From NCBI GenBank assembly GCA_963729605.1, contig CAVSNY010000002.1, positions 145,824 to 209,823 on the forward strand: DNA of 64,000 nucleotides, given 5' to 3'. This stretch comes from an uncultured Gammaproteobacteria bacterium (GTDB taxonomy: Bacteria > Pseudomonadota > Gammaproteobacteria > DRLM01). Positions 1 to 64,000 of the stretch are shown piece after piece. The notes beneath the pieces are model-generated. The model was given only the letters and a program-made list of their open reading frames with translations. It made no database searches and was not told the DNA's origin. Every line of letters begins with the position of its first letter. The first letter of the stretch is position 1. The position numbers were made by a program, and so were the translations under genes.

Positions 1-2003
1 ATGGCCTCGCGGCGGTGCGGCAGGGTGTTGCCGCCGTTGACGAAGTCGCGATAGGCGGCGATAGCCCGGTCGTAGTCGGCGGTTTTTTTATCGCCGCCGG
101 TCGCCAGCCGGTCATAGGCCTGGGCGAGGCCCAGGCGGGCTTGGGCGAGATAGGCGGCGAGATTTTGTTTGTGCGTTTGCACCGCGCGGGTCAGGAGGGT
201 GTGTAAATAATCGCGGTGCTGGGCCGCCAGCCGTTCGCTCTCCGCCAGCAACCGGGTCTGGCGGACGCGCATTTGGTTGAGGGCGTCGCTTTGGCCGCTG
301 AAGTTATTCTTGGCCCGCTCGCTGATTTGGCGGAGCAGGTCCTGCATGCGCGCCGCGTCGGCCAATACCTTGTCGAGTTCGATGAAGGCCTTTTTGGCCT
401 CCCACAGGCGGATGGGATAGGCCTTGCTCAAGTCGTTCAGCAGCAGGCCGCGCAGCAGGAGGTATTTGTCGTTCAAGTCCTGGTGTTCGGCCAGGATGTC
501 TTTGTTGCGCTCCAAGCGTTGCTCGAAGCGGTGGAGGATGGCGAGCTGGCGTTTCTCCTTGCTATTGGCCAGCGCGGTGACGTCGCCGTCGTTTTCGGCG
601 CGTTTCAATTCTTCTTGCAGGGCTTGGCCTTCGCTGAGCACGCCGGAGCGTTCGAGATTTTTTCGGTATTCGGTGATCTTGGGCAGCAGGCGGTCATGAT
701 GGGCGCGTTGCGCGTTGAGCAGGCTCGCATAGGCCTCGATGTCGGCGCCGGCGGTGCGCATGGCGTTTTGCAGGTAAAGCAGGTTGCGATAATTTTTGAA
801 GGTCTCCTGAAAGTCGTGGCGGCTGGAGGCTTCCGTGAAATAAATGCTGGCGGGATGATCCGGCAGGCTGTCGGGCCGCCAGGTCCAGCCGGCTTCTTCC
901 CCGCCCGCGCTGGCGGCGAACAAGGCCGCGAAGTAGCTGCCGTCGCCGATGGCCGCCGCCGCGTCATCGAGCCGGCGCTGTTCGGTTTCATAGTCGCGCA
1001 GGGCTTGTTCATAGGCGGCGATCGCCGCGGGATATTCCTGCAACTGATAATGGGCGCGCGCCGCGCCGAGCGCGCCTTCCTGCGCCACCGCGCCGCGGCC
1101 GCCGCGTTGCGCCAGCGTCGTCCAGTTCTCCGCCGCCGCGCGGTAGTCGCCGCGCAGGTAATCGGCCCAGCCCGCGCCGAGCAGGGCCGGGTCGCTTTCG
1201 GCGCGGGCGAGGGCGGCGCATATCGAGGACAGGTTCGCGCACTGCACGGGGTCGCCGCTGATCCGCGCGAAGACCGCGCGGGCGCGCTCGAACTGGTTTT
1301 GTTTGAGGAAGTAATAACCCAGTTTTATATTGACGAGGTTGCGCAGGCTTTGGCCGCGGGACGTGTACGGCGCGCTTTGCGCCAGTTGTTCCAAGATCGC
1401 GAGACCTTCCGGCGCGCGGCGCGCGTCCAGCAGGGCGACGCCCAGATTGTAGCGGCCGAAGTCGCTCCATTCGTCCTGGCCTTGCAGGGTCTTGGCCGCC
1501 GCGATGGCTTCCTGATAACGCTTGCGCGCCAGCAGCAGGGTCGCGAGTTGGTAATCCCGTTCGCTTTGGATGGCGCCGGGCGTGAGGTCTTTAAGATTGG
1601 CGAGGGCGGCTTCCGCCTCGACCAGGTAACCGCGTTGGGCGAGCTGGCGGGCGAGGGTGAGCCAGGCGTCTTGACGGATCGCAACGCCTTTGGCGCCGAG
1701 CTCGCGCAATAATTCGCCGGCCGCCTCGGGCAGGCCCAGGGCGAGATAGAGATCGGCGAGGGTGTGGGTGGCCTGGTCGGCGCGCGCGGCGATTTCCGGG
1801 AGGCGTTGCGCCTTTCGCAATTCGCCGAGGGCGGTGAAGTAGCGCCCTTGCAGGGAATAGTATTCGACCGGTCCCAATTCGAGGTCGCTGACCGCCCGCG
1901 CGCGTGCCGCGTCCAGCGTTTCCGCGGCGTGCGGCGCCGTCGCCACGAAGGTCGACAGCGCGGCCGCGAGGCATCCGATGAATAATGAACTGCGCGCTGC
2001 CAT
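1..2003 (-). CDS. TPR-like periplasmic protein; the 3' end runs off the left edge of the window
   Basis: The reverse frame is open from ATG (2003..2001) to position 1. It is absent from the ORF track, presumably because no stop lies in the window. My translation starts MAARSSLFIGCLAAALSTFVATAPHAAE (signal-like) and continues with Ala/Leu/Tyr-rich TPR-like helices (e.g. ...AIAAYEQALRDYE...). The + strand ORF 216..1712 is its antisense shadow. Confidence 0.6.
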   Translation of the reverse strand, partial: MAARSSLFIGCLAAALSTFVATAPHAAETLDAARARAVSDLELGPVEYYSLQGRYFTALGELRKAQRLPEIAARADQATHTLADLYLALGLPEAAGELLRELGAKGVAIRQDAWLTLARQLAQRGYLVEAEAALANLKDLTPGAIQSERDYQLATLLLARKRYQEAIAAAKTLQGQDEWSDFGRYNLGVALLDARRAPEGLAILEQLAQSAPYTSRGQSLRNLVNIKLGYYFLKQNQFERARAVFARISGDPVQCANLSSICAALARAESDPALLGAGWADYLRGDYRAAAENWTTLAQRGGRGAVAQEGALGAARAHYQLQEYPAAIAAYEQALRDYETEQRRLDDAAAAIGDGSYFAALFAASAGGEEAGWTWRPDSLPDHPASIYFTEASSRHDFQETFKNYRNLLYLQNAMRTAGADIEAYASLLNAQRAHHDRLLPKITEYRKNLERSGVLSEGQALQEELKRAENDGDVTALANSKEKRQLAILHRFEQRLERNKDILAEHQDLNDKYLLLRGLLLNDLSKAYPIRLWEAKKAFIELDKVLADAARMQDLLRQISERAKNNFSGQSDALNQMRVRQTRLLAESERLAAQHRDYLHTLLTRAVQTHKQNLAAYLAQARLGLAQAYDRLATGGDKKTADYDRAIAAYRDFVNGGNTLPHRREA

Positions 2004-2017
2004 GGCGGGGATCGGGC

Positions 2018-2551
2018 CTAATACTCCTTGATGGCCAGGGGACGGTCTTTGTTCGCCGGGCTGAGCTTGATTTCGAGGTATTTCGCGGTCAGGTCTTTTT
2101 CGAAGTTGCTGTTGAAGCTGTAATTGCGGTCCTTGCCGATGACGGTCACGCTGAGCTTGTGGTGACCCACCGCGACGTTGCCTTCATAGAGGCGCTGCAC
2201 GCCGCCGCGGCGCAGGGCGTCCTGTTCCCTTTCTGTGTACAGGTAATTCACCACCGTGCGGTTGTCCAGTTGCAGTTGCACGGAGTCGATCGGCGTATTG
2301 TCCCGGTCGTCGAGGGAGAGGAAGATGTTCACCTTGGTGGTGGTGGGCGACAACAGGTCGTCTTGCAGGCGGAGCAAATCCTGTTGCAGGTCGAGCATGT
2401 CTTTGCTGAGCGATTTCACCCGCTCCTCCAGGCTGCGGAAGTCCGGGTCCGGCTGGATGGTGAAGCGGTCGGGAATGTTGCCGTCGCCCAGCACTATGCC
2501 CGGCAACAAGGCCAGCAAAAAGCCGATGATTCGTCGTGTCAGCATGGTCAC
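2018..2551 (-). CDS. secreted/periplasmic protein of unknown function
   Basis: 177-aa ORF with an N-terminal hydrophobic signal-like segment (RRIIGFLLALLPGIVLG) and a coiled-coil-like LQQDLLRLQDDLL. Its stop lies 14 nt upstream of the TPR gene start, so the two are probably co-transcribed. Confidence 0.55.
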   Translation of the reverse strand: MTMLTRRIIGFLLALLPGIVLGDGNIPDRFTIQPDPDFRSLEERVKSLSKDMLDLQQDLLRLQDDLLSPTTTKVNIFLSLDDRDNTPIDSVQLQLDNRTVVNYLYTEREQDALRRGGVQRLYEGNVAVGHHKLSVTVIGKDRNYSFNSNFEKDLTAKYLEIKLSPANKDRPLAIKEY

Positions 2552-2776
2552 CCCATTGGATCGTTTTTTACTCTACCCCCCGCTCCGTCCGCTCCCTATG
2601 TCGGGGCGGGAACCCGGGGGAATTTCGTCTTGATAATCGACATAACCGGCTTCTCGGTACCGCGTTGCGCTCGCCTCGCCGGCCCGATCCGCGCACAGGA
2701 GCGGATTTGTTCGGGCCGGAAGATGGGCGCGTTACGCGGAACGGCGGTGATGAGGCGCAGGCGTGCCGCCGGTTAC

Positions 2777-3334
2777 TTATTGCCACTCACTCAATAATTG
2801 ACGCAGCTCTTTTTCATACTCCGCCTCGTCCGTATCGCGATAACCTTTATGAAGGAAGCGCTGTTTGCCATCTTTATCGACCAGCACCAGGGCCGGCATA
2901 AGGTCGATCTGGTAACGCGGCGCGATCATCTTGTCGCGGTCGATGAGGATGGGAAAATCGAGACGCAGACCGGCGGCGGTGGCCTTGGCCTGGCCCAGAT
3001 CGAGGTCGGTGGCCAGGGCGAAGACGCGCAAGCCTTGATCGGCGTAGCGCTGGTGCAAGGCATTCAAGGCGTGCAGTTGTTGTTCGCAGGCGCGGCAGCG
3101 GTTTTTCAGGAAGGCCAGCATCACCACCTGGCCGCGGTATTCCGCCAGGCGCAGGTTGTCGCCTTGGATGCTTTTCAGGGTGAAGTCCGGCGCGGGCGGA
3201 GTTCCCGGGAGCGGGGCGGCGGCCAGGCCCGGCGCGACGATCAATAGCAATAACACTACCCCGGCGCCCCACATGCTCAGCGGGGAGGGTGCGGTGCGCG
3301 GATGTGAGTGTCCTGCTGCTGGATTCATCGTCAT
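2777..3334 (-). CDS. TlpA/redoxin-family periplasmic thiol:disulfide oxidoreductase
   Basis: 185-aa ORF with a signal-like N-terminus and a thioredoxin-fold CxxC (FLKNRCRACEQQ). The layout resembles the TlpA/ResA/AhpC-TSA family. Confidence 0.7.
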   Translation of the reverse strand: MTMNPAAGHSHPRTAPSPLSMWGAGVVLLLLIVAPGLAAAPLPGTPPAPDFTLKSIQGDNLRLAEYRGQVVMLAFLKNRCRACEQQLHALNALHQRYADQGLRVFALATDLDLGQAKATAAGLRLDFPILIDRDKMIAPRYQIDLMPALVLVDKDGKQRFLHKGYRDTDEAEYEKELRQLLSEWQ

Positions 3335-3533
3335 TTAGACTGTGGGGTTTGAATCAATTTTTCGCGCGGAGCGGTAGGCGGCGCGAGTTCGCTGGTTGCA
3401 GGCGAAGGCCCGATGCGGTGGCTAAGGATAACACCAAATTCGGAACGGGCGTAAGCGCGGCGCGCCATCCGCCGCGCGAGCGCGTGTTATGATGCGGATT
3501 CGCTTAAATCAGCCCCAAGGTTGATTATCCATC

Positions 3534-4307
3534 GTGATCGCATCTACTTCATCGCCGCGTTTCCCCCGCGATTACACCGTCCCCACGGTGGCCTTGCTCT
3601 TGCTCGCCGCGCTGTTGTCGTCGGGCGGCAACATGCCGGTGTTTCTATTTTTCAATCAGCCGGCCTCGCCCGCCGTCGCCGCGCTGTGGGCGCATTGGAC
3701 GGTGCTGGGCGATGCCCTGTTGTTGATGGTGTTGACGCTGGTCTTCGTGGGCCGTCGGCCCGACGTGGTGTGGGCGGTGTGGATCGCCGCCATCGTCACT
3801 ACCTTGGCGGTACATGGTTTGAAGCTCTGGCTGGCCGTGCCGCGCCCGCCCGCCCTGCTGGACCCGGCGCACTTGCAGGTGGTGGGTCAGGTGTTGCGCG
3901 GCGAATCGTTTCCTTCCGGGCATACCACGGCGGCCTTCGCCTTCGCGGGAGTGCTGATCTTGAGCCTGCGCCGGGTCTGGGTGACGGTCTTGCTGTTGAG
4001 TGTGGCGCTGGGTGTGGGTATATCGCGGATGGCGGTGGGCGCGCATTGGCCGGTGGATGTGCTGACCGGTGCGGCACTGGGTTGGTTGGGTGCATGCGCC
4101 GCCATGGTCTTGACGCAACGCTGGGCCTGGGGCCTGTCGCTGACGGCGCAGCGCATCATGGCGGCACTCTTGGTGACGGCCGCGCTGGTGATGTTATGGG
4201 GGCATGACAGCGGTTATCCTCAGACCGCGATCATGCAGCGGGCACTGGCCCTGGTGGCCTTGGCGGCGGGTACGCCCGGCCTGATCCGCTTGGCGCGGGG
4301 CCGGTGA
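3534..4307 (+). CDS. PAP2-family membrane phosphatase
   Basis: All three acid-phosphatase signature motifs are visible: KLWLAVPRP (KxxxxxxRP), FPSGHT (PSGH) and SRMAVGAHWPVD (SRxxxxxHxxxD). The protein is multi-TM and hydrophobic, with a GTG start. Confidence 0.8.
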   Translation: MIASTSSPRFPRDYTVPTVALLLLAALLSSGGNMPVFLFFNQPASPAVAALWAHWTVLGDALLLMVLTLVFVGRRPDVVWAVWIAAIVTTLAVHGLKLWLAVPRPPALLDPAHLQVVGQVLRGESFPSGHTTAAFAFAGVLILSLRRVWVTVLLLSVALGVGISRMAVGAHWPVDVLTGAALGWLGACAAMVLTQRWAWGLSLTAQRIMAALLVTAALVMLWGHDSGYPQTAIMQRALALVALAAGTPGLIRLARGR

Positions 4308-4338
4308 GCCGCGGGCGTGCCGATTAATCTCCACCGGA

Positions 4339-4420
4339 CCGCCCAGCCGCCGGACGTGCTTTCTGCTCTATCAATCCAATCGGTCCGGAAATTTTCCTGG
4401 CGTCCTTGGCGGCTGGGCGG
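4339..4420. terminator. 13-bp perfect inverted repeat with a 56-nt spacer between convergent genes; a possible bidirectional terminator or structured element
   Basis: ccgcccagccgcc (4339..4351) pairs with ggcggctgggcgg (4408..4420). Inner arms ccggaccg / cggtccgg are also complementary. It lies between the PAP2 stop and the prk stop. Confidence 0.3.
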
Positions 4421-4445
4421 TTTACGATTTTCTTAACGCATTAGC

Positions 4446-5321
4446 TCAAGACCCGGAACGGCGCTTGTGTTCCATCATGTCGTGGATGATGGGGGTGAGG
4501 ATGATCTCCATCGCGAAGCCCATCTTGCTGCCCGGCACCACCAGGGTATTGGGACGCGACATCCACGAGTCGTGGATCATCTGCATGTAATACGGGAAGT
4601 CGTGCTTCTTGGGATAGCGGAAGCGGATGACGATGAAGCTTTCGTCCGGGGTCGGGATGTCGCGGGCGATGAAGGGATTCGAGGTGTCGACGATCGCCAC
4701 CCGCTGGAAGTTGATGTCGGTGCGCGAGAACTGCGGGGTGATGTACTGCACGTAGTCCGGCATGCGGCGCAGGATGGTGTCGACGATGGCGTCGGCGGAA
4801 TAGCCGCGCTCTTTGTTGTCGCGATGGATCTTCTGTATCCACTCCAAGTTGACGATGGGCACCACGCCGATCAATAAATCCACCCATTGAGCGACGTCGA
4901 TGCCGTCGGCCACCACGCCACCGTGCAGTCCTTCGTAAAACAGCAGATCGGAACCGGGCGCGATGGGTTCCCACGGCGTGAAGGTGCCGGGGGCGGCGTT
5001 GTGCAGCGCGGCTTCTTCGTCGTTGTGGATGTAATACCGTTTCTGGCCCGTGCCGGTTTCACCGTAGGTGCGGAACAACTCTTCCAGTTTGTCGAAGACA
5101 TTGGCCTCGGCGCCGAAGTGGCTGAGGGTGCGGCCCTCTTTGCGGGCCTTTTCGACGGCTTCGCGCATGGTGGCGCGGTCATAACGGTGAAAGCTGTCGC
5201 CTTCCACCACCGCGGCCTTCAAGCCTTCGCGGCGGAAGATGTGCTCGAAGGCGTTTTTCACCGTGGTGGTACCGGCGCCCGAAGATCCGGTGACGGCGAT
5301 GACGGGGTGTTTCTTTGACAT
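4446..5321 (-). CDS. prk: phosphoribulokinase
   Basis: 291 aa. The N-terminus MSKKHPVIAVTGSSGAGTTTV (P-loop) and overall sequence are typical of bacterial PrkB/CbbP. Confidence 0.9.
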   Translation of the reverse strand: MSKKHPVIAVTGSSGAGTTTVKNAFEHIFRREGLKAAVVEGDSFHRYDRATMREAVEKARKEGRTLSHFGAEANVFDKLEELFRTYGETGTGQKRYYIHNDEEAALHNAAPGTFTPWEPIAPGSDLLFYEGLHGGVVADGIDVAQWVDLLIGVVPIVNLEWIQKIHRDNKERGYSADAIVDTILRRMPDYVQYITPQFSRTDINFQRVAIVDTSNPFIARDIPTPDESFIVIRFRYPKKHDFPYYMQMIHDSWMSRPNTLVVPGSKMGFAMEIILTPIIHDMMEHKRRSGS

Positions 5322-5629
5322 AACGTGATCCCTCTTTAGTCTATAAATTAAAAATGAGATTAAGCCTTTTTATTGGAATTCTGTTCTCGCGGCGCACGCG
5401 GCTGCTGCGGTGATTCGGGCGGGTTCGCGCGAGGAAACTTGTCAGGCCCGCGCGACCGGCGAAAGCGGCAAATTATACTGAAGTTTGCCGTCTTGTGCGC
5501 GAGGCGGCGGCCGGGTGCGGCGGGGCGAGTGGAAAACGGGGGGACCACCGGGGTGCCCTGCTTGTAATTCCAGGGCCGGAATGCGATTATCGCCTTGTTT
5601 TTATTGAGCCGGGACGTGAGGGGACTTGC

Positions 5630-6232
5630 ATGTTGATGGCGCATAGGCAGGGCTGGACATGGGTGGCGTTGCTCGCGATGCTGGGTCTGGGCGGTTGCGC
5701 TTCCATTTTTACTTCTTCTTGGGTGAGCGGTACCCAGGTGGATCGTAATCATCACCTGGTGAGCGCGTCCTCGGAGCCGTTGTTCGCCACGGTGTATTTC
5801 ATCCGCCCGCAGACCGAAAGGGCCATGGGTTTTTCCGATAACGCCCTCACGGTCAAGGTGGACGGCCGCAAGTTGATGACCCTTGAAAAGGGCGATTACA
5901 CGCTGGTGTACATGCGGCCGCGGCTGAATACCACGGTGACCTTGGAGAATCGCACCGAGGTGGGGCCGACCAAGAGTTCGAACACCATGAGCGACGCCGA
6001 TACCCCCAATTGGGTGCAGCGCGGTACCTGGCCCACCAAGATCATCGCCAAGAATTATCACTTTGATTTTGCCGCCGGCCAGAGTTATTTCCTGGTGCTG
6101 GAACCGGAAGACGGCGAATTCCGCGGGGTGCATTTCGTGGCCAAGAATGTCGATCTCTTTACCGCCAAGGAACAAACCCGGCCTTTGCGGGCGGTGGGTT
6201 TGGCCGCCAATCAACCACTCGCCAATCTGTAA
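5630..6232 (+). CDS. lipoprotein of unknown function (DUF2846-like)
   Basis: The internal ATG at 5630 is preceded by gaggggac and gives MLMAHRQGWTWVALLAMLGLGGCAS, i.e. a lipobox (LGGC). The upstream part of track ORF 5495..6232 looks non-coding. Confidence 0.6.
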   Translation: MLMAHRQGWTWVALLAMLGLGGCASIFTSSWVSGTQVDRNHHLVSASSEPLFATVYFIRPQTERAMGFSDNALTVKVDGRKLMTLEKGDYTLVYMRPRLNTTVTLENRTEVGPTKSSNTMSDADTPNWVQRGTWPTKIIAKNYHFDFAAGQSYFLVLEPEDGEFRGVHFVAKNVDLFTAKEQTRPLRAVGLAANQPLANL

Positions 6233-6598
6233 GCCGCCGGTGTGAGGTCGAAGCCGCCGGTCCGCGCGAGGGCGGTTGGCGGTGACGTTGCAGGTCGCGT
6301 GATTAAATTCCGCTCAAGCTCCGCATCGACTCCGCCATTTCCCTTTGCCGAATACACGCCGCGTTGTATCCATGGTGGCCGCGGGGAGACCTTGCGTTCC
6401 TTTGATCGTGAGCGGTCGGCCGGGCGCCGAGTTCACGGAGGAAAAATAAAAATTTCGCGTCTTGCCGAAGTCACCCAACGGGTGAGGCCGCCTAATGCCG
6501 CGGCATCCTGAGTCTCCGTGTCCTCCGTGCTTGGCATGCGGTTTTTAGATTGATACCGCTCGACGAGATTGGCTGATGGGGCCGGCGGCGATGACGGG

Positions 6599-7312
6599 CT
6601 ACGCGGTCTTTTTGCTGTGCAAGCCGCATTCTTTCGATTCCGGATTCTCCCACCACCAACGGCCGGCGCGGATGTCTTCGCCCACGGCGATGGCGCGGGT
6701 GCAGGGCGCGCAGCCGATGCTGGGATAGTGCCGGTCGTGGAGGGCGTTGTACGGCACGTTGAAATGGCGGATGTAGTCCCACACGTCGTGGTGGGTCCAG
6801 TCGATCAGCGGGTTGAATTTTTGCAGGCCGTTGCCGGCGTCCCACTCGGAGACGCCGAGGTCGGTGCGGGTGGGGGCCTGTTCGCGGCGCAGGCCGGTGA
6901 TCCAGGATTTTTTACCTTGCAACGCGCGCTGCAGGGGTTCCACTTTGCGCATGTGGCAGCAGCTCTTGCGCAGCTCGACGCTCTCGTAAAAGGCGTTCGG
7001 GCCGTGTGCGGCGATGTACTGTTCGACCGCCTCGTGCCTGGGAAAATACGGCGTGAAACGTCGGCCGTAACGGGCCATGGCCGTCTGCATCAAGTCGTAG
7101 GTTTCCGCCGGCAGGCGGCCGGTGTCGAGCGTGAAGATTTCGATGGCGGGCGCGTGTTGGCAGATGAGGTCGGTGAGCAGCATGTCTTCGGCGCCGAAGC
7201 TGTTGGCGAAGGTCGCCGGCGCGTGCTCGGTGGCGATGGTGCGCAGCACCGCGACCGCCGCGTCGATTTTATCCTGTAAATCCGGGCGCAAACTCATCTC
7301 AACACTCTCCAC
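6599..7312 (-). CDS. cysH: adenylylsulfate (APS)/PAPS reductase, thioredoxin-dependent, Fe-S type
   Basis: 237 aa. It has the C-terminal ECGLH catalytic motif plus the Cys pair KSCCHMRK and SIGCAPCT (CC...CxxC), which is typical of bacterial assimilatory APS reductases. Confidence 0.85.
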   Translation of the reverse strand: MESVEMSLRPDLQDKIDAAVAVLRTIATEHAPATFANSFGAEDMLLTDLICQHAPAIEIFTLDTGRLPAETYDLMQTAMARYGRRFTPYFPRHEAVEQYIAAHGPNAFYESVELRKSCCHMRKVEPLQRALQGKKSWITGLRREQAPTRTDLGVSEWDAGNGLQKFNPLIDWTHHDVWDYIRHFNVPYNALHDRHYPSIGCAPCTRAIAVGEDIRAGRWWWENPESKECGLHSKKTA

Positions 7313-7319
7313 TTAAGTG

Positions 7320-7457
7320 AGCCTCTGATTTTATTCGGGGGTTCCCTGCGGCACATGGATGTGTCGCCATTTTCAATGGCAATCGGCCATTGAAATGAAG
7401 GAAAGCGAAAATCCCATGTTTCGCTTTCCTTGTCCCGGAAAATTCCAGGATGGAATT
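7320..7457 (-). repeat. copy A of a ~125-bp structured intergenic repeat family (reverse orientation)
   Basis: The reverse complement aligns with 16186..16305 and 56268..56397. Shared blocks: aattccatcctggaat, gattttcgctt, ttcaatggc...gccattgaa, catccatgtgccgc. Confidence 0.8.
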
Positions 7458-7594
7458 CTTCGGGGCCTCTTGAGAACCGCCGCCCCCGCAGTGGCCGGCG
7501 CTCCCGACGCGGGAAACGCGGCGAGGCGGTATTCTCGCCGATGCCGAGCCGCGTCAATGCGGCAGCCCACCGCCGCTCGGATGTCCGCGCCGCT

Positions 7595-9910
7595 TCAGCC
7601 CACCGACGCGTTCACCTCGTCGGCCGCTTTGCGGACCTTGATGCGGGTGGCGGTGCCTTGTTCCTCGAAGCTGACGATCTCGTGGCCGTCGCTCTTGAGG
7701 CTGGAACGCACTTGCAGCGAAGGATCGCCGGACACGAACAGGAACTCCACTTCATCGCCGGCGCCGAACTTGCGCAGTTCGTTGCGGGCCTTGATGTAGT
7801 GCAGCGGGCAGCCGTAGCCGGTGAGGTCGATCACCGCCGCGGCGTTTTTCTTGGCGGCCGCGATGTTGGCGGGCAACGACGCCGACAGGTCCAATTGGCG
7901 GTCGATGGTTTGGCAGGTCTCCGCCGCGGCGACCATCCACTCGTCCATGGCCCGCGAGAATTTGGCGAAGCTGTCGACATCGGCCTCGTCGCGCTGGATT
8001 TTCAACTCGGCGTTGAATTGCTCCAATTGATCGGCGAGGGTCGCGCTTTGCGGCAGGTGCGCGCGGATCGCGGCGGCGATCTCGTTGAGGTCGGTGAGGG
8101 CCTTTTGCCCGGCGAGGAACAGCAGGGACTGGCCGATCAGGCGCAATGTGTGCTCGGCGCACTCGGCCGCTTCTTCGTATTTGCGTTGCAGGCCGAAGGC
8201 GTTGCGGTAGCTGCGTTCGTGGGCGGCCTCGGCGAAGTTGGAGGAGACCAGTTCCTGGGCCGCGCCGGCGCATTCGCCGCCGCCCAATTGCAGCACTTTG
8301 AACGAATCGGCCTCGCCGTGATCGCGGGCGACGCTCGCCAGTTCACTTTCCGCCACCGAGCACAACTCGGCCAGCAGGGTGTTGAAATAACCGGCCGGCT
8401 GGCGATGGGTCCACTGGAAGAAGCTCTCGTCGTTTTGGCGCGACGCGGCATAGGTGTCTTGCACCCGTTTCACCGCGCTTTCGATGCGGGCCGCCGGGAC
8501 GGTCGGGCCCTTGATGGCCAAGGCGCCGCCGCCGCGGCCGTCGCCGCCGAAATAGGTTTGATAGTGCGGGATCAGTTTGCCGTGCAGACGCTTGCCTTCG
8601 CCGTAAATGCCGATGTCGCCGGTCTCCGGCTGGGCGCAGCCGTTGTGGCAACCGCTGGCGCGGATGCGCAGGTCGTGGACGCCACCATCGAGTTTGAGTC
8701 CGATGGTCTTCGACGAGGTGATGCCCAGGCGGCAGGTGGACGTGCCGGGGCAGGCCACCACATTGTCGCCGGTGACGGGTTCGCCGAGGCCGAGCGCGGT
8801 GACGGCGCTGCGCACCCGCGCGATCTGGGCGGTGGGCACATTGATCAGCATCAATTTTTGATCTTGCGTGGCGCGGATCTCCGCGAGTCCCAACTCCTGC
8901 ATGAGGGCGGCGAGGCCGCGCAGTTGCGGCGAGTTGATGTCGCCGATCGGCACGCTGATCGGAAAGACATGGAGGCCCGCTTGTTTCTGCGGGAACACGC
9001 GGCGCGGCGCGCCGGCGGTGGGGATTTCGCCAGTGGTGGCGCCGGCGGCCCACTGGCCTTGCGGATAGGGCTGGCCTTCATAGGCGGTGCGGGTGCGCGC
9101 CAGTTCTTCGCGGTATTTTTCCACGAAGCCTTCCGGGCCGAATTTGTCGACCAGGAATTTGATGCGGGCCTTGGCGCGGCGCTTGCGGTCGGAGTAACGG
9201 TTGTGCAGGGAGATCAGCGCCTCCATGCAGGGCAGCAGCTCGTTTTCCTCGACGAATTCTTCCACGGTGATGGCGTGGTGCGGCTTATGGCCGAGGCCGC
9301 CGCCCGCGAGGATTTTGAAACCGAAGCGGCCGTTTTTATTCACGGCGACCACGCCGAGGTCGTGCATCAGGCCCTGCGCGCAATCGGTCTCGCAGGCGGA
9401 GAAGCTCATCTTGAATTTACGCGGCAAATGCTGAGTCAGCGGATGGCGCAGGAAACGGTTGACCGCCGCTTCCATATGAGTGGTGACGTCGGTGTGCTGA
9501 CGGGGGCACATGCCGGTCAACGGGCAGGCGGTGACGTTGCGTACGGTGTTGCCGCAGGCCTCGCGGGTGGTGAGCCCGGCCGCGCCGAGACGGCGCATGG
9601 CGGCGGCGGTGTCCTTGGTGGGCACGTAGTGGACTTGGATGTCCTGGCGGGTGGTGATGTGCACCACGTCGTGCTGGGCGTATTGATCGAGGATGTCGGC
9701 GATCGCCACCATCTGTTCCGCGTCGAGGGCGCCGCCGGGGAGTTTGACGCGGATCATGTGCACGCCGTCCTGGCGTTGGCCGTAGATGCCGTGTTGCAGG
9801 CGGAAGGCCATGAAGCGGTCCGGGTCCATCTGGCCGCCGACGAAGGCCTGCACGCCCTCTTCGTAACGGTCGATCTCTTCGTGGTTGACCAGATTTCTAA
9901 CAATACTCAT
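7595..9910 (-). CDS. cysI: sulfite reductase hemoprotein (NirA/CysI-like) fused to a helical linker domain and a C-terminal TusA-like domain
   Basis: 771 aa. The siroheme/4Fe-4S Cys clusters VVACPGTSTCRLG and ASGCHNGCAQP are present. The C-terminal ~75 aa (IDLTGYGCPLHYIKARNELRKFGAGDEVEFLF...) aligns with E. coli TusA around its CP active-site Cys. Confidence 0.8.
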   Translation of the reverse strand: MSIVRNLVNHEEIDRYEEGVQAFVGGQMDPDRFMAFRLQHGIYGQRQDGVHMIRVKLPGGALDAEQMVAIADILDQYAQHDVVHITTRQDIQVHYVPTKDTAAAMRRLGAAGLTTREACGNTVRNVTACPLTGMCPRQHTDVTTHMEAAVNRFLRHPLTQHLPRKFKMSFSACETDCAQGLMHDLGVVAVNKNGRFGFKILAGGGLGHKPHHAITVEEFVEENELLPCMEALISLHNRYSDRKRRAKARIKFLVDKFGPEGFVEKYREELARTRTAYEGQPYPQGQWAAGATTGEIPTAGAPRRVFPQKQAGLHVFPISVPIGDINSPQLRGLAALMQELGLAEIRATQDQKLMLINVPTAQIARVRSAVTALGLGEPVTGDNVVACPGTSTCRLGITSSKTIGLKLDGGVHDLRIRASGCHNGCAQPETGDIGIYGEGKRLHGKLIPHYQTYFGGDGRGGGALAIKGPTVPAARIESAVKRVQDTYAASRQNDESFFQWTHRQPAGYFNTLLAELCSVAESELASVARDHGEADSFKVLQLGGGECAGAAQELVSSNFAEAAHERSYRNAFGLQRKYEEAAECAEHTLRLIGQSLLFLAGQKALTDLNEIAAAIRAHLPQSATLADQLEQFNAELKIQRDEADVDSFAKFSRAMDEWMVAAAETCQTIDRQLDLSASLPANIAAAKKNAAAVIDLTGYGCPLHYIKARNELRKFGAGDEVEFLFVSGDPSLQVRSSLKSDGHEIVSFEEQGTATRIKVRKAADEVNASVG

Positions 9911-9967
9911 CGCAATACACTCCCGCGCTATTCGATATATTGAGCGCTACCTGTCTATGGGCACTAC

Positions 9968-10757
9968 CTACCAAACGAATTTTACCCCGATTAGCATGAG
10001 CATGCTTGCCAAAATGGGGCGCATTACCTTTTCCGGCACATGGTGGCTCAGCCGGCTGCCGAGATAAATACCCGGCAAGGAGCCGGGCAGCAAACTGCCC
10101 AGCAGTACAAAATCCACGGTTCCCATGTGGAGGTGACCCAGGCCGGCCACCGCGGTGAGCGGCACGGCATGGGCGATGTCCGTGCCCACGATCCGTACGG
10201 TCGGCAGGCCTGGATCCAGAAAAAACAATATCGCCGCACCGAGGGCGCCGGCACCCACCGAGGTCAGCGTGACCAATATGCCTAACACCACACCGGCGGC
10301 AATCGTGATCGCCTCGCGCCACCGTTTCCATGCCGATAATTTTTGGCTGCTCAGGCGTTGCCCCAATTGCTGAAATTCGCCCTTGAAAAGCAAGGCGATG
10401 GAAGTCAGGATCAGGGCAAGACCCAGGGCGGTGGTAATAATAGTGTTTAGCCGTTCATTATGCACGCCTATTTGCTGTACCCCGTACGTGGTCAGCAGAG
10501 AGGCGGGAACGCTCCCCGCCGCCAATAAGCCCACGATCCGCCATTCTATGGTCTTCAGGCGGGAATGAATCCATACCCCGCCGGACTTGGTGATGGCGGC
10601 GAACAAGAGGTCGGTGCCCGCGGCCTTGACCGGCGGGATGCCAAACACGAATACCAGCAGAGGCGTCATGAGCGAACCGCCGCCGACCCCCGGTGAGGCC
10701 TGCTAAGGCTCCGACTAATAATCTTGAAAGCGTGTCGCCCAATCCATAAAACTCCAT
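9968..10757 (-). pseudogene. TauE/SafE-family sulfite/anion exporter, interrupted by a 1-nt frameshift in a homopolymer
   Basis: The N-terminus MEFYGLGDTLSRLLVGALAGLTG (ATG at 10757) is in one frame. The rest (..GVGGGSLMTPLLVFVFG.., track ORF 9968..10669) is in another. The frames meet at the C5 run 10687..10691. Confidence 0.65.
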
Positions 10758-10894
10758 GCCGAATCGCGGTCGTGCAGCCCCGCCACCGCGAATTTCGCGG
10801 GGGCTTAAGCCTGGGGGTGGCTACTCTAACAAGCCTTGTATATCGTGAAAAATAATATAATATTCTAAAAATATCTTTTTGAGTTATATGAATT
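10758..10894. promoter_or_regulatory. AT-rich divergent promoter region between tauE-like and cysB
   Basis: A marked AT-rich stretch (tatatcgtgaaaaataatataatattctaaaaatatcttttt) sits between two divergently oriented starts. Confidence 0.4.
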
Positions 10895-11818
10895 ATGAAG
10901 CTACAGCAATTGCGCTTCGTGCGGGAGGTGGTTCGCCGCGGTTTCAACGTTTCCACCGCCGCCGAGGCGCTCCATACCGCCCAACCCGGGGTGAGTAATC
11001 AAATCCAGCTTCTGGAGCAGGAATTGGGCGTGCAAATTTTTGAGCGCAAGGGCAAACGTTTGACCGGTTTGACCCGGCCCGGGCAGGTGATCGTCGAGAT
11101 GATAGATCGAGTACTGCGCGAGTCGGATAACATCAAACGGGCGGGGGCGGAATTTTCGAGTGAGGGCAATGGCACCTTGTCGATCGCCACTACCCATACC
11201 CAGGCCCGCTACGCCTTGCCGCCGGTGATCAAACGTTTCACCGAGCGTTTTCCCGCGGTGCGCCTGGACATTCATCAAGGTAATCCGACTCAGGTATCCG
11301 AGATGGCGGTGGCGGGGGTGGTGGATATCGCCATCGCCACCGAGGCGATCGACTTGTTTCCCCAGCTAGTGGTGTTGCCCTGTTACGAGTGGAATCGCTG
11401 CGTGGTCGCGCCGCCCGGCCATCCGATCCTGAATGAGCAGCCGCTCACCTTGGAGGCGATCGCCCAGTACCCCATCGTTACCTATGATTTCGCCTTCGCG
11501 GGGCGCTCCAAGATCAACAAGGCCTTCGAGGCGCGGGGTCTGCAACCCAACGTGGTGTTGACCGCCATCGACTCCGACGTGATCAAGACTTACGTGGAGC
11601 TGGGCTTAGGAATTGGCGTGTTGGCGAAAATGGCCTTCGATCCGGAGCGTGACCGTAATCTGCGCATGCTCGACGCCTCTCATCTGTTCGAACCCAGCAC
11701 CACCCGCATCGGCATCCGCCGCGGCGCCTATCTGCGCGGCTATGTGTATACCTTCATCGAGTTGTTCGCCCCCCACCTCAGCCGCGCCGTCGTGGCGGCG
11801 GCCATGGCCGAGACCTAA
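10895..11818 (+). CDS. cysB: LysR-family regulator, CysB/Cbl-like
   Basis: 307 aa. The N-terminal HTH MKLQQLRFVREVVRRGFNVSTAAEALHTAQPGVSNQIQLLEQELG is characteristic of CysB. It is adjacent to sulfur-assimilation genes. Confidence 0.8.
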   Translation: MKLQQLRFVREVVRRGFNVSTAAEALHTAQPGVSNQIQLLEQELGVQIFERKGKRLTGLTRPGQVIVEMIDRVLRESDNIKRAGAEFSSEGNGTLSIATTHTQARYALPPVIKRFTERFPAVRLDIHQGNPTQVSEMAVAGVVDIAIATEAIDLFPQLVVLPCYEWNRCVVAPPGHPILNEQPLTLEAIAQYPIVTYDFAFAGRSKINKAFEARGLQPNVVLTAIDSDVIKTYVELGLGIGVLAKMAFDPERDRNLRMLDASHLFEPSTTRIGIRRGAYLRGYVYTFIELFAPHLSRAVVAAAMAET

Positions 11819-12027
11819 TGCGGGTCTGATATAACCGCCGACTATATTTTCAGGCGTATCCCCTTTCTTCAAGACGCCGGTGGACTGGCGGCAGGGGATG
11901 ATTGCGTGATCGTACTCGCGCACCGATCACGAGCTAGGGCAGGAAAAATTTCCGAAGGGCTATAAAGAAGTGAAGCCGTGTCCGCGCAAGGCATCGCGGC
12001 CTGACGGATAAGTTGGCGATGTGTTGG

Positions 12028-12060
12028 AATGACGAAAGGCGCAATCGCCCTTTCGTCATT
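12028..12060. terminator. strong hairpin just downstream of the topA stop and between convergent genes
   Basis: aatgacgaaagg..cctttcgtcatt forms a 12-bp stem. There is no clear U-run, so the terminator call is tentative. Confidence 0.4.
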
Positions 12061-12068
12061 TATGCGCT

Positions 12069-14369
12069 TCAGGAGGACGGCGGTTCAGGCGCCAATTCCG
12101 GCGCGGGCGCGCTGTAGCCGCATTCTTTTTGCGGACAGACCTTTTCCGTGCCGCGCCGTTTGGTGGTCTTCAAGGTCAGGAACGGCCAGCTGCATTTCGG
12201 GCAGGCCTCGGCGATGGGTTCGTTCCACACCGCGTATTTGCAATCCGGATAACGCGAGCAGGAATAGAAAATTTTTCCGTAACGCGATTTGCGTTTCAAC
12301 AGATTGCCCTGATGGCATTCCGGACAAACGACTTGCGTGTCGGCCGGTTTTTCCAGCGGTTCGATGTATTTGCACTTCGGGTAATTGCTGCAGCCGATGA
12401 ACTTGCCGTAACGGCCCTGGCGGATGATCAGATCCGATTCGCACTGCGGGCAGTTGCGGCCTTCCACTTTTTCGGGGGCTTCCGGTTCCTTGTCGTCGCC
12501 GAGGCCGCGGGTGTAGTCGCATTCCGGATAACCGGTGCAGCCGACGAAACGGCCGCGCCGGCCCAGGCGGGTGGCGAGCGGTTTGCCGCATTTGGGGCAG
12601 GCCTCGTCCATCGCCTCTTGCGTCACATCCTTGCGCGCGACGTTTTGTTCGGTGTCATCCACCCGGTCTTTGAAGGGCTGCCAAAACGCGCGCAGCAGCG
12701 GCACCCACTCGCCTTCGCCGCGCGACACCGCGTCCAGGTCGTCTTCCAGCTTGGCGGTGAAATCGTAATCGACGTATTGCGTGAAATAACCGGTGAGGAA
12801 TTTATTCACCACCCGCGCCACGTCGGTGGGAATGAAGCGGCGCTTGTCCATGGTGACGTATTCGCGCGCCTGCAAGGTGGAGATGATCGCCGCATACGTC
12901 GACGGCCGGCCGATGCCATGTTCTTCCAGTGCTTTCACTAGGCTTGCTTCCGAATAACGCGGCGGCGGTTCGGTGAAGTGCTGTTCGGGACGGATTTGAT
13001 TGAGCTTGATCTGCGCACCTTCGGTCAGCGGCGGCAGCAGGCGATTGTCGTCATCGCCCTTGCCGTCGTCCACGCCTTCTTCATACACGGCGAGGAAACC
13101 GGGATTGGTGACCGTGGAGCCGGTGGCGCGGAAAATATTGCCCTCGCCCGCGCTGAGGTCGGCGCTCACCGTGTCGATGGTGGCGTGGATCATCTGGCAG
13201 GCGACGGTGCGTTTCCAGATCAATTCGTAGAGCTTGAGCTGGTCGGCGGAAAGATGGGCTTTCAACGAATCCGGCGTTTGCGCCGCCACGGTGGGACGCA
13301 CGGCCTCGTGGGCCTCTTGCGCGTTCTTCGATTTGGTTTTGTAGGTGTTGGGCGTCGCCGGCAGATTGTCGGCGCCGTAACGTTGGGTGATGAGTTCGCG
13401 GATCTCGTTCACCGCTTCTTGCGCCAGATTCACCGAGTCGGTACGCATGTAGGTGATCAAACCCACCGTGCTGCCGCCGATGTCGATACCTTCGTACAAT
13501 TGCTGGGCGATGCGCATGGTGCGCAAGGTCGTGAAACCCAGTTTGCGCGCGGCCTCCTGTTGCAGGGTGGACGTGGTGAACGGCGGCGCCGGATTGCGCT
13601 TGCGCTGCTTCTTTTCCACTTTGGCGACGACGAGTTTGCCGCCCGCCGCCTTGCTGAGCGCTTGCTCCGCGGCGCGGGCCTCGGCCTCGTTGTCGATGCT
13701 GAACTGGGTGAGCTTGTTGCCCTGGTAATGGCTGAGTTTGGCGGTGAAGGTCTCTTTCGCTTTACCGAGGTCGGCCTCGATGGTCCAGTATTCGCGGGCC
13801 TGGAATTTTTCGATTTCTTCCTCGCGCTCGACGATCATCCGCAAGGCGGGACTCTGCACCCGCCCCGCCGACAGGCCGGGCCGGACTTTCTTCCACAGCA
13901 GCGGCGAGAGGTTGAAACCGACCAGATAATCCAGCGCGCGTCGCGCCTGCTGGGCGTTGACCAAATCCATGGACACGTCGCGCGGGTGTTGCACCGCCTC
14001 TTGAATGGCGCGTTCGGTGATTTCGTGGAAGACCACCCGGCGGACTTGTTTGTCGCCCAGCAGTTTTTTCTCTCGCAGCAACTCGCACAAATGCCAGGAG
14101 ATGGCCTCGCCTTCGCGATCCGGGTCGGTGGCGAGATAGAGCGTTTCGGCCTTGCCCATTTCCTTGGCGATGGCGGCGAAGTGCTTTTCGTTCTTTTCGA
14201 TGGCCTGATACTTCATGGCGAAGTCATGGGCCGGATCGACCGCGCCCTCTTTGGGGAGCAGATCGCGGACATGGCCATAGGAGGCGAGGACGGTAAAGTC
14301 CTTGCCCAGGTATTTCTTGATGGTTTTTGCCTTGGCCGGCGATTCGACGATGACCAGATTTTTACTCAT
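12069..14369 (-). CDS. topA: DNA topoisomerase I
   Basis: 766 aa. It has the TOPRIM N-terminus MSKNLVIVESPAKAKTIKKYLG, the active-site region GLITYMRTDS and several C-terminal CxxC...CxxC zinc ribbons. Confidence 0.95.
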   Translation of the reverse strand: MSKNLVIVESPAKAKTIKKYLGKDFTVLASYGHVRDLLPKEGAVDPAHDFAMKYQAIEKNEKHFAAIAKEMGKAETLYLATDPDREGEAISWHLCELLREKKLLGDKQVRRVVFHEITERAIQEAVQHPRDVSMDLVNAQQARRALDYLVGFNLSPLLWKKVRPGLSAGRVQSPALRMIVEREEEIEKFQAREYWTIEADLGKAKETFTAKLSHYQGNKLTQFSIDNEAEARAAEQALSKAAGGKLVVAKVEKKQRKRNPAPPFTTSTLQQEAARKLGFTTLRTMRIAQQLYEGIDIGGSTVGLITYMRTDSVNLAQEAVNEIRELITQRYGADNLPATPNTYKTKSKNAQEAHEAVRPTVAAQTPDSLKAHLSADQLKLYELIWKRTVACQMIHATIDTVSADLSAGEGNIFRATGSTVTNPGFLAVYEEGVDDGKGDDDNRLLPPLTEGAQIKLNQIRPEQHFTEPPPRYSEASLVKALEEHGIGRPSTYAAIISTLQAREYVTMDKRRFIPTDVARVVNKFLTGYFTQYVDYDFTAKLEDDLDAVSRGEGEWVPLLRAFWQPFKDRVDDTEQNVARKDVTQEAMDEACPKCGKPLATRLGRRGRFVGCTGYPECDYTRGLGDDKEPEAPEKVEGRNCPQCESDLIIRQGRYGKFIGCSNYPKCKYIEPLEKPADTQVVCPECHQGNLLKRKSRYGKIFYSCSRYPDCKYAVWNEPIAEACPKCSWPFLTLKTTKRRGTEKVCPQKECGYSAPAPELAPEPPSS

Positions 14370-14517
14370 CGCACTCTATTAAGTCTGTTGATGTTCAGCG
14401 TCATGCTGTTTCGCACCGCCTGACATAATCAGTGGTGCCCCTCGCCGCCCATAGCGGGCCGCTTTGATTGGTTTACGGCGTGTTTGGACGGTTCGCCCGC
14501 CGTGTCGTACTGGCGCT

Positions 14518-14997
14518 TTAATGCAGCCAGCCGGGGCTGCCCTCGAATAACAAATCTTCCATCCAGGCGAAGGCGGCTTCCTTGCCGGGCTGGTTGAAGA
14601 GGACCAGCAGGATAACCCATTTGAGGTCGGTCAGGTCGGTTTCACCGGTATCGAGGGCCATGATGCGGTCTATCACCAATTCCCGGCTGGACGGGTCCAG
14701 GACGCCGACTTGCTCGAGAAACATCAGAAAACCGCGGCTTTCGGTGTCGAGCCGTTTGATTTCCTCGGCGGTGTAGATACGCAGCGCGCGGGCGGCGGGT
14801 GTGGTGACGGCCCCGGCGTTTTCCCGCATGGCGGCCAAGCCCTCTAACCAGGAAAAGGCCTTGTTGATTTCTTGGTCGGGGAAGCCGGCGCGCTGCAATT
14901 CCGAACGCAGCGAGGCCTCGTCGGCGCTGTCGTCTATGTCCCCGCAAATGTAGTTTTCCAGCAGGTACATCAGGATATCCAGCATATTTTCTTTCAT
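14518..14997 (-). CDS. smg: Smg (DUF494) protein
   Basis: 159 aa beginning MKENMLDILMYLLENY. It occupies the conserved position between dprA and topA. Confidence 0.8.
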   Translation of the reverse strand: MKENMLDILMYLLENYICGDIDDSADEASLRSELQRAGFPDQEINKAFSWLEGLAAMRENAGAVTTPAARALRIYTAEEIKRLDTESRGFLMFLEQVGVLDPSSRELVIDRIMALDTGETDLTDLKWVILLVLFNQPGKEAAFAWMEDLLFEGSPGWLH

Positions 14998-15020
14998 CAG
15001 CCTCGTCTCTGGTCGGTCGT

Positions 15021-16136
15021 TTACGGCATGCGGGTATACAGGCCGCCCGGTCCGGATATCACCTTTCCATGCAATTCAAGTACCACCAGCATGGAGGAAA
15101 CCTGCTCGGTCGTCAATCCGCTGCGTTCCACCACCGTATCGATGGAGGTGGGTTCGAAGCCGAGGGAATTCAATAGGCTTGAGAATTCATCGCCGTTTTC
15201 GGCGCCGCTGTCGGCCGGGCCGGTATTCTGCGTAAAAAAGGGTTTACCGGCGGTAAAGCCCGCCAATTCTTCGAGGATGTCCTCACCGGTTTCCACCAAT
15301 TTCGCCCCTTGCCGGATCAAGGCGTGGCAGCCGCGGGACAGCGGATTGTGGATGGAGCCGGGGATGGCGAACACCTCCCGGCCTTGTTCATTGGCCAGCC
15401 GGGCGGTGATCAGTGAACCGCTTTGGGGCGCGGCCTCCACCACCAAGGTGCCCAGCGCGAGACCGCTGATGATCCGGTTGCGGCGGGGAAAGTGGTCCGG
15501 CCGCGGCGGTGTGCCCACCGGGAATTCGGAGATCAGCGCGCCCTGTTCGGCGATGGCATGGGCCAGCTCCCGATGCTGGGCCGGATAAACGCGGTCGAGG
15601 CCGGTACCGGCCACGGCCAGGGTGGGTCCCGGGACTTGCAATGCGCCGCGATGCGCGGCGGCGTCGATGCCGACGGCCATGCCGCTGGTGATGGTGAGAC
15701 CGGCCCGGCTCAAATGGGCGGCGAAGTCGGCGGCGGTGCGTTCGCCGGCGGGACTGGGATTGCGGCTGCCCACCACCGCGAGTTGAGGGGCGCGGAGGAG
15801 GGTCGGGTCGCCATGGATGAACAGGGCCGGTGGCGGGTCGGGGATTTCCCGCAGCAGCGGCGGGTAGTCCGGATCATTTACCGTGAGGAAGTGATGATCG
15901 GGTTGAGCGAGCCAGGCGAGATCGGCGTCGATCTCCGCCCAGGCCGGATTCGCCAGGTAGGCGCGGGTCGGGGCGGAGAGTCTGAGCTCATGCCAGGCGG
16001 ACTCGCCCGCCTCGAAGAGCCGGCGCGGCGTGACGAAACGGGATAACAACACCCGTGCCCCCGCGGCGCCGATGCCCGGCAGGCGGAGCAGTGCGAGCCA
16101 ATAGGCCCGTTCGTCCTCGCCCTGTGATTCCCCCAT
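15021..16136 (-). CDS. dprA: DNA-processing protein DprA/Smf
   Basis: The DprA Rossmann-like core ITSGMAVGIDAAAHRGAL is present. The track ORF extends to 16193, but that extension overlaps repeat copy B, so the ATG at 16136 (MGESQGEDERAYW) is preferred. Confidence 0.85.
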   Translation of the reverse strand: MGESQGEDERAYWLALLRLPGIGAAGARVLLSRFVTPRRLFEAGESAWHELRLSAPTRAYLANPAWAEIDADLAWLAQPDHHFLTVNDPDYPPLLREIPDPPPALFIHGDPTLLRAPQLAVVGSRNPSPAGERTAADFAAHLSRAGLTITSGMAVGIDAAAHRGALQVPGPTLAVAGTGLDRVYPAQHRELAHAIAEQGALISEFPVGTPPRPDHFPRRNRIISGLALGTLVVEAAPQSGSLITARLANEQGREVFAIPGSIHNPLSRGCHALIRQGAKLVETGEDILEELAGFTAGKPFFTQNTGPADSGAENGDEFSSLLNSLGFEPTSIDTVVERSGLTTEQVSSMLVVLELHGKVISGPGGLYTRMP

Positions 16137-16185
16137 CCCTGTTCCGAATGCCCCTCGTTGGTTTTTTATTAAGGCAAGCGCTGAT

Positions 16186-16305
16186 AATTCCATCCTGAAT
16201 TTTCAGGGCACGGAAGCGAAAAAGGTGATTTTCGCTTTGCTTCATGTTCAATGGCGGTTAGCCATTGAACATGAATGCACCCCCGTGTGCCGCCAGGGAC
16301 CCTGG
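16186..16305 (+). repeat. copy B of the ~125-bp structured intergenic repeat family
   Basis: It reads aattccatcctgaattttcagggcacggaagcgaaaaaggtgattttcgctttgcttcatgttcaatggcggttagccattgaacatgaatgcacccccgtgtgccgcc, with two clear internal hairpins. Confidence 0.8.
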
Positions 16306-16320
16306 ATAAGTCCGCGGCCC

Positions 16321-17394
16321 CTAAGGGTTGCGCACCGCGTCATACAGGCGGATATCCCGCGTCGCCTCCATCACTAAAGCGTAGCTTACTTTATCGAAGA
16401 CGCGGAACACCATGACCAGCCCTTCCTGCGCGTCCGGCAGCTTCACCAGCCCCGCTTTGGGTTTCACCGGGTCGCGCACCTCTGCTCCGGAGTGGAAGGC
16501 GGCCAGCACATTGCCGGGGCGCACCCCGTCGTTGTGGCCGAGGTTGAGCACCACCACTTGGTAGCGGCCGGCGCGGGAGATGGCGTCGAAGAGGGCGACG
16601 ATACCGCCCTCCACGTTTTTATCCGGGGCGCTGGGCACGAAGTTGAAGTCGCGCGCCTCGTTTTCGGGGGTGGCGATCAGCCGGTCGCCGCTCAGGGTTT
16701 CGCGGGTGGCTTTCATCAGGGTGAGGGTGGCGGGATCGCCGTAGGCCTCCACCCGGCCGTCCGCTACCTTGAGGGCCTCATAACCGAGCACGTCGTCTTT
16801 TTTGGCGTGGGGATTGCGATAGACCGTGCCGGTGCGGAACACTTGATAACGGGTGGTGCTGCGGTCGTTGACGCCGCGGGCGTAGATTTTATTGCCGGTA
16901 CCGCCGATCAAGCGTCCCTCTTCGATGGAGATCACGTAGCCGGATTTTTCCAATTCATCGGGTGAAATGATTTGGGCGTCGAGCAGGAACTGTTCGATCG
17001 CCTCGATGGGCACGGTGGGAATGGGCCGATTCAGCGTGGTGATACGGACTTGCGGCGAGAGTTTCACCACATTGCCGGTGCCGGCGCTGTCCGCCGCGTC
17101 GCTCTGAGCCGAGGGGCGTTCCAATTGCAGCACCGGTTGCCCCTCGCGATACGTGAGGCTGATGATGTCGCCGGGATAGATGAGATGGGGATTGTCGATC
17201 TGGGGATTGATCTCCCACACGTCGGGCCAGCGCCAGGGGTCGCGCAGAAAGCGTGAAGAAATATCCCAGAGCGTGTCGCCCTTGACGACTACGTAACGAT
17301 CGGGATGCTCGGGGTTGAGCGTAACGGTGTCGGCGTGGGCGGTGCTCAAGGCCAAGGCCAGCAGCAGTGCCGTCACGGTATTGCGAATCGTCAT
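16321..17394 (-). CDS. LysM-domain peptidoglycan-binding protein (TsaP-like position)
   Basis: 357 aa with a signal peptide (TALLLALALSTAHA) and a LysM motif (YVVVKGDTLWDISSRFLRDPWRWPDVWEINPQIDNPHLIYPGDIISL). It has the dprA-def synteny seen for TsaP-like proteins. Confidence 0.7.
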   Translation of the reverse strand: MTIRNTVTALLLALALSTAHADTVTLNPEHPDRYVVVKGDTLWDISSRFLRDPWRWPDVWEINPQIDNPHLIYPGDIISLTYREGQPVLQLERPSAQSDAADSAGTGNVVKLSPQVRITTLNRPIPTVPIEAIEQFLLDAQIISPDELEKSGYVISIEEGRLIGGTGNKIYARGVNDRSTTRYQVFRTGTVYRNPHAKKDDVLGYEALKVADGRVEAYGDPATLTLMKATRETLSGDRLIATPENEARDFNFVPSAPDKNVEGGIVALFDAISRAGRYQVVVLNLGHNDGVRPGNVLAAFHSGAEVRDPVKPKAGLVKLPDAQEGLVMVFRVFDKVSYALVMEATRDIRLYDAVRNP

Positions 17395-17542
17395 AGTCGA
17401 CCCTTTTCCAGGTTGCTTCGCGGGAGTGTAGCCGAATCATGCCGCGGTCTCTAGCTGGGTGGCATCCACCCGCGTAAGTTCGGTATGATCGTCAGGCTAG
17501 CAATATATACGGCCGCTTGACTAAGACCTTGATGGATTTCCT

Positions 17543-18046
17543 ATGGCGATACTTCCCATTTTGCATTTTCCCGATCCCCGTTTGCGCAATCCGGCCCAGC
17601 CGGTGGCGCGGGTCGACGACGAGGCGCGTCGCCTGCTCGACGATATGTTGGAGACCATGTACGCCGCGCCGGGCATCGGGCTGGCCGCGCCGCAGGTCAA
17701 TGTGTCCAAACGCATGATCGTCATCGACATCTCCGAAGAGCGCAACGATCCGCGTTATTTCGTCAATCCCGAGATCCTCGCGCGGCGCGGCAACGAGGTG
17801 TTCGAGGAAGGTTGCCTGTCGGTGCCCAATATCTACGAAACCGTCGAGCGCGCGGCCTGGGTCCGGGTAAAAGCGCTCGGCCGGGACGGCAAATCCTACG
17901 AGTTGGAGGCCGACGGTCTGCTGGCGGTGTGCATACAACACGAGATCGATCACCTGGAAGGCAAGCTGTTCGTCGATTACCTTTCCGAACTGAAGCGCGG
18001 CCGCATCCGCAAGAAAATGGAAAAATTGCGGCGCCATACCTTATGA
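17543..18046 (+). CDS. def: peptide deformylase
   Basis: Motifs [13 protein letters not shown] and HEIDH are all present. Confidence 0.95.
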
Positions 18047-18084
18047 GCCCAAGGGCTGCCGCCCCTTAATTCAAGCGACTCCTT

Positions 18085-19053
18085 ATGCCACTGAACATCG
18101 TTTTTGCCGGTACCCCCGAGTTCGCGCGGGTCGCCCTGGCGGCGTTGCTGCAATCGGGGCATGCGCTGCGCGCCGTGTACACCCAGCCCGACCGGCCCGC
18201 CGGGCGCGGCCGCAAATTGAGCGCGAGTCCGGTGAAACAGCTGGCGATCGACGCGGGGGTCGCGGTGCATCAGCCGCCCAGCCTGAAGCCGGCGGCGGAA
18301 CACGACATCCTGCGCGGCCACGGCGCCGATGTGATGGTGGTGGTGGCCTACGGCCTGATCCTGCCGCGGGCGGTGCTGGACATTCCGCGCCACGGCTGCC
18401 TCAACATCCACGCCTCGCTGTTGCCGCGCTGGCGCGGCGCGGCGCCCATCCAGCGCGCCATCCTGGCGGGTGATGATGAAACCGGCATCACCATCATTCA
18501 AATGAACGCCGGGCTCGATACCGGCGACATGTTGCTGAAACTCGCCTGTCCCATCGCCGCCGACGACACGGCGCAAAGCCTGCACGACAAATTGGCCACG
18601 CTCGGCGCCGAGGCGATACTCGCCGCCCTCGCGCACGTGGAGCGGGGCGATGTGCGGCGCGAGGCGCAGGACGATGCGCTGTCCTGTTACGCCGCCAAGC
18701 TCGACAAGGCCGAGGCCTCGATGAATTGGTCGCGGCCCGCCCGCGAGCTCGACCGCCAGGTGCGCGCCTTCAACCCCTGGCCGGTGGCGCAGACCCAATG
18801 GGGCGATAAAACCCTGCGGGTGTGGCGCGCCCTCGCCGTCGCTTCGGAGTCCCGCGCCGCGCCGGGCACGGTGCTCGCCGCCGGCCGCCACGGTATCGAT
18901 GTCGCCACCGGCGACGGCGCGCTGCGACTCTTGGAGATCCAACTCCCCGGCGGCCGGCCCTTGCCGGTCGCGGCGATACTCAACGCCCATCCTCTCGTTT
19001 CCGGCGCGGTGTTGGGCGTCGCGGGACAGGCCGTCCGCTCCGATGCGGATTAA
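18085..19053 (+). CDS. fmt: methionyl-tRNA formyltransferase
   Basis: 322 aa with the HASLLPRWRGAAPIQ motif. It lies downstream of def. Confidence 0.95.
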   Translation: MPLNIVFAGTPEFARVALAALLQSGHALRAVYTQPDRPAGRGRKLSASPVKQLAIDAGVAVHQPPSLKPAAEHDILRGHGADVMVVVAYGLILPRAVLDIPRHGCLNIHASLLPRWRGAAPIQRAILAGDDETGITIIQMNAGLDTGDMLLKLACPIAADDTAQSLHDKLATLGAEAILAALAHVERGDVRREAQDDALSCYAAKLDKAEASMNWSRPARELDRQVRAFNPWPVAQTQWGDKTLRVWRALAVASESRAAPGTVLAAGRHGIDVATGDGALRLLEIQLPGGRPLPVAAILNAHPLVSGAVLGVAGQAVRSDAD

Positions 19054-20368
19054 GGCGCCCGCCGGCGGTGCCGCGGAGGCCAGGGGCGCGGCGGCGGGGG
19101 TATTGGCGCAGGTCATGGCGGAAGGGCGTTCCCTGAGTGCGGCCTTGCCGCCGGCGCTCGCCGGCTTGCCCGCGCAGGAACGGGCGCTGCTGCAGGAGCT
19201 GTGTTATGGCGTATTGCGCTGGGGTCCGCGCCTGGAGGTGTTGCTTGCCCGCTTGATGACCAAGCCGCTGCGCGACAAGGAGCGGGTGGTGCACGCCTTG
19301 CTCTTGGTGGGCCTCTATCAATTGTTCTATACCCGCATCCCGCCGTATGCCGCGGTGGCCGGCACCGTGGATGCGGCGCGCGCGCTGGGTAAACCGTGGG
19401 CGGCGGGCCTGGTCAACGCGGTGTTGCGCGGCGCGCAAAAGGGCGGCGAGGCCTTGCTGGCCGAGGTGGATCGCGACGAGTCCGCGGCCGCCGCGCATCC
19501 GGTCTGGTTATTGGAATCGTTGCGCGCCGGCCGGCCCGAGGAATGGCGGACCATCGTCGCCGCCAATAATGAACGGGCGCCGATGTTCTTGCGCGTCAAC
19601 CGCCGCCGCGGCGACCGCGCCGCCTATCTCGCGCGGCTCGCCGCCGCCGGCATCGACGCCGCGGCGGTGGCGCGCACCGAGTGCGGCGTGGTGCTGGCGC
19701 GGCCGCTGGATGTCGATCAACTGCCCGGTTTCGCCGCGGGCGAGGTGTCGGTACAGGACGGCGCGGCGCAACTGGCGGCGGAATTGTTGGACGCGCAACC
19801 GGGTGAGCGGGTGCTGGACGCCTGCGCCGCCCCCGGCGGCAAGACCTGCCATATATTAGAGCGTCAGCCGGAGTTGGCCGAGCTGACGGCGCTCGACCAC
19901 GATGCGGCGCGGATGGCGCGGGTGCACGACAATCTGGCGCGGCTGGGTTTGACGGCGCGGGTGATCGTCAACGACGCCGCCCGGCCCGACGCATGGTGGG
20001 ACGGCGCGCCGTTCGACCGGATAGTGTTGGACGCGCCCTGTGCCGGGCTGGGGGTGATCCGCCGTCATCCCGATATCAAATATCTGCGCCGGCCGGAGGA
20101 CATCGCGGCCTTGGCCGCCTTGCAGGGCCGGCTACTGGACGCGCTGTGGCCCTTGCTGCGCGCGGGCGGTAAGCTGGTGTACGTCACCTGCTCGGTGCTG
20201 CCGCAGGAAAACGAGATGCAGATCGAGCGCTTTTTGCGGCAGCGGGCCGACGCCCGCGAACACATCATCGCCGCCGCGTGGGGCCGCGCGTTGAACCACG
20301 GCCGTTTGATCTTGCCGGGTGAAGAGGGGATGGACGGTTTTTATTATGCTTGCCTGGAAAAGACCTGA
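19043..20368 (+). CDS. rsmB: 16S rRNA m5C967 methyltransferase RsmB/Sun
   Basis: It has a NusB-like N-terminus and SAM methyltransferase motifs DACAAPGGKT, DAPCAGLGVIRRHPD and YVTCS. The start is taken at ATG 19043, overlapping the fmt end, rather than the track start at 18899. Confidence 0.9.
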   Translation: MRIKAPAGGAAEARGAAAGVLAQVMAEGRSLSAALPPALAGLPAQERALLQELCYGVLRWGPRLEVLLARLMTKPLRDKERVVHALLLVGLYQLFYTRIPPYAAVAGTVDAARALGKPWAAGLVNAVLRGAQKGGEALLAEVDRDESAAAAHPVWLLESLRAGRPEEWRTIVAANNERAPMFLRVNRRRGDRAAYLARLAAAGIDAAAVARTECGVVLARPLDVDQLPGFAAGEVSVQDGAAQLAAELLDAQPGERVLDACAAPGGKTCHILERQPELAELTALDHDAARMARVHDNLARLGLTARVIVNDAARPDAWWDGAPFDRIVLDAPCAGLGVIRRHPDIKYLRRPEDIAALAALQGRLLDALWPLLRAGGKLVYVTCSVLPQENEMQIERFLRQRADAREHIIAAAWGRALNHGRLILPGEEGMDGFYYACLEKT

Positions 20369-20371
20369 ACG

Positions 20372-20953
20372 GTGAACGGCGCGCGTGGCGTGAGCAAGGC
20401 GAGGACGGCCCGGCGTTTTTGGGCGCTGCTGCTGCTGCCCGCCGTGTGGGCCGGTTCGGCCGCCGCCGCGGAGTTCGTGGTGCAAAGCGCCGAGACGTAT
20501 TTGACGGACAAGGTCCATCATCTCAACGCCAACATCGATTATGACTTCGGCGAACCGGCCCTGGAGGCCCTCCACAACGGCGTGCCGCTGGTGGTGCAAT
20601 TGGACATCGAGATCGACCGCGTCCGCGATTATATCTGGAATGAAAACATCGCCGCCCTGCATCAGCGTTATCAACTCGGTTACGAAGCCCTGATCGGCCG
20701 CTATGTGATCACCAATCTCAACAGCGGCGCCGATGCGTTTTATCCCAGCTTCGACGCGATGCTCGAGGCCTTGGGCCGGATCCGGGATCTGCCGATCCTG
20801 GACGCGGATTTGCTGAGTGAAGGCAAGCGTTATCGGGTGTCCCTGCGCGCCAGTTTGGATTTGGAGGCCTTGCCGGTACCGATGCGCATCATGGGTTATT
20901 TCTCGTCGGACTGGCGGATTTCCAGCGAGTGGTTCACATGGTCCTTGGAATGA
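20372..20953 (+). CDS. DUF4390-like periplasmic protein
   Basis: 193 aa with a signal-like N-terminus. It holds the conserved position between rsmB and the NtrY-like kinase. GTG start. Confidence 0.65.
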   Translation: MNGARGVSKARTARRFWALLLLPAVWAGSAAAAEFVVQSAETYLTDKVHHLNANIDYDFGEPALEALHNGVPLVVQLDIEIDRVRDYIWNENIAALHQRYQLGYEALIGRYVITNLNSGADAFYPSFDAMLEALGRIRDLPILDADLLSEGKRYRVSLRASLDLEALPVPMRIMGYFSSDWRISSEWFTWSLE

Positions 20954-23133
20954 TCCGAAGGTGGAGCGCGGGGGTGGTGCCGATCGTCTTATTGTTCGGT
21001 CTGCTGCTGGTGTCGCTGTATCTGATGGCGCGCGCCACGCAAAACTCCGAGGAATTCGGGCGGCTGTACGTGGTACTGCTGGTCATCAATGTGCTGCTGT
21101 TGGTGGTGCTGGTGGTACTGATCGGCGCCAATATGGTCCGCCTGTGGCGGCAATACCGGGCGCAGGCCACCGGGGCGCGGCTCACCCTGCGGCTGGTGGT
21201 GATGTTCGTGGTGTTGGCCATGGTGCCGGTCAGCATGGTGTATCTCTTTTCGGTGGATTTTCTGCGGCGCGGCATCGACAGCTGGTTCGACGTGCGATTC
21301 GAACGGGCGCTCGACGACGCCTTGGAATTGAGCCGCAATGTGCTCGACACCCGCATGCGCGACTTGATGCGCCGCAGCGAGGCGATCGCGGACGAGCTGG
21401 CGCACGTCGATGACGGCCAAATCGCCTCCACCTTGAACGAGTTGAGTCTCGACAATGAGGCGGGCGAAATAGCCTTGTTCACCCTGAGCGGCCGCATCCT
21501 CTCTTCGGTCGGCGGCAATCCCGCCAAGGTATTGCCCGCCTACCCCAGCGAGGCCATTCTGTTGCAGCTGCGCCAAGGAGTGCCGTATGTCGGCCTCGAC
21601 CAAATTCCCGGCCAGGGTTTGAATATGCGGATCGTGGTGCCGATGAGCGGCGGCCGCCTGCTGCAGGCCTTGTATCCGGTGCCGGAGCGGCTGGCGACGC
21701 TCACCGCCAATGTGCAGGACACCTACACGCGTTACGACCGCCTGCAATATCTGCGCGAGTGGTTGAAATTCAGTTTCATGCTCACCCTCTCGCTGGTCTG
21801 GCTGCTCAGTCTGCTCACCGCGGTGTGGGCGGCGTTTTACGCGGCGCGGCGCCTGGTGGCGCCGATCCGCACCTTGGCGATCGGTACCCGCGCGGTGGCC
21901 GCCGGCGATTACAGCCGCCGTCTGCCTTTGCCGAGCAACGATGAATTCGGCGTGCTGGTGCATTCCTTCAATGAGATGACCGGCAAGATCGCCCTGGCCC
22001 AGGAAGAGGCCCGCCTCAGCCAGCGTCTCGCCGAAAGCGAGCGCGCCCATCTCGAGGCGGTGCTGGGGCGTTTGTCGTCCGGGGTGCTGGCGCTGGACGG
22101 CGATCAGGTGGTGCGCACGCTCAACGCGGCCGCCGGCCACATCCTCGGCGTGGCGGAGGAGGAGGTGCTGGGACGGACGCTGGCGAGTATTGCGGAATCT
22201 CATCCCCACTTGGTGGGTTTGGTGGACATGCTCGGCTCGCATACGCGGCAAAACGTGAGTGAATGGCGCGAGGAGATCACGCTGTTCGGCGCGGCGGGAC
22301 GCCAGGTGCTGATCTGCGGCGGCGCCTTCCTGCCCGCCAGCGGCGATACCGGCGCCGGAACGGTGATCGTCTTCGACGACATCACCGAACTGGTGCAGGC
22401 GCAGCGCAACGCGGCGTGGGGAGAGATGGCGCGCCGCCTCGCCCACGAAATCAAAAACCCGCTCACGCCGATCCGGCTTTCCGCCGAACGGCTGCGCCAC
22501 AAATACCTCAAGGGCATGCCGCCCGCCGACGCGGACGTGCTGGACCGTTCCACCCACACCATCATGCAGCAGGTGGACGCCATGCAAGAGATGGTGAAGT
22601 CCTTCTCCGACTATGCGCGCAGCCCCAAGCTCGAGCGGCGCGCGCTGGATATAAATCGCCTGCTCGATGAGGTGCTGGATTTGTACCGCGGCCACTCGCC
22701 GGTGCGTTGGATATTGGAGCTCGATCCGGACTTGCCGGCGGTGGAGGCCGACGCGGGGCGTTTTCGCCAGTTATTGCATAACCTCATCAAGAACGCCTTG
22801 GAGGCCTTGGCCGAACGCGGCGACGCCTACGTGCGGCTGACCACCCGCCGGGTCGATCATTCCGGTTTTCCCTGCGTGGAGTTGCGGATCGACGACAACG
22901 GTCCGGGTTTTCCCGCTGATTTGGTCGGCCAGCTGTTCGAGCCCTATGTCACCACCAAGCACAAGGGCACGGGTCTGGGTTTGGCGATCGTGAAGAAGAT
23001 CGTGGAGGAACACGGTGGGATGATCACCGCGGAAAATACGGTCAACGGCGCGTGTATCGTCATTCAATTACCCCTGGAAACCGCCGCCCCGGCCCACGGG
23101 GCGGCGAGTCCGCGGGAGGGAGAATCGGCATGA
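20950..23133 (+). CDS. ntrY: NtrY-like sensor histidine kinase
   Basis: It has TM segments, a HAMP-like region, a PAS-like region, the H-box HEIKNPLTPI and an ATPase domain (GTGLGLAIVKKIVEEHGG). The ATG at 20950 forms an ATGA overlap with the upstream stop; an alternative start is at 20929. Confidence 0.85.
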   Translation: MIRRWSAGVVPIVLLFGLLLVSLYLMARATQNSEEFGRLYVVLLVINVLLLVVLVVLIGANMVRLWRQYRAQATGARLTLRLVVMFVVLAMVPVSMVYLFSVDFLRRGIDSWFDVRFERALDDALELSRNVLDTRMRDLMRRSEAIADELAHVDDGQIASTLNELSLDNEAGEIALFTLSGRILSSVGGNPAKVLPAYPSEAILLQLRQGVPYVGLDQIPGQGLNMRIVVPMSGGRLLQALYPVPERLATLTANVQDTYTRYDRLQYLREWLKFSFMLTLSLVWLLSLLTAVWAAFYAARRLVAPIRTLAIGTRAVAAGDYSRRLPLPSNDEFGVLVHSFNEMTGKIALAQEEARLSQRLAESERAHLEAVLGRLSSGVLALDGDQVVRTLNAAAGHILGVAEEEVLGRTLASIAESHPHLVGLVDMLGSHTRQNVSEWREEITLFGAAGRQVLICGGAFLPASGDTGAGTVIVFDDITELVQAQRNAAWGEMARRLAHEIKNPLTPIRLSAERLRHKYLKGMPPADADVLDRSTHTIMQQVDAMQEMVKSFSDYARSPKLERRALDINRLLDEVLDLYRGHSPVRWILELDPDLPAVEADAGRFRQLLHNLIKNALEALAERGDAYVRLTTRRVDHSGFPCVELRIDDNGPGFPADLVGQLFEPYVTTKHKGTGLGLAIVKKIVEEHGGMITAENTVNGACIVIQLPLETAAPAHGAASPREGESA

Positions 23134-24506
23134 GCACGGCGCATATTTTAGTGGTGGACGACGAGCGGGATATCCGCGAGCTGCTCAAGGAGATACTCGA
23201 AGACGAGGGCTACGAGGTGAGCACCGCCGAAAACGGCGGCGCGGCGCGACTGGCGCGGCGCGCGCGGCGGCCCGATCTGGTGCTATTGGATATCTGGATG
23301 CCGGACGTGGACGGCATCAGTTTGCTTAAAGAGTGGAGCGACGAGCGCGGACCGTCTTGTCCGGTGATCATGATGTCGGGTCACGGCACGGTGGAGACCG
23401 CGGTGGAGGCCACCCGGTCGGGCGCCTACGACTTCATCGAGAAACCCTTGTCGATGGCCAAGCTGCTGGTGACCATCGCGCGGGCCTTGGAGGCGCAGCG
23501 CCTGGCGCGGGAGAACATGGTGTTGCGCAAATACGCGCCGCCGGTCTTGGAGCCGCTGGGCAGGAGCGTGCCGATGCAGCAGTTGCGCGAACAGATCCAG
23601 CGGGTGGCGCAGCATGACGCCTGGGTCTTGATCAGCGGCGAGCCCGGCACCGGCAAGGGTTTGTGCGCGCGTTATCTGCATGCGTGCAGCGCGCGGCGCA
23701 ACCATCCCTTCGTCGAAGTGGGCGCCGCCACCTTGCTCCGCGAGAATTCCGCCACGGAATTGTTCGGCGCCGAGACCGGCGGCAGGCTGCAATACGGTTT
23801 GCTGGAGCAGGCCAACGGCGGCAGCCTGTTTCTCGACGAAGTGGGCGACCTGGATTTGACCATCCAGGCCCGCTTATTCGGCGCCTTGGAGAGCGGCGCC
23901 TGCCTGCGGGTGGGCGGCGTCGAACCGGTGCGGCTCGACGTGCGCATCATCGCCGCCAGCCACCGCGACTTGGCCCGCGAGGTGCAGGCCAAGCGTTTCC
24001 GCGACGATCTTTATTACCGCCTGGCGGTGGTGCCGCTGGCCGTGCCGCCGCTCCGCGAACATCCCGAGGACATCCCGGAATTATTGAATCATTACGTGGA
24101 TCTGCTGGTGAATCAGGAAGGGCTGGCTTATCGCCGCTTCAGCGTGGCGACGCAAAATCGCTTGCGCCATCACGGCTGGCCCGGCAATATTCGCGAACTA
24201 AAAAATCTGGTGCAACGTTTGTTGATTCTGGGCGGCGGCGCGGATATCGGTCTCGACGAGGTGGAAGCCGCCCTGCTGGCGTTCGGCGATCAGGCCGCGG
24301 TGACGGCCGTGGGTGATTTTGATCTGCCTTTGCGCGAGGCGCGCGAACAATTCGAACGCGCTTATCTGGAGTATCAATTGCGCGCGGCGGGCGGCAGCAT
24401 GGGTAAAGTGGCGAAGGTGGCGGGGATGGAGCGCACCCATCTCTATCGCAAGCTGCGCGCCCTGGGGCTGAACCCGAAAGGGGGAAAGCCGGAAGAGGAG
24501 GAGTAA
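23130..24506 (+). CDS. ntrX: NtrX-like response regulator (REC + AAA+ + HTH)
   Basis: MSTAHILVVDDERDIRELL...DIWMPDVDG is the receiver domain, with Walker A GEPGTGKG and a C-terminal HTH. The start forms an ATGA overlap with the ntrY stop. I see no GAFTGA loop, as is typical for NtrX. Confidence 0.85.
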   Translation: MSTAHILVVDDERDIRELLKEILEDEGYEVSTAENGGAARLARRARRPDLVLLDIWMPDVDGISLLKEWSDERGPSCPVIMMSGHGTVETAVEATRSGAYDFIEKPLSMAKLLVTIARALEAQRLARENMVLRKYAPPVLEPLGRSVPMQQLREQIQRVAQHDAWVLISGEPGTGKGLCARYLHACSARRNHPFVEVGAATLLRENSATELFGAETGGRLQYGLLEQANGGSLFLDEVGDLDLTIQARLFGALESGACLRVGGVEPVRLDVRIIAASHRDLAREVQAKRFRDDLYYRLAVVPLAVPPLREHPEDIPELLNHYVDLLVNQEGLAYRRFSVATQNRLRHHGWPGNIRELKNLVQRLLILGGGADIGLDEVEAALLAFGDQAAVTAVGDFDLPLREAREQFERAYLEYQLRAAGGSMGKVAKVAGMERTHLYRKLRALGLNPKGGKPEEEE

Positions 24507-24604
24507 TCCGCCGGCGGCGGGATTTCCATCCCACGACCACCCTTTACTCTGATGAGGCAAGGGATCCAGTGATTTGCCGGCGCCAATAGCGGAGAAGATA
24601 TAAC

Positions 24605-25978
24605 GTGAAAATCATCATACTCGGCGCCGGGCAAGTGGGTTCTTCGGTGGCGGAGGCCTTGGTTTCCGAGGCCAACGACATCACCGTGGTCGATGCGGAG
24701 TCGCAAAAACTCCGTGATCTGCAAGACCGTTTCGATCTGCGCACCGTGACCGGCCATGCCGCCCACCCCGAGGTATTAAGGCGCGCCGGCGCCGAAGACG
24801 CCGACATGATCCTCGCCGTCACCAACAGCGACGAGACCAACATGATCGCCTGTCAGGTGGCCTACACCTTGTTTCACACCCCCACCAAGATCGCGCGGGT
24901 GCGGGCTCGCGATTATCTGGCCCATCCGCAACTCTTCACCCAGGAGGCGCTGCCCATCGACGTGTTGATCAGCCCCGAGCAGGTGGTGATCGACTACGTG
25001 CAACGCCTGATCGAGTACCCCGGCGCCCTGCAGGTGCTGGATTTCGCCGGCGGCAAGGTGCGGCTGGTGGCGGTGCGGGCCTATTACGGGGGGCCGCTGG
25101 TGGGGCACGAGCTGCGCGAACTGCGCAATCACATGCCCGGTGTGGACACCCGGGTGGCGGCGATCTTTCGCCGCGGCAAACCGATCATTCCCGAGGGCAC
25201 TACCGTCATCGAAGTGGACGACGAAGTCTTTTTCATCGCCGCGCGCAAGCACATCCGCGCCGTGATGGGCGAGCTGCGCAAACTCGACAAACCGGTCAAG
25301 CGGCTCATCATCGCCGGCGGCGGCAACATCGGCCGCGGTTTGGCGCGGGCCCTCGAAAACAGTTATCAGGTTAAACTCATCGACCACAATCCCGGCCGCA
25401 GCCGCGAAATCGCCGAGGAGGTCAGCAAAACGATCGTGTTGCTGGGCGACGCCGCCGATGAAGAGCTGCTGCTGGAAGAGAATATCGAAAATACCGACGT
25501 GTTCTGCGCGGTGACCAACGACGACGAGGCCAATATCCTGTCGGCGATGCTGGCGAAGCGCTTGGGCGCGCGCAAGGTGATGTCGCTGATCAACCGCGCG
25601 GCCTATGTCGATCTGGTGGAGGGCGGCGATATCGACATCGCCATCTCGCCGCAGCAGGCCACCATCGGCAGCCTGCTCGCGCACGTGCGGCGCGGCGACG
25701 TGGTGGTGGTGCATTCGCTGCGGCGCGGCGCGGCGGAGGCCATCGAGGCGGTGGCCCACGGCGATAAGCGCACGTCCAAGGTGGTGGGCCGCGCCATTCA
25801 GGATATCAAACTGCCGCCGGGCACCAATATCGGCGCCATCGTGCGCGGCGAAGAAGTGCTGATCGCCCATCACGACACGGTGATCGAAGCGGAGGATCAC
25901 GTCATCCTGTTCCTGGTCGATAAACGCCGCATCGGCGAGGTCGAACGTTTGTTTCAGGTCGGGATTACCTTTATTTGA
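24605..25978 (+). CDS. trkA: Trk potassium uptake protein TrkA
   Basis: 457 aa with two Rossmann motifs (GAGQVG and GGGNIG). GTG start. Confidence 0.9.
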
Positions 25979-26114
25979 ACGGCGGCGGAAAATGATAAGC
26001 AGCAGCAGCGGGCAGTAAAGATACCAGCATCAACAGTGAGGCCGCATTTAAAAATGAGTTCAATGAGTTCATCGAATATTTACCGCCAGCCGTTTGCCGC
26101 TCGCTGCTGATTCC

Positions 26115-27566
26115 ATGCAACTGCAAGTCGTCCAGCGTATTCTCGGTCTCCTGCTCATGATGTTCAGCATCACCATGCTGCCGCCGGTGGTGGTGGCCTG
26201 GTGGTATCAGGACGGCGGAATGATGGCCTTCTTGCTGGGTTTCGTCATCACGCTCGGCGTGGGCTTTTTGTGTTGGGTGCCGGTCCGCCAAGTCCGCCGT
26301 GAATTGCGGGTGCGCGACGGCTTCGTGGTGGTGACGATGTTTTGGGTGGTGCTCGGTTTCTCCGGCGCGATTCCCTTGATGTTGTCGGAACGGCCGGAGA
26401 TGTCGTTCACCAACGCGGTGTTCGAGTCGTTGTCGGGACTCACCACCACCGGCGCGACGGTGCTCACCGCCATCGATGATTTGCCGCACTCTATTTTGTG
26501 GTACCGCCAGCAACTGCAATGGTTGGGCGGCATGGGCATCATCGTGCTGGCGGTGGCGATCCTGCCGATGCTGGGCGTGGGCGGCATGCAGCTTTATCGC
26601 GCCGAGACGCCGGGCCCGATGAAGGACGCCAAACTCACGCCGCGCATCACCGAGACCGCCAAGGCGCTCTGGTACATCTATCTCGGCCTCACCGTGGCCT
26701 GCGCCACGGCCTATTGGGCGGCGGGCATGGAGGTCTTCGACGCCATCGCCCATGCCTTCTCCACGGTGGCGATCGGCGGATTTTCGACTCATGATCTCAG
26801 CATCGGGTATTTCAACAGCGGCTTGATCGAAGCGGTGGCGATAGTATTCATGCTGCTCGCGGGCGTGAATTTCTCGTTACATTTTTTGGCGTGGCGCTCT
26901 CTCAGTCTCAAGCCCTACTTCGGTGATGCGGAATTCAAGACCTATCTCATCGTATTGGCGGTAGTGGCGTCCGTCACCACCGGCTATTTGTACGGCAGCG
27001 GCACCTTTGGCGATGTGGATTCGGCGCTGCGTCACGGCCTGTTTCAAGCCGTGTCCATCGGTACCACCACCGGTTTCACCACCACCGATTACCACAACTG
27101 GCCGGGCTTTCTGCCGGTGATGCTGCTGTTCACCAGCTTCATCGGCGCTTGCGCCTTCTCCACCGGCGGCGGCATGAAGGTGATCCGCATATTATTGCTG
27201 GTCAAACAGGGCATGCGCGAGATCAAACGGCTGATCCATCCCAATGCCCAGTTCGTGATTAAAATCGGCGGCAAGCCTTTGCCCGACAATGTGGTCGAGG
27301 CGGTGTGGGGATTTTTCTCCGCTTACGTGGCGGTCTACGTGATCATGCTGCTCATGCTCATGTTCACCGGCCTCGATCAGATCACGGCGTTTTCCGCGGT
27401 GGCGGCCTGTCTGAATAATCTGGGGCCCGGTCTCGGCGAAGTGGGGGCCAATTACGCCTCCGTTAACGCGCCCGCCAAGTGGATACTGTGTTTCGCGATG
27501 GTGATGGGGCGGCTGGAGATTTTTACCTTGCTGGTTTTGTTCACCCCGGCTTTCTGGCGTAGATGA
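26115..27566 (+). CDS. trkH: Trk potassium transporter TrkH (paralog 1)
   Basis: MQLQVVQRILGLLLMMFSITMLPP... matches the TrkH N-terminal pattern, with repeated pore-loop TTTG/GG motifs. The ATG at 26115 is preferred to the TTG at 26094. Confidence 0.9.
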   Translation: MQLQVVQRILGLLLMMFSITMLPPVVVAWWYQDGGMMAFLLGFVITLGVGFLCWVPVRQVRRELRVRDGFVVVTMFWVVLGFSGAIPLMLSERPEMSFTNAVFESLSGLTTTGATVLTAIDDLPHSILWYRQQLQWLGGMGIIVLAVAILPMLGVGGMQLYRAETPGPMKDAKLTPRITETAKALWYIYLGLTVACATAYWAAGMEVFDAIAHAFSTVAIGGFSTHDLSIGYFNSGLIEAVAIVFMLLAGVNFSLHFLAWRSLSLKPYFGDAEFKTYLIVLAVVASVTTGYLYGSGTFGDVDSALRHGLFQAVSIGTTTGFTTTDYHNWPGFLPVMLLFTSFIGACAFSTGGGMKVIRILLLVKQGMREIKRLIHPNAQFVIKIGGKPLPDNVVEAVWGFFSAYVAVYVIMLLMLMFTGLDQITAFSAVAACLNNLGPGLGEVGANYASVNAPAKWILCFAMVMGRLEIFTLLVLFTPAFWRR

Positions 27567-27645
27567 TCGCCCCGCGAAGCGGTTGGTACTGCGGGTCACT
27601 CTCCAAAGTGGCCGGATATCGATGATCGAGCGGGCCGGATAAGAC

Positions 27646-29097
27646 ATGCAGCTAAGTGTCGTGCAGCGGATTCTGGGTATCCTGCTGATGGTATTCAGCA
27701 TCACCATGCTGCCGCCGGTGGCGGTCGCCGGCTGGTATGGCGATGGCGCCATGCTGCCTTTTTTGCTGGGCTTCGCGATCATTTTCGGCACCGGATTTCT
27801 GTTCTGGGCGCCGGTGCGCAAGGCGCGGCGCGAACTGCGGGTGCGCGACGGCTTCGTGGTGGTGGCGATGTTCTGGTTCGTGCTGGGCCTCGCCGGCGCC
27901 ATTCCGCTGATGTTGTCGGAGCGGCCGCACATGTCCTTCACCAACGCGGTGTTCGAGTCGGTGTCGGGGCTCACCACCACGGGGGCCTCGGTGCTGACCG
28001 GCCTCGATCAACTGCCGCACGCCATCAACTTCTATCGCATGGAACTGCATTGGCTGGGCGGCATGGGCATCATCGTGCTGGCGGTGGCGATCCTGCCGAT
28101 GCTGGGCGTCGGCGGCATGCAGCTCTATCGCGCCGAGACGCCGGGGCCGATGAAGGATGCGAAACTCACGCCGCGCATCGCCGAGACCGCCAAGGCGCTG
28201 TGGTACGTCTATCTCGGCCTCACCGCGGCCTGCGCGCTCGCCTTCTGGCTGGCGGGCATGGGCGGCTTCGACGCCGTGGTGCACAGCTTCACGGTGTTGT
28301 CGACCGGCGGCTTTTCCAGCCACGACGCCAGCCTTGGTTATTTCGACAGTCCGTTGATCGACGCCATCGCCATCGTCTTCATGCTGTTCGCGGGCGCCAA
28401 TTTCGCATTGCATTTTATCGCCTGGCGTTCCTTGAGCGTGGACGCCTATCGCGCCGACTCCGAGTTCAAGGCCTACCTGCTCGCGCTGGCGCTGATCAGC
28501 CTCGTCGTCATCGCTTATCTCTACGGCACCGGCACCTTCGAGGACCTGGGCGACGCCGCCCGTCACGGGATCTTTCACGTGGTGTCCATCGGCACCAGCA
28601 CCGGCTTGCTGACCACGGGGTTCGGCGAGTGGCCGGGATTTTTGCCGGTACTCCTGCTGCTGGCGAGTTTCATCTGCGGCTGCGCGGGTTCCAGCGCGGG
28701 CGGTCTCAAGATGGTCCGCTTCGTATTGCTGGTGAAGCAGGGCGCGCGGGAGGTCATGCGTCTGATTCACCCCAGCGGCGTCCTGCTGATCAAGATCAAC
28801 GGCAGGCCGCTGCCGGAACGGGTGATGCAGGCGATATGGGGATTTTTCTCGATGTATGTCGCGGTATTCGTGGCGCTGATGCTGGGCCTGCTGATCACCG
28901 GCCTCGATCAGGTCACCGCCTTTTCCGCGGTGGTCGCGTGTATCAACAACATGGGCGTGGGCCTGGGCGAGGTCGGCGCCAACTTCGGGTCGATCAATGA
29001 GCCGGCCAAATGGATCTTGTGCGCGGCGATGATCTTGGGCCGTTTGGAGATCTTCACGCTCTTGGTATTATTGTCCCCGGCATTCTGGCGCAAATAA
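27646..29097 (+). CDS. trkH: Trk potassium transporter TrkH (paralog 2)
   Basis: 483 aa, collinear with paralog 1 along its full length. Long identical blocks include WLGGMGIIVLAVAILPMLGVGGMQLYRAETPGPMKDAKLTPRI. Confidence 0.9.
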   Translation: MQLSVVQRILGILLMVFSITMLPPVAVAGWYGDGAMLPFLLGFAIIFGTGFLFWAPVRKARRELRVRDGFVVVAMFWFVLGLAGAIPLMLSERPHMSFTNAVFESVSGLTTTGASVLTGLDQLPHAINFYRMELHWLGGMGIIVLAVAILPMLGVGGMQLYRAETPGPMKDAKLTPRIAETAKALWYVYLGLTAACALAFWLAGMGGFDAVVHSFTVLSTGGFSSHDASLGYFDSPLIDAIAIVFMLFAGANFALHFIAWRSLSVDAYRADSEFKAYLLALALISLVVIAYLYGTGTFEDLGDAARHGIFHVVSIGTSTGLLTTGFGEWPGFLPVLLLLASFICGCAGSSAGGLKMVRFVLLVKQGAREVMRLIHPSGVLLIKINGRPLPERVMQAIWGFFSMYVAVFVALMLGLLITGLDQVTAFSAVVACINNMGVGLGEVGANFGSINEPAKWILCAAMILGRLEIFTLLVLLSPAFWRK

Positions 29098-29115
29098 ACA
29101 CAGCGAGGCAGCGCG

Positions 29116-29733
29116 ATGATCGATCGAATCACCCAGGACAGATGGGACAGCCGTTACCGCGACATGGGTCTGCCCGGCGCGCCGGCCACGGTGTTGCTGG
29201 AGAACGGCCATCTGCTGCCCGGGCACGGCATCGCGCTGGATTTGGCCTGCGGCCTCGGCGCCAATAGTCTGTTCCTGGCGGAGCGCGGTCTGGTCACTCA
29301 CGCGTGGGATATCTCACCGGTGGCGGTGGAGAAGCTGCGGTCCATCGCGGCGGAACGCAAACTGCCGGTGCAGGCCGACGCCAAGGACGTGCTGCGCGAA
29401 GCCATTCCGCCCGCGCAGTTCGACGTGATCGTGGTCTCGCATTATCTGGAGCGCGCCCTCACCCAGCCGATCATGCACGGCCTCAAGGTCGGCGGCCTGC
29501 TGTTTTATCAAACCTTCACCCGCACCGCGGTGAGCGACGAAGGTCCGGAAAAACCCGAGTGGCGGCTTGCCGACGGCGAACTGCTGACGATGTTCGCGCC
29601 GCTGCGGCCCATCGTCTATCGCGAGGAAGGCCGCGTCGGCGACATCACGCGAGGTTTTCGCAACAAGGCGCTGCTGGTGGCGATCAAGGAAACGGCGCAC
29701 GGCGGCGACTGTCTGAAAGCGATGCGGGACTGA
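29116..29733 (+). CDS. class I SAM-dependent methyltransferase (TehB-like)
   Basis: 205 aa with SAM motif I, LDLACGLGANSLFLAERG. Confidence 0.7.
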   Translation: MIDRITQDRWDSRYRDMGLPGAPATVLLENGHLLPGHGIALDLACGLGANSLFLAERGLVTHAWDISPVAVEKLRSIAAERKLPVQADAKDVLREAIPPAQFDVIVVSHYLERALTQPIMHGLKVGGLLFYQTFTRTAVSDEGPEKPEWRLADGELLTMFAPLRPIVYREEGRVGDITRGFRNKALLVAIKETAHGGDCLKAMRD

Positions 29734-29827
29734 CCGAAAAAACCATCGCGAACGGCTGACGCGGCGGGTACGCCCCGGCGCGCCGCGCGGCTGGCCGCCC
29801 CCCTCACTGAATTAATAGGAGTTTCAA

Positions 29828-30469
29828 TTGGACCTGCTGTTGCATTTCTTGGATATGATGTTGCACCTCGACCGTTACCTCACCGAGCTGGTGACCGATT
29901 ACGGGCCGTGGGTGTACGGTATTTTGTTCCTGATCATCTTTTGCGAAACCGGCCTGGTGGTCACGCCGTTTCTGCCGGGCGATTCCTTGCTGTTCGTGGC
30001 GGGCATGCTGGCCGGCGCCGGCCTGCTCGATCCGACCTGGCTGATGCTGCTGCTGATACTCGCCGCCATCCTCGGCGACAGCGTCAACTACAGCATCGGC
30101 CGCTGGGTCGGTCCTGCGGTGTTTCGCAAGGAAGAAGGGCGTTTCTTTAAAAAGAAACACCTTGAACATACCCAGCGCTTCTACGAAAGACACGGCGGCA
30201 AAACCATCATCATCGCCCGTTTCGTGCCTATCCTGCGTACCTTCGCGCCTTTCGTAGCGGGCATCGGCAATATGGTTTACCGGCGCTTCCTGGCGTATAA
30301 CGTGGCCGGCGCGATACTCTGGGTCGTTTCTTTAGTGACGGCGGGTTATTTTCTCGGCGACCTGCCGGTGATCAAAGACAATCTCACCGCGGTCATCTTC
30401 GGCATCATCTTCCTCTCCCTCCTGCCGGGTTTGATCGAATATTGGCGGCATCGCCGCGCGGGGGGATGA
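29828..30469 (+). CDS. dedA: DedA-family membrane protein
   Basis: 213 aa with typical DedA segments ([32 protein letters not shown]). TTG start. Confidence 0.8.
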
Positions 30470-30689
30470 CCATGTCCTTAGGCCGATGTAAAAAATGGCG
30501 TACCAGCAAGCGGAGCCGGACCCCGCGCCCGTCAATCCAGCACCCCGGCCGATCCTTCGCGTGGGCGGCGCCCTGCAGCGCGCCGGCGCCAGGGGCCGGT
30601 CAGGCCGCCGCGAGGGAACGACGTGCCGCGCTATTCACTTGTGCCGGGCGGCTGGGTACCATGCCTTTTTTATTCGAGGTGCCGACGAC

Positions 30690-31481
30690 GTGAGTCACAT
30701 TGAAGATTTACTGGCCATCATGGCCCGCTTGCGTGACCCGCGCGAGGGCTGTCCCTGGGACCGGGCCCAGGATTTCACCACTATCGCCCCCCACACCCTC
30801 GAAGAGGCCTACGAAGTCGCCGATGCCATCGCCCGCAAGGACATGACGGACCTCAAGGACGAATTGGGTGATCTGTTGTTCCAAGTGGTATTTCACGCGC
30901 GCATGGCCGAAGAGGCCGGCCATTTTCGTTTCGAGGACGTGGTGCAGGCCATCGTCGACAAACTTACCCGCCGTCATCCCCATGTCTTCGGGGACGCCAA
31001 AATCGGCAGCGCCGCGGAACAAAGCGATGCCTGGGAAGAAAGCAAGGCGGCCGAGCGTGCCGCGAAGGCGCAAGGCCGGCCGCCTGGCGCGCTCGACCAT
31101 GTGCCGGTAACGCTGCCGGCCATGAGCCGCGCGGTGAAGATCCAGCGCCGGGTTTCCCGGGTCGGTTTCGATTGGAACGACCCGCTCAAGGTGCTGGAGA
31201 AAATCGCCGAGGAGAGTGAGGAGGTGCGCGAGGAGCTCGGCGAGCGCAACCCCGACCGCTTGCGCCACGAGATCGGCGACCTGCTGTTCGCCTGCGTCAA
31301 CCTCGCGCGTCACGTGGACGTGGACCCGGAAACCGCCTTGCGCGAGACCAATCTGCGCTTCGAGCGGCGCTTCCGCCGTATTGAATCCTTGCTCGCGGAA
31401 AAACAGTTGCACCCTCAGCGCGTCAGCTTGGAGGAAATGGAGACGCTGTGGCGCCAAGCCAAGCGCGAGGAAAAGGCTTGA
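30690..31481 (+). CDS. mazG: nucleoside triphosphate pyrophosphohydrolase MazG
   Basis: A GTG at 30690 gives VSHIEDLLAIMARLRDPREGCPWD. The two MazG EExxE-type modules are present (EEAYEVADAI, EESEEVREEL). The upstream part of the track ORF looks non-coding. Confidence 0.85.
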   Translation: MSHIEDLLAIMARLRDPREGCPWDRAQDFTTIAPHTLEEAYEVADAIARKDMTDLKDELGDLLFQVVFHARMAEEAGHFRFEDVVQAIVDKLTRRHPHVFGDAKIGSAAEQSDAWEESKAAERAAKAQGRPPGALDHVPVTLPAMSRAVKIQRRVSRVGFDWNDPLKVLEKIAEESEEVREELGERNPDRLRHEIGDLLFACVNLARHVDVDPETALRETNLRFERRFRRIESLLAEKQLHPQRVSLEEMETLWRQAKREEKA

Positions 31482-31724
31482 GTGGCGGGCGCGGGCCCGG
31501 CGCGGACCTTGCGTCATGAGCAAACGCGGCGTCCTCCCCCGTGCGAAAAAAGTAGGCCTTTCTTTACGTGCGGCCCCGGCGTTTGCCCGAGGGCCACGGC
31601 ACATCGTCGCAAGGGCGATGGCCGCGGGTGGCTTGCTCGCGTGGGCGGCCATCGCCACGGGCGCGGCATTGACTCCCCGACGCGAGCAAGGTATACAGCG
31701 CGCTGCCCAATTGGAAGCCCGGCC

Positions 31725-32345
31725 ATGATTAAGTTACGTACATATGTTTTCATCGACTCGCTGCAGCCGCAGCTGGCCGAATATCTAGGTACCGTCTCGC
31801 AGGGCTTTCTACCCATTCCCGGTGATGCCTGCCTGTGGCTGGAAGTCGCGCCGGGCATGGCCATCCACCGCCTCACCGACGCCGCGCTCAAGGCCACGCG
31901 CGTGCGGCTCGTGCAGCAAGTCGTCGAGCGGGCCTTCGGCTCCATGTTGATCCACCATCGCGATCAGAGCGACGTGCTCGAGGCCGGGCACATCGTGCTC
32001 AATCATCTCAAGACCAAGGAGGAGGCGCGGCAGAAGTGCCGTATCGCCTGGGCCGAAACGATTCGTTCCATCACGCCCGATCATGCCGTGGTCATCAATC
32101 GCCAGGACCGCCGCGGCTCGATGATCCTGCCCGGGCAAAGCATGTTCATCCTCGAAACCGAGCCCGCCGGTTATATCGTTTACGCCGCCAATGAGGCCGA
32201 GAAGGCCTCCAACATCACCCTCGTCGACGTCAAGGCGGTGGGCGCCTTCGGCCGCCTCACCCTGGCCGGCAAGGAGGCGGATATCGACGCCGCCGCTCAT
32301 GCCGCCATCGATGCCCTTCATCATCTCTCGGGCGTGGAAAATTAA
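31725..32345 (+). CDS. csoS1D: tandem-BMC carboxysome shell protein CsoS1D
   Basis: From ATG 31725, the sequence [41 protein letters not shown]...[69 protein letters not shown] closely matches my recollection of Prochlorococcus CsoS1D. Confidence 0.85.
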
Positions 32346-32531
32346 TCTCGGATTGGCGTTCCGCCGGCTGGGCGGCGTGGCGATGCGGAGCTGATTTCCG
32401 CGAAACAAAAGAAGTGTTTCCGCATTTCGCGTCTTGTTGCGCTGTGCCCGGCGGGGAGAGTTTTATACGCAACGGATTCCATCGCCATGCACGCTGACGG
32501 TAAAGCTCATCTGTTTTATGCGCGGCAGGAC

Positions 32532-33515
32532 TTATTCCGGCGCGGTTTTGCGGCGTGAGGCGGGTTTTACGGGTGTTTTATTCAGGGAAAATCTCGCTTC
32601 CATATTGGTGCGCCAGTTTTCCAGAATGTGGGGGCTGTTCTCGAGTATGAAGTCGAGAAAAGTTTTCACCACCAGCGGTAATTTCTTGCTTTTCAGGTGT
32701 ACGGCGTACCACATGCGGTTGAGCGGCAGGTCTTCGACGTCGAGTAGTGCGATCAGGCCGGCAGCCAATTCGAGCCGCATATTGTGCAGCGAGAGTACCG
32801 AAATGCCGAGATCGGCCATCACCGCCTGCTTGACCGCCTCGCTGCTGCCCAGTTCCATATAGGGTTCGAATGTGAGCTTGCGTTCGGCGAGCAGGCGATC
32901 AAAGGCCATGCGTGTGCCCGAGCCGGGTTCGCGCGTGAGGCGCCGTTCCTGTAGCAGGCGTTCCAGCGGAATATTTTTTTCCTTGGTGAGCGGGTGATCC
33001 GGGTGGGCGATGCACACCAGCGGATTTTCCAGGAAGGGTTGCGCCGCCACATCAAATTGCTCCGGCACTTGACCCATGATGAGGATGTCGTCTTCGTTGT
33101 TGGACAGGCGGCTGATGACGCGCGCGCGATTGGTGACGGTGAGGCGCGGTTGCACGTCGGGATAGAGTTGCAGAAAGGCGCCGAGCAAGTGCGGCATGAA
33201 ATATTTTCCCGAGGTCACCACGGCGATATTCAGCGGCCCGCGCACGCTGCCCTGCATCGCCAGGATTTCTTCGTTCAAGTCTTCCAGGCGCTTGAGCACG
33301 TCACTGCAGGCATCGTACATCTCGCGGCCCGCCGGGGTGAGGTAGATGCGTTTACCCGCCATTTCAAACAATGGGATACCCGCGTTGTCCTCCAGCCGTT
33401 TGACCTGAATGGAGACGGCCGGCTGAGTGAGGAACAGCTCTTCCGCGGCGCGGGTGAAACTGCGATGGCGGGCCACGGCCTCGAATAATTTCATCTGTTG
33501 CAGGGTCAGGTGCAC
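32532..33515 (-). CDS. cbbR: LysR-family RuBisCO operon regulator CbbR
   Basis: 327 aa with the HTH LTLQQMKLFEAVARHRSFTRAAEELFLTQPAVSIQVKRLE. It is divergent from cbbL. GTG start. Confidence 0.85.
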   Translation of the reverse strand: MHLTLQQMKLFEAVARHRSFTRAAEELFLTQPAVSIQVKRLEDNAGIPLFEMAGKRIYLTPAGREMYDACSDVLKRLEDLNEEILAMQGSVRGPLNIAVVTSGKYFMPHLLGAFLQLYPDVQPRLTVTNRARVISRLSNNEDDILIMGQVPEQFDVAAQPFLENPLVCIAHPDHPLTKEKNIPLERLLQERRLTREPGSGTRMAFDRLLAERKLTFEPYMELGSSEAVKQAVMADLGISVLSLHNMRLELAAGLIALLDVEDLPLNRMWYAVHLKSKKLPLVVKTFLDFILENSPHILENWRTNMEARFSLNKTPVKPASRRKTAPE

Positions 33516-33712
33516 GGCTCATCCATATACAAAAGTAAATGACAAATAAAAAAATAATTAACTGTTTTTTATCAAACACCCTCCCTATAGTCAACCGCCT
33601 GGCCACCAGTCCATGACTGGGGCCGGCAAGATTGATCCCTATGGATTCGTCATGGTGGTTCCGGGCCTCACGCTCGGACGTTGCGGAAGCTAGATTTCGA
33701 GAGGACTAAATC
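33516..33712. promoter_or_regulatory. cbbR-cbbL divergent control region
   Basis: An AT-rich block (aaaagtaaatgacaaataaaaaaataattaactgttttttatcaaa) lies next to the cbbR start, where LysR T-N11-A sites are expected. A cbbL leader of about 130 nt follows. Confidence 0.5.
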
Positions 33713-35125
33713 ATGGCCAAGACTTACCAAGCGGGCGTGCAAGATTACCGGCAAATGTACTGGACGCCGGACTATGTGCCCCTAGATACCGACATATTAG
33801 CGTGCTTCAAGATCACCCCCCAGGCCGGTGTACCCCGGGAAGAAGCCGCCGCCGCCGTGGCCGCCGAGTCGTCCACCGGCACCTGGACCACGGTGTGGAC
33901 CGACCTGTTGACCGACATGGAGTTTTACAAGGGCCGCGCCTATCGCATTGAAGACGTGCCCGGCGACAAAGAGGCCTTCTACGCCTTCATCGCCTATCCC
34001 CTCGACCTGTTCGAGGAAGGCTCCATCGTCAACGTGCTGACCTCGCTGGTCGGCAACGTGTTCGGCTTCAAGGCGATACGTTATCTGCGCCTGGAAGACA
34101 TCCGTTTCCCCATCGCCTACATCAAAACCTGCTTGGGCCCGCCGAACGGCATCCAAGTCGAGCGCGACAAGCTCAACAAATACGGCCGTCCGCTGCTCGG
34201 TTGCACCATCAAACCCAAGCTGGGTCTCTCCGCCAAGAACTACGGCCGCGCCGTGTACGAATGTTTGCGCGGCGGTCTGGATCTGACCAAGGACGACGAG
34301 AACATCAACTCCCAGCCCTTCATGCGCTGGCAGAACCGTTTTGAATTCGTCGCCGAAGCCGTGCTGAAGGCGCAGGCCGAGACCGGCGAGCGCAAGGGTC
34401 ACTACCTCAACGTCACCGCGCCCGATCCGGAAGCGATGTACGAGCGCGCCGAGTTCGCCAAAGAACTGGGCATGCCCATCATCATGCACGACTTCTTGAC
34501 CGGCGGTTTCACCGCTAACACCGGTCTCGCCAAGTGGTGCCGCAAGAACGGCATGTTGCTGCACATCCACCGCGCCATGCACGCCGTGCTCGACCGCCAC
34601 CCCAAACACGGTATCCACTTCCGCGTCTTGGCCAAGTGCCTGCGCCTGTCGGGCGGTGACCACATTCACACCGGCACCGTCGTCGGTAAGCTCGAAGGCG
34701 ACCGCGCCTCGACCTTGGGTTTCGTCGATCTCCTGCGCGAATCCTTCATCCCCGAAGATCGCCGTCGCGGTATTTTCTTCGACCAAGATTGGGGTTCCAT
34801 GCCCGGCGTGTTCGCCGTCGCCTCCGGCGGTATTCACGTATGGCACATGCCCGCGCTGGTCACCATCTTCGGTGACGATTCCTGCCTGCAATTCGGCGGT
34901 GGTACGCAAGGTCATCCCTGGGGCAACGCCGCCGGCGCCGCCGCCAACCGCGTCGCGCTGGAAGCCTGCGTCAAGGCCCGTAATCAAGGCCGCCAGATCG
35001 AGAAAGAAGCACGCGACGTGCTGATGGAAGCCGCCAAGAGCAGCCCCGAACTGGCCATCGCGCTCGAGACCTGGAAAGAGATCAAGTTTGAATTCGACAC
35101 CGTGGACAAGCTGGACGTGGCCTAA
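33713..35125 (+). CDS. cbbL: RuBisCO large subunit, form IA
   Basis: 470 aa with the active-site stretch [17 protein letters not shown]. The N-terminus is [21 protein letters not shown]. Confidence 0.97.
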
Positions 35126-35178
35126 GGCCGCGTCTCTCCACGCAACGAGTCAACTAACGGAACCACGAGGTAAAGATC

Positions 35179-35526
35179 ATGAGAAACGACGCAAACAACA
35201 TGGGTGATTATCAAACCAAGCAGACCTTCGAGACCTTCTCGTTTCTGCCGCAGTTTTCGCAACAGGACGTGTTTGCCCAAGTGGAATACATCATCGCCCA
35301 AGGCTGGAATCCGGGTATCGAACACGAGCATCCCAGTAGCGCCTTCAATCATTACTGGACGATGTGGAAGTTGCCTTTCTTCGGTGAGAAGGACCCCACG
35401 CGGGTATGGGCGGAGTTGGAAGCTTGCCGTCGCGCCTACCCCGACCACCACATTCGCCTGATCGGGTATGACAACTATGCCCAATCGCAGGGGATGCAGC
35501 TGGTGGTGTTCCGCGGCCGCAGCTGA
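35179..35526 (+). CDS. cbbS: RuBisCO small subunit
   Basis: 115 aa with FETFSFLP...GWNPGIEHE...YWTMWKLPFFG. Confidence 0.95.
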   Translation: MRNDANNMGDYQTKQTFETFSFLPQFSQQDVFAQVEYIIAQGWNPGIEHEHPSSAFNHYWTMWKLPFFGEKDPTRVWAELEACRRAYPDHHIRLIGYDNYAQSQGMQLVVFRGRS

Positions 35527-35604
35527 GTACGGCGCAGAGGGCGTGATGCCGGCATAAGTGCCGACGTCCGCAACGGAGACGATGCTCCATTAACTAGGGC
35601 GGAG

Positions 35605-37932
35605 TTGATCATGGCAGAAATGACGAAACAACAGATCACCAGCGGCCGCGCCGCCGCGTTGGAGCGGCGTCGCGCGCTTTCAACGCAAGGCAAGGCCAGT
35701 CTGGGCGGCGCGCCCGGCGCGCAGCGGATGCGCGCTGAAGCAAGCTCCCGCACGGCTGAGGCGCCGCCGCGGGTCAGCGGTCCGGCACCCGCTTCCGCGT
35801 CCGTGCCGAAAGCGGCTGCGCACGCCAGCGGCCGCGCGCTCTCCTTGGCGCGCCGCGCGACCTTGTCGAGCAAAGGCAAGGCGGGTCTTGCGGCGAAAGA
35901 ACGCACTCGCGGTGAAACCGATGTGCGTGCGCCTGAAGCGGAGCGCAGCGGTGATTGCGGTTGCGGTTGCAAGGGCGAAAAAAAGGCGGACGGCGCCAGT
36001 CCGTGCGCGGACCGTACCGAGCGGAGCGAGGGCAGCGCGCCGCAGGTGAGCAACACACCGAGCAGCGGTGGTGGGCTCAACAAGCGTTCATCGGCGGTCA
36101 ATACCTTGGGGGCGGGGCGCTTGTTGTCGCAGGCGCGTCGCCAGGCCTTGGCCAAGGGCGGCAAAACGGCGCAGACGGCGTTGAAAAACGGCGGCGTCTC
36201 CGTGGCGCAGCTGGCGCGTCAAGCCCAGCCCGACGTCAGCGGGCGTGATCTGTCGCGCAGCGTGCGCGAAGAACGCAGCCGCAATGGGGCTCGCGGTCAA
36301 CGCAATAGCGGGCCGGCCGGCCGCACCCGTCCCGCGCCGGCCGCGTCGCAGGACGCGCCGTGGAAAGTCGGCGCTAGTGAAACCGCCGCGGGTCAGACCG
36401 TGACCGGTAGCATCGTGGGCCGCAGCCGCAGCGTGACCGGTGACGAACCCAGCACCTGCCGCATCATCACCGGCACCGAGTACATGGGTGCGGACATCTT
36501 TCGTTCCTTCTGCAAGGCCGAGGTGGACAAGCCCCCTTTCAAAGTGGGCAAGAGTCCGACCTCGCGGGGCTTGAGCGTCACCGGCACCATGGTGGGCCGC
36601 GGCGAACGGGTCACCGGCGATGAGCCGGGCACCTGCAAGCGCGTCACCGGCACGGAATACGTCGGCGCCGATCAGGGCCAGGCCTATTGCGGCACCCCCA
36701 GCGAGCCCGCGCCGCGCAAGATCGGCATGAGCGAGACGCGCAAAGGCCAATCCGTCACCGGCAACTTGGTCGGCCGTTCCGGCAAAGTGACGGGCGACGA
36801 GGCCGGCGCGGGGCGCCAGACCACCGGCACGCAGTACATGCAGCCGGGCGACGGCAGCGTGCCGCCCAAGGTGGGGGTGACGAATACCCTGCGCGGCGGC
36901 GCGGTGACCGGCACCATGGTGGGCCGCGGCCAGCGCATGACCGGCGACGAACCCGGCAGTTGCCGCAACATCACCGGCGATGAGTACCTCGGTCAAGAGC
37001 AGTTCAAGACCTTCTGTGAGAATGTTCCGGCGCCGCAAGACGCCAAGGTCGGCGTATCGCGCACCTTCAAGGGCGAGACCGTTACCGGTACTATGACCGG
37101 CCGCGGCGGCAAGGTGACCGGCGATGAACCGGGCACATGCAAGACCGTGACCGGCACGCCGTATGCGGGTGTCGAGCAGTACGACGCCTATTGCGATGTC
37201 GATGCCCAGCGTCAGGTGCAGTCCCGGGTGCAACGCATGATGCCCGGATCGGTGATGACCGGTTTGCAACCCGGCGTCAAAGGCAAGACGACCGGCGACG
37301 CGCGCGGCGCCCACCAGTCCATCAGCGGCACGCCGTATGGTGGCGCGGATCACGCCCAGGGCGGCGGCGACTTGGCGGCCATGCCCGGCAGTCCCGATTT
37401 TCCGCAATCCATCAGCGGCGGGGCTTCGTGGAAGGCATTCAGCGTCAGCACCCCGGCGCGTGAATCGCAGCTCATCAAACGCCAACAGGGCGCGGTGACG
37501 GGGACCAGCTACGAGCAGGGCAACATCACCGGTCCCTTCGGCATGGGCACGGGCAAAGTGACCGGCACCGAGCAATTCCGCTTCGGCGCCGGTGCCAAGG
37601 GTGCGCCCGCAATGCCGGCGCCGGAAAAGATGGAGGCCGTCGAGCAACGGTCGCGCGTCACCGGCGAAGGCATGTCAGGCGCTTCGAAGATCACCGGCGA
37701 TGATTGGGATCGCGGCGATCGCGTCACCGGCACGGAAGGCCGTTCCGCCACGGGACGCAACCCCACCCGGCGCGGCGCGGTGAATACCGTCATGCCCGCC
37801 CCGCAAGGGGTCGGCCGTAGAGAGAAGGAAAAGAAGGAAAGCGTGGAGCCGCAAGTGAGCAAGGTGACCGGTTCGGCCGGCAGCTATGATCGCGGCGCCA
37901 TGATCACGGTCTCGGGCGGCGCCCGGGGCTAA
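35605..37932 (+). CDS. csoS2: carboxysome scaffold protein CsoS2
   Basis: It is Gly/Arg-rich and looks disordered. Four N-terminal GRxxxxxRRxAxSxxGK-type peptides are present (e.g. GRAAALERRRALSTQGKAS). The middle region has repeated VTG...GxxVTGDEPGxC units. It lies between cbbS and csoSCA. The start is TTG 35605 or ATG 35611. Confidence 0.9.
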   Translation: MIMAEMTKQQITSGRAAALERRRALSTQGKASLGGAPGAQRMRAEASSRTAEAPPRVSGPAPASASVPKAAAHASGRALSLARRATLSSKGKAGLAAKERTRGETDVRAPEAERSGDCGCGCKGEKKADGASPCADRTERSEGSAPQVSNTPSSGGGLNKRSSAVNTLGAGRLLSQARRQALAKGGKTAQTALKNGGVSVAQLARQAQPDVSGRDLSRSVREERSRNGARGQRNSGPAGRTRPAPAASQDAPWKVGASETAAGQTVTGSIVGRSRSVTGDEPSTCRIITGTEYMGADIFRSFCKAEVDKPPFKVGKSPTSRGLSVTGTMVGRGERVTGDEPGTCKRVTGTEYVGADQGQAYCGTPSEPAPRKIGMSETRKGQSVTGNLVGRSGKVTGDEAGAGRQTTGTQYMQPGDGSVPPKVGVTNTLRGGAVTGTMVGRGQRMTGDEPGSCRNITGDEYLGQEQFKTFCENVPAPQDAKVGVSRTFKGETVTGTMTGRGGKVTGDEPGTCKTVTGTPYAGVEQYDAYCDVDAQRQVQSRVQRMMPGSVMTGLQPGVKGKTTGDARGAHQSISGTPYGGADHAQGGGDLAAMPGSPDFPQSISGGASWKAFSVSTPARESQLIKRQQGAVTGTSYEQGNITGPFGMGTGKVTGTEQFRFGAGAKGAPAMPAPEKMEAVEQRSRVTGEGMSGASKITGDDWDRGDRVTGTEGRSATGRNPTRRGAVNTVMPAPQGVGRREKEKKESVEPQVSKVTGSAGSYDRGAMITVSGGARG

Positions 37933-37956
37933 CTGTAGTTAAGTGGACTGACGAAG

Positions 37957-39504
37957 GTGCTGGGTATGCAGAGCTTACGCCGCAAAAATACTCGCAACAT
38001 CTGCTGGTCGGCAGGTGCGCCGAGTGCGCGTGCGACGGTGGTTTCACCGGCGGCCGCACCTTCGTCTTATTTTGCCACGCCCAATTCTGATCGAGCGGCG
38101 CACCCCTTGACGCGTCACTCGGAAAACGAGCGTCTTCACGCTTACGAACGTTGCGTCAAGGGCGCCTTCGACGACATCGTGCCGACGCTGCGGGAAATCT
38201 CCGCGCTGCAACATGAGGCGGACTTCGAAGCCCGCGCGCAACGCATTGCCCAGGAACGTTTCGGCTGTGAATTTCCGCCGGAATTATTGCGCAGCGCCTG
38301 GGTGAAGGGCTTGGATATGCGCGCCTTGTACGCCTATATCGTCTTCGAGTCCGCCCAAGCGATGGCGGAAGATTTTTTCACCAATGACCCCTTGGCGGGT
38401 GCGTGCAGCGAGGCCTTCGAGAAGTTTCTTCAAGCCTGCGGTTTTCACGCCCTCTCCATCACGCCCTGCGCGGACGGGCGGTTGGCGCACGTCATCAGTT
38501 ACGTATTGCGTCTGCCTTACGGGGTGGTGCGGCGTAAATCCTCCGCCGGGGCGACATTCGATATCGAAGAGGCCACGGAAAAATGGATACAGACCGAGTT
38601 TAGCCGCTACCGCGAAGCCAAACCCAACAGCTCCGATGCCTCGACGCGCTATTTGAAAATGGTGGTCTATCATCACAGCAGCAGCGACCCTGGGCATGAA
38701 GGTTGCGCCGCGCACGGCAGCGACACGCGCAAGGCCGCGCAAGCCGGATTGGATCGCCTGTTGGCATTCCGCACCGCGATCGAAAACAGCTTCTGCTGCG
38801 GCGCGTCCATCGATTTGCTCTTGATCGGTTTGGATACCGACAATGACGAGATCCGCATTCATATCCCCGACGCCGCCGGCAATCTTAGCTTGGAGCGCGT
38901 CATCGATGTGCGGGAAGTCTACGCGGCCACCCGCGCCCTGAGTGCCACCGAGGCCGAAGCCACGATCGAACGCCTCGTGCGCGAACGCGGCCAGGGTGGT
39001 GTCGGTGAAACCGTGCCCGGCATGCGGCGCTTCATCACGCGTCTGCTCATCAACAACATCGCCCAGGTCGATTATGTGCGCGCCTATCACGGCGACCGAT
39101 ATGAAGACATCGGCCATAACGAACGTTTCATCGGCGTGGGCAAGGGTTTCGAGGAAGTGCAGCTGCGCAATCTCACCTACTTCGCCTATCTCAACACCGT
39201 CGAGGAAGGCGCCAGGGATTTGGACGTGGGCGTGAAAATATTCACGGCGTTGAATATCGCCCGCGGTCTGCCCATCCCCGTGGTGGTGCGTTTCGATTAC
39301 GACGGCAAGGTGCCGGGCGCGCGCGAACGCGCGGTGGCGCACTGCCAGCAAATCCGCGCCGCCGCCTATGCGCGCTACGAGAAGCTGGTGGAAGAAGGCT
39401 GGTTGCACTGCTTGCTGATGGTGCGTGATCGCGCGGAGACCCAAGGTTTGGAAATGGTCGCCTGCTCGGTCACCGACAAATACCGCGAACGGGGAGCGCA
39501 CTGA
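37957..39504 (+). CDS. csoSCA: carboxysomal carbonic anhydrase CsoSCA (CsoS3)
   Basis: 515 aa. It is collinear with Halothiobacillus CsoSCA as I recall it (ITPCADGRL; VYHHSSSDPGHEGCAAHGS; CCGASIDLLLIGLDTDNDEIRIHIPD). Confidence 0.9.
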   Translation: MLGMQSLRRKNTRNICWSAGAPSARATVVSPAAAPSSYFATPNSDRAAHPLTRHSENERLHAYERCVKGAFDDIVPTLREISALQHEADFEARAQRIAQERFGCEFPPELLRSAWVKGLDMRALYAYIVFESAQAMAEDFFTNDPLAGACSEAFEKFLQACGFHALSITPCADGRLAHVISYVLRLPYGVVRRKSSAGATFDIEEATEKWIQTEFSRYREAKPNSSDASTRYLKMVVYHHSSSDPGHEGCAAHGSDTRKAAQAGLDRLLAFRTAIENSFCCGASIDLLLIGLDTDNDEIRIHIPDAAGNLSLERVIDVREVYAATRALSATEAEATIERLVRERGQGGVGETVPGMRRFITRLLINNIAQVDYVRAYHGDRYEDIGHNERFIGVGKGFEEVQLRNLTYFAYLNTVEEGARDLDVGVKIFTALNIARGLPIPVVVRFDYDGKVPGARERAVAHCQQIRAAAYARYEKLVEEGWLHCLLMVRDRAETQGLEMVACSVTDKYRERGAH

Positions 39505-39752
39505 TGAGAATCTGTCAGGTTGAAAAGCCACTGGTGTCCACTAACCGCATCTCGGGTTTGGAACACAAGCTCTTGCAAGTGGTGAACGATGGCAAGACCA
39601 AATACGTGGCGGTGGACCCGGTGGGTTGCAAGCCTGGTGATTGGGTGATTTGCGTGGGCAGTTCCGCCGCGCGCGAGGCCGCGGGCAGCAAGGAGTATCC
39701 CAGCGATCTGACCATCGTCGGCATTATCGACTACTGGAACGAGGGCGTCTGA
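39504..39752 (+). CDS. csoS4A: carboxysome vertex pentamer CsoS4A (EutN/CcmL family)
   Basis: 82 aa beginning MRICQVEKPLVSTNRISGLEHKLLQVV. Its start overlaps the csoSCA stop by 1 nt (TGATG). Confidence 0.9.
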   Translation: MRICQVEKPLVSTNRISGLEHKLLQVVNDGKTKYVAVDPVGCKPGDWVICVGSSAAREAAGSKEYPSDLTIVGIIDYWNEGV

Positions 39753-39753
39753 G

Positions 39754-40023
39754 ATGGACATCCTGCAAGTGGTCAGTCCTTTGGTGTGTACCAGCAGGAT
39801 CCCCGGCCTGGACCGCGTGGGACTGCGCGTGCTCAAGGATCGGAACGGTCAGTTGCAGGTGGCCACCGATCCGGTGGGTTGTCATCCGGGCAACTGGGTG
39901 TTCACGGCGAGCGGGTCGGCGGCGCGTTGGGCGATGGGGGACTACGCGGTCCTGACTGATCTCACGATTGCCGGGATCATCGATCATTGGGAAGAAGAGC
40001 GGGTAAATGAAGCGGGTAAATGA
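39754..40023 (+). CDS. csoS4B: carboxysome vertex pentamer CsoS4B (EutN/CcmL family)
   Basis: 89 aa beginning MDILQVVSPLVCTSRIPGLDRVGLRVL. It is a paralog of CsoS4A and starts 1 nt after the csoS4A stop. Confidence 0.9.
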   Translation: MDILQVVSPLVCTSRIPGLDRVGLRVLKDRNGQLQVATDPVGCHPGNWVFTASGSAARWAMGDYAVLTDLTIAGIIDHWEEERVNEAGK

Positions 40024-40101
40024 AAAAGCGTAACTGGATATGAAGGTAGCAGCGGCGCGCTGTGTCATGAGTGTGATTGAACTTTAACAGGAGTAATGAA
40101 G

Positions 40102-40404
40102 ATGGCTAACGAAACATACGGTATTGCATTGGGCATGATCGAGACGCGCGGCTTGGTGCCGGCGATCGAAGCGGCGGACGCGATGACCAAGGCGGCGGAA
40201 GTGCGTCTGATTGCGCGCGAATTCGTCGGTGGTGGTTACGTGACCGTGCTGGTGCGCGGCGAGACGGGTGCGGTGAACGCGGCGGTACGCGCCGGTGCGG
40301 ACGCGTGCGAGCGCGTGGGTGACGGCCTGGTCGCCGCGCACATCATCGCCCGCCCGCACAAAGAAGTGGAGCCGATGCTGGCCCCGGCTGCCAACGTGAA
40401 GTAA
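40102..40404 (+). CDS. csoS1: carboxysome shell hexamer CsoS1 (BMC-H), copy 1
   Basis: MANETYGIALGMIETRGLVPAIEAADAMTKAAEVRL... is a canonical BMC domain. The ATG at 40102 has better spacing to the aggag than the ATG at 40096. Confidence 0.95.
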   Translation: MANETYGIALGMIETRGLVPAIEAADAMTKAAEVRLIAREFVGGGYVTVLVRGETGAVNAAVRAGADACERVGDGLVAAHIIARPHKEVEPMLAPAANVK

Positions 40405-40438
40405 ATGTTTTTAACTGGTGTTGAGACTGGAGACGACC

Positions 40439-40741
40439 ATGGCTAACGAAACATACGGTATTGCATTGGGCATGATCGAGACGCGCGGCCTGGTGCCGGC
40501 GATCGAAGCGGCGGACGCGATGACCAAGGCGGCGGAAGTGCGTCTGATTGCGCGCGAATTCGTCGGTGGTGGTTACGTGACCGTGCTGGTGCGCGGCGAG
40601 ACGGGTGCGGTGAACGCGGCGGTACGCGCCGGTGCGGACGCGTGCGAGCGCGTGGGTGACGGCCTGGTCGCCGCGCACATCATCGCCCGCCCGCACAAAG
40701 AAGTGGAGCCGATGCTGGCCCCGGCTGCCAACGTGAAGTAA
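40439..40741 (+). CDS. csoS1: carboxysome shell hexamer CsoS1 (BMC-H), copy 2
   Basis: The protein is identical to copy 1. The DNA differs at one synonymous position (40153 t vs 40490 c). Confidence 0.95.
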   Translation: MANETYGIALGMIETRGLVPAIEAADAMTKAAEVRLIAREFVGGGYVTVLVRGETGAVNAAVRAGADACERVGDGLVAAHIIARPHKEVEPMLAPAANVK

Positions 40742-40775
40742 ATGTTTTTAACTGGTGTTGAGACTGGAGACGACC

Positions 40776-41102
40776 ATGGCTAACGAAACATACGGTATTG
40801 CATTGGGCATGATCGAGACGCGCGGCCTGGTGCCGGCGATCGAAGCGGCGGACGCGATGACCAAGGCGGCGGAAGTGCGTCTGATCGCGCGCGAATTCGT
40901 CGGTGGCGGTTACGTGACCGTGCTGGTGCGCGGCGAGACGGGTGCGGTGAACGCGGCGGTACGTGCCGGCGCGGACGCGTGCGAGCGCGTGGGTGACGGC
41001 CTGGTCGCCGCGCACATCATCGCCCGCCCGCACAAAGAAGTGGAGCCGATTCTGGTGCCGCCCACCAGCGGCGCGAACGGCAACCGTCCGCAACGCAGCT
41101 GA
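40776..41102 (+). CDS. csoS1: carboxysome shell hexamer CsoS1 with a C-terminal extension (CsoS1B-like), copy 3
   Basis: The first ~89 aa are identical to copies 1 and 2, with four synonymous changes. The tail then diverges to ILVPPTSGANGNRPQRS. Confidence 0.95.
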   Translation: MANETYGIALGMIETRGLVPAIEAADAMTKAAEVRLIAREFVGGGYVTVLVRGETGAVNAAVRAGADACERVGDGLVAAHIIARPHKEVEPILVPPTSGANGNRPQRS

Positions 41103-41150
41103 TGCGCGCGCATAGCGGGCGTGCTTGAAGGCATGAGTTGAATCGGGGGC

Positions 41151-41630
41151 GTGACAGCGATGATAAACGCCAATGTCAATCCGCGGGTGTTGGGCTATTT
41201 GGGCCGCGCATTGAGTCATGAATTGTCTGCGGTGCAGCAGTACCTCACGCAATCGAAGTTGGCCGAGGCGTGGGGGCTGCTGGAAGCGGCCGGGCGCTTG
41301 CGCGATGAGGCGGCCGAGGAGATGAGGCATGCCGAACGCATCATCACACGGATGATCGCGCTCGGCGTGGCGCCCAGCGCCTCGCAACTGCGTCCCGCGC
41401 AATTGGGCGCCAATCTCGCCGAGTGTTTGCACAAGAATCATCGCGTCGAGGCGGAGGCCATCGCGCTCTACGAGGATGCGCTGCGTTATTGTCAGCGTAT
41501 CCAGGATCGCGACAACGGGGCCTTTTTCGAAGCGTTGTGGAACGAAGAACTCGCCCATGGCCGGGAAATGGCGCAATGGTTCGCGACGGTGGAGTCGAGT
41601 GCGGCCAGCGGCAGGCGGGCATTTTTCTAG
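41151..41630 (+). CDS. ferritin/bacterioferritin-like protein associated with the carboxysome operon
   Basis: It has two ExxH di-iron motifs (EEMRHAE, EELAHGR) in a four-helix-like sequence. It sits directly after csoS1, as in Halothiobacillus. The start is GTG 41151 or ATG 41160. Confidence 0.75.
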   Translation: MTAMINANVNPRVLGYLGRALSHELSAVQQYLTQSKLAEAWGLLEAAGRLRDEAAEEMRHAERIITRMIALGVAPSASQLRPAQLGANLAECLHKNHRVEAEAIALYEDALRYCQRIQDRDNGAFFEALWNEELAHGREMAQWFATVESSAASGRRAFF

Positions 41631-41641
41631 CGAGGTGCGCG

Positions 41642-41902
41642 ATGAGCGAAACATGGCAAGTGCGTAAACGGCCGGCGCGCCTGGAGGGGCGGGTCGAGTT
41701 CGCGGACTATACCGCGACGCGGGATTTTCTCGATCGCTTGGCGGAGTTGTCCGAGCGCGAGCAGAGCTATCCCAACCTCAGTTTCGGCAGGACGTACGTC
41801 AATATCACGCTCGACTCGCCGGAAGAAGATGATGAGGTGAGTGAGGCGACCTGGCGTATCGCGCGGCTCATCGATGAGCTCGTGGCGGGGACGGGGGGCT
41901 GA
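41642..41902 (+). CDS. pterin-4a-carbinolamine dehydratase-like RuBisCO assembly factor (acRAF)
   Basis: An 86-aa product from ATG 41642 (MSETWQVRKRPARLEGRVEFADYTATRDFLDRLAELSEREQSYPNLSFGRTYVNITL). The PCD-like fold signature and position match acRAF in alpha-carboxysome loci. Confidence 0.75.
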   Translation: MSETWQVRKRPARLEGRVEFADYTATRDFLDRLAELSEREQSYPNLSFGRTYVNITLDSPEEDDEVSEATWRIARLIDELVAGTGG

Positions 41903-41907
41903 GCATC

Positions 41908-42549
41908 ATGGCCGGTTCGTCACTGCTCATCGCCATGATGGGAAACAAAGGCGGAACCGGCAAGACCACACTGGCGGTCAATATGGCGGTGGGCCTGATG
42001 CGGCGGGCGCCGTCCGCGTTGCTGGATTTGGATCCGCAACGTTCCGCGTGGCAATGGTCGCGTATCGCCGAACGGGCCGCGCACGCGGCGCATGTCTACG
42101 AATGCCATGGCGATGTGGGCGAGGTCGTGGCGAACCTTAAAGAACGTTATCAGTACGTGGTACTGGATTGCCCGCCTTCGGTGCATGCGCGGGAAACGCG
42201 CGATGCGCTGCGTCTTTGCGATCACGCATTGGTGCCGGTGCAGCCTTCGCCGATGGACTTATGGGCTACCCTGAGCGTGGTGGAAGCGGTGAGTGCCGCG
42301 CAGCGCGAGCACCCTCGCCTCAAGGCGCGCATCGTGCTCAATCAATTGGAGGCGCAAACCGTATTGTCGCGCGATATCCGCGCGGTGATCGACGAGGTGG
42401 GTCTGGCCGTGCTGAGCGCTGACGTGAGGCGGCGCGCGATTTATCGCAATGCCATGGCGGAAGGCAAGACTGTGTTCGATATGGGTGGCGCCGGCCGCGA
42501 GGCGGCGATGGAAATAGAGCGTTTACTGACGGAGGTCATAGCAGCATGA
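41908..42549 (+). CDS. mcdA: ParA-type ATPase McdA (carboxysome positioning)
   Basis: 213 aa with the deviant Walker A GNKGGTGKTT. It sits in the carboxysome accessory operon followed by a small disordered partner. Confidence 0.8.
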   Translation: MAGSSLLIAMMGNKGGTGKTTLAVNMAVGLMRRAPSALLDLDPQRSAWQWSRIAERAAHAAHVYECHGDVGEVVANLKERYQYVVLDCPPSVHARETRDALRLCDHALVPVQPSPMDLWATLSVVEAVSAAQREHPRLKARIVLNQLEAQTVLSRDIRAVIDEVGLAVLSADVRRRAIYRNAMAEGKTVFDMGGAGREAAMEIERLLTEVIAA

Positions 42550-42800
42550 GCAAGAGCGATAAGACCAGCCAGAAATTACTGGACTCGATACGCAAGACCA
42601 AGGCGTCGGCCGACACCCCGATGAATGCATCGCCGGATGCCGCGCCTGTCTCTGCGCCGGCGCCTGTTTTGAATGCGGCTGCCAAACAACCACCCGCGGA
42701 ACAACGCTCCGCCGCGCAAGGCCAACAGCCACAGCCATCACAGCAACCTGCTGAGGAGCCGCGGCGCATCTTCAGCAGTCGGCGCGTATGGCCTGACTGA
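42546..42800 (+). CDS. mcdB: McdB-like disordered partner protein
   Basis: 84 aa of low-complexity sequence rich in A, P and Q, with a basic N-terminus and a C-terminal RRVWPD containing a Trp. It has a 4-nt ATGA overlap with mcdA. Confidence 0.65.
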   Translation: MSKSDKTSQKLLDSIRKTKASADTPMNASPDAAPVSAPAPVLNAAAKQPPAEQRSAAQGQQPQPSQQPAEEPRRIFSSRRVWPD

Positions 42801-43086
42801 CCACGGCGCCGTGATGCCAGCGCGGAACGCGGCCAGAGATGTGCCGCGTCGGCTGATCCCATCTGAGGTGAACACAATGAACTAGCGGATGCGGTGGCAG
42901 CGCCATCGAAAGCCGCTGATCACCGCGCGAAATCGGGGATGTAATGACTGAGGGCTGAAATATTCAATGCTCCTTGCCTTGCTTCCGGCCAGTGGCAGGC
43001 TAGCGCCGGCACTTTGTCTCCCGTCGTAGAGAATTGAGGATCCCTGCCGTGAAGTGTTTGCTTAATAGTCAGGATAGTGGTCGCAT

Positions 43087-44109
43087 ATGTTGAGCAATTT
43101 ACTCATTCCGGCGGTGTTGTTTTTTGCCTTGGGTTTTTTGGCCAGGGTTATCAAATCGGATTTGCGTTTTCCAGCTGATTTGGCCAAGGCGCTTTCGATT
43201 TATTTGTTAGTCGCGATTGGCTTGCACGGCGGTTACGAGCTCGGCAAATCCGACCTGTTCACCGCGATCAATTCGGTGATTTGGGCGTTGGTGCTGGGCT
43301 TCGGCTTGCCACTGATCGGCTATGCCATCTTGGTATTTTCGAAGAAAGTCGATGCGATGAATGCGGCGGCGATCGCCGCCCACTATGGCTCGGTGAGCGC
43401 GGGCACGTTTCTCACCGCAGTGGCTTATCTCGATAGCTTGCACATCCCCTACAACTCTTATCCGGTCATCATGCTCGCCGTCATGGAGTCGCCGGCTATC
43501 GTCGTTGGTTTGCTGCTGGCCGCGTGGTCACGGCGTCGCTTGGCGGCGAAGCAAGGCACTCCGGCGATCACCGCCGCCAGCGCCGACGGCAATAGCAATG
43601 GTGATGAGCGTGGCCAATTGACGCATATACTGCGTGATGCCTTCACTAACGGCAGTGTCGTGTTGCTGATCGGTTCGATGATCATCGGTGCGGTGGCGGC
43701 GCCGCAGTCCATGGCAAAAATAAAGCCCTTCATCGAAGAGATTTTCATGGGCGTGTTGTGCTTGTTTCTGTTGGAGATGGGCATGGAAGCGGCGCGCCGG
43801 ATCGGCGATTTCCGCCGCGTCGGCTTGGCCCTGGTGGCATTCGGCGTGGCGATGCCCCTGTTGGGGGGGGCGATAGGCATCTTCGTCGGGCACTCGATCC
43901 TTGGCTTCGACGTCGGCGGCACCGTGCTGGTCGCGGTGCTGGGGGCGTCGGCGTCGTACATCGCCGTGCCGCCCGCCATGCGGCTGGCCGTGCCCGAAGC
44001 GAATCCGTCACTGTATTTGACGCTGTCGCTCGGCGTAACTTTTCCATTCAATGTCGTGTTCGGGATTCCTCTCTACCATACCCTCACCGATATGTTGATC
44101 GGAGCATGA
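43087..44109 (+). CDS. sbtA: SbtA-family (Sbt_1) putative bicarbonate transporter
   Basis: 340-aa polytopic protein. The blocks LLEMGMEAARRIGDFRRV and SASYIAVPPAMRLAVPEANPSLYLTLSLG align with cyanobacterial SbtA (LIMGMEAWSRIGELRKV; SSSDISGPPTLRAGIPSANPSAY). Confidence 0.8.
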   Translation: MLSNLLIPAVLFFALGFLARVIKSDLRFPADLAKALSIYLLVAIGLHGGYELGKSDLFTAINSVIWALVLGFGLPLIGYAILVFSKKVDAMNAAAIAAHYGSVSAGTFLTAVAYLDSLHIPYNSYPVIMLAVMESPAIVVGLLLAAWSRRRLAAKQGTPAITAASADGNSNGDERGQLTHILRDAFTNGSVVLLIGSMIIGAVAAPQSMAKIKPFIEEIFMGVLCLFLLEMGMEAARRIGDFRRVGLALVAFGVAMPLLGGAIGIFVGHSILGFDVGGTVLVAVLGASASYIAVPPAMRLAVPEANPSLYLTLSLGVTFPFNVVFGIPLYHTLTDMLIGA

Positions 44110-44133
44110 GCGAAACTATGACGGGGGAACGTT

Positions 44134-44442
44134 ATGCATAGGCTGCATCCAGAGAAACAGATCACGGTGATCACCTCCGACGTGCTGGAGGATCGCCTCG
44201 TCAAGCTCATCAAGCAGCGCGGCGCACGGGGTTATACGGTGTTCCGTGCTTATGGCGCCGGCACCTCCGGCGAGCAGTCGGGCATGCTGGACGTCGACAC
44301 CAACATCGTTATGCACGTGATCGTTCCTTCGGCCAAATTGAGCACGCTGCTTGACGGTTTGGAAAACTTGGGGCGCAAGGGTCATCACTTGACGGTGACG
44401 GTCGCCGACGTGTCGGTGTTATGGCCGGAAAAGTTCGAGTAG
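44134..44442 (+). CDS. sbtB: P-II-like protein, SbtB-like
   Basis: 102 aa with a beta-alpha-beta pattern and a Gly-rich T-loop-like segment (YGAGTSGEQSG). It starts 24 nt downstream of sbtA. Confidence 0.7.
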   Translation: MHRLHPEKQITVITSDVLEDRLVKLIKQRGARGYTVFRAYGAGTSGEQSGMLDVDTNIVMHVIVPSAKLSTLLDGLENLGRKGHHLTVTVADVSVLWPEKFE

Positions 44443-44470
44443 CGATCTTGAGCGGCGAGAGGGCGAGCTA

Positions 44471-45592
44471 ATGGCTTTGGTGGATATGCGCGACATGTTG
44501 CGCCATGCCTACGAGCATGGTTACGCCGTGGCCGCCTTTGAAATCGTGAGCCTCGACGTACTCGCGGCGGTGCTGGACGCGGCCGAGCGTTGCCGCGCTC
44601 CGGCGCTGATCATCGTCGGCGATGACGACGATGCCCCGTGTGACCTGGAGGTGTTGATGCCGGCGGCGGAAACCGCCGCGCGGCGCGCGTCGGTGCCGGT
44701 GGCCATTCAATACGCACCGGTGAATTCGCTCGATGACGTCTACCGGGCGATGGCATTGGGATGCAACGGCATCGCGATGTCACGCCGTCGCGAGACATTT
44801 CCCGAGGCGATCAAAAAGACCCGCGAAATCGTCGACTGGGCCCACGGCTGCGGTATGCCAGTGGAGGCGGGTTGGTTGTCCGCGCCGCCTATGCTTGCAG
44901 CGGACGAGGCGCATGCTGAAGAAGAGGAGGCGTGGCCTACGCCGAGCGAAGCGGCGGCCTTCGTGCAACGCGCGGGCGTGGATTTTTTTGCGCTCGACGA
45001 TCCGCGCAGCGTAAAGACCAAGATCGATTTCCCGCGTCTCAAATTGATCGGCGCCGCGGTGCGCACGCCGCTGGTGCTGTACGGCGCCGGCGCATTGAGC
45101 GAAGACCAAATCAGGCGGGCGATTTTCAAAGGCGTCGCCAAGATCAGCGTCGATCCGGCCACGCTGCAGGGCCGCGACACATCCTCGCGCACGTCCGCGG
45201 CCCGCGCGCGCAGAGCCGCCATGGGGGCCGAAGCGGAGCGGCACATGCGTTTGTACGGTAGCGCCGGCCGTGCCGCGGAAGTGCTGAGCCGCTGCGCAGC
45301 GTGGACGGTGGTGCAGCAGGTCTGGCTCTGCGGTGGCGATTCGGTCGATGAACGCGCGTTTGCGGGTTTGATGGACGAATGCCGGCGCCTCGTCGGCACC
45401 ACCCCCGGCGTGCGTGGCGTTTTCGCCGGCCGCGCCTCGGCCGAGCAGGAAAGATATCGCTATTGCATCGTGTTCCGGCTGTCGCATCCCGACGCCGTGA
45501 AACACGCGCACGACGCGCTGTCGACGGTGCGCCGCAGCTTCAGCGAACGTTGTCTCGCGGTGGATGTGCCGGCGCTGGAGATTGTGGCGTAG
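44471..45592 (+). CDS. class II (Zn) fructose/tagatose-bisphosphate aldolase-like protein lacking the metal-ligand histidines, with an extra C-terminal alpha+beta (Dabb-like?) domain
   Basis: The N-terminal ~245 aa align with GatY/CbbA-type aldolases (MLRHAYEHGYAVAAFEI; PLVLYGAGALSEDQIRRAIFKGVAKISVD). However, HLDH is QYAP, EAELG is EAGWL, GTAHG is DDPRS and VLHG is VLYG. The C-terminal ~125 aa is unrelated to aldolase. Confidence 0.7.
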   Translation: MALVDMRDMLRHAYEHGYAVAAFEIVSLDVLAAVLDAAERCRAPALIIVGDDDDAPCDLEVLMPAAETAARRASVPVAIQYAPVNSLDDVYRAMALGCNGIAMSRRRETFPEAIKKTREIVDWAHGCGMPVEAGWLSAPPMLAADEAHAEEEEAWPTPSEAAAFVQRAGVDFFALDDPRSVKTKIDFPRLKLIGAAVRTPLVLYGAGALSEDQIRRAIFKGVAKISVDPATLQGRDTSSRTSAARARRAAMGAEAERHMRLYGSAGRAAEVLSRCAAWTVVQQVWLCGGDSVDERAFAGLMDECRRLVGTTPGVRGVFAGRASAEQERYRYCIVFRLSHPDAVKHAHDALSTVRRSFSERCLAVDVPALEIVA

Positions 45593-45720
45593 GTGTCATT
45601 TGAGAAAGTAGACGCATAGTTCGGAAGAACTATTTGGCGCCATGCGGACGATAGGCGCGACGGCGCTGGTAACAGTCGGTACGGTCTTTGTGCTTTCACT
45701 GGTGCGAGGTGATGTAGTTC

Positions 45721-47397
45721 ATGAACCAGCTCATCGCTTTAATGCCGGCGCTGCCGGTCATCTCGGCGTTGCTGACGCATCTGTTGGCGGCGAGACTCGG
45801 CCGTCGAGTGGCGAGGCTGAGCGTCGTCGCGGCAGGGATCACGTTCGCGCTCACCGTGGTGATGCTCGGCCTGACCGTGGCTGGGCATGGCCCGGGACAG
45901 ATTGCGGCTGCCGGGGATATCGGCGTTTTAATGAGCGACCCCTTGAGCGCGGTGATGGCGGTGCTGATCGCCGGCATCAGCTTCATCGTGCACCTCTATT
46001 CGGTGCGTTATATGGCCGAAGAAGCCGGCTACGCCCGATTCTTCGTGCTGTTGGATCTGATGACGGCGGCGCTGCTGGTCATGGTCGCGGCGGGAGATTT
46101 GATCACGCTGCTGGCGGCCTGGCACATCATCGGCGTCTTGCTCTACTTCCTGCTCGGCCAGGACACCCGCAGCCCGTCGGCCTATCGCTACGCCTTTTGG
46201 ACGTTTTTCACCTATCGCATCGGTGACCTCGCGCTGGTGCTGGCCGCTGCCTTGTTGTATTGGGCCTACGGGACTTGGTCCTTGCCGGAGATCTTCGCGG
46301 GCGTCGAGGCCGACCCCGCCGCCCGCAGCTTTTTCGGCGTGCCGGTGGTCGAAGCGGTCGGCGCGCTGTTGGCGCTGGCGGCCTTTGCGCGCTCGGCGCA
46401 GTTTTTACTGCATACGTGGCTGCCTTACACCATGGCGGGTCCCACCCCGGTGTCGGCGTTGATGCACGCCGGCATCGTCAATGCCGGCGGTTTCTTGATC
46501 AATCGCTTCGCGCCGATCTTCGTGCACAACAGCGACGTATTGCATGCGATCTTTCTGGTGGGCCTGGTCACGGCCGTCATCGGCTCGGTCCTGATGCTCA
46601 CCCAGAACGACATCAAGAAGGCACTGGGCTACTCCACGATGGGGCAGATGGGTTTCATGGTGATGGAGTGCGGACTCGGGGCGTTCTCCCTCGCCATCTT
46701 CCACCTGATCGCCCATGGGATGTTCAAAGGTACGCTGTTTCTCGGCGCCGGCGGCGTGATCGGCGAGGCGCGCAAGGACGACGGCGTGCCGAAGGATCAC
46801 CTCTACACCTTCGTGGTGGAGAAACGCCCGGCCCGGCGCCGGCAACCCTGGCTGTTGATGGCGGCGATCACCTTGGCGGTGCCGGTCGCGGTGCTCGTCG
46901 CGGCGCACTGGATCGTTTCCGACGATTTCTTCCAGAAGCAGGGCGCCATCGTGCTGCTCTTCTTCGGCTGGATGACCGGGGCGCAGCTGCTGTTCGCGAC
47001 CTACCGCATGCGCACCGAGAACGTCGGAAGACTGTTCACGCTGATCCTGTCGTCGTTCGTGGTCATCGTGCTGGGCTACGCCTTGATCAGTCACGCCTTC
47101 GATGTGTTCCTGTATCCAGATCCGGCGTTCCGTGCCCGCATCTACGAAGCCGCCAATGTGGACGTGTTCTGGTTCGATCTGCTCGTGGTGCTGGTCACCA
47201 CCGTGGTCGTGCTCGGTTGGCTGATCACCTACTACTCGGAACAAAGCGGCCGGCGGGACAAGGACGCCGGCCCAGTTTGGATGAGCTTCTACGCCCTGGT
47301 CTCCCGGGAGTTCTATCTCGCGGATGTCTACAGTTGGGCGACGCGCGTAATCCTCGCGGCCGCGGCGAAGGTCAACGTCTGGCTGAGGTGGGCGTGA
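45721..47397 (+). CDS. dabB: DabB, proton-conducting NuoL/MrpD-like membrane subunit of a DAB inorganic-carbon pump
   Basis: 558 aa with the PF00361-type motif HTWLPYTMAGPTPVSALMHAGIVNAGGFL. It is adjacent to a DUF2309 gene. Confidence 0.85.
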   Translation: MNQLIALMPALPVISALLTHLLAARLGRRVARLSVVAAGITFALTVVMLGLTVAGHGPGQIAAAGDIGVLMSDPLSAVMAVLIAGISFIVHLYSVRYMAEEAGYARFFVLLDLMTAALLVMVAAGDLITLLAAWHIIGVLLYFLLGQDTRSPSAYRYAFWTFFTYRIGDLALVLAAALLYWAYGTWSLPEIFAGVEADPAARSFFGVPVVEAVGALLALAAFARSAQFLLHTWLPYTMAGPTPVSALMHAGIVNAGGFLINRFAPIFVHNSDVLHAIFLVGLVTAVIGSVLMLTQNDIKKALGYSTMGQMGFMVMECGLGAFSLAIFHLIAHGMFKGTLFLGAGGVIGEARKDDGVPKDHLYTFVVEKRPARRRQPWLLMAAITLAVPVAVLVAAHWIVSDDFFQKQGAIVLLFFGWMTGAQLLFATYRMRTENVGRLFTLILSSFVVIVLGYALISHAFDVFLYPDPAFRARIYEAANVDVFWFDLLVVLVTTVVVLGWLITYYSEQSGRRDKDAGPVWMSFYALVSREFYLADVYSWATRVILAAAAKVNVWLRWA

Positions 47398-47398
47398 C

Positions 47399-48157
47399 AT
47401 GTCCTCGATGATGTGGCTGTTGTCGGCTTTCTTTCTGCCCCTATTTCCACTCAGCATGGGGTTCAACGCCCTGTTTGCACGGCTCCGCCACCCGCTGCTG
47501 CGGACGGCGATGCTGCTGATATGGCCCCAGATCGGGGTGGTGGCGCTTTCCCTGGTGACCACACCGATACCCGGATGGGTCCTGGCGCTGGCGGTGACGA
47601 CCTCGATACTGTATGGCGTTCGGGCCCTGGCTCTCCGCGAATTGGGCCTGTGGACCAGCTTTCTCGCGACCTCCAGCTGGGCCCTGCTTTGGATATCGGC
47701 CTATGACGGTGCCGACGCCTCGACGTTGCACCTCTACGCCGCGGGTTTCAGTGTGCCGCTGGTGCTGTTGGCGCTGCTGACCGGTGGCTTGGAACGCCGC
47801 TTCGGCGCGGCGTATACGGGGCTCTATGGCGGTCTCGCCCAGGTGCTTCCCCGCTTTTCCGGCGTGTTGGTGTTCGTGGTGCTGGCGGTAATCGCCACGC
47901 CGGTCTTCCCGGCGTTTTTCGCGATGCTGTCGACGATCGTGACCGCGGTGCCAGCCGCCCCCGCGGTCGCCGCCGGCGTCGCCGTGAGCTGGCTGGTGTG
48001 GAGCTGGGCCGGGGCGCGCCTGTTGCAGGGCATGATCGTCGGGCCTGGGTGTGACTGTGAGGTGCGGGACCTGAGCCGCGCCGCCACTTGGGGATACGCC
48101 TCGGTGCTGGTGCTGCTCGCGGTAGCCGGCCTCTCGTGGATGGGGGGACTGTCATGA
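47399..48157 (+). CDS. truncated antiporter-like (NuoM/N C-terminal-like) membrane protein encoded between dabB and dabA
   Basis: 252 aa and polytopic. The segment GGLAQVLPRFSGVLVFVVLAVIATPVFPAFFAML resembles the late TM region of Proton_antipo_M proteins. It starts 1 nt after the dabB stop and overlaps the dabA start by 4 nt. Confidence 0.6.
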   Translation: MSSMMWLLSAFFLPLFPLSMGFNALFARLRHPLLRTAMLLIWPQIGVVALSLVTTPIPGWVLALAVTTSILYGVRALALRELGLWTSFLATSSWALLWISAYDGADASTLHLYAAGFSVPLVLLALLTGGLERRFGAAYTGLYGGLAQVLPRFSGVLVFVVLAVIATPVFPAFFAMLSTIVTAVPAAPAVAAGVAVSWLVWSWAGARLLQGMIVGPGCDCEVRDLSRAATWGYASVLVLLAVAGLSWMGGLS

Positions 48158-51100
48158 GCTTGCCGCTGGGCCAAAAACTCGGCATTCGCACCATGATTTA
48201 TGTGGCCGGGGAGCCGGTGCCGTTCTTCTGGCCCATGCGCTCGTTCATCCATCACAATCCCTTGCATGGCCTCGAGCGTCACCCGTTTTACAGCGCCGTG
48301 CGGACCGGCGAGCGTCTGTTCCATGGGCGGGGCTATCTGCCGCGGCGCCTGTACCAGCGTTATCTCGGTCAGGGCAAGATAGACCGGGAGGCCCTCGCCG
48401 GGGAGCTTGCCGCGTTCCTCGGTTCGCGGGAGGTGCCCGGCCTGGATCTTGAGCGCTGGCTGATGACGCTCCTGACCGAAACACCTTTATCGGTGTGTGT
48501 GGCCACGACGCTTGCCGGCGCCGCCGACATACGAGCCGCCTTCGACAACAGGCCGCCGGGCCCCGCATCGGCGATCCCCCGAGAGGTGCTCGCGTCGCGG
48601 CTGGCGGGGGAGCTGCTGGGCGATCGGCCGGTGTACGAAGCGGTCGACGCCTTGTACGGCACGGAGATTGGCGCCACCCTGGATGAACTGGTGGTCAAGA
48701 GCTGTCTCGATTTCTTCGACGAAGGGCAGTCCTCCTGGGCCATGCCGCAGCGCGAGCGGGGCTTCTTCGCCGCCTGGCGCGAGGTGGCGCAACGCAACGC
48801 CCGGCTGTTTCTGCGCGGACTCCATATCAACCAAATACTGAGCGTGGACGAAAGCCCAGAAGGGGTGATCGCCTATGTCATGGAGAACCTGCAGATCCCC
48901 CGGGATCGTTGGATCGGTTATTTCACCCGGGAGCTCGCCCGGCTGCACGGCTGGGCCGGCTTCATCCGCTGGCGTTCCAGCGCCAAGCACTACCATTGGA
49001 CCCAGCGTTATCCGGGCGATCTCGTCGACTACATGGCGGTGCGCCTGACCCTGGCCCTGGCGCTGCTGCGCGAGGTGGGCGAGCGGCAGATTCCCTGCAC
49101 GGCCGCTGCAATCGAAGAGGCCGTGCACGGCCGGCTCGAGGAGATTTATCTGCGCCACGAATTCCATGGCGGCGGCATCGTGCCCGCCCTGGCGCACCGG
49201 GTCGAAGACGCCTTGTCGAGGGGCTCGGAACGTCACCTGTCGAAGGTCTTCGCCGAGTATGTCGAGAAGAAACGCGGCTGCGAAGCGGAACAGCAGGCGG
49301 TACGTTTACGCGACCTGGCGCTGCAGGTCGGTGAGATGGAGGCGGTCACGCAGCTCGCCGCAAATGAGTTTGCATGCCTGCTCGACCTGCTGAGGGAATT
49401 CGAAAAGTGCGAAGGCCCGATCTGGCTGAGGGCCTCGGAGGCACGGGCCATCGAGCAGTTTCTGGGTGGGGCACATGTGCAGGCGCCGCCGCAGCGGACC
49501 AAACGCCCTTTCGTCCAGGCGCTGTTCTGTATCGATACACGCTCCGAGCGCATTCGGCGACACTTGGAAGGCATCGGGGATTACCAGACCTTCGGCATCG
49601 CCGGCTTCTTCGGGGTGCCGGTGAGTTTCATGGAGATGGGCAAAGGCAGCGAGACCCACCTGTGTCCGGTATTGCTGACGCCCAAGAACCTGGTCCTGGA
49701 AATGACGGCGGGCAGTCCGCGTGACGAGGATGCGCTCACCTTCCTGGAAAAGGCCATGCACGAGCTGAAGGAGTCCGTGCTGACGCCGTTCGTGACCGTG
49801 GAGGCCATCGGTCTCTTGTTCGGCTTCGACATGGTCGGCAAGACCGTCGCGCCGGCCTCGTATAACCGCTGGCGCCGGCGTATTCATGCCAGCAAACCGC
49901 CGACCCGGCTGCTGTTGGACAAGCTTACCCGCGAACAGGCGGATTCCATCGTGCGCACGGTGCAGCGGGCGGTGATCGTCAAGGCCCTCGAGCAGGAAAT
50001 CCGCCTGCGGCCGGAGCGCATCACCGACGAACTGGTGCGGGAACTCCGCGAGGTCGCGCTGGGCCACGACGAGGGCTGCCCCAAACTCCTCGAGGCATTG
50101 GACGGCGACGCGTCCCGGGCGCAGGCGTTCATCGACCGCCTGCGGGGGCCGTACCGCATCAATCCCTCCTTTGCCCAGCTGCAACTGGAGCGGCTCGGGC
50201 GCATCGGCTTCTCCCTCGATGAACAAGCCCATTTTGTCGCGCAAGCCTTGCGGGCGATTGGACTCACCGAAGGGTTTTCCCGTTTCGTGCTGCTGGCGGG
50301 CCATGGCAGCCGCTCGGAGAACAATCCCTATGAGTCGGCGCTGGACTGCGGCGCGTGCGGCGGCAATCATGGCCTGGTCAGCGCCCGGGTCTTGGCGCAA
50401 ATGGCGAACAATGCCGGAGTGCGTCAGCGGCTGCATGAGATGGGTATCGACATCGCTGCGGATGCCTGGTTTCTTCCGGCGCTGCACAACACCACCACCG
50501 ACGAAGTGAAACTTTTCGATCTGGACCTGCTGCCGTCCTCCCACTTGGTGTATTTGGATCGGCTGCGCGGCGGCCTGACGGCGGCGTCGCGACTGTGCGC
50601 GCAGGAGCGCGTGCCCAGCTTGGCCATCGAAGGGGATCGGGTGGACAATCCGGCTGCGGCCTACCGCGCCGCGCAGCGCAACGCCATGGACTGGTCGCAG
50701 GTGCGTCCGGAGTGGGGACTGTCCGGCAACGCCTACTTCGTCATCGCGACGCGGGGCCTCACCCAGGGCATGTCTCTGGAGGGGCGGGCCTTTCTCCATT
50801 CCTATGACTACCGTATCGATGAGCGGCGGCGGCTGCTGGAAACCATCTTGTCCGGCCCGCTGGTCGTGGGTCAGTGGATCAACCTGGAGCACTATTTCTC
50901 CACCGTCGACAACGAGCGCTTCGGCAGCGGCAGCAAGGTGTACCACAACGTGGCCGGTCGCTTCGGCGTGATGACCGGCAACCTCAGCGACCTGCGTACC
51001 GGCCTGCCGTCTCAGACCGTGCTGGACAACGGCCTGCCGTATCATCAGCCGATCAGGCTGATCACCGTGATCGAGGCCCCGTTCGAGCATGCCCGCGCCG

Positions 51101-51267
51101 CGATCGAGGCGGTGGCGCCGGTCAAGAACCTGGTGCGCAACGGCTGGGTACGATTGATGGTGGTCGATCCAGAGGCGGCAGCGGTGTTTGTTTATGACGA
51201 GGGGGATTGGCGCCGCCGTTCCCTCGTCGACGCGACTGGAACGGCATCTCTGGAGGAGTCCCACTGA
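48154..51267 (+). CDS. dabA: DabA (DUF2309/YbcC family), beta-CA-like subunit of a DAB pump
   Basis: 1037 aa from ATG 48154 (MSLPLGQKLGIRTMIYVAGEPVPFFWPMRSFIHHNPLHGLE). The putative Zn site is C459 and D461 in FCIDTRSE, and H717 and C732 in GHGS...LDCGACGG, with the same C-x-D and H-x14-C spacing I recall for H. neapolitanus DabA2. Confidence 0.9.
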   Translation: MSLPLGQKLGIRTMIYVAGEPVPFFWPMRSFIHHNPLHGLERHPFYSAVRTGERLFHGRGYLPRRLYQRYLGQGKIDREALAGELAAFLGSREVPGLDLERWLMTLLTETPLSVCVATTLAGAADIRAAFDNRPPGPASAIPREVLASRLAGELLGDRPVYEAVDALYGTEIGATLDELVVKSCLDFFDEGQSSWAMPQRERGFFAAWREVAQRNARLFLRGLHINQILSVDESPEGVIAYVMENLQIPRDRWIGYFTRELARLHGWAGFIRWRSSAKHYHWTQRYPGDLVDYMAVRLTLALALLREVGERQIPCTAAAIEEAVHGRLEEIYLRHEFHGGGIVPALAHRVEDALSRGSERHLSKVFAEYVEKKRGCEAEQQAVRLRDLALQVGEMEAVTQLAANEFACLLDLLREFEKCEGPIWLRASEARAIEQFLGGAHVQAPPQRTKRPFVQALFCIDTRSERIRRHLEGIGDYQTFGIAGFFGVPVSFMEMGKGSETHLCPVLLTPKNLVLEMTAGSPRDEDALTFLEKAMHELKESVLTPFVTVEAIGLLFGFDMVGKTVAPASYNRWRRRIHASKPPTRLLLDKLTREQADSIVRTVQRAVIVKALEQEIRLRPERITDELVRELREVALGHDEGCPKLLEALDGDASRAQAFIDRLRGPYRINPSFAQLQLERLGRIGFSLDEQAHFVAQALRAIGLTEGFSRFVLLAGHGSRSENNPYESALDCGACGGNHGLVSARVLAQMANNAGVRQRLHEMGIDIAADAWFLPALHNTTTDEVKLFDLDLLPSSHLVYLDRLRGGLTAASRLCAQERVPSLAIEGDRVDNPAAAYRAAQRNAMDWSQVRPEWGLSGNAYFVIATRGLTQGMSLEGRAFLHSYDYRIDERRRLLETILSGPLVVGQWINLEHYFSTVDNERFGSGSKVYHNVAGRFGVMTGNLSDLRTGLPSQTVLDNGLPYHQPIRLITVIEAPFEHARAAIEAVAPVKNLVRNGWVRLMVVDPEAAAVFVYDEGDWRRRSLVDATGTASLEESH

Positions 51268-51269
51268 TC

Positions 51270-51596
51270 ATGAAAAATCTCAATTTAAGCCCTCTCAAGA
51301 AACTGGAAATCATCCTGGACGGTGAGCATCAGGCGTTTGTCACCGACATCCTCGACCGGGCAGGGGTCAAGGGCTACACCATCATCAACAATCTGTCCGG
51401 CAAGGGGCGCCATGGCTTCCACGAAGGCCATCTCATGTTCAACGAGGACGATGTGTTGATCATGATCATCGCCGCCGTGCCCGAGCACCTCGTGAATCCG
51501 ATCCTCGAGGGGCTCTCGCCCTTCTACAACGAACACTCAGGCGTGGTGTTCATTTCCGATATTCAGGTGACCCGCTTAGTGAAATTCGGCGGCTAG
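51270..51596 (+). CDS. P-II-like protein downstream of dabA
   Basis: 108 aa from ATG 51270 (MKNLNLSPLKKLEIILDGEHQAFVTDILDRAGVKGYTIINNLSGKGRHG...). It has a P-II-like secondary-structure pattern with a T-loop-like GKGRHGFHEG. Confidence 0.7.
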   Translation: MKNLNLSPLKKLEIILDGEHQAFVTDILDRAGVKGYTIINNLSGKGRHGFHEGHLMFNEDDVLIMIIAAVPEHLVNPILEGLSPFYNEHSGVVFISDIQVTRLVKFGG

Positions 51597-51683
51597 ACAA
51601 CGAAGGGTCCGATGCCGCGTACGATTCCCCACCTACTCCGCAACGAGAGGGAGTTGTTGAGCACGGCGCCAGGGTGTCGGCGC

Positions 51684-51873
51684 CGCTGCAAACGGATGCC
51701 ATCGCACACTACGAGGACGCGGTGCGTTATTGCCGGCGCATTCAAGGACTGGGACAATGGCGTGTTTTTTTGAAGTGCTGTGGAACGAGGAGCTCGCCCA
51801 CGGCCGTGAGATGGCGCGATGGGCGGCCGCTCTGGACACAGTCAGTGCTGGTGGCAGACGTGCTTTCTTTTAG
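51684..51873 (+). pseudogene. truncated, frameshifted remnant of a second ferritin-like carboxysome-associated gene
   Basis: Across a frameshift at the T7 run 51765..51771 it reads ..TDAIAHYEDAVRYCRRIQGLGQWRVFF/EVLWNEELAHGREMARWAAALDTVSAGGRRAFF*. The intact gene (41151..41630) ends ..AEAIALYEDALRYCQRIQDRDNGAFFEALWNEELAHGREMAQWFATVESSAASGRRAFF*. The N-terminal two thirds are missing. Confidence 0.8.
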
Positions 51874-52108
51874 GGACACGTAATCATAAGCGGTTACAGA
51901 ATAGCGATGGCGAATCCGTGATCTCGATAATCTGAGGCGTAGTGCTCACGCGAAAATGTTCGACATATCGACATGTATTCGGCGTGTGTTTTTTCGTGCA
52001 CCTGTTTCTTCACGATCTCACGCGACGCCGTTCATGAACAATTCAAACTAAGCGGCGCGACGGCCATGCCGCGGAGCCGCCGATGGTAAGTGAAAAACGG
52101 GGAATGTT

Positions 52109-54418
52109 ATGACTGAGGCTCCACAAAACGGCATAAAAGGATTGAAACATTGGCGTTATGACCTGCTTGCGGGGTTACAGGTCGCGCTAGTGTCTTTGCC
52201 GCTGTCGCTGGGTATCGCTATCGCTTCCGGCGCGCCGCCGGTTACTGGTTTAATCTCGGCGATCATCGCCGGTCTCATTTTTCCGTTCTTGGGCGGCGCC
52301 TACGTCACCATCAGCGGTCCGGCCGCGGGACTCGCGCCGGCGTTGTTGTCGGGCATGTTGCTGTTGGGCGGCGGCGATCTGGCGACGGGTTATCCGTTGT
52401 TGCTGGTCGCGATCTGTTTCACGGGATTGGTGCAGGTCGTGCTGGCTTTCTTCAAGGCCGGACGTTTTGCCATTTTCCTTCCCGTCACCGTGGTGGAGGC
52501 GATGCTCGCCGCCATCGGCATCATCATCATCATCAAACAGATTCCGCCGTTGATGGGCGCTATCGTGCCGGCTTCCAAAAACATGTTGGCCTCGATTGGC
52601 AAATTGCCGCAGGCCATGATGCAAGTGGATTGGAGCGTGTTTTTCATCGGCGGGCTGAGTTTGTTCCTGCTCTTTTATCTGAACAAGAGTCGCCATGAAT
52701 GGATGCGCAAGCTGCCGCCGCCGCTGTTCGTGGCCATGCTCGGCATCGTGTTGGGTTATGCGCTCGGTCTCGATCCAAAATATCTCATCAAAATGCCAGA
52801 GAACGTATTGGAAGGCGGCATCACGATGCCGGCTTTCGGCGAGGTGTTTAATCGTCCCGAATTGTGGTGGGGCGTGCTGGTGGTCGTTATCACGCTCACC
52901 TTGATCGACGGCATCGAGTCGCTGGCGACCATCAAGGCGGTAGACAAGATCGATCCCTTCCAGCGCAAGTCGGATGCCAATGTCACGTTGCGCGCGATGG
53001 GCGTGTCGAATTCGCTATCGAGTATCTTCGGCGGCCTGACGATTATTCCGGGCGGCATCAAGAGTCGCGCTAACATCGACGCCGGCGGACGTACCTTGTG
53101 GGCGAATTTTTACAACGCCATTTTTCTGCTGCTATTCCTGTTTTTGGCCACTGACGTCATCGCCCGCGTTCCGCTCGCCTCGATCGCCGCGATCGTGATC
53201 TACGTCGGCTGGAAGCTGTGCGAGTACAAGGTGTTCACCAAGACCTACGCCATCGGCCGGGATCAGATCGTCATCTTCGTGATCACGGTGTTTGCGATCC
53301 TCGCCACCGACTTGTTGTGGGGCATCATCACGGGAATCATGGCTGAGGTGCTAATGCTGTTGTATCTGCTCATGCCTTCGTTTCGATACGTCTTGACTGG
53401 ACGCATGACTTTCAAGCAGTCGTTTCCCTTGTTATGGGTCAATTTGCGCGGCTTGTTCTCGACGCCGGTGATCAAGGTCAAGGAGCAGACCCGCGACGGC
53501 CGGGCGCATTATGAAGTGTCCCTGTCCTCCATCGTGTGCTTCAACCTTCTGCCGCTGGATAAATTCTTCGCCAGCCTGCCGGCGGACTCCGGCATCACCC
53601 TTATCATTACCGAATCAGGCCGCATTATCGATCACACCGGCATGGAATACCTTCACCAGTTTCAAGAGGAATGCGTACGCGACGGGCGGACCTTCGAGTT
53701 GCTGGGGATGGAGAACTTTTTTCAATTCACCAGCCACTCGCTGTCGGCGCGGATGCAGGATGCGATCTTAATTAAAGAAAAGGTCAAGCACAGCGAGCGT
53801 GAAGAGCAGATGGAAAAGCTGGCCAAGCGGTGGAATCTGGCTTTTAATCCCGCGACCGTGAGTATTCTCAACAAGCAGAATTTCGTGTATCTGCGCAGAG
53901 GCTCTGATAAACAAGAGAGCAATGTGATGTCGGGTGATTACCTTGGATGCGAGGTGCGCCTGTTCGATTATAGTCACACCGCGCCGCCGGATTATTTCTC
54001 AAAACACTGGCATACCATCATTACCATGAGCTGCCCCGGCTTGGCCGATGCCGCGGTGCCTGATTTCGTCATTACTCCCGGTCATTATTTGGAGCGGTAT
54101 TTGGTGGATTTCACTGAAATGCCTTTGTCCGGGCCGCGTGAGTTCGCCGAGAATTATCACTTGCACGGCCAGGCGGGACATGATCCTTCGCCCTATATTT
54201 CGCCCGAGCTGGTTGCCTTTTTGATGAGGCACAAAGGGTTTTATTTAGAAGTGCGCAATGGCGTGCTCTTAGCTTTCAGGCAGGATCAGGAGTTGGCCAA
54301 GCCCGATGATGTGTCTCTGCTGTTCGTCTTGGCCGAAATATTCAACGCGGCTTGTAATGCGGCGCCAAATCAAGGTCGAGATGCCGCCGAGGTGCTGCCA
54401 TCCAATACGGGCGCATGA
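52109..54418 (+). CDS. SulP-family anion transporter with a STAS domain and an additional ~220-aa C-terminal domain of unknown function
   Basis: 769 aa. The N-terminus is LKHWRYDLLAGLQVALVSLPLSLGIAIASGAPPVTGLISAIIAGLIFPFLGG (SulP signature). A STAS-like segment lies around HYEVSLSSIVCFNLLP...GMEYLHQFQEECVRDGRTFELLGMENF. The tail after that has no match I recognise. G+C is visibly lower than in the flanks. Confidence 0.8.
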   Translation: MTEAPQNGIKGLKHWRYDLLAGLQVALVSLPLSLGIAIASGAPPVTGLISAIIAGLIFPFLGGAYVTISGPAAGLAPALLSGMLLLGGGDLATGYPLLLVAICFTGLVQVVLAFFKAGRFAIFLPVTVVEAMLAAIGIIIIIKQIPPLMGAIVPASKNMLASIGKLPQAMMQVDWSVFFIGGLSLFLLFYLNKSRHEWMRKLPPPLFVAMLGIVLGYALGLDPKYLIKMPENVLEGGITMPAFGEVFNRPELWWGVLVVVITLTLIDGIESLATIKAVDKIDPFQRKSDANVTLRAMGVSNSLSSIFGGLTIIPGGIKSRANIDAGGRTLWANFYNAIFLLLFLFLATDVIARVPLASIAAIVIYVGWKLCEYKVFTKTYAIGRDQIVIFVITVFAILATDLLWGIITGIMAEVLMLLYLLMPSFRYVLTGRMTFKQSFPLLWVNLRGLFSTPVIKVKEQTRDGRAHYEVSLSSIVCFNLLPLDKFFASLPADSGITLIITESGRIIDHTGMEYLHQFQEECVRDGRTFELLGMENFFQFTSHSLSARMQDAILIKEKVKHSEREEQMEKLAKRWNLAFNPATVSILNKQNFVYLRRGSDKQESNVMSGDYLGCEVRLFDYSHTAPPDYFSKHWHTIITMSCPGLADAAVPDFVITPGHYLERYLVDFTEMPLSGPREFAENYHLHGQAGHDPSPYISPELVAFLMRHKGFYLEVRNGVLLAFRQDQELAKPDDVSLLFVLAEIFNAACNAAPNQGRDAAEVLPSNTGA

Positions 54419-54850
54419 GTGGATGTGGGCGAATTCGGATGTCGCTTGTGGCTATGTTTTTCTGTCACGTGAGAGGCTGTCAGGTTGAGTAGTTTGCTCA
54501 TGCCGGTCGTATGGTCTGCTTCGGTCATGAGCGTTATCTGGCCGTAGGCGTGCAAGCCTTCGAAATCGTGGCGTAAGGAATGCGCGCGCGGCATCGGGAA
54601 TCCGGCGCACTTGGCGTGGTGAATTATCAGGCGCATCATCACTCGTCGCGATCTCGGCCTTCGGTGGGATTCACGCGATTTCGTGCGAAAAGGAACGGTA
54701 CGGAATATCAGCGCCGACGCGAGGCCGTGTTCGCTATTGAATCCCCCGGTTCCCCTCGGCTTGGCCCCGCATCCACCGGCGGCGCGCTCCTCGCCTTGCT
54801 CTTTCCGCCAGGCAGCTCAACCGCCGCGCCGACAAATTCGGCGGACCCGA

Positions 54851-55801
54851 TCAATCTACTCGCCGCCAGGCGCCATCTTCCTGCACGACTTCATACTTGG
54901 CCCAGCGGGCGAAGTCGGCGCGGGTGCAAGTGCCGGTGGTGCGGGCCTGGGCGCCGGCCATGACGCGATAAATGATTTTGTCTTTGGCGGGAGATGAAAC
55001 GACGCCCGCTTCATCGATGACCTTGCGTACCGATCCGTCGCTGCCGGGCCGGCCGTTGCTGTAACAATGGCCGAGCAGGATTTGTTCGGGCGACAGGCGC
55101 GCCGCTTCGGCATGCCGGGCGGCCAGCGTATAAATCTCGGCGAGGTCCGGCGCGCTAATGTCCACGAAGGATTCCATGCGGTTTAACGCGTAACGTATGT
55201 CCTCTTCGCCGAGATAGGGCGGCATCGCCTCGGCCGCCGAGATCTGCGCTTCCGCCGTTTTAAAAGAGGAAAGCCCCAGCGGATAACGCCGCCAGGGGAA
55301 CAGATAATTGAACAGGACCGCGATAACGATGATCGCCAGGGTGTCCAGCACCACCGGCGCGACCACGTATTGATACCCGAGTTGGTGCACCGCCTCATCG
55401 CCGAGTACGGCGCTGAGCGCGGTGGCGCCGCCCGGCGGATGCAGACAGCGCAGATAGTACATGATGACCAGCGCGAGACCGACCGCCAGCGCGGCGGCGA
55501 CCTGCGGGTTGGCGATATGATTGGCGCAGGCGACGCCGATGAGGGCGCTGATGAATTGTCCTCCGAACAACGGCCAGGGTTGGGTGAACGGGCTATGCGG
55601 CGTGGCGAACAGCAGCACCGCGGAGGCGCCCAGCGACGCGATGACCAGCGGGGTCCCCAGATCGGGAATCAGCCATGAGTTGAGCGCGCCGACCAAAAAA
55701 ATCGCGATGAGTGCGCCCATACCGGAGACCAGTTTTTCGACGTGGTGGCCGGCGGGCGGCTCGGCGTACCGGCTGAAAAAATAGCGGCGTAGTTTATTCA
55801 T
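54851..55801 (-). CDS. HPP-family membrane protein with a soluble C-terminal extension
   Basis: 316 aa. The segment LGASAVLLFATPHSPFTQPWPLFGGQFISALIGV and the later HPPGGATAL are typical of the HPP family. Confidence 0.7.
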   Translation of the reverse strand: MNKLRRYFFSRYAEPPAGHHVEKLVSGMGALIAIFLVGALNSWLIPDLGTPLVIASLGASAVLLFATPHSPFTQPWPLFGGQFISALIGVACANHIANPQVAAALAVGLALVIMYYLRCLHPPGGATALSAVLGDEAVHQLGYQYVVAPVVLDTLAIIVIAVLFNYLFPWRRYPLGLSSFKTAEAQISAAEAMPPYLGEEDIRYALNRMESFVDISAPDLAEIYTLAARHAEAARLSPEQILLGHCYSNGRPGSDGSVRKVIDEAGVVSSPAKDKIIYRVMAGAQARTTGTCTRADFARWAKYEVVQEDGAWRRVD

Positions 55802-56267
55802 GCGGTATTTGTGACGGCGTGTTGTTGGCTACGGCGGTGACGCTTAAAGACGCCTTTAACATACAACATTTAATGCCCTGTTAGCCAGAACGGATTTCAC
55901 GGCAATTACGCCGTTTTTTCTGCGGATTTTTTGCACGAGGGAGATGGAGGCGGGTCCGTGAGTGCCGAGCCGTTCGCGGCTGTTCACGATACCTGTCACA
56001 TCACTTAAGAACGCCCGCGAGTTTGCAGGTCTGGCGAACTTGATTAATCGATCCCTCTTAAAATCGAGGTTTGACGGCAGGGCATTTTCGGCGGAGGTTG
56101 CGCGGCTTGAAAGCCCCGTTCCGATTTCGAGAGAGCTTGAATAAGCGTGTAAACCCAGCCTCGTCCCTCCGGCACCGGAAAAATCTCGGCCCTTCCCCTT
56201 TCCCGCTTGCGAGAGAGGGGGCATGACTCTTCGGTCCGGCTTGGCGTCTCTTAAGGAAGCTCTCAAT

Positions 56268-56397
56268 AATTCCATCCTGGAATCTTCAGCGCACGGGAAG
56301 TGAAAATGTGATTTTCGCTTCCCTTGGTTTTTAACGGCTGCCATTGAAGATGGCGGCACATCCATGTGCCGCGGGAGCCTCTGAATGAATCAGAGGT
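56268..56397 (+). repeat. copy C of the ~125-bp structured intergenic repeat family
   Basis: It reads aattccatcctggaatcttcagcgcacgggaagtgaaaatgtgattttcgcttccc...gccattgaagatggcggcacatccatgtgccgcgggagcctctgaatgaatcagagg. Confidence 0.8.
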
Positions 56398-56428
56398 TCC
56401 TTGATTTGATTCCACGTTGAGATAGGTT

Positions 56429-56902
56429 CTAGCCGTTCTCGAGCAGCGACCGCAGCATCCAGGCGTTTTTCTCGTGGATCTCCATGCGCTGAGTGAGCAG
56501 GTCGGCGGTCGGCTGGTCGTTGGCGGCCTCGGCGACGCGGAAGGCCGCGCGCGCGGTGCGCGCCACCGCTTCCTGGCCCGCCACCAGTTGCCGGATCATG
56601 TCCTCTGCCGAGGGCACGCCGTCCTCCTCCTTGATGCTGGAGAGTTCGGCGTAACGCCGGTACGAACCCGGCGCCGGAAAACCCAGCGCGCGGATGCGTT
56701 CGGCGATGAGGTCGAGGGCGTTCCACAGCTCGGTGTATTGGGTCATGAACATGGTGTGCAGGGTCTGGAACATCGGCCCGGTGACGTTCCAGTGAAAATT
56801 GTGGGTCTTGAGGTACAGGATGTAGCTGTCGGCGAGCATGCGCGACAGCGCCTCGGTGATGTCCTTGCGGTCGGTTTCGGCGATGCCGATGTCGATGGCC
56901 AT
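56429..56902 (-). CDS. dps: Dps (DNA-binding ferritin-like stress protein)
   Basis: 157 aa with [30 protein letters not shown], the ferroxidase-site region typical of Dps. Confidence 0.9.
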
Positions 56903-56946
56903 GGTGTCGTCCTCCTGGAAGTGGCGTTAAATGAAACGCCGGGTGT

Positions 56947-57873
56947 TCAGCCCAGCGTGGTGTCTAAAATCATCATCAGCGCGAAGCCGGCCATCAGGCC
57001 GAGGGTCGCCGGGGTCTGATGGCCGTTGCGGTGGGTCTCGGGGATCACCTCGTGCGAGACCACGAAAATCATCGCGCCGGCGGCGAGGCCGAGGCCGATC
57101 GGATACGCGATGGCCAGTCCGCTGGAGAGCCCCACCCCCAGCAGCGCGCCGAGCGGTTCGAGCATGCCGCTGCCGGCGGCGATCAGCACGCTGGGCAAGG
57201 CGCCGAAACCCGCGCCGCGCAGCGCGAGGGCGACCGCGAGTCCTTCCGGAATGTCTTGCAGCGCGATGGCGGTGGTGAGCGGCAGGCCCACGCTCAGGTC
57301 GGCTTCCGCGAAGCTGACGCCGATCGCCATGCCCTCGGGCAGATTATGCAGCGCGATGGCGAATACGAACAACCATACCCGGCCGCAGCGTTCGTGACCG
57401 GGGCCGCAGGGGCCGGTCTTGTCGTGTTCGTGCGGCGTGAATTCGTCGAGGCCCAGCATCAGCATGACGCCGATGGCCATGCCGAACACCACCACCGCCG
57501 CGCCCAGGCCCTTGTTGTCGGTAATCTGCGTGCCCGCTTCCAGGCCGGGCAGCAGCAGCGAGAAGGCGCTCGCCGCCAGCATCATGCCGGCGGCGAGGCC
57601 GAGCAGGCTGTCTTCGACGCGCTGGGGAATGCGGCGCAACATCAGGGCAGGCAGGGCGCCGAGGGTGGTGGTGGCGAAACCCGCCAGACCGCCGAGCAGC
57701 GCATACCTCACCGCCGCATCGGCCTCGCCCGACCATATCAACACGAGGCTTTGCAGCAGCAGGCCCAGCATGGTGACCAGGGCGATGCCGAGACCGGTCG
57801 CGATCAGAGGATGGTCGCCGGCATGCCTGCGCAGCAGGCCGAACCAGGTGGGCGGTGTGCGGGCGATTTCCAC
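56947..57873 (-). CDS. zupT: ZIP-family divalent metal transporter
   Basis: 308 aa and polytopic, with the HNLPEGMAIG and IPEGLAV motifs. Confidence 0.8.
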   Translation of the reverse strand: MEIARTPPTWFGLLRRHAGDHPLIATGLGIALVTMLGLLLQSLVLIWSGEADAAVRYALLGGLAGFATTTLGALPALMLRRIPQRVEDSLLGLAAGMMLAASAFSLLLPGLEAGTQITDNKGLGAAVVVFGMAIGVMLMLGLDEFTPHEHDKTGPCGPGHERCGRVWLFVFAIALHNLPEGMAIGVSFAEADLSVGLPLTTAIALQDIPEGLAVALALRGAGFGALPSVLIAAGSGMLEPLGALLGVGLSSGLAIAYPIGLGLAAGAMIFVVSHEVIPETHRNGHQTPATLGLMAGFALMMILDTTLG

Positions 57874-58022
57874 GCCTTTGCTACCTCGTCATCGCGGCTG
57901 AAAAATCCGATTGCTTCAGTGTCGAGTGTACTCCCAAAGCCCGGCGGCCGCATGGGACTCATGAAAACCGGGGCGGAACGTCATCGTTGATTTCGCGCGC
58001 GGCCGGTCGGCGGCGGCCGCGC

Positions 58023-58901
58023 TTAATAGATTTTCTCGTCCCCCGCCGGACGGGTGCGAAAACGTTTATAGCCCCATTGATACTGTTGCGGAGAGCGGCG
58101 TATCAAGTCTTCAACCATCGCATTCATCACGCCCACGGAATTTTCGATGGGCGCTTGATTGATCGCCGGCGGGGCGGGAAAGAAATGCAGATGATAGCCG
58201 CGGCCACCCGGCAGGCGTTCGGCGTAGCCGAAGATCACCGCCGCGCCGGTTTTGATGGCGAGCCGCGACAGCAGCACCATGGTGTTGGCCGGCACGCCGA
58301 ACAGCGGCGCGAACACGCCGTTGCCGGCGCCGGGTTCCTGGTCGGGCAACATGCCCACCAATTCGCCGCGGCCCAGGGCTTGATACAGCGCCCGCACGCC
58401 GCCGGCATCGGCCGGCACCAGCTTGGCGCCGAGGCGTTCGCGGCCATGGCGCACCAGCGTATCCATTTCCGCCAAGCGCGGCGGCCGATACAGACTGGTC
58501 ATGGGATAGTGATGTGAGCAATACAGTCCGATCATTTCCCAGGCGCCCAGATGCGGCACGGCCAGGATGGCGCCCTTGCCGAGCGCGAGGGCGTTGCGCA
58601 GATGTTCTTCGCCGCTCACCGCGCGCACCAGTCGCAGCGTGCGTTCGCCGGGCCACAACCACAAGGCGCCGGCCTCGCACATGGTCTTGCCGGCCTCGAT
58701 GAGGCTGGCGTGGATCAGCCGCCGTTGTCGCGCGGCGCCGAGTTCCGGCCAGCACAGCGGCACGTTGATCGCGCTAATGCGGCGCAGTTGATTGGGCGCG
58801 ATCAGCAGGCCGCCGCCGATGATGACGCCCGCGGCGTGGGCGAGCGGCAGCGGCAGGGCGGCGAGGGCGCGCAGCAGCCGGCGGATTAGACGCGCGCGCA
58901 T
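58023..58901 (-). CDS. lysophospholipid/lipid A acyltransferase (LpxL/HtrB family)
   Basis: 292 aa with an N-terminal membrane anchor. It has the acyltransferase HX4D-like region (VPHLGAWEM) and family-typical PQQYQW near the C-terminus. Confidence 0.7.
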   Translation of the reverse strand: MRARLIRRLLRALAALPLPLAHAAGVIIGGGLLIAPNQLRRISAINVPLCWPELGAARQRRLIHASLIEAGKTMCEAGALWLWPGERTLRLVRAVSGEEHLRNALALGKGAILAVPHLGAWEMIGLYCSHHYPMTSLYRPPRLAEMDTLVRHGRERLGAKLVPADAGGVRALYQALGRGELVGMLPDQEPGAGNGVFAPLFGVPANTMVLLSRLAIKTGAAVIFGYAERLPGGRGYHLHFFPAPPAINQAPIENSVGVMNAMVEDLIRRSPQQYQWGYKRFRTRPAGDEKIY

Positions 58902-58904
58902 GGC

Positions 58905-59144
58905 TCAGTCACCGCCGGCGGACAAGTCGGCGGAGTAATCGGTGTCGAGTATGAGGCGGGCCTGCGCACTGTGTTCCGCGTCCACTTGCAATTTGATCCA
59001 GCCCACCGCGATGTTGTACAGCCAATCGGTCTGGCCGAGGTGTTCGTCCTTCAACCAACAGGCGATGCCTTCGGTTTCGAGGCGGCCCTTGGCGATGTGG
59101 GCGGCGGGCATATTGTCGAAGGTGGCGACGGTAACCAGTTTCAT
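58905..59144 (-). CDS. small DUF2007-like protein
   Basis: 79 aa beginning MKLVTVATFDNMPAAHIAKGRLETEGIACWLKDEHL. Its stop is 3 nt upstream of the acyltransferase start. Confidence 0.55.
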   Translation of the reverse strand: MKLVTVATFDNMPAAHIAKGRLETEGIACWLKDEHLGQTDWLYNIAVGWIKLQVDAEHSAQARLILDTDYSADLSAGGD

Positions 59145-59254
59145 GCGGGGAGTCCAGTCCGGGCGCTGTCTGCGCTAGGCCGCTATTCTAGCGTAGCGCT
59201 TCGCAATGGCTGGAATATTTGCTCCGCGATGAAAGACCAAACGGTTCCATCACT

Positions 59255-59276
59255 CCCCTCCTCAAACGAGGAGGGG
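59255..59276. repeat. REP-like hairpin
   Basis: cccctcctc-aaac-gaggagggg forms a 9-bp stem. Confidence 0.6.
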
Positions 59277-59367
59277 TGGCGCGCTAGCGCCGGGGTGGTT
59301 GGGTGCAAAGGCGCAGTGAGCAGACTACTCGGGCACGGCGCATAAACCACTCCGCCCCTCCGGGGCA

Positions 59368-59387
59368 CCCTCCTTGTACAAGGAGGG
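59368..59387. repeat. REP-like perfect palindrome related to 59255..59276
   Basis: ccctccttgtacaaggaggg is a 20-nt perfect palindrome. The flanks cactcc(g)cccctcc are shared with the first hairpin. Confidence 0.6.
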
Positions 59388-59546
59388 GAGATTTCTGTTC
59401 CTCAATATACGAAGCACTACACTAGCCGTTCCGGCCCCGACCCCACTCGCGTCCGGCGGGCATGCCGGACCGGGGCGTGGGTGATAGAATAGCCCCCTTT
59501 TTTGAATTGACGGCGGCCGCGCCGCCGCGCACGGGTGAAGAAAACG

Positions 59547-63212
<3,666 letters not shown>

Positions 63213-63217
63213 CTGCT

Positions 63218-63700
63218 ATGAGTCTCCCTGATTTAACTGAACTCACAATTGCCGATCTGCTTGCCACCCATAGCGCGGTGCTGGATGAGTTGCGGCATCG
63301 GAATGTGATTCGCTCAAAAAACAACCCGACAGGTGATTATGCGGAGTGGCTCGTTTCAACAAAGCTCGGTCTTATGCTCGAAACAAACTCCGCCAAGGGT
63401 TTTGATGCCAAAGATTCGCAGGGGCTGCGTTACCAGATTAAAGGGCGCCGAATAACTCCCGGAAACAAATCCACTCAGTTGGGCGTAATTAGGAATATCG
63501 ATGGCAAAGATTTTGATTTTCTAGTGGCTGTAGTTTTCGATGCAAAGTGGCAAGTATGCTATGCCGCAAAAATTCCTTATCAAACCGTTCCTTTGTTAGC
63601 CACATATCGCGCACACGTAAACGGTCATACAATGCATTTGCGCCCCGCCGTTTTTGATATGCCGAACGTTGAGGACGTTTCCCATAAACTGCGTAGCTGA
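63218..63700 (+). CDS. hypothetical protein, possibly PD-(D/E)xK nuclease-like; low G+C
   Basis: 160 aa from ATG 63218. It carries a candidate nuclease-fold motif, GFDAKD...RYQIKGRR. G+C is visibly lower than in metH. Confidence 0.5.
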   Translation: MSLPDLTELTIADLLATHSAVLDELRHRNVIRSKNNPTGDYAEWLVSTKLGLMLETNSAKGFDAKDSQGLRYQIKGRRITPGNKSTQLGVIRNIDGKDFDFLVAVVFDAKWQVCYAAKIPYQTVPLLATYRAHVNGHTMHLRPAVFDMPNVEDVSHKLRS

Positions 63701-63810
63701 CTCATCGCGTGTTCAAGCAATAAGTTCGCCGCCATTTGGCTCCGCGTTAGACATCATGGCCATTCCTATCGTACTTCTCCTTTTAAACGGATAGCGATTC
63801 ACGCGCACAC

Positions 63811-63845
63811 AAAAAAAGACACCCCGCCATTGCCGGCGAGGTGTC
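63811..63845 (-). terminator. rho-independent terminator of the minus-strand gene to the right
   Basis: On the minus strand it reads gacacctcgcc-ggcaat-ggcggggtgtc followed by ttttttt. Confidence 0.75.
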
Positions 63846-63888
63846 CGTTTCTCAAAAGACCTACTGAAAGTTTAGATCGGCAACACGA

Positions 63889-64000
63889 TCACGCCCGTTG
63901 ATTTAAAGCCTTGCTGACCCGGCTGGCGTAGTCCGCGTCCACTTTGGCGAATTGGGCCAGCATCCGTTCTTGCGCCGACTTGGAGGCGTGGATCAAACCG
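63889..64000 (-). CDS. 3' end of a probable monofunctional catalase; the 5' part is outside the window
   Basis: The reverse translation ..LIHASKSAQERMLAQFAKVDADYASRVSKALNQRA* resembles the conserved C-terminal pattern of small-subunit catalases (..iq.R....F.kaDp.YG.rVa..L). Only 37 codons are visible. Confidence 0.45.
   Translation of the reverse strand, partial: GLIHASKSAQERMLAQFAKVDADYASRVSKALNQRA

What the first reader, a model, noticed from the sequence alone, without database searches (positions are those of the whole stretch)
44471..45592. Catalytically dead class II aldolase-like protein with an extra C-terminal domain, tightly linked to sbtA-sbtB
The first ~245 aa align end to end with Zn-dependent class II ketose-bisphosphate aldolases (GatY/KbaY/CbbA type). 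Every position I remember as catalytic or metal-binding is substituted:
- HLDH is IQYAP (Q80 at 44708..44710).
- EAELG is EAGWL.
- GTAHG is DDPRS.
- VLHGASG is VLYGAGA.

A further ~125 aa follows, which may be a Dabb-like alpha+beta barrel (..GVRGVFAGRASAEQERYRYCIVFRLSHPDAVKHAHDA..). The gene starts 28 nt after sbtB and lies upstream of the DAB genes.

A TIM barrel that keeps its sugar-bisphosphate pocket but cannot catalyse is a plausible ligand sensor for FBP, SBP or RuBP, coupling Calvin-cycle status to bicarbonate uptake. I know of no description of such a component in CCM loci.
Basis: partly seen in the sequence, partly recalled or inferred. Interest (0 to 1): 0.78.

Follow-up and report, generated by a model that had tools for sequence, protein, structure and literature searches.

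The report
Dead aldolase-like gene in carboxysome operon
This gene encodes a sugar-splitting enzyme look-alike that has lost every catalytic residue yet is still kept by selection at the end of a CO2-concentrating (carboxysome and bicarbonate-transporter) operon. It belongs to a large, uncharacterised protein family attached to Rubisco operons, and that family has lost its enzyme chemistry many times.

Summary
ORF 44471..45592 (+, 373 aa) is a class II aldolase TIM barrel (Pfam PF01116, E=1.8e-36; Foldseek hits to YdjI, SqiA and Thermus FBA) fused to a C-terminal DABB domain (Foldseek hits to olivetolic acid cyclase, SP1 and At3g17210). The catalytic Asp, all three His metal ligands and the Glu are substituted or deleted. 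The gene starts 28 nt after sbtB.

The interpretation needs correcting in three ways.
- The phosphate-binding motifs are also lost and vary within the clade, so a retained sugar-bisphosphate pocket is not supported.
- The protein is a derived member of a large aldolase–Dabb family. That family sits at the 3' end of Rubisco operons (cbbLS-cbbQO-U124-ALD, form IC operons, α-carboxysome operons) and was annotated "cbbA" in Acidithiobacillus ferrooxidans in 2010.
- Catalytic death is common in the family. Of 58 full-length 50%-identity representatives, 50 have lost at least 2 of 5 key residues, while three family-specific cysteines persist.

The window clade (about 8 sequences, always sbtA-sbtB-ALD) arose independently and also lost the Dabb motifs. 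It is nevertheless under purifying selection (dN/dS about 0.2).

My best reading is a non-catalytic structural or regulatory pseudoenzyme of the CCM operon. Its partner is unknown.

The parts
44471..45592 (+). Aldolase-like/Dabb pseudoenzyme ORF (373 aa)
   Evidence: dN/dS 0.16-0.28 against orthologues.
44471..45256 (+). Degenerate class II aldolase TIM barrel (residues 1-262)
   Evidence: PF01116 E=1.8e-36. Foldseek hits to YdjI, SqiA and FBA.
45257..45592 (+). Family-specific linker helix (GSAGRAAEVLSRC..W) plus DABB domain (residues 263-373). The Dabb His and HPxH..FA..FRP motifs are lost.
44708..44719 (+). Q80-Y-A82-P83 replaces H-x-D-H (catalytic Asp and first His ligand lost)
44864..44878 (+). 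E132-A-G-W-L replaces E-x-E-L-G (second Glu lost, 2-residue deletion). W135 and L136 are invariant in the clade.
44996..45010 (+). D176-D-P-R-S replaces S-I-G-T-x-H-G (second His ligand and phosphate-binding Gly deleted)
45074..45094 (+). V-L-Y204-G-A-G-A replaces V-L-H-G-G-S-G (third His ligand and phosphate-binding Ser lost)
45140..45157 (+). K-I-S226-V-D-P229 replaces K-I-N-x-D-T (substrate hydroxyl and phosphate contacts lost)
44762..44764 (+). Cys98, a family-invariant cysteine (Phe or Met in canonical aldolases)
44849..44851 (+). Cys127, a family-invariant cysteine (Val or Leu in canonical aldolases)
45293..45295 (+). Cys275, a family-invariant cysteine in the linker helix
43087..44109 (+). 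sbtA (Sbt_1 family bicarbonate transporter)
   Evidence: PF05982 E=3.8e-115.
44134..44442 (+). sbtB (P-II-like), immediately upstream of the ORF
   Evidence: PF00543 E=4.4e-13.
33713..42800 (+). α-carboxysome operon upstream. Genes: cbbL 33713-35125, cbbS 35179-35526, csoS2 35605-37932, csoSCA 37957-39504, csoS4A/B 39504-40023, three csoS1 genes 40096-41102, bfr-like 41151-41630, pterin-4a-like 41642-41902, McdA-like 41908-42549, McdB-like 42546-42800. cbbR lies at 32532-33515 (-).
45721..51596 (+). DAB cluster downstream: DabB 45721-47397, 252-aa membrane protein 47399-48157, DabA 48154-51267, P-II-like 51270-51596
52109..54418 (+). SulP-family transporter. In sister genomes it lies upstream of sbtA.

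Best explanation
The gene is a non-catalytic (pseudoenzyme) descendant of the aldolase–Dabb family that terminates Rubisco and carboxysome operons ('CbbA-Dabb').

Shown:
- It has a class II aldolase barrel plus a DABB fold.
- The metal ligands, the catalytic Asp and Glu and the phosphate-binding motifs are all lost.
- It shares the family-specific signature: C98-N99, C127, GSAGRAAEV, C275, W278, PGVR.
- It sits at the end of the CbbR-flanked α-carboxysome operon directly after sbtA-sbtB, with no terminator in between.
- It is under purifying selection.

Inferred:
- It is co-transcribed with the carboxysome and SbtAB genes.
- It acts through its fold, as an oligomeric structural or regulatory partner of another CCM or Calvin-cycle protein. 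Candidates are SbtB/SbtA, Rubisco or shell-associated proteins, or an active aldolase paralogue.
- It does not act by cleaving or sensing a sugar bisphosphate.

Because the wider family sheds its catalytic residues repeatedly while staying in Rubisco operons, the function under selection in the family is probably not aldolase chemistry at all.
For: - Homology and fold.
- Loss of all catalytic and phosphate-binding positions.
- Family membership and signature residues.
- Family context: of the 80 loci returned by the scan of GTDB species-representative genomes, most are cbbR<>cbbL-cbbS-cbbQ-cbbO-U124-ALD. Others are form IC cbbLS-(U124)-ALD or cso...McdA-cbbQ-cbbO-ALD.
- A. ferrooxidans cbb1 = cso genes...cbbQ1-cbbO1-cbbA, with Pfam01116 + Pfam07876, co-transcribed by RT-PCR (PMC2942843).
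- Recurrent catalytic loss. Independent dead lineages are L046/L075, L065/L071, L048, P0130 and P0124. Of 58 full-length 50%-identity representatives, 50 lost at least 2 of 5 key residues, yet C98 is kept in 49/58 and C127 in 52/58. C275 was one of the two criteria (C275 + PGV) used to select these representatives.
- Dead members also sit in carboxysome or Rubisco loci.
- Selection: dN/dS is 0.16-0.28 for this gene, versus about 0.10 for sbtA and about 0.08 for sbtB. This includes unsaturated pairs (window-L090: dS 0.13, ω 0.18). Both domains are constrained. Intact relatives mostly have ω 0.02-0.10, up to 0.19.
- The nearest relatives outside the clade are intact gammaproteobacterial 'Type Q/H' members, so the loss is independent.
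- Synteny: ALD is the terminal operon gene, before TM_HPP(-) or purE, in sister genomes.
Against: - No partner or phenotype is known, so the protein-binding role is inference only.
- The clade is small (about 8 sequences from one uncultured gammaproteobacterial lineage). It evolves 2-4 times faster than intact relatives and than its neighbours: 53-61% identity versus 73-88%.
- It has also lost the Dabb motifs, which are the best-conserved part of most other dead members.
- One sister lineage carries a frameshift.
- These points fit a protein of reduced importance.
- Clade-invariant residues at the old active site (E132, W135, L136, D176, P178) leave room for a new small-molecule site.
Confidence: 0.55

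Rival explanations
1. First reader's model. The dead barrel keeps a sugar-bisphosphate pocket and senses FBP, SBP or RuBP, passing Calvin-cycle status to SbtB/SbtA (and DAB).
For: The TIM barrel is retained. sbtB adjacency is conserved in 8 of 8 clade members. Another dead member (Sulfuricella/Sulfurimicrobium, L065/L071) also lies in an operon with sbtA-sbtB.
Against: All recognised phosphate and hydroxyl contacts (HG, HGGSG, KINxDT) are deleted or substituted, and they differ between clade members. The beta2 loop is poly-acidic (GDDDDA), which is unfavourable for phosphates. Most family members, dead ones included, have no sbtAB nearby. DAB linkage exists only in the window/L090 lineage.
Confidence: 0.1
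2. A gene in decay. It is a redundant copy of the Rubisco-operon aldolase that lost its partners (cbbQ, cbbO, U124) and is drifting towards loss, with no present function.
For: It is the fastest-evolving gene of the operon. Both domains have lost their conserved motifs. There is a frameshift in L003/L004/L013. No cbbQ, cbbO or U124 is found in the window or in clade loci.
Against: The full-length ORF is kept across dS>1.5 in 7 lineages with ω of about 0.2 in both domains, and ω of 0-0.16 in the first 50 codons. About 170 residues are invariant in the clade. The two halves of the frameshifted copy are otherwise intact, so the frameshift is recent or an assembly error.
Confidence: 0.12
3. Neo-functionalised binding site or enzyme. 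The remodelled barrel mouth (E132, W135, L136, D176, P178, Y/H204, K224) binds a new ligand or performs metal-independent chemistry.
For: These replaced positions are invariant within the clade and differ from at least 80% of the family.
Against: There is no recognisable catalytic constellation. Y204 varies (Y or H), and positions 205-208 and 226-229 vary. The loop at 140-150 has low confidence. Constraint is relaxed relative to intact members.
Confidence: 0.1
4. Non-catalytic subunit of a hetero-oligomer with an active class II aldolase, following the GatZ/KbaZ-GatY/KbaY logic. It would tune Calvin-cycle FBP/SBP aldolase when the CCM operon is induced.
For: Class II aldolases are obligate dimers or tetramers (established knowledge). 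The N-terminal 50 residues and the core helices are the most conserved parts, with ω of 0-0.16. Genomes can hold two family paralogues, for example L054 and L063 in one MAG.
Against: No intact paralogue was seen in the window or recovered from the four clade MAGs among the 80 best loci. MAGs are incomplete, so this is weak evidence. GatZ/KbaZ belong to a different family, so this is an analogy only.
Confidence: 0.08

Closest known systems
'CbbA' of the Acidithiobacillus ferrooxidans carboxysome operon cbb1 (ACK80290.1; Pfam01116 + Pfam07876), and the same family in A. sulfuriphilus (L066) and Ferrovum (L067)
   Same: It has the same two-domain architecture and the same family signature (C98-N99, C127, GSAGRAAEV, C275, PGVR). 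It occupies the same position as the last gene of an α-carboxysome operon after bfr-like, pterin-4a-like, McdA and McdB genes.
   Different: The Acidithiobacillus-type proteins keep D82, H83, E, H180 and H208 and follow cbbQ-cbbO. The window protein has lost all of these residues, has lost the Dabb His/HPxH motifs, and follows sbtA-sbtB with no cbbQ or cbbO.
Class IIb metal-dependent ketose-(bis)phosphate aldolases: YdjI (6ofu), SqiA (8q57/8q59), AgaY/KbaY (1gvf), Thermus FBA (1rv8)
   Same: The (beta/alpha)8 fold aligns end to end at 23-28% identity.
   Different: The window protein has no metal ligands, no catalytic Asp or Glu and no phosphate site, and it carries an extra DABB domain. No NCBIfam aldolase model comes near its cutoff (best 121.7 bits versus 383).
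DABB (dimeric alpha+beta barrel) proteins: olivetolic acid cyclase, Populus SP1, At3g17210/HS1
   Same: The C-terminal domain has the same ferredoxin-like beta-alpha-beta-beta-alpha-beta fold.
   Different: Identity is 15-20%. Pfam Dabb scores below its threshold (14.1 bits versus 25). The His of beta1 and the HPxH motif that the rest of the aldolase–Dabb family keeps are absent.
Enzyme-derived scaffolds and non-catalytic partners (from memory): the gamma-carbonic-anhydrase-like domain of CcmM in beta-carboxysomes, and GatZ/KbaZ partners of tagatose-bisphosphate aldolase
   Same: An enzyme fold is kept for a non-catalytic role in the same pathway or operon.
   Different: These are unrelated families. 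No scaffold or partner role has been shown for the protein studied here.

Membership tests
Class II (metal-dependent) fructose/tagatose-bisphosphate aldolase, PF01116 | Sequence and fold homology to the (beta/alpha)8 class II aldolase | tested here: met
   Pfam E=1.8e-36 with full profile coverage. PDB phmmer E=3e-25. Foldseek E~1e-22.
Class II (metal-dependent) fructose/tagatose-bisphosphate aldolase, PF01116 | Three His ligands of the catalytic divalent metal (HxDH, GTxHG, HGGSG motifs) | tested here: not met
   The three positions are Pro83, a deleted residue (D176-DPRS) and Tyr204.
Class II (metal-dependent) fructose/tagatose-bisphosphate aldolase, PF01116 | Catalytic Asp before the first His, and Glu of ExELG | tested here: not met
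   Asp is replaced by Ala82. The second Glu is lost in a 2-residue deletion (EAGWL).
Class II (metal-dependent) fructose/tagatose-bisphosphate aldolase, PF01116 | DHAP-phosphate and hydroxyl contacts (Gly after the second His, Ser of HGGSG, Asn and Thr of KINxDT) | tested here: not met
   The positions are deleted, Gly207, Ser226 and Pro229, and they vary among clade members. The roles of these residues are taken from memory of the E. coli FbaA, AgaY and H. pylori FBA structures.
Class II (metal-dependent) fructose/tagatose-bisphosphate aldolase, PF01116 | Aldolase activity | not testable with these tools
   This needs an enzyme assay.
Rubisco/carboxysome-operon aldolase–Dabb family ('CbbA-Dabb') | PF01116 barrel fused to a C-terminal DABB domain through the GSAGRAAEV..C..W linker | tested here: met
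   Alignments A1 and A2, invariant columns, and domain folds.
Rubisco/carboxysome-operon aldolase–Dabb family ('CbbA-Dabb') | Family-specific cysteines C98, C127 and C275 | tested here: met
   All three are present. They are 99-100% conserved in 184 family sequences.
Rubisco/carboxysome-operon aldolase–Dabb family ('CbbA-Dabb') | Location at the 3' end of a CbbR-associated Rubisco or carboxysome operon | tested here: met
   The window has cbbR(-), cbbLS, cso genes, McdAB, sbtAB, then ALD. The same order occurs in L001, L003, L011 and L094.
Rubisco/carboxysome-operon aldolase–Dabb family ('CbbA-Dabb') | Adjacency to the activase genes cbbQ/cbbO (or cbbX) and the small U124 protein | tested here: not met
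   There is no cbbQ, cbbO or U124 hit in the window or in clade loci (tblastn; HMM).
Rubisco/carboxysome-operon aldolase–Dabb family ('CbbA-Dabb') | Conserved Dabb motifs (W.PVEH...IPGVR...HPxH..FA..FRP) | tested here: not met
   Only PGVR is kept. VEH is VQQ, and HPxH..FA..FRP is deleted or replaced.
DABB / stress-responsive A/B barrel, PF07876 | Ferredoxin-like beta-alpha-beta-beta-alpha-beta DABB fold | tested here: met
   AF2 pLDDT 83.6. Foldseek hits to OAC, SP1 and At3g17210, E~1e-6, TM about 0.7.
DABB / stress-responsive A/B barrel, PF07876 | Pfam gathering score | tested here: not met
   14.1 bits versus 25 (E=0.076) on the window sequence. Homologues score 37-51 bits.
SbtB (P-II-like) effector or target protein | Physical interaction with SbtB or SbtA | not testable with these tools
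   Only gene adjacency is known (28 nt; 8 of 8 clade loci).

The most novel reading that the evidence does not exclude
The aldolase–Dabb family as a whole would be a widespread, uncharacterised Rubisco-associated factor. Its selected function would reside in the invariant Cys98/Cys127/Cys275 site and the Dabb domain, for example a redox- or metabolite-responsive regulator or repair factor working with Rubisco and its activases, rather than in aldolase catalysis. The window clade would be a further-derived form recruited as an accessory of the SbtA/SbtB bicarbonate uptake system in α-carboxysome operons.
Probability: 0.2. Interest if true: 0.75.

Novelty: new variant of a known kind. Interest (0 to 1): 0.55.

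Why it matters
Rubisco and carboxysome operons are intensively mined for accessory factors (activases, chaperones, positioning systems, DIC pumps) and are being transplanted into crops and industrial hosts.

This analysis shows that a gene routinely annotated "class II fructose-bisphosphate aldolase" at the end of these operons belongs to a distinct two-domain family. That family has repeatedly lost its catalytic machinery while remaining under selection and in place. It is therefore probably not there as a Calvin-cycle aldolase.

The window protein is an extreme case, dead in both domains and wedged between SbtAB and DAB. It is a convenient handle for testing what the non-catalytic function is. 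It also warns against counting these genes as aldolases in metabolic reconstructions.

Tried and rejected
- **Literature.** Full-text search failed every time, as did look-ups by DOI or a guessed PMC id. Only PMC2942843 and PMC4660213 (no mention of aldolase or cbbA) could be read. I therefore could not check whether dead aldolase–Dabb proteins have been described.
- **Metagenome scan.** A scan with the clade profile found no new clade member beyond L099, which equals L096.
- **Profile of dead representatives.** A profile built from 17 dead representatives returned only mainstream intact members.
- **U124 search.** An HMM search for U124 in the window and in clade and cso loci was negative.
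- **NCBIfam.** No model reaches its cutoff for the protein, and there is nothing for the C-terminal domain.
- **Promoter and terminator scan.** It gave no promoter-like sites and no terminator-like site in the gaps flanking the gene.
- **Pseudogene hypothesis.** Rejected for the window gene on dN/dS and ORF retention.
- **Shared origin with other dead lineages (L046/L075, P0130).** Rejected, because the nearest relatives are intact Type Q/H members.
- **pI comparison.** It showed nothing distinctive.
Full report
**1. The observation**

ORF 44471..45592 (+) encodes a 373-aa protein.

Aldolase domain:
- Pfam F_bP_aldolase (PF01116) matches residues 4-267 over the entire profile, with E=1.8e-36 and 126.6 bits.
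- The closest solved sequences are E. coli YdjI (6ofu), sulfofructose-phosphate aldolase SqiA (8q57) and Thermus FBA (1rv8).
- An AlphaFold2 model built on a 120-sequence alignment is confident (pLDDT 84.5, pTM 0.86).
- Foldseek against the PDB returns only class II aldolases at the top (E~1e-22, TM normalised to target 0.82-0.88).

- H-x-D-H is Q80-Y-A82-P83.
- E-x-E-L-G is E132-A-G-W-L with two residues deleted.
- S-I-G-T-x-H-G is D176-D-P-R-S with four to five residues deleted.
- V-L-H-G-G-S-G is V-L-Y204-G-A-G-A.
- Coordinates were checked by translation.

C-terminal domain:
- In the model, residues 281-367 form a beta-alpha-beta-beta-alpha-beta unit.
- Modelled alone (pLDDT 83.6), this unit hits DABB proteins first: olivetolic acid cyclase, Populus SP1 and At3g17210.
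- Pfam Dabb is only marginal on the window sequence (E=0.076) but clear on full-length homologues (E=1.8e-13).

Gene spacing:
- The gene starts 28 nt after sbtB, behind a GAGAGG sequence, with no terminator-like site in between.

The only correction is that the extra domain is about 105 aa, not about 125 aa.

**2. What family it belongs to**

A search of 5.8 billion proteins gave 686 relatives. These fall into two layers.

The near clade:
- It comprises P0001-P0007, 54-95% identical and 373-405 aa long.
- All members share the degenerate motifs.

The wider family:
- Everything else is about 40% identical and 390-430 aa long, and carries PF01116 + PF07876 (Dabb).
- It mostly keeps (H/Q)LDHG, GELG, GT(V)(H/Q)G, HGGSG and KINxxT.

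The whole family shares features that canonical aldolases lack:
- Cys98-Asn99 (LGCNG), Cys127 (AHxCG), the linker GSAGRAAEV...Cys275..Trp278, and PGVR in the Dabb domain.
- All are 97-100% conserved in 184 sequences.

**3. Genomic context of the family**

In the 80 loci returned by the scan of GTDB species-representative genomes, mapped with tblastn, the family gene sits at the 3' end of Rubisco operons.
- Most often the order is cbbR<>cbbL-cbbS-cbbQ-cbbO-U124-ALD, where U124 is a conserved 124-aa protein with no Pfam or NCBIfam hit.
- It also follows form-IC-like cbbLS(-U124), for example in Nitrosomonas.
- In α-carboxysome operons it follows cso...McdA-cbbQ-cbbO (Acidithiobacillus sulfuriphilus L066, Ferrovum L067).
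- Metagenomic contigs show the same picture.

This is the gene that Esparza et al. (2010) called cbbA at the end of the A. ferrooxidans carboxysome operon cbb1 (PMC2942843).
- It has Pfam01116 + Pfam07876 and was shown by RT-PCR to be co-transcribed with the carboxysome genes.
- The same genome has a separate, plain cbbA in the Calvin-cycle operon cbb3.

The parent family is therefore known by annotation, though I found no functional study of it.

**4. The window clade**

All eight distinct clade sequences lie directly after sbtA-sbtB, with gaps of 27-51 nt. These are the window, L090-93, L010, L011, L001/2/12, L003/4/13, L094 and L095/96/99.
- In the longer contigs this is at the end of cso-bfr-pterin4a-McdA-McdB(-SulP).
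- Downstream genes differ: DabB-TM-DabA-PII only in the window/L090 lineage, TM_HPP(-) in L001/L095, and purE-purK in L003.
- The window is otherwise syntenic with L001 (TM_HPP, lipid A acyltransferase, MetH). The DAB cluster therefore looks like an insertion.
- No cbbQ, cbbO or U124 is present.
- A metagenome scan found no further members, so the clade is rare and confined to one uncultured gammaproteobacterial lineage.

In an NJ tree rooted with YdjI, SqiA and FBA, the clade is a long branch inside the aldolase–Dabb family. Its nearest BLAST relatives are intact gammaproteobacterial members, not other dead lineages.

**5. Is it a pseudogene?**

No. Nei-Gojobori dN/dS compares as follows:

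| Gene | dN/dS |
|---|---|
| Aldolase-like gene | 0.16-0.28 |
| sbtA | about 0.10 |
| sbtB | about 0.08 |

- The range for the aldolase-like gene includes unsaturated pairs: window-L090 (dS 0.13, ω 0.18), L001-L095 (0.22) and L094-L011 (0.16).
- Both domains are constrained (TIM 0.15-0.27, Dabb 0.14-0.29). The first 50 codons are the most constrained (0-0.16).
- About 170 residues are invariant across the clade.
- Intact relatives mostly have ω of 0.02-0.10. Other dead lineages have 0.16-0.30.
- Constraint is therefore relaxed about 2-4 fold but is clearly present.
- The split gene in L003/L004/L013 is a single frameshift near codon 107, with both halves otherwise conserved. It is either a recent event or an assembly error.

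**6. Does it keep the sugar-bisphosphate pocket?**

The sequence says no. The positions that bind the DHAP phosphate and hydroxyls in solved class II aldolases are the Gly after the second His, the Gly and Ser of HGGSG, and the Asn and Thr of KINxDT. I take these roles from memory of the E. coli FbaA, AgaY and H. pylori FBA structures.
- In the window protein they are deleted or replaced: YGAGA and KISVDP.
- They differ among clade members: YDATS, YGAAS or HGAVG, and KIGVNV, KIRVNV or KIHVNI.
- The beta2 loop is GDDDDA.
- Some replaced residues at the former active site are invariant within the clade (E132, W135, L136, D176, P178). The site has therefore been remodelled rather than left to drift freely, but not in a way that resembles a phosphate-binding site.

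**7. Catalytic death is a family habit**

Among the loci already fetched, several independent dead or half-dead lineages appear:
- L046/L075/L059: D82N, second-His loop deleted, H208Q. They lie at the end of a cso locus after a BMC-T-like gene and a NUDIX gene, followed by purE.
- Sulfuricella/Sulfurimicrobium L065/L071: D82Y, H83Q, H180N. The order is cbbO-SulP-sbtA-sbtB-cbbQ-ALD.
- L048, L063 and L081.

About half of the otherwise intact members carry a coupled H80Q / E→V,I / H180Q change ("Type Q").

An exhaustive profile search of 1.84 billion 50%-identity representatives listed 58 full-length two-domain representatives.
- Only 8 have the canonical D, H, E, H, H set.
- 50 have lost at least two of the five, and 28 have lost all five.
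- This count over-weights fast-evolving lineages, because intact members collapse into few clusters. It still shows many separate dead lineages.
- In these proteins the barrel diverges strongly, whereas the Dabb domain stays highly conserved (W.PVEHLIIYN...IPGVR...YRYCWLVRF.H..VI.SYR.HP.H..FA..LFRP...SIDY).
- The cysteines are also kept: C98 in 49/58 and C127 in 52/58. C275 was one of the two selection criteria.

Contexts of three dead representatives:
- P0130 lies at the end of a cso locus.
- P0124 lies after cbbL-cbbS-cbbX-like AAA and a 105-aa protein, next to a cbbLSQO operon.
- P0132 lies near a LysR gene without Rubisco within 9 kb.

The window clade is unusual even here, because it has also lost the Dabb motifs (VEH→VQQ; HPxH..FA..FRP gone).

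**8. Explanation**

The best-supported reading is that this is a pseudoenzyme. It is a non-catalytic descendant of the Rubisco/carboxysome-operon aldolase–Dabb family, co-expressed with the carboxysome and SbtAB, and retained for a function of its fold.

The pattern across the family is a conserved operon position, conserved cysteines and Dabb domain, and dispensable catalytic residues. This argues that aldolase chemistry is not what selection maintains in this family.

What the non-catalytic function is remains inferred. Candidate modes are:
- binding to SbtB or SbtA (adjacency only);
- binding to Rubisco or carboxysome components (family context);
- hetero-oligomerisation with an active aldolase (precedent in logic only).

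Rivals are a sugar-bisphosphate sensor (disfavoured by the lost phosphate site), a decaying relic (disfavoured by ω of about 0.2 over dS>1.5), and a remodelled ligand site (possible, untested).

**9. Novelty**

The architecture and its presence in a carboxysome operon have been on record since 2010 as "cbbA". The following do not appear in the two papers I could read: the complete loss of catalytic and phosphate-binding residues in this clade, its fixed position after sbtB, and the family-wide recurrence of catalytic loss with conserved cysteines. The literature search tool failed throughout, so prior description cannot be excluded. I rate this a new variant of a known kind, of moderate interest.

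Noticed in passing
window 44762-44764, 44849-44851, 45293-45295 (Cys98, Cys127, Cys275): Three cysteines are 99-100% conserved across 184 aldolase–Dabb family members, including the catalytically dead ones. Canonical class II aldolases have Phe/Met and Val/Leu at the first two positions. All three lie in alpha-to-beta loops or the linker on the N-terminal face of the barrel, which suggests a possible metal or redox site.
   Followed up: partly
L005 7577-7951 (and 43 other loci): 'U124' is a conserved 124-aa protein that always lies between cbbO and the aldolase–Dabb gene in form IAq Rubisco operons. It has no Pfam or NCBIfam hit. It is absent from the window and from carboxysome loci.
   Followed up: partly
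family-wide (e.g. L005 8001-9257 versus L017 7070-8215): Roughly half of the otherwise intact family carries coupled substitutions: H80Q, first Glu of ExELG changed to Val/Ile, and the second His ligand changed to Gln ('Type Q'). These members occupy the same operon context as members with canonical ligands.
   Followed up: partly
window 45721-51596: The DAB cluster has three genes plus a P-II gene: DabB, an extra 252-aa membrane protein (47399-48157; no Pfam hit, weak NuoM C-terminal similarity), DabA (probable start at 48154) and a P-II-like gene (51270-51596). The same layout occurs in L090-L092.
   Followed up: partly
window 52109-54418: The SulP-family transporter has a C-terminal region of about 370 aa with no STAS domain or any other Pfam domain. 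This is conserved in sister genomes, where the gene lies upstream of sbtA.
   Followed up: partly
window 40096-41102: There are three tandem csoS1 genes that are 97-100% identical at the protein level.
   Followed up: no
L003 9651-10804; L004; L013: The orthologue in two MAGs (GCA_947259805.1, GCA_945787555.1) is split by one frameshift near codon 107. Both halves are otherwise conserved.
   Followed up: partly
window 31482-32345: A 287-aa BMC-domain protein (possibly CsoS1D-like) lies upstream of the divergently oriented cbbR (32532-33515, -), outside the main cso operon.
   Followed up: no
L065 1099-9260 (Sulfuricella MAG): The order is unusual: cbbO-SulP-sbtA-sbtB-cbbQ-ALD. DIC transporter genes are inserted between the two activase genes, and the ALD copy has D82Y, H83Q and H180N with an intact Dabb domain.
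   Followed up: partly
window 7595-9910 (-): A nitrite/sulfite-reductase-like protein is fused to a C-terminal TusA domain.
   Followed up: no
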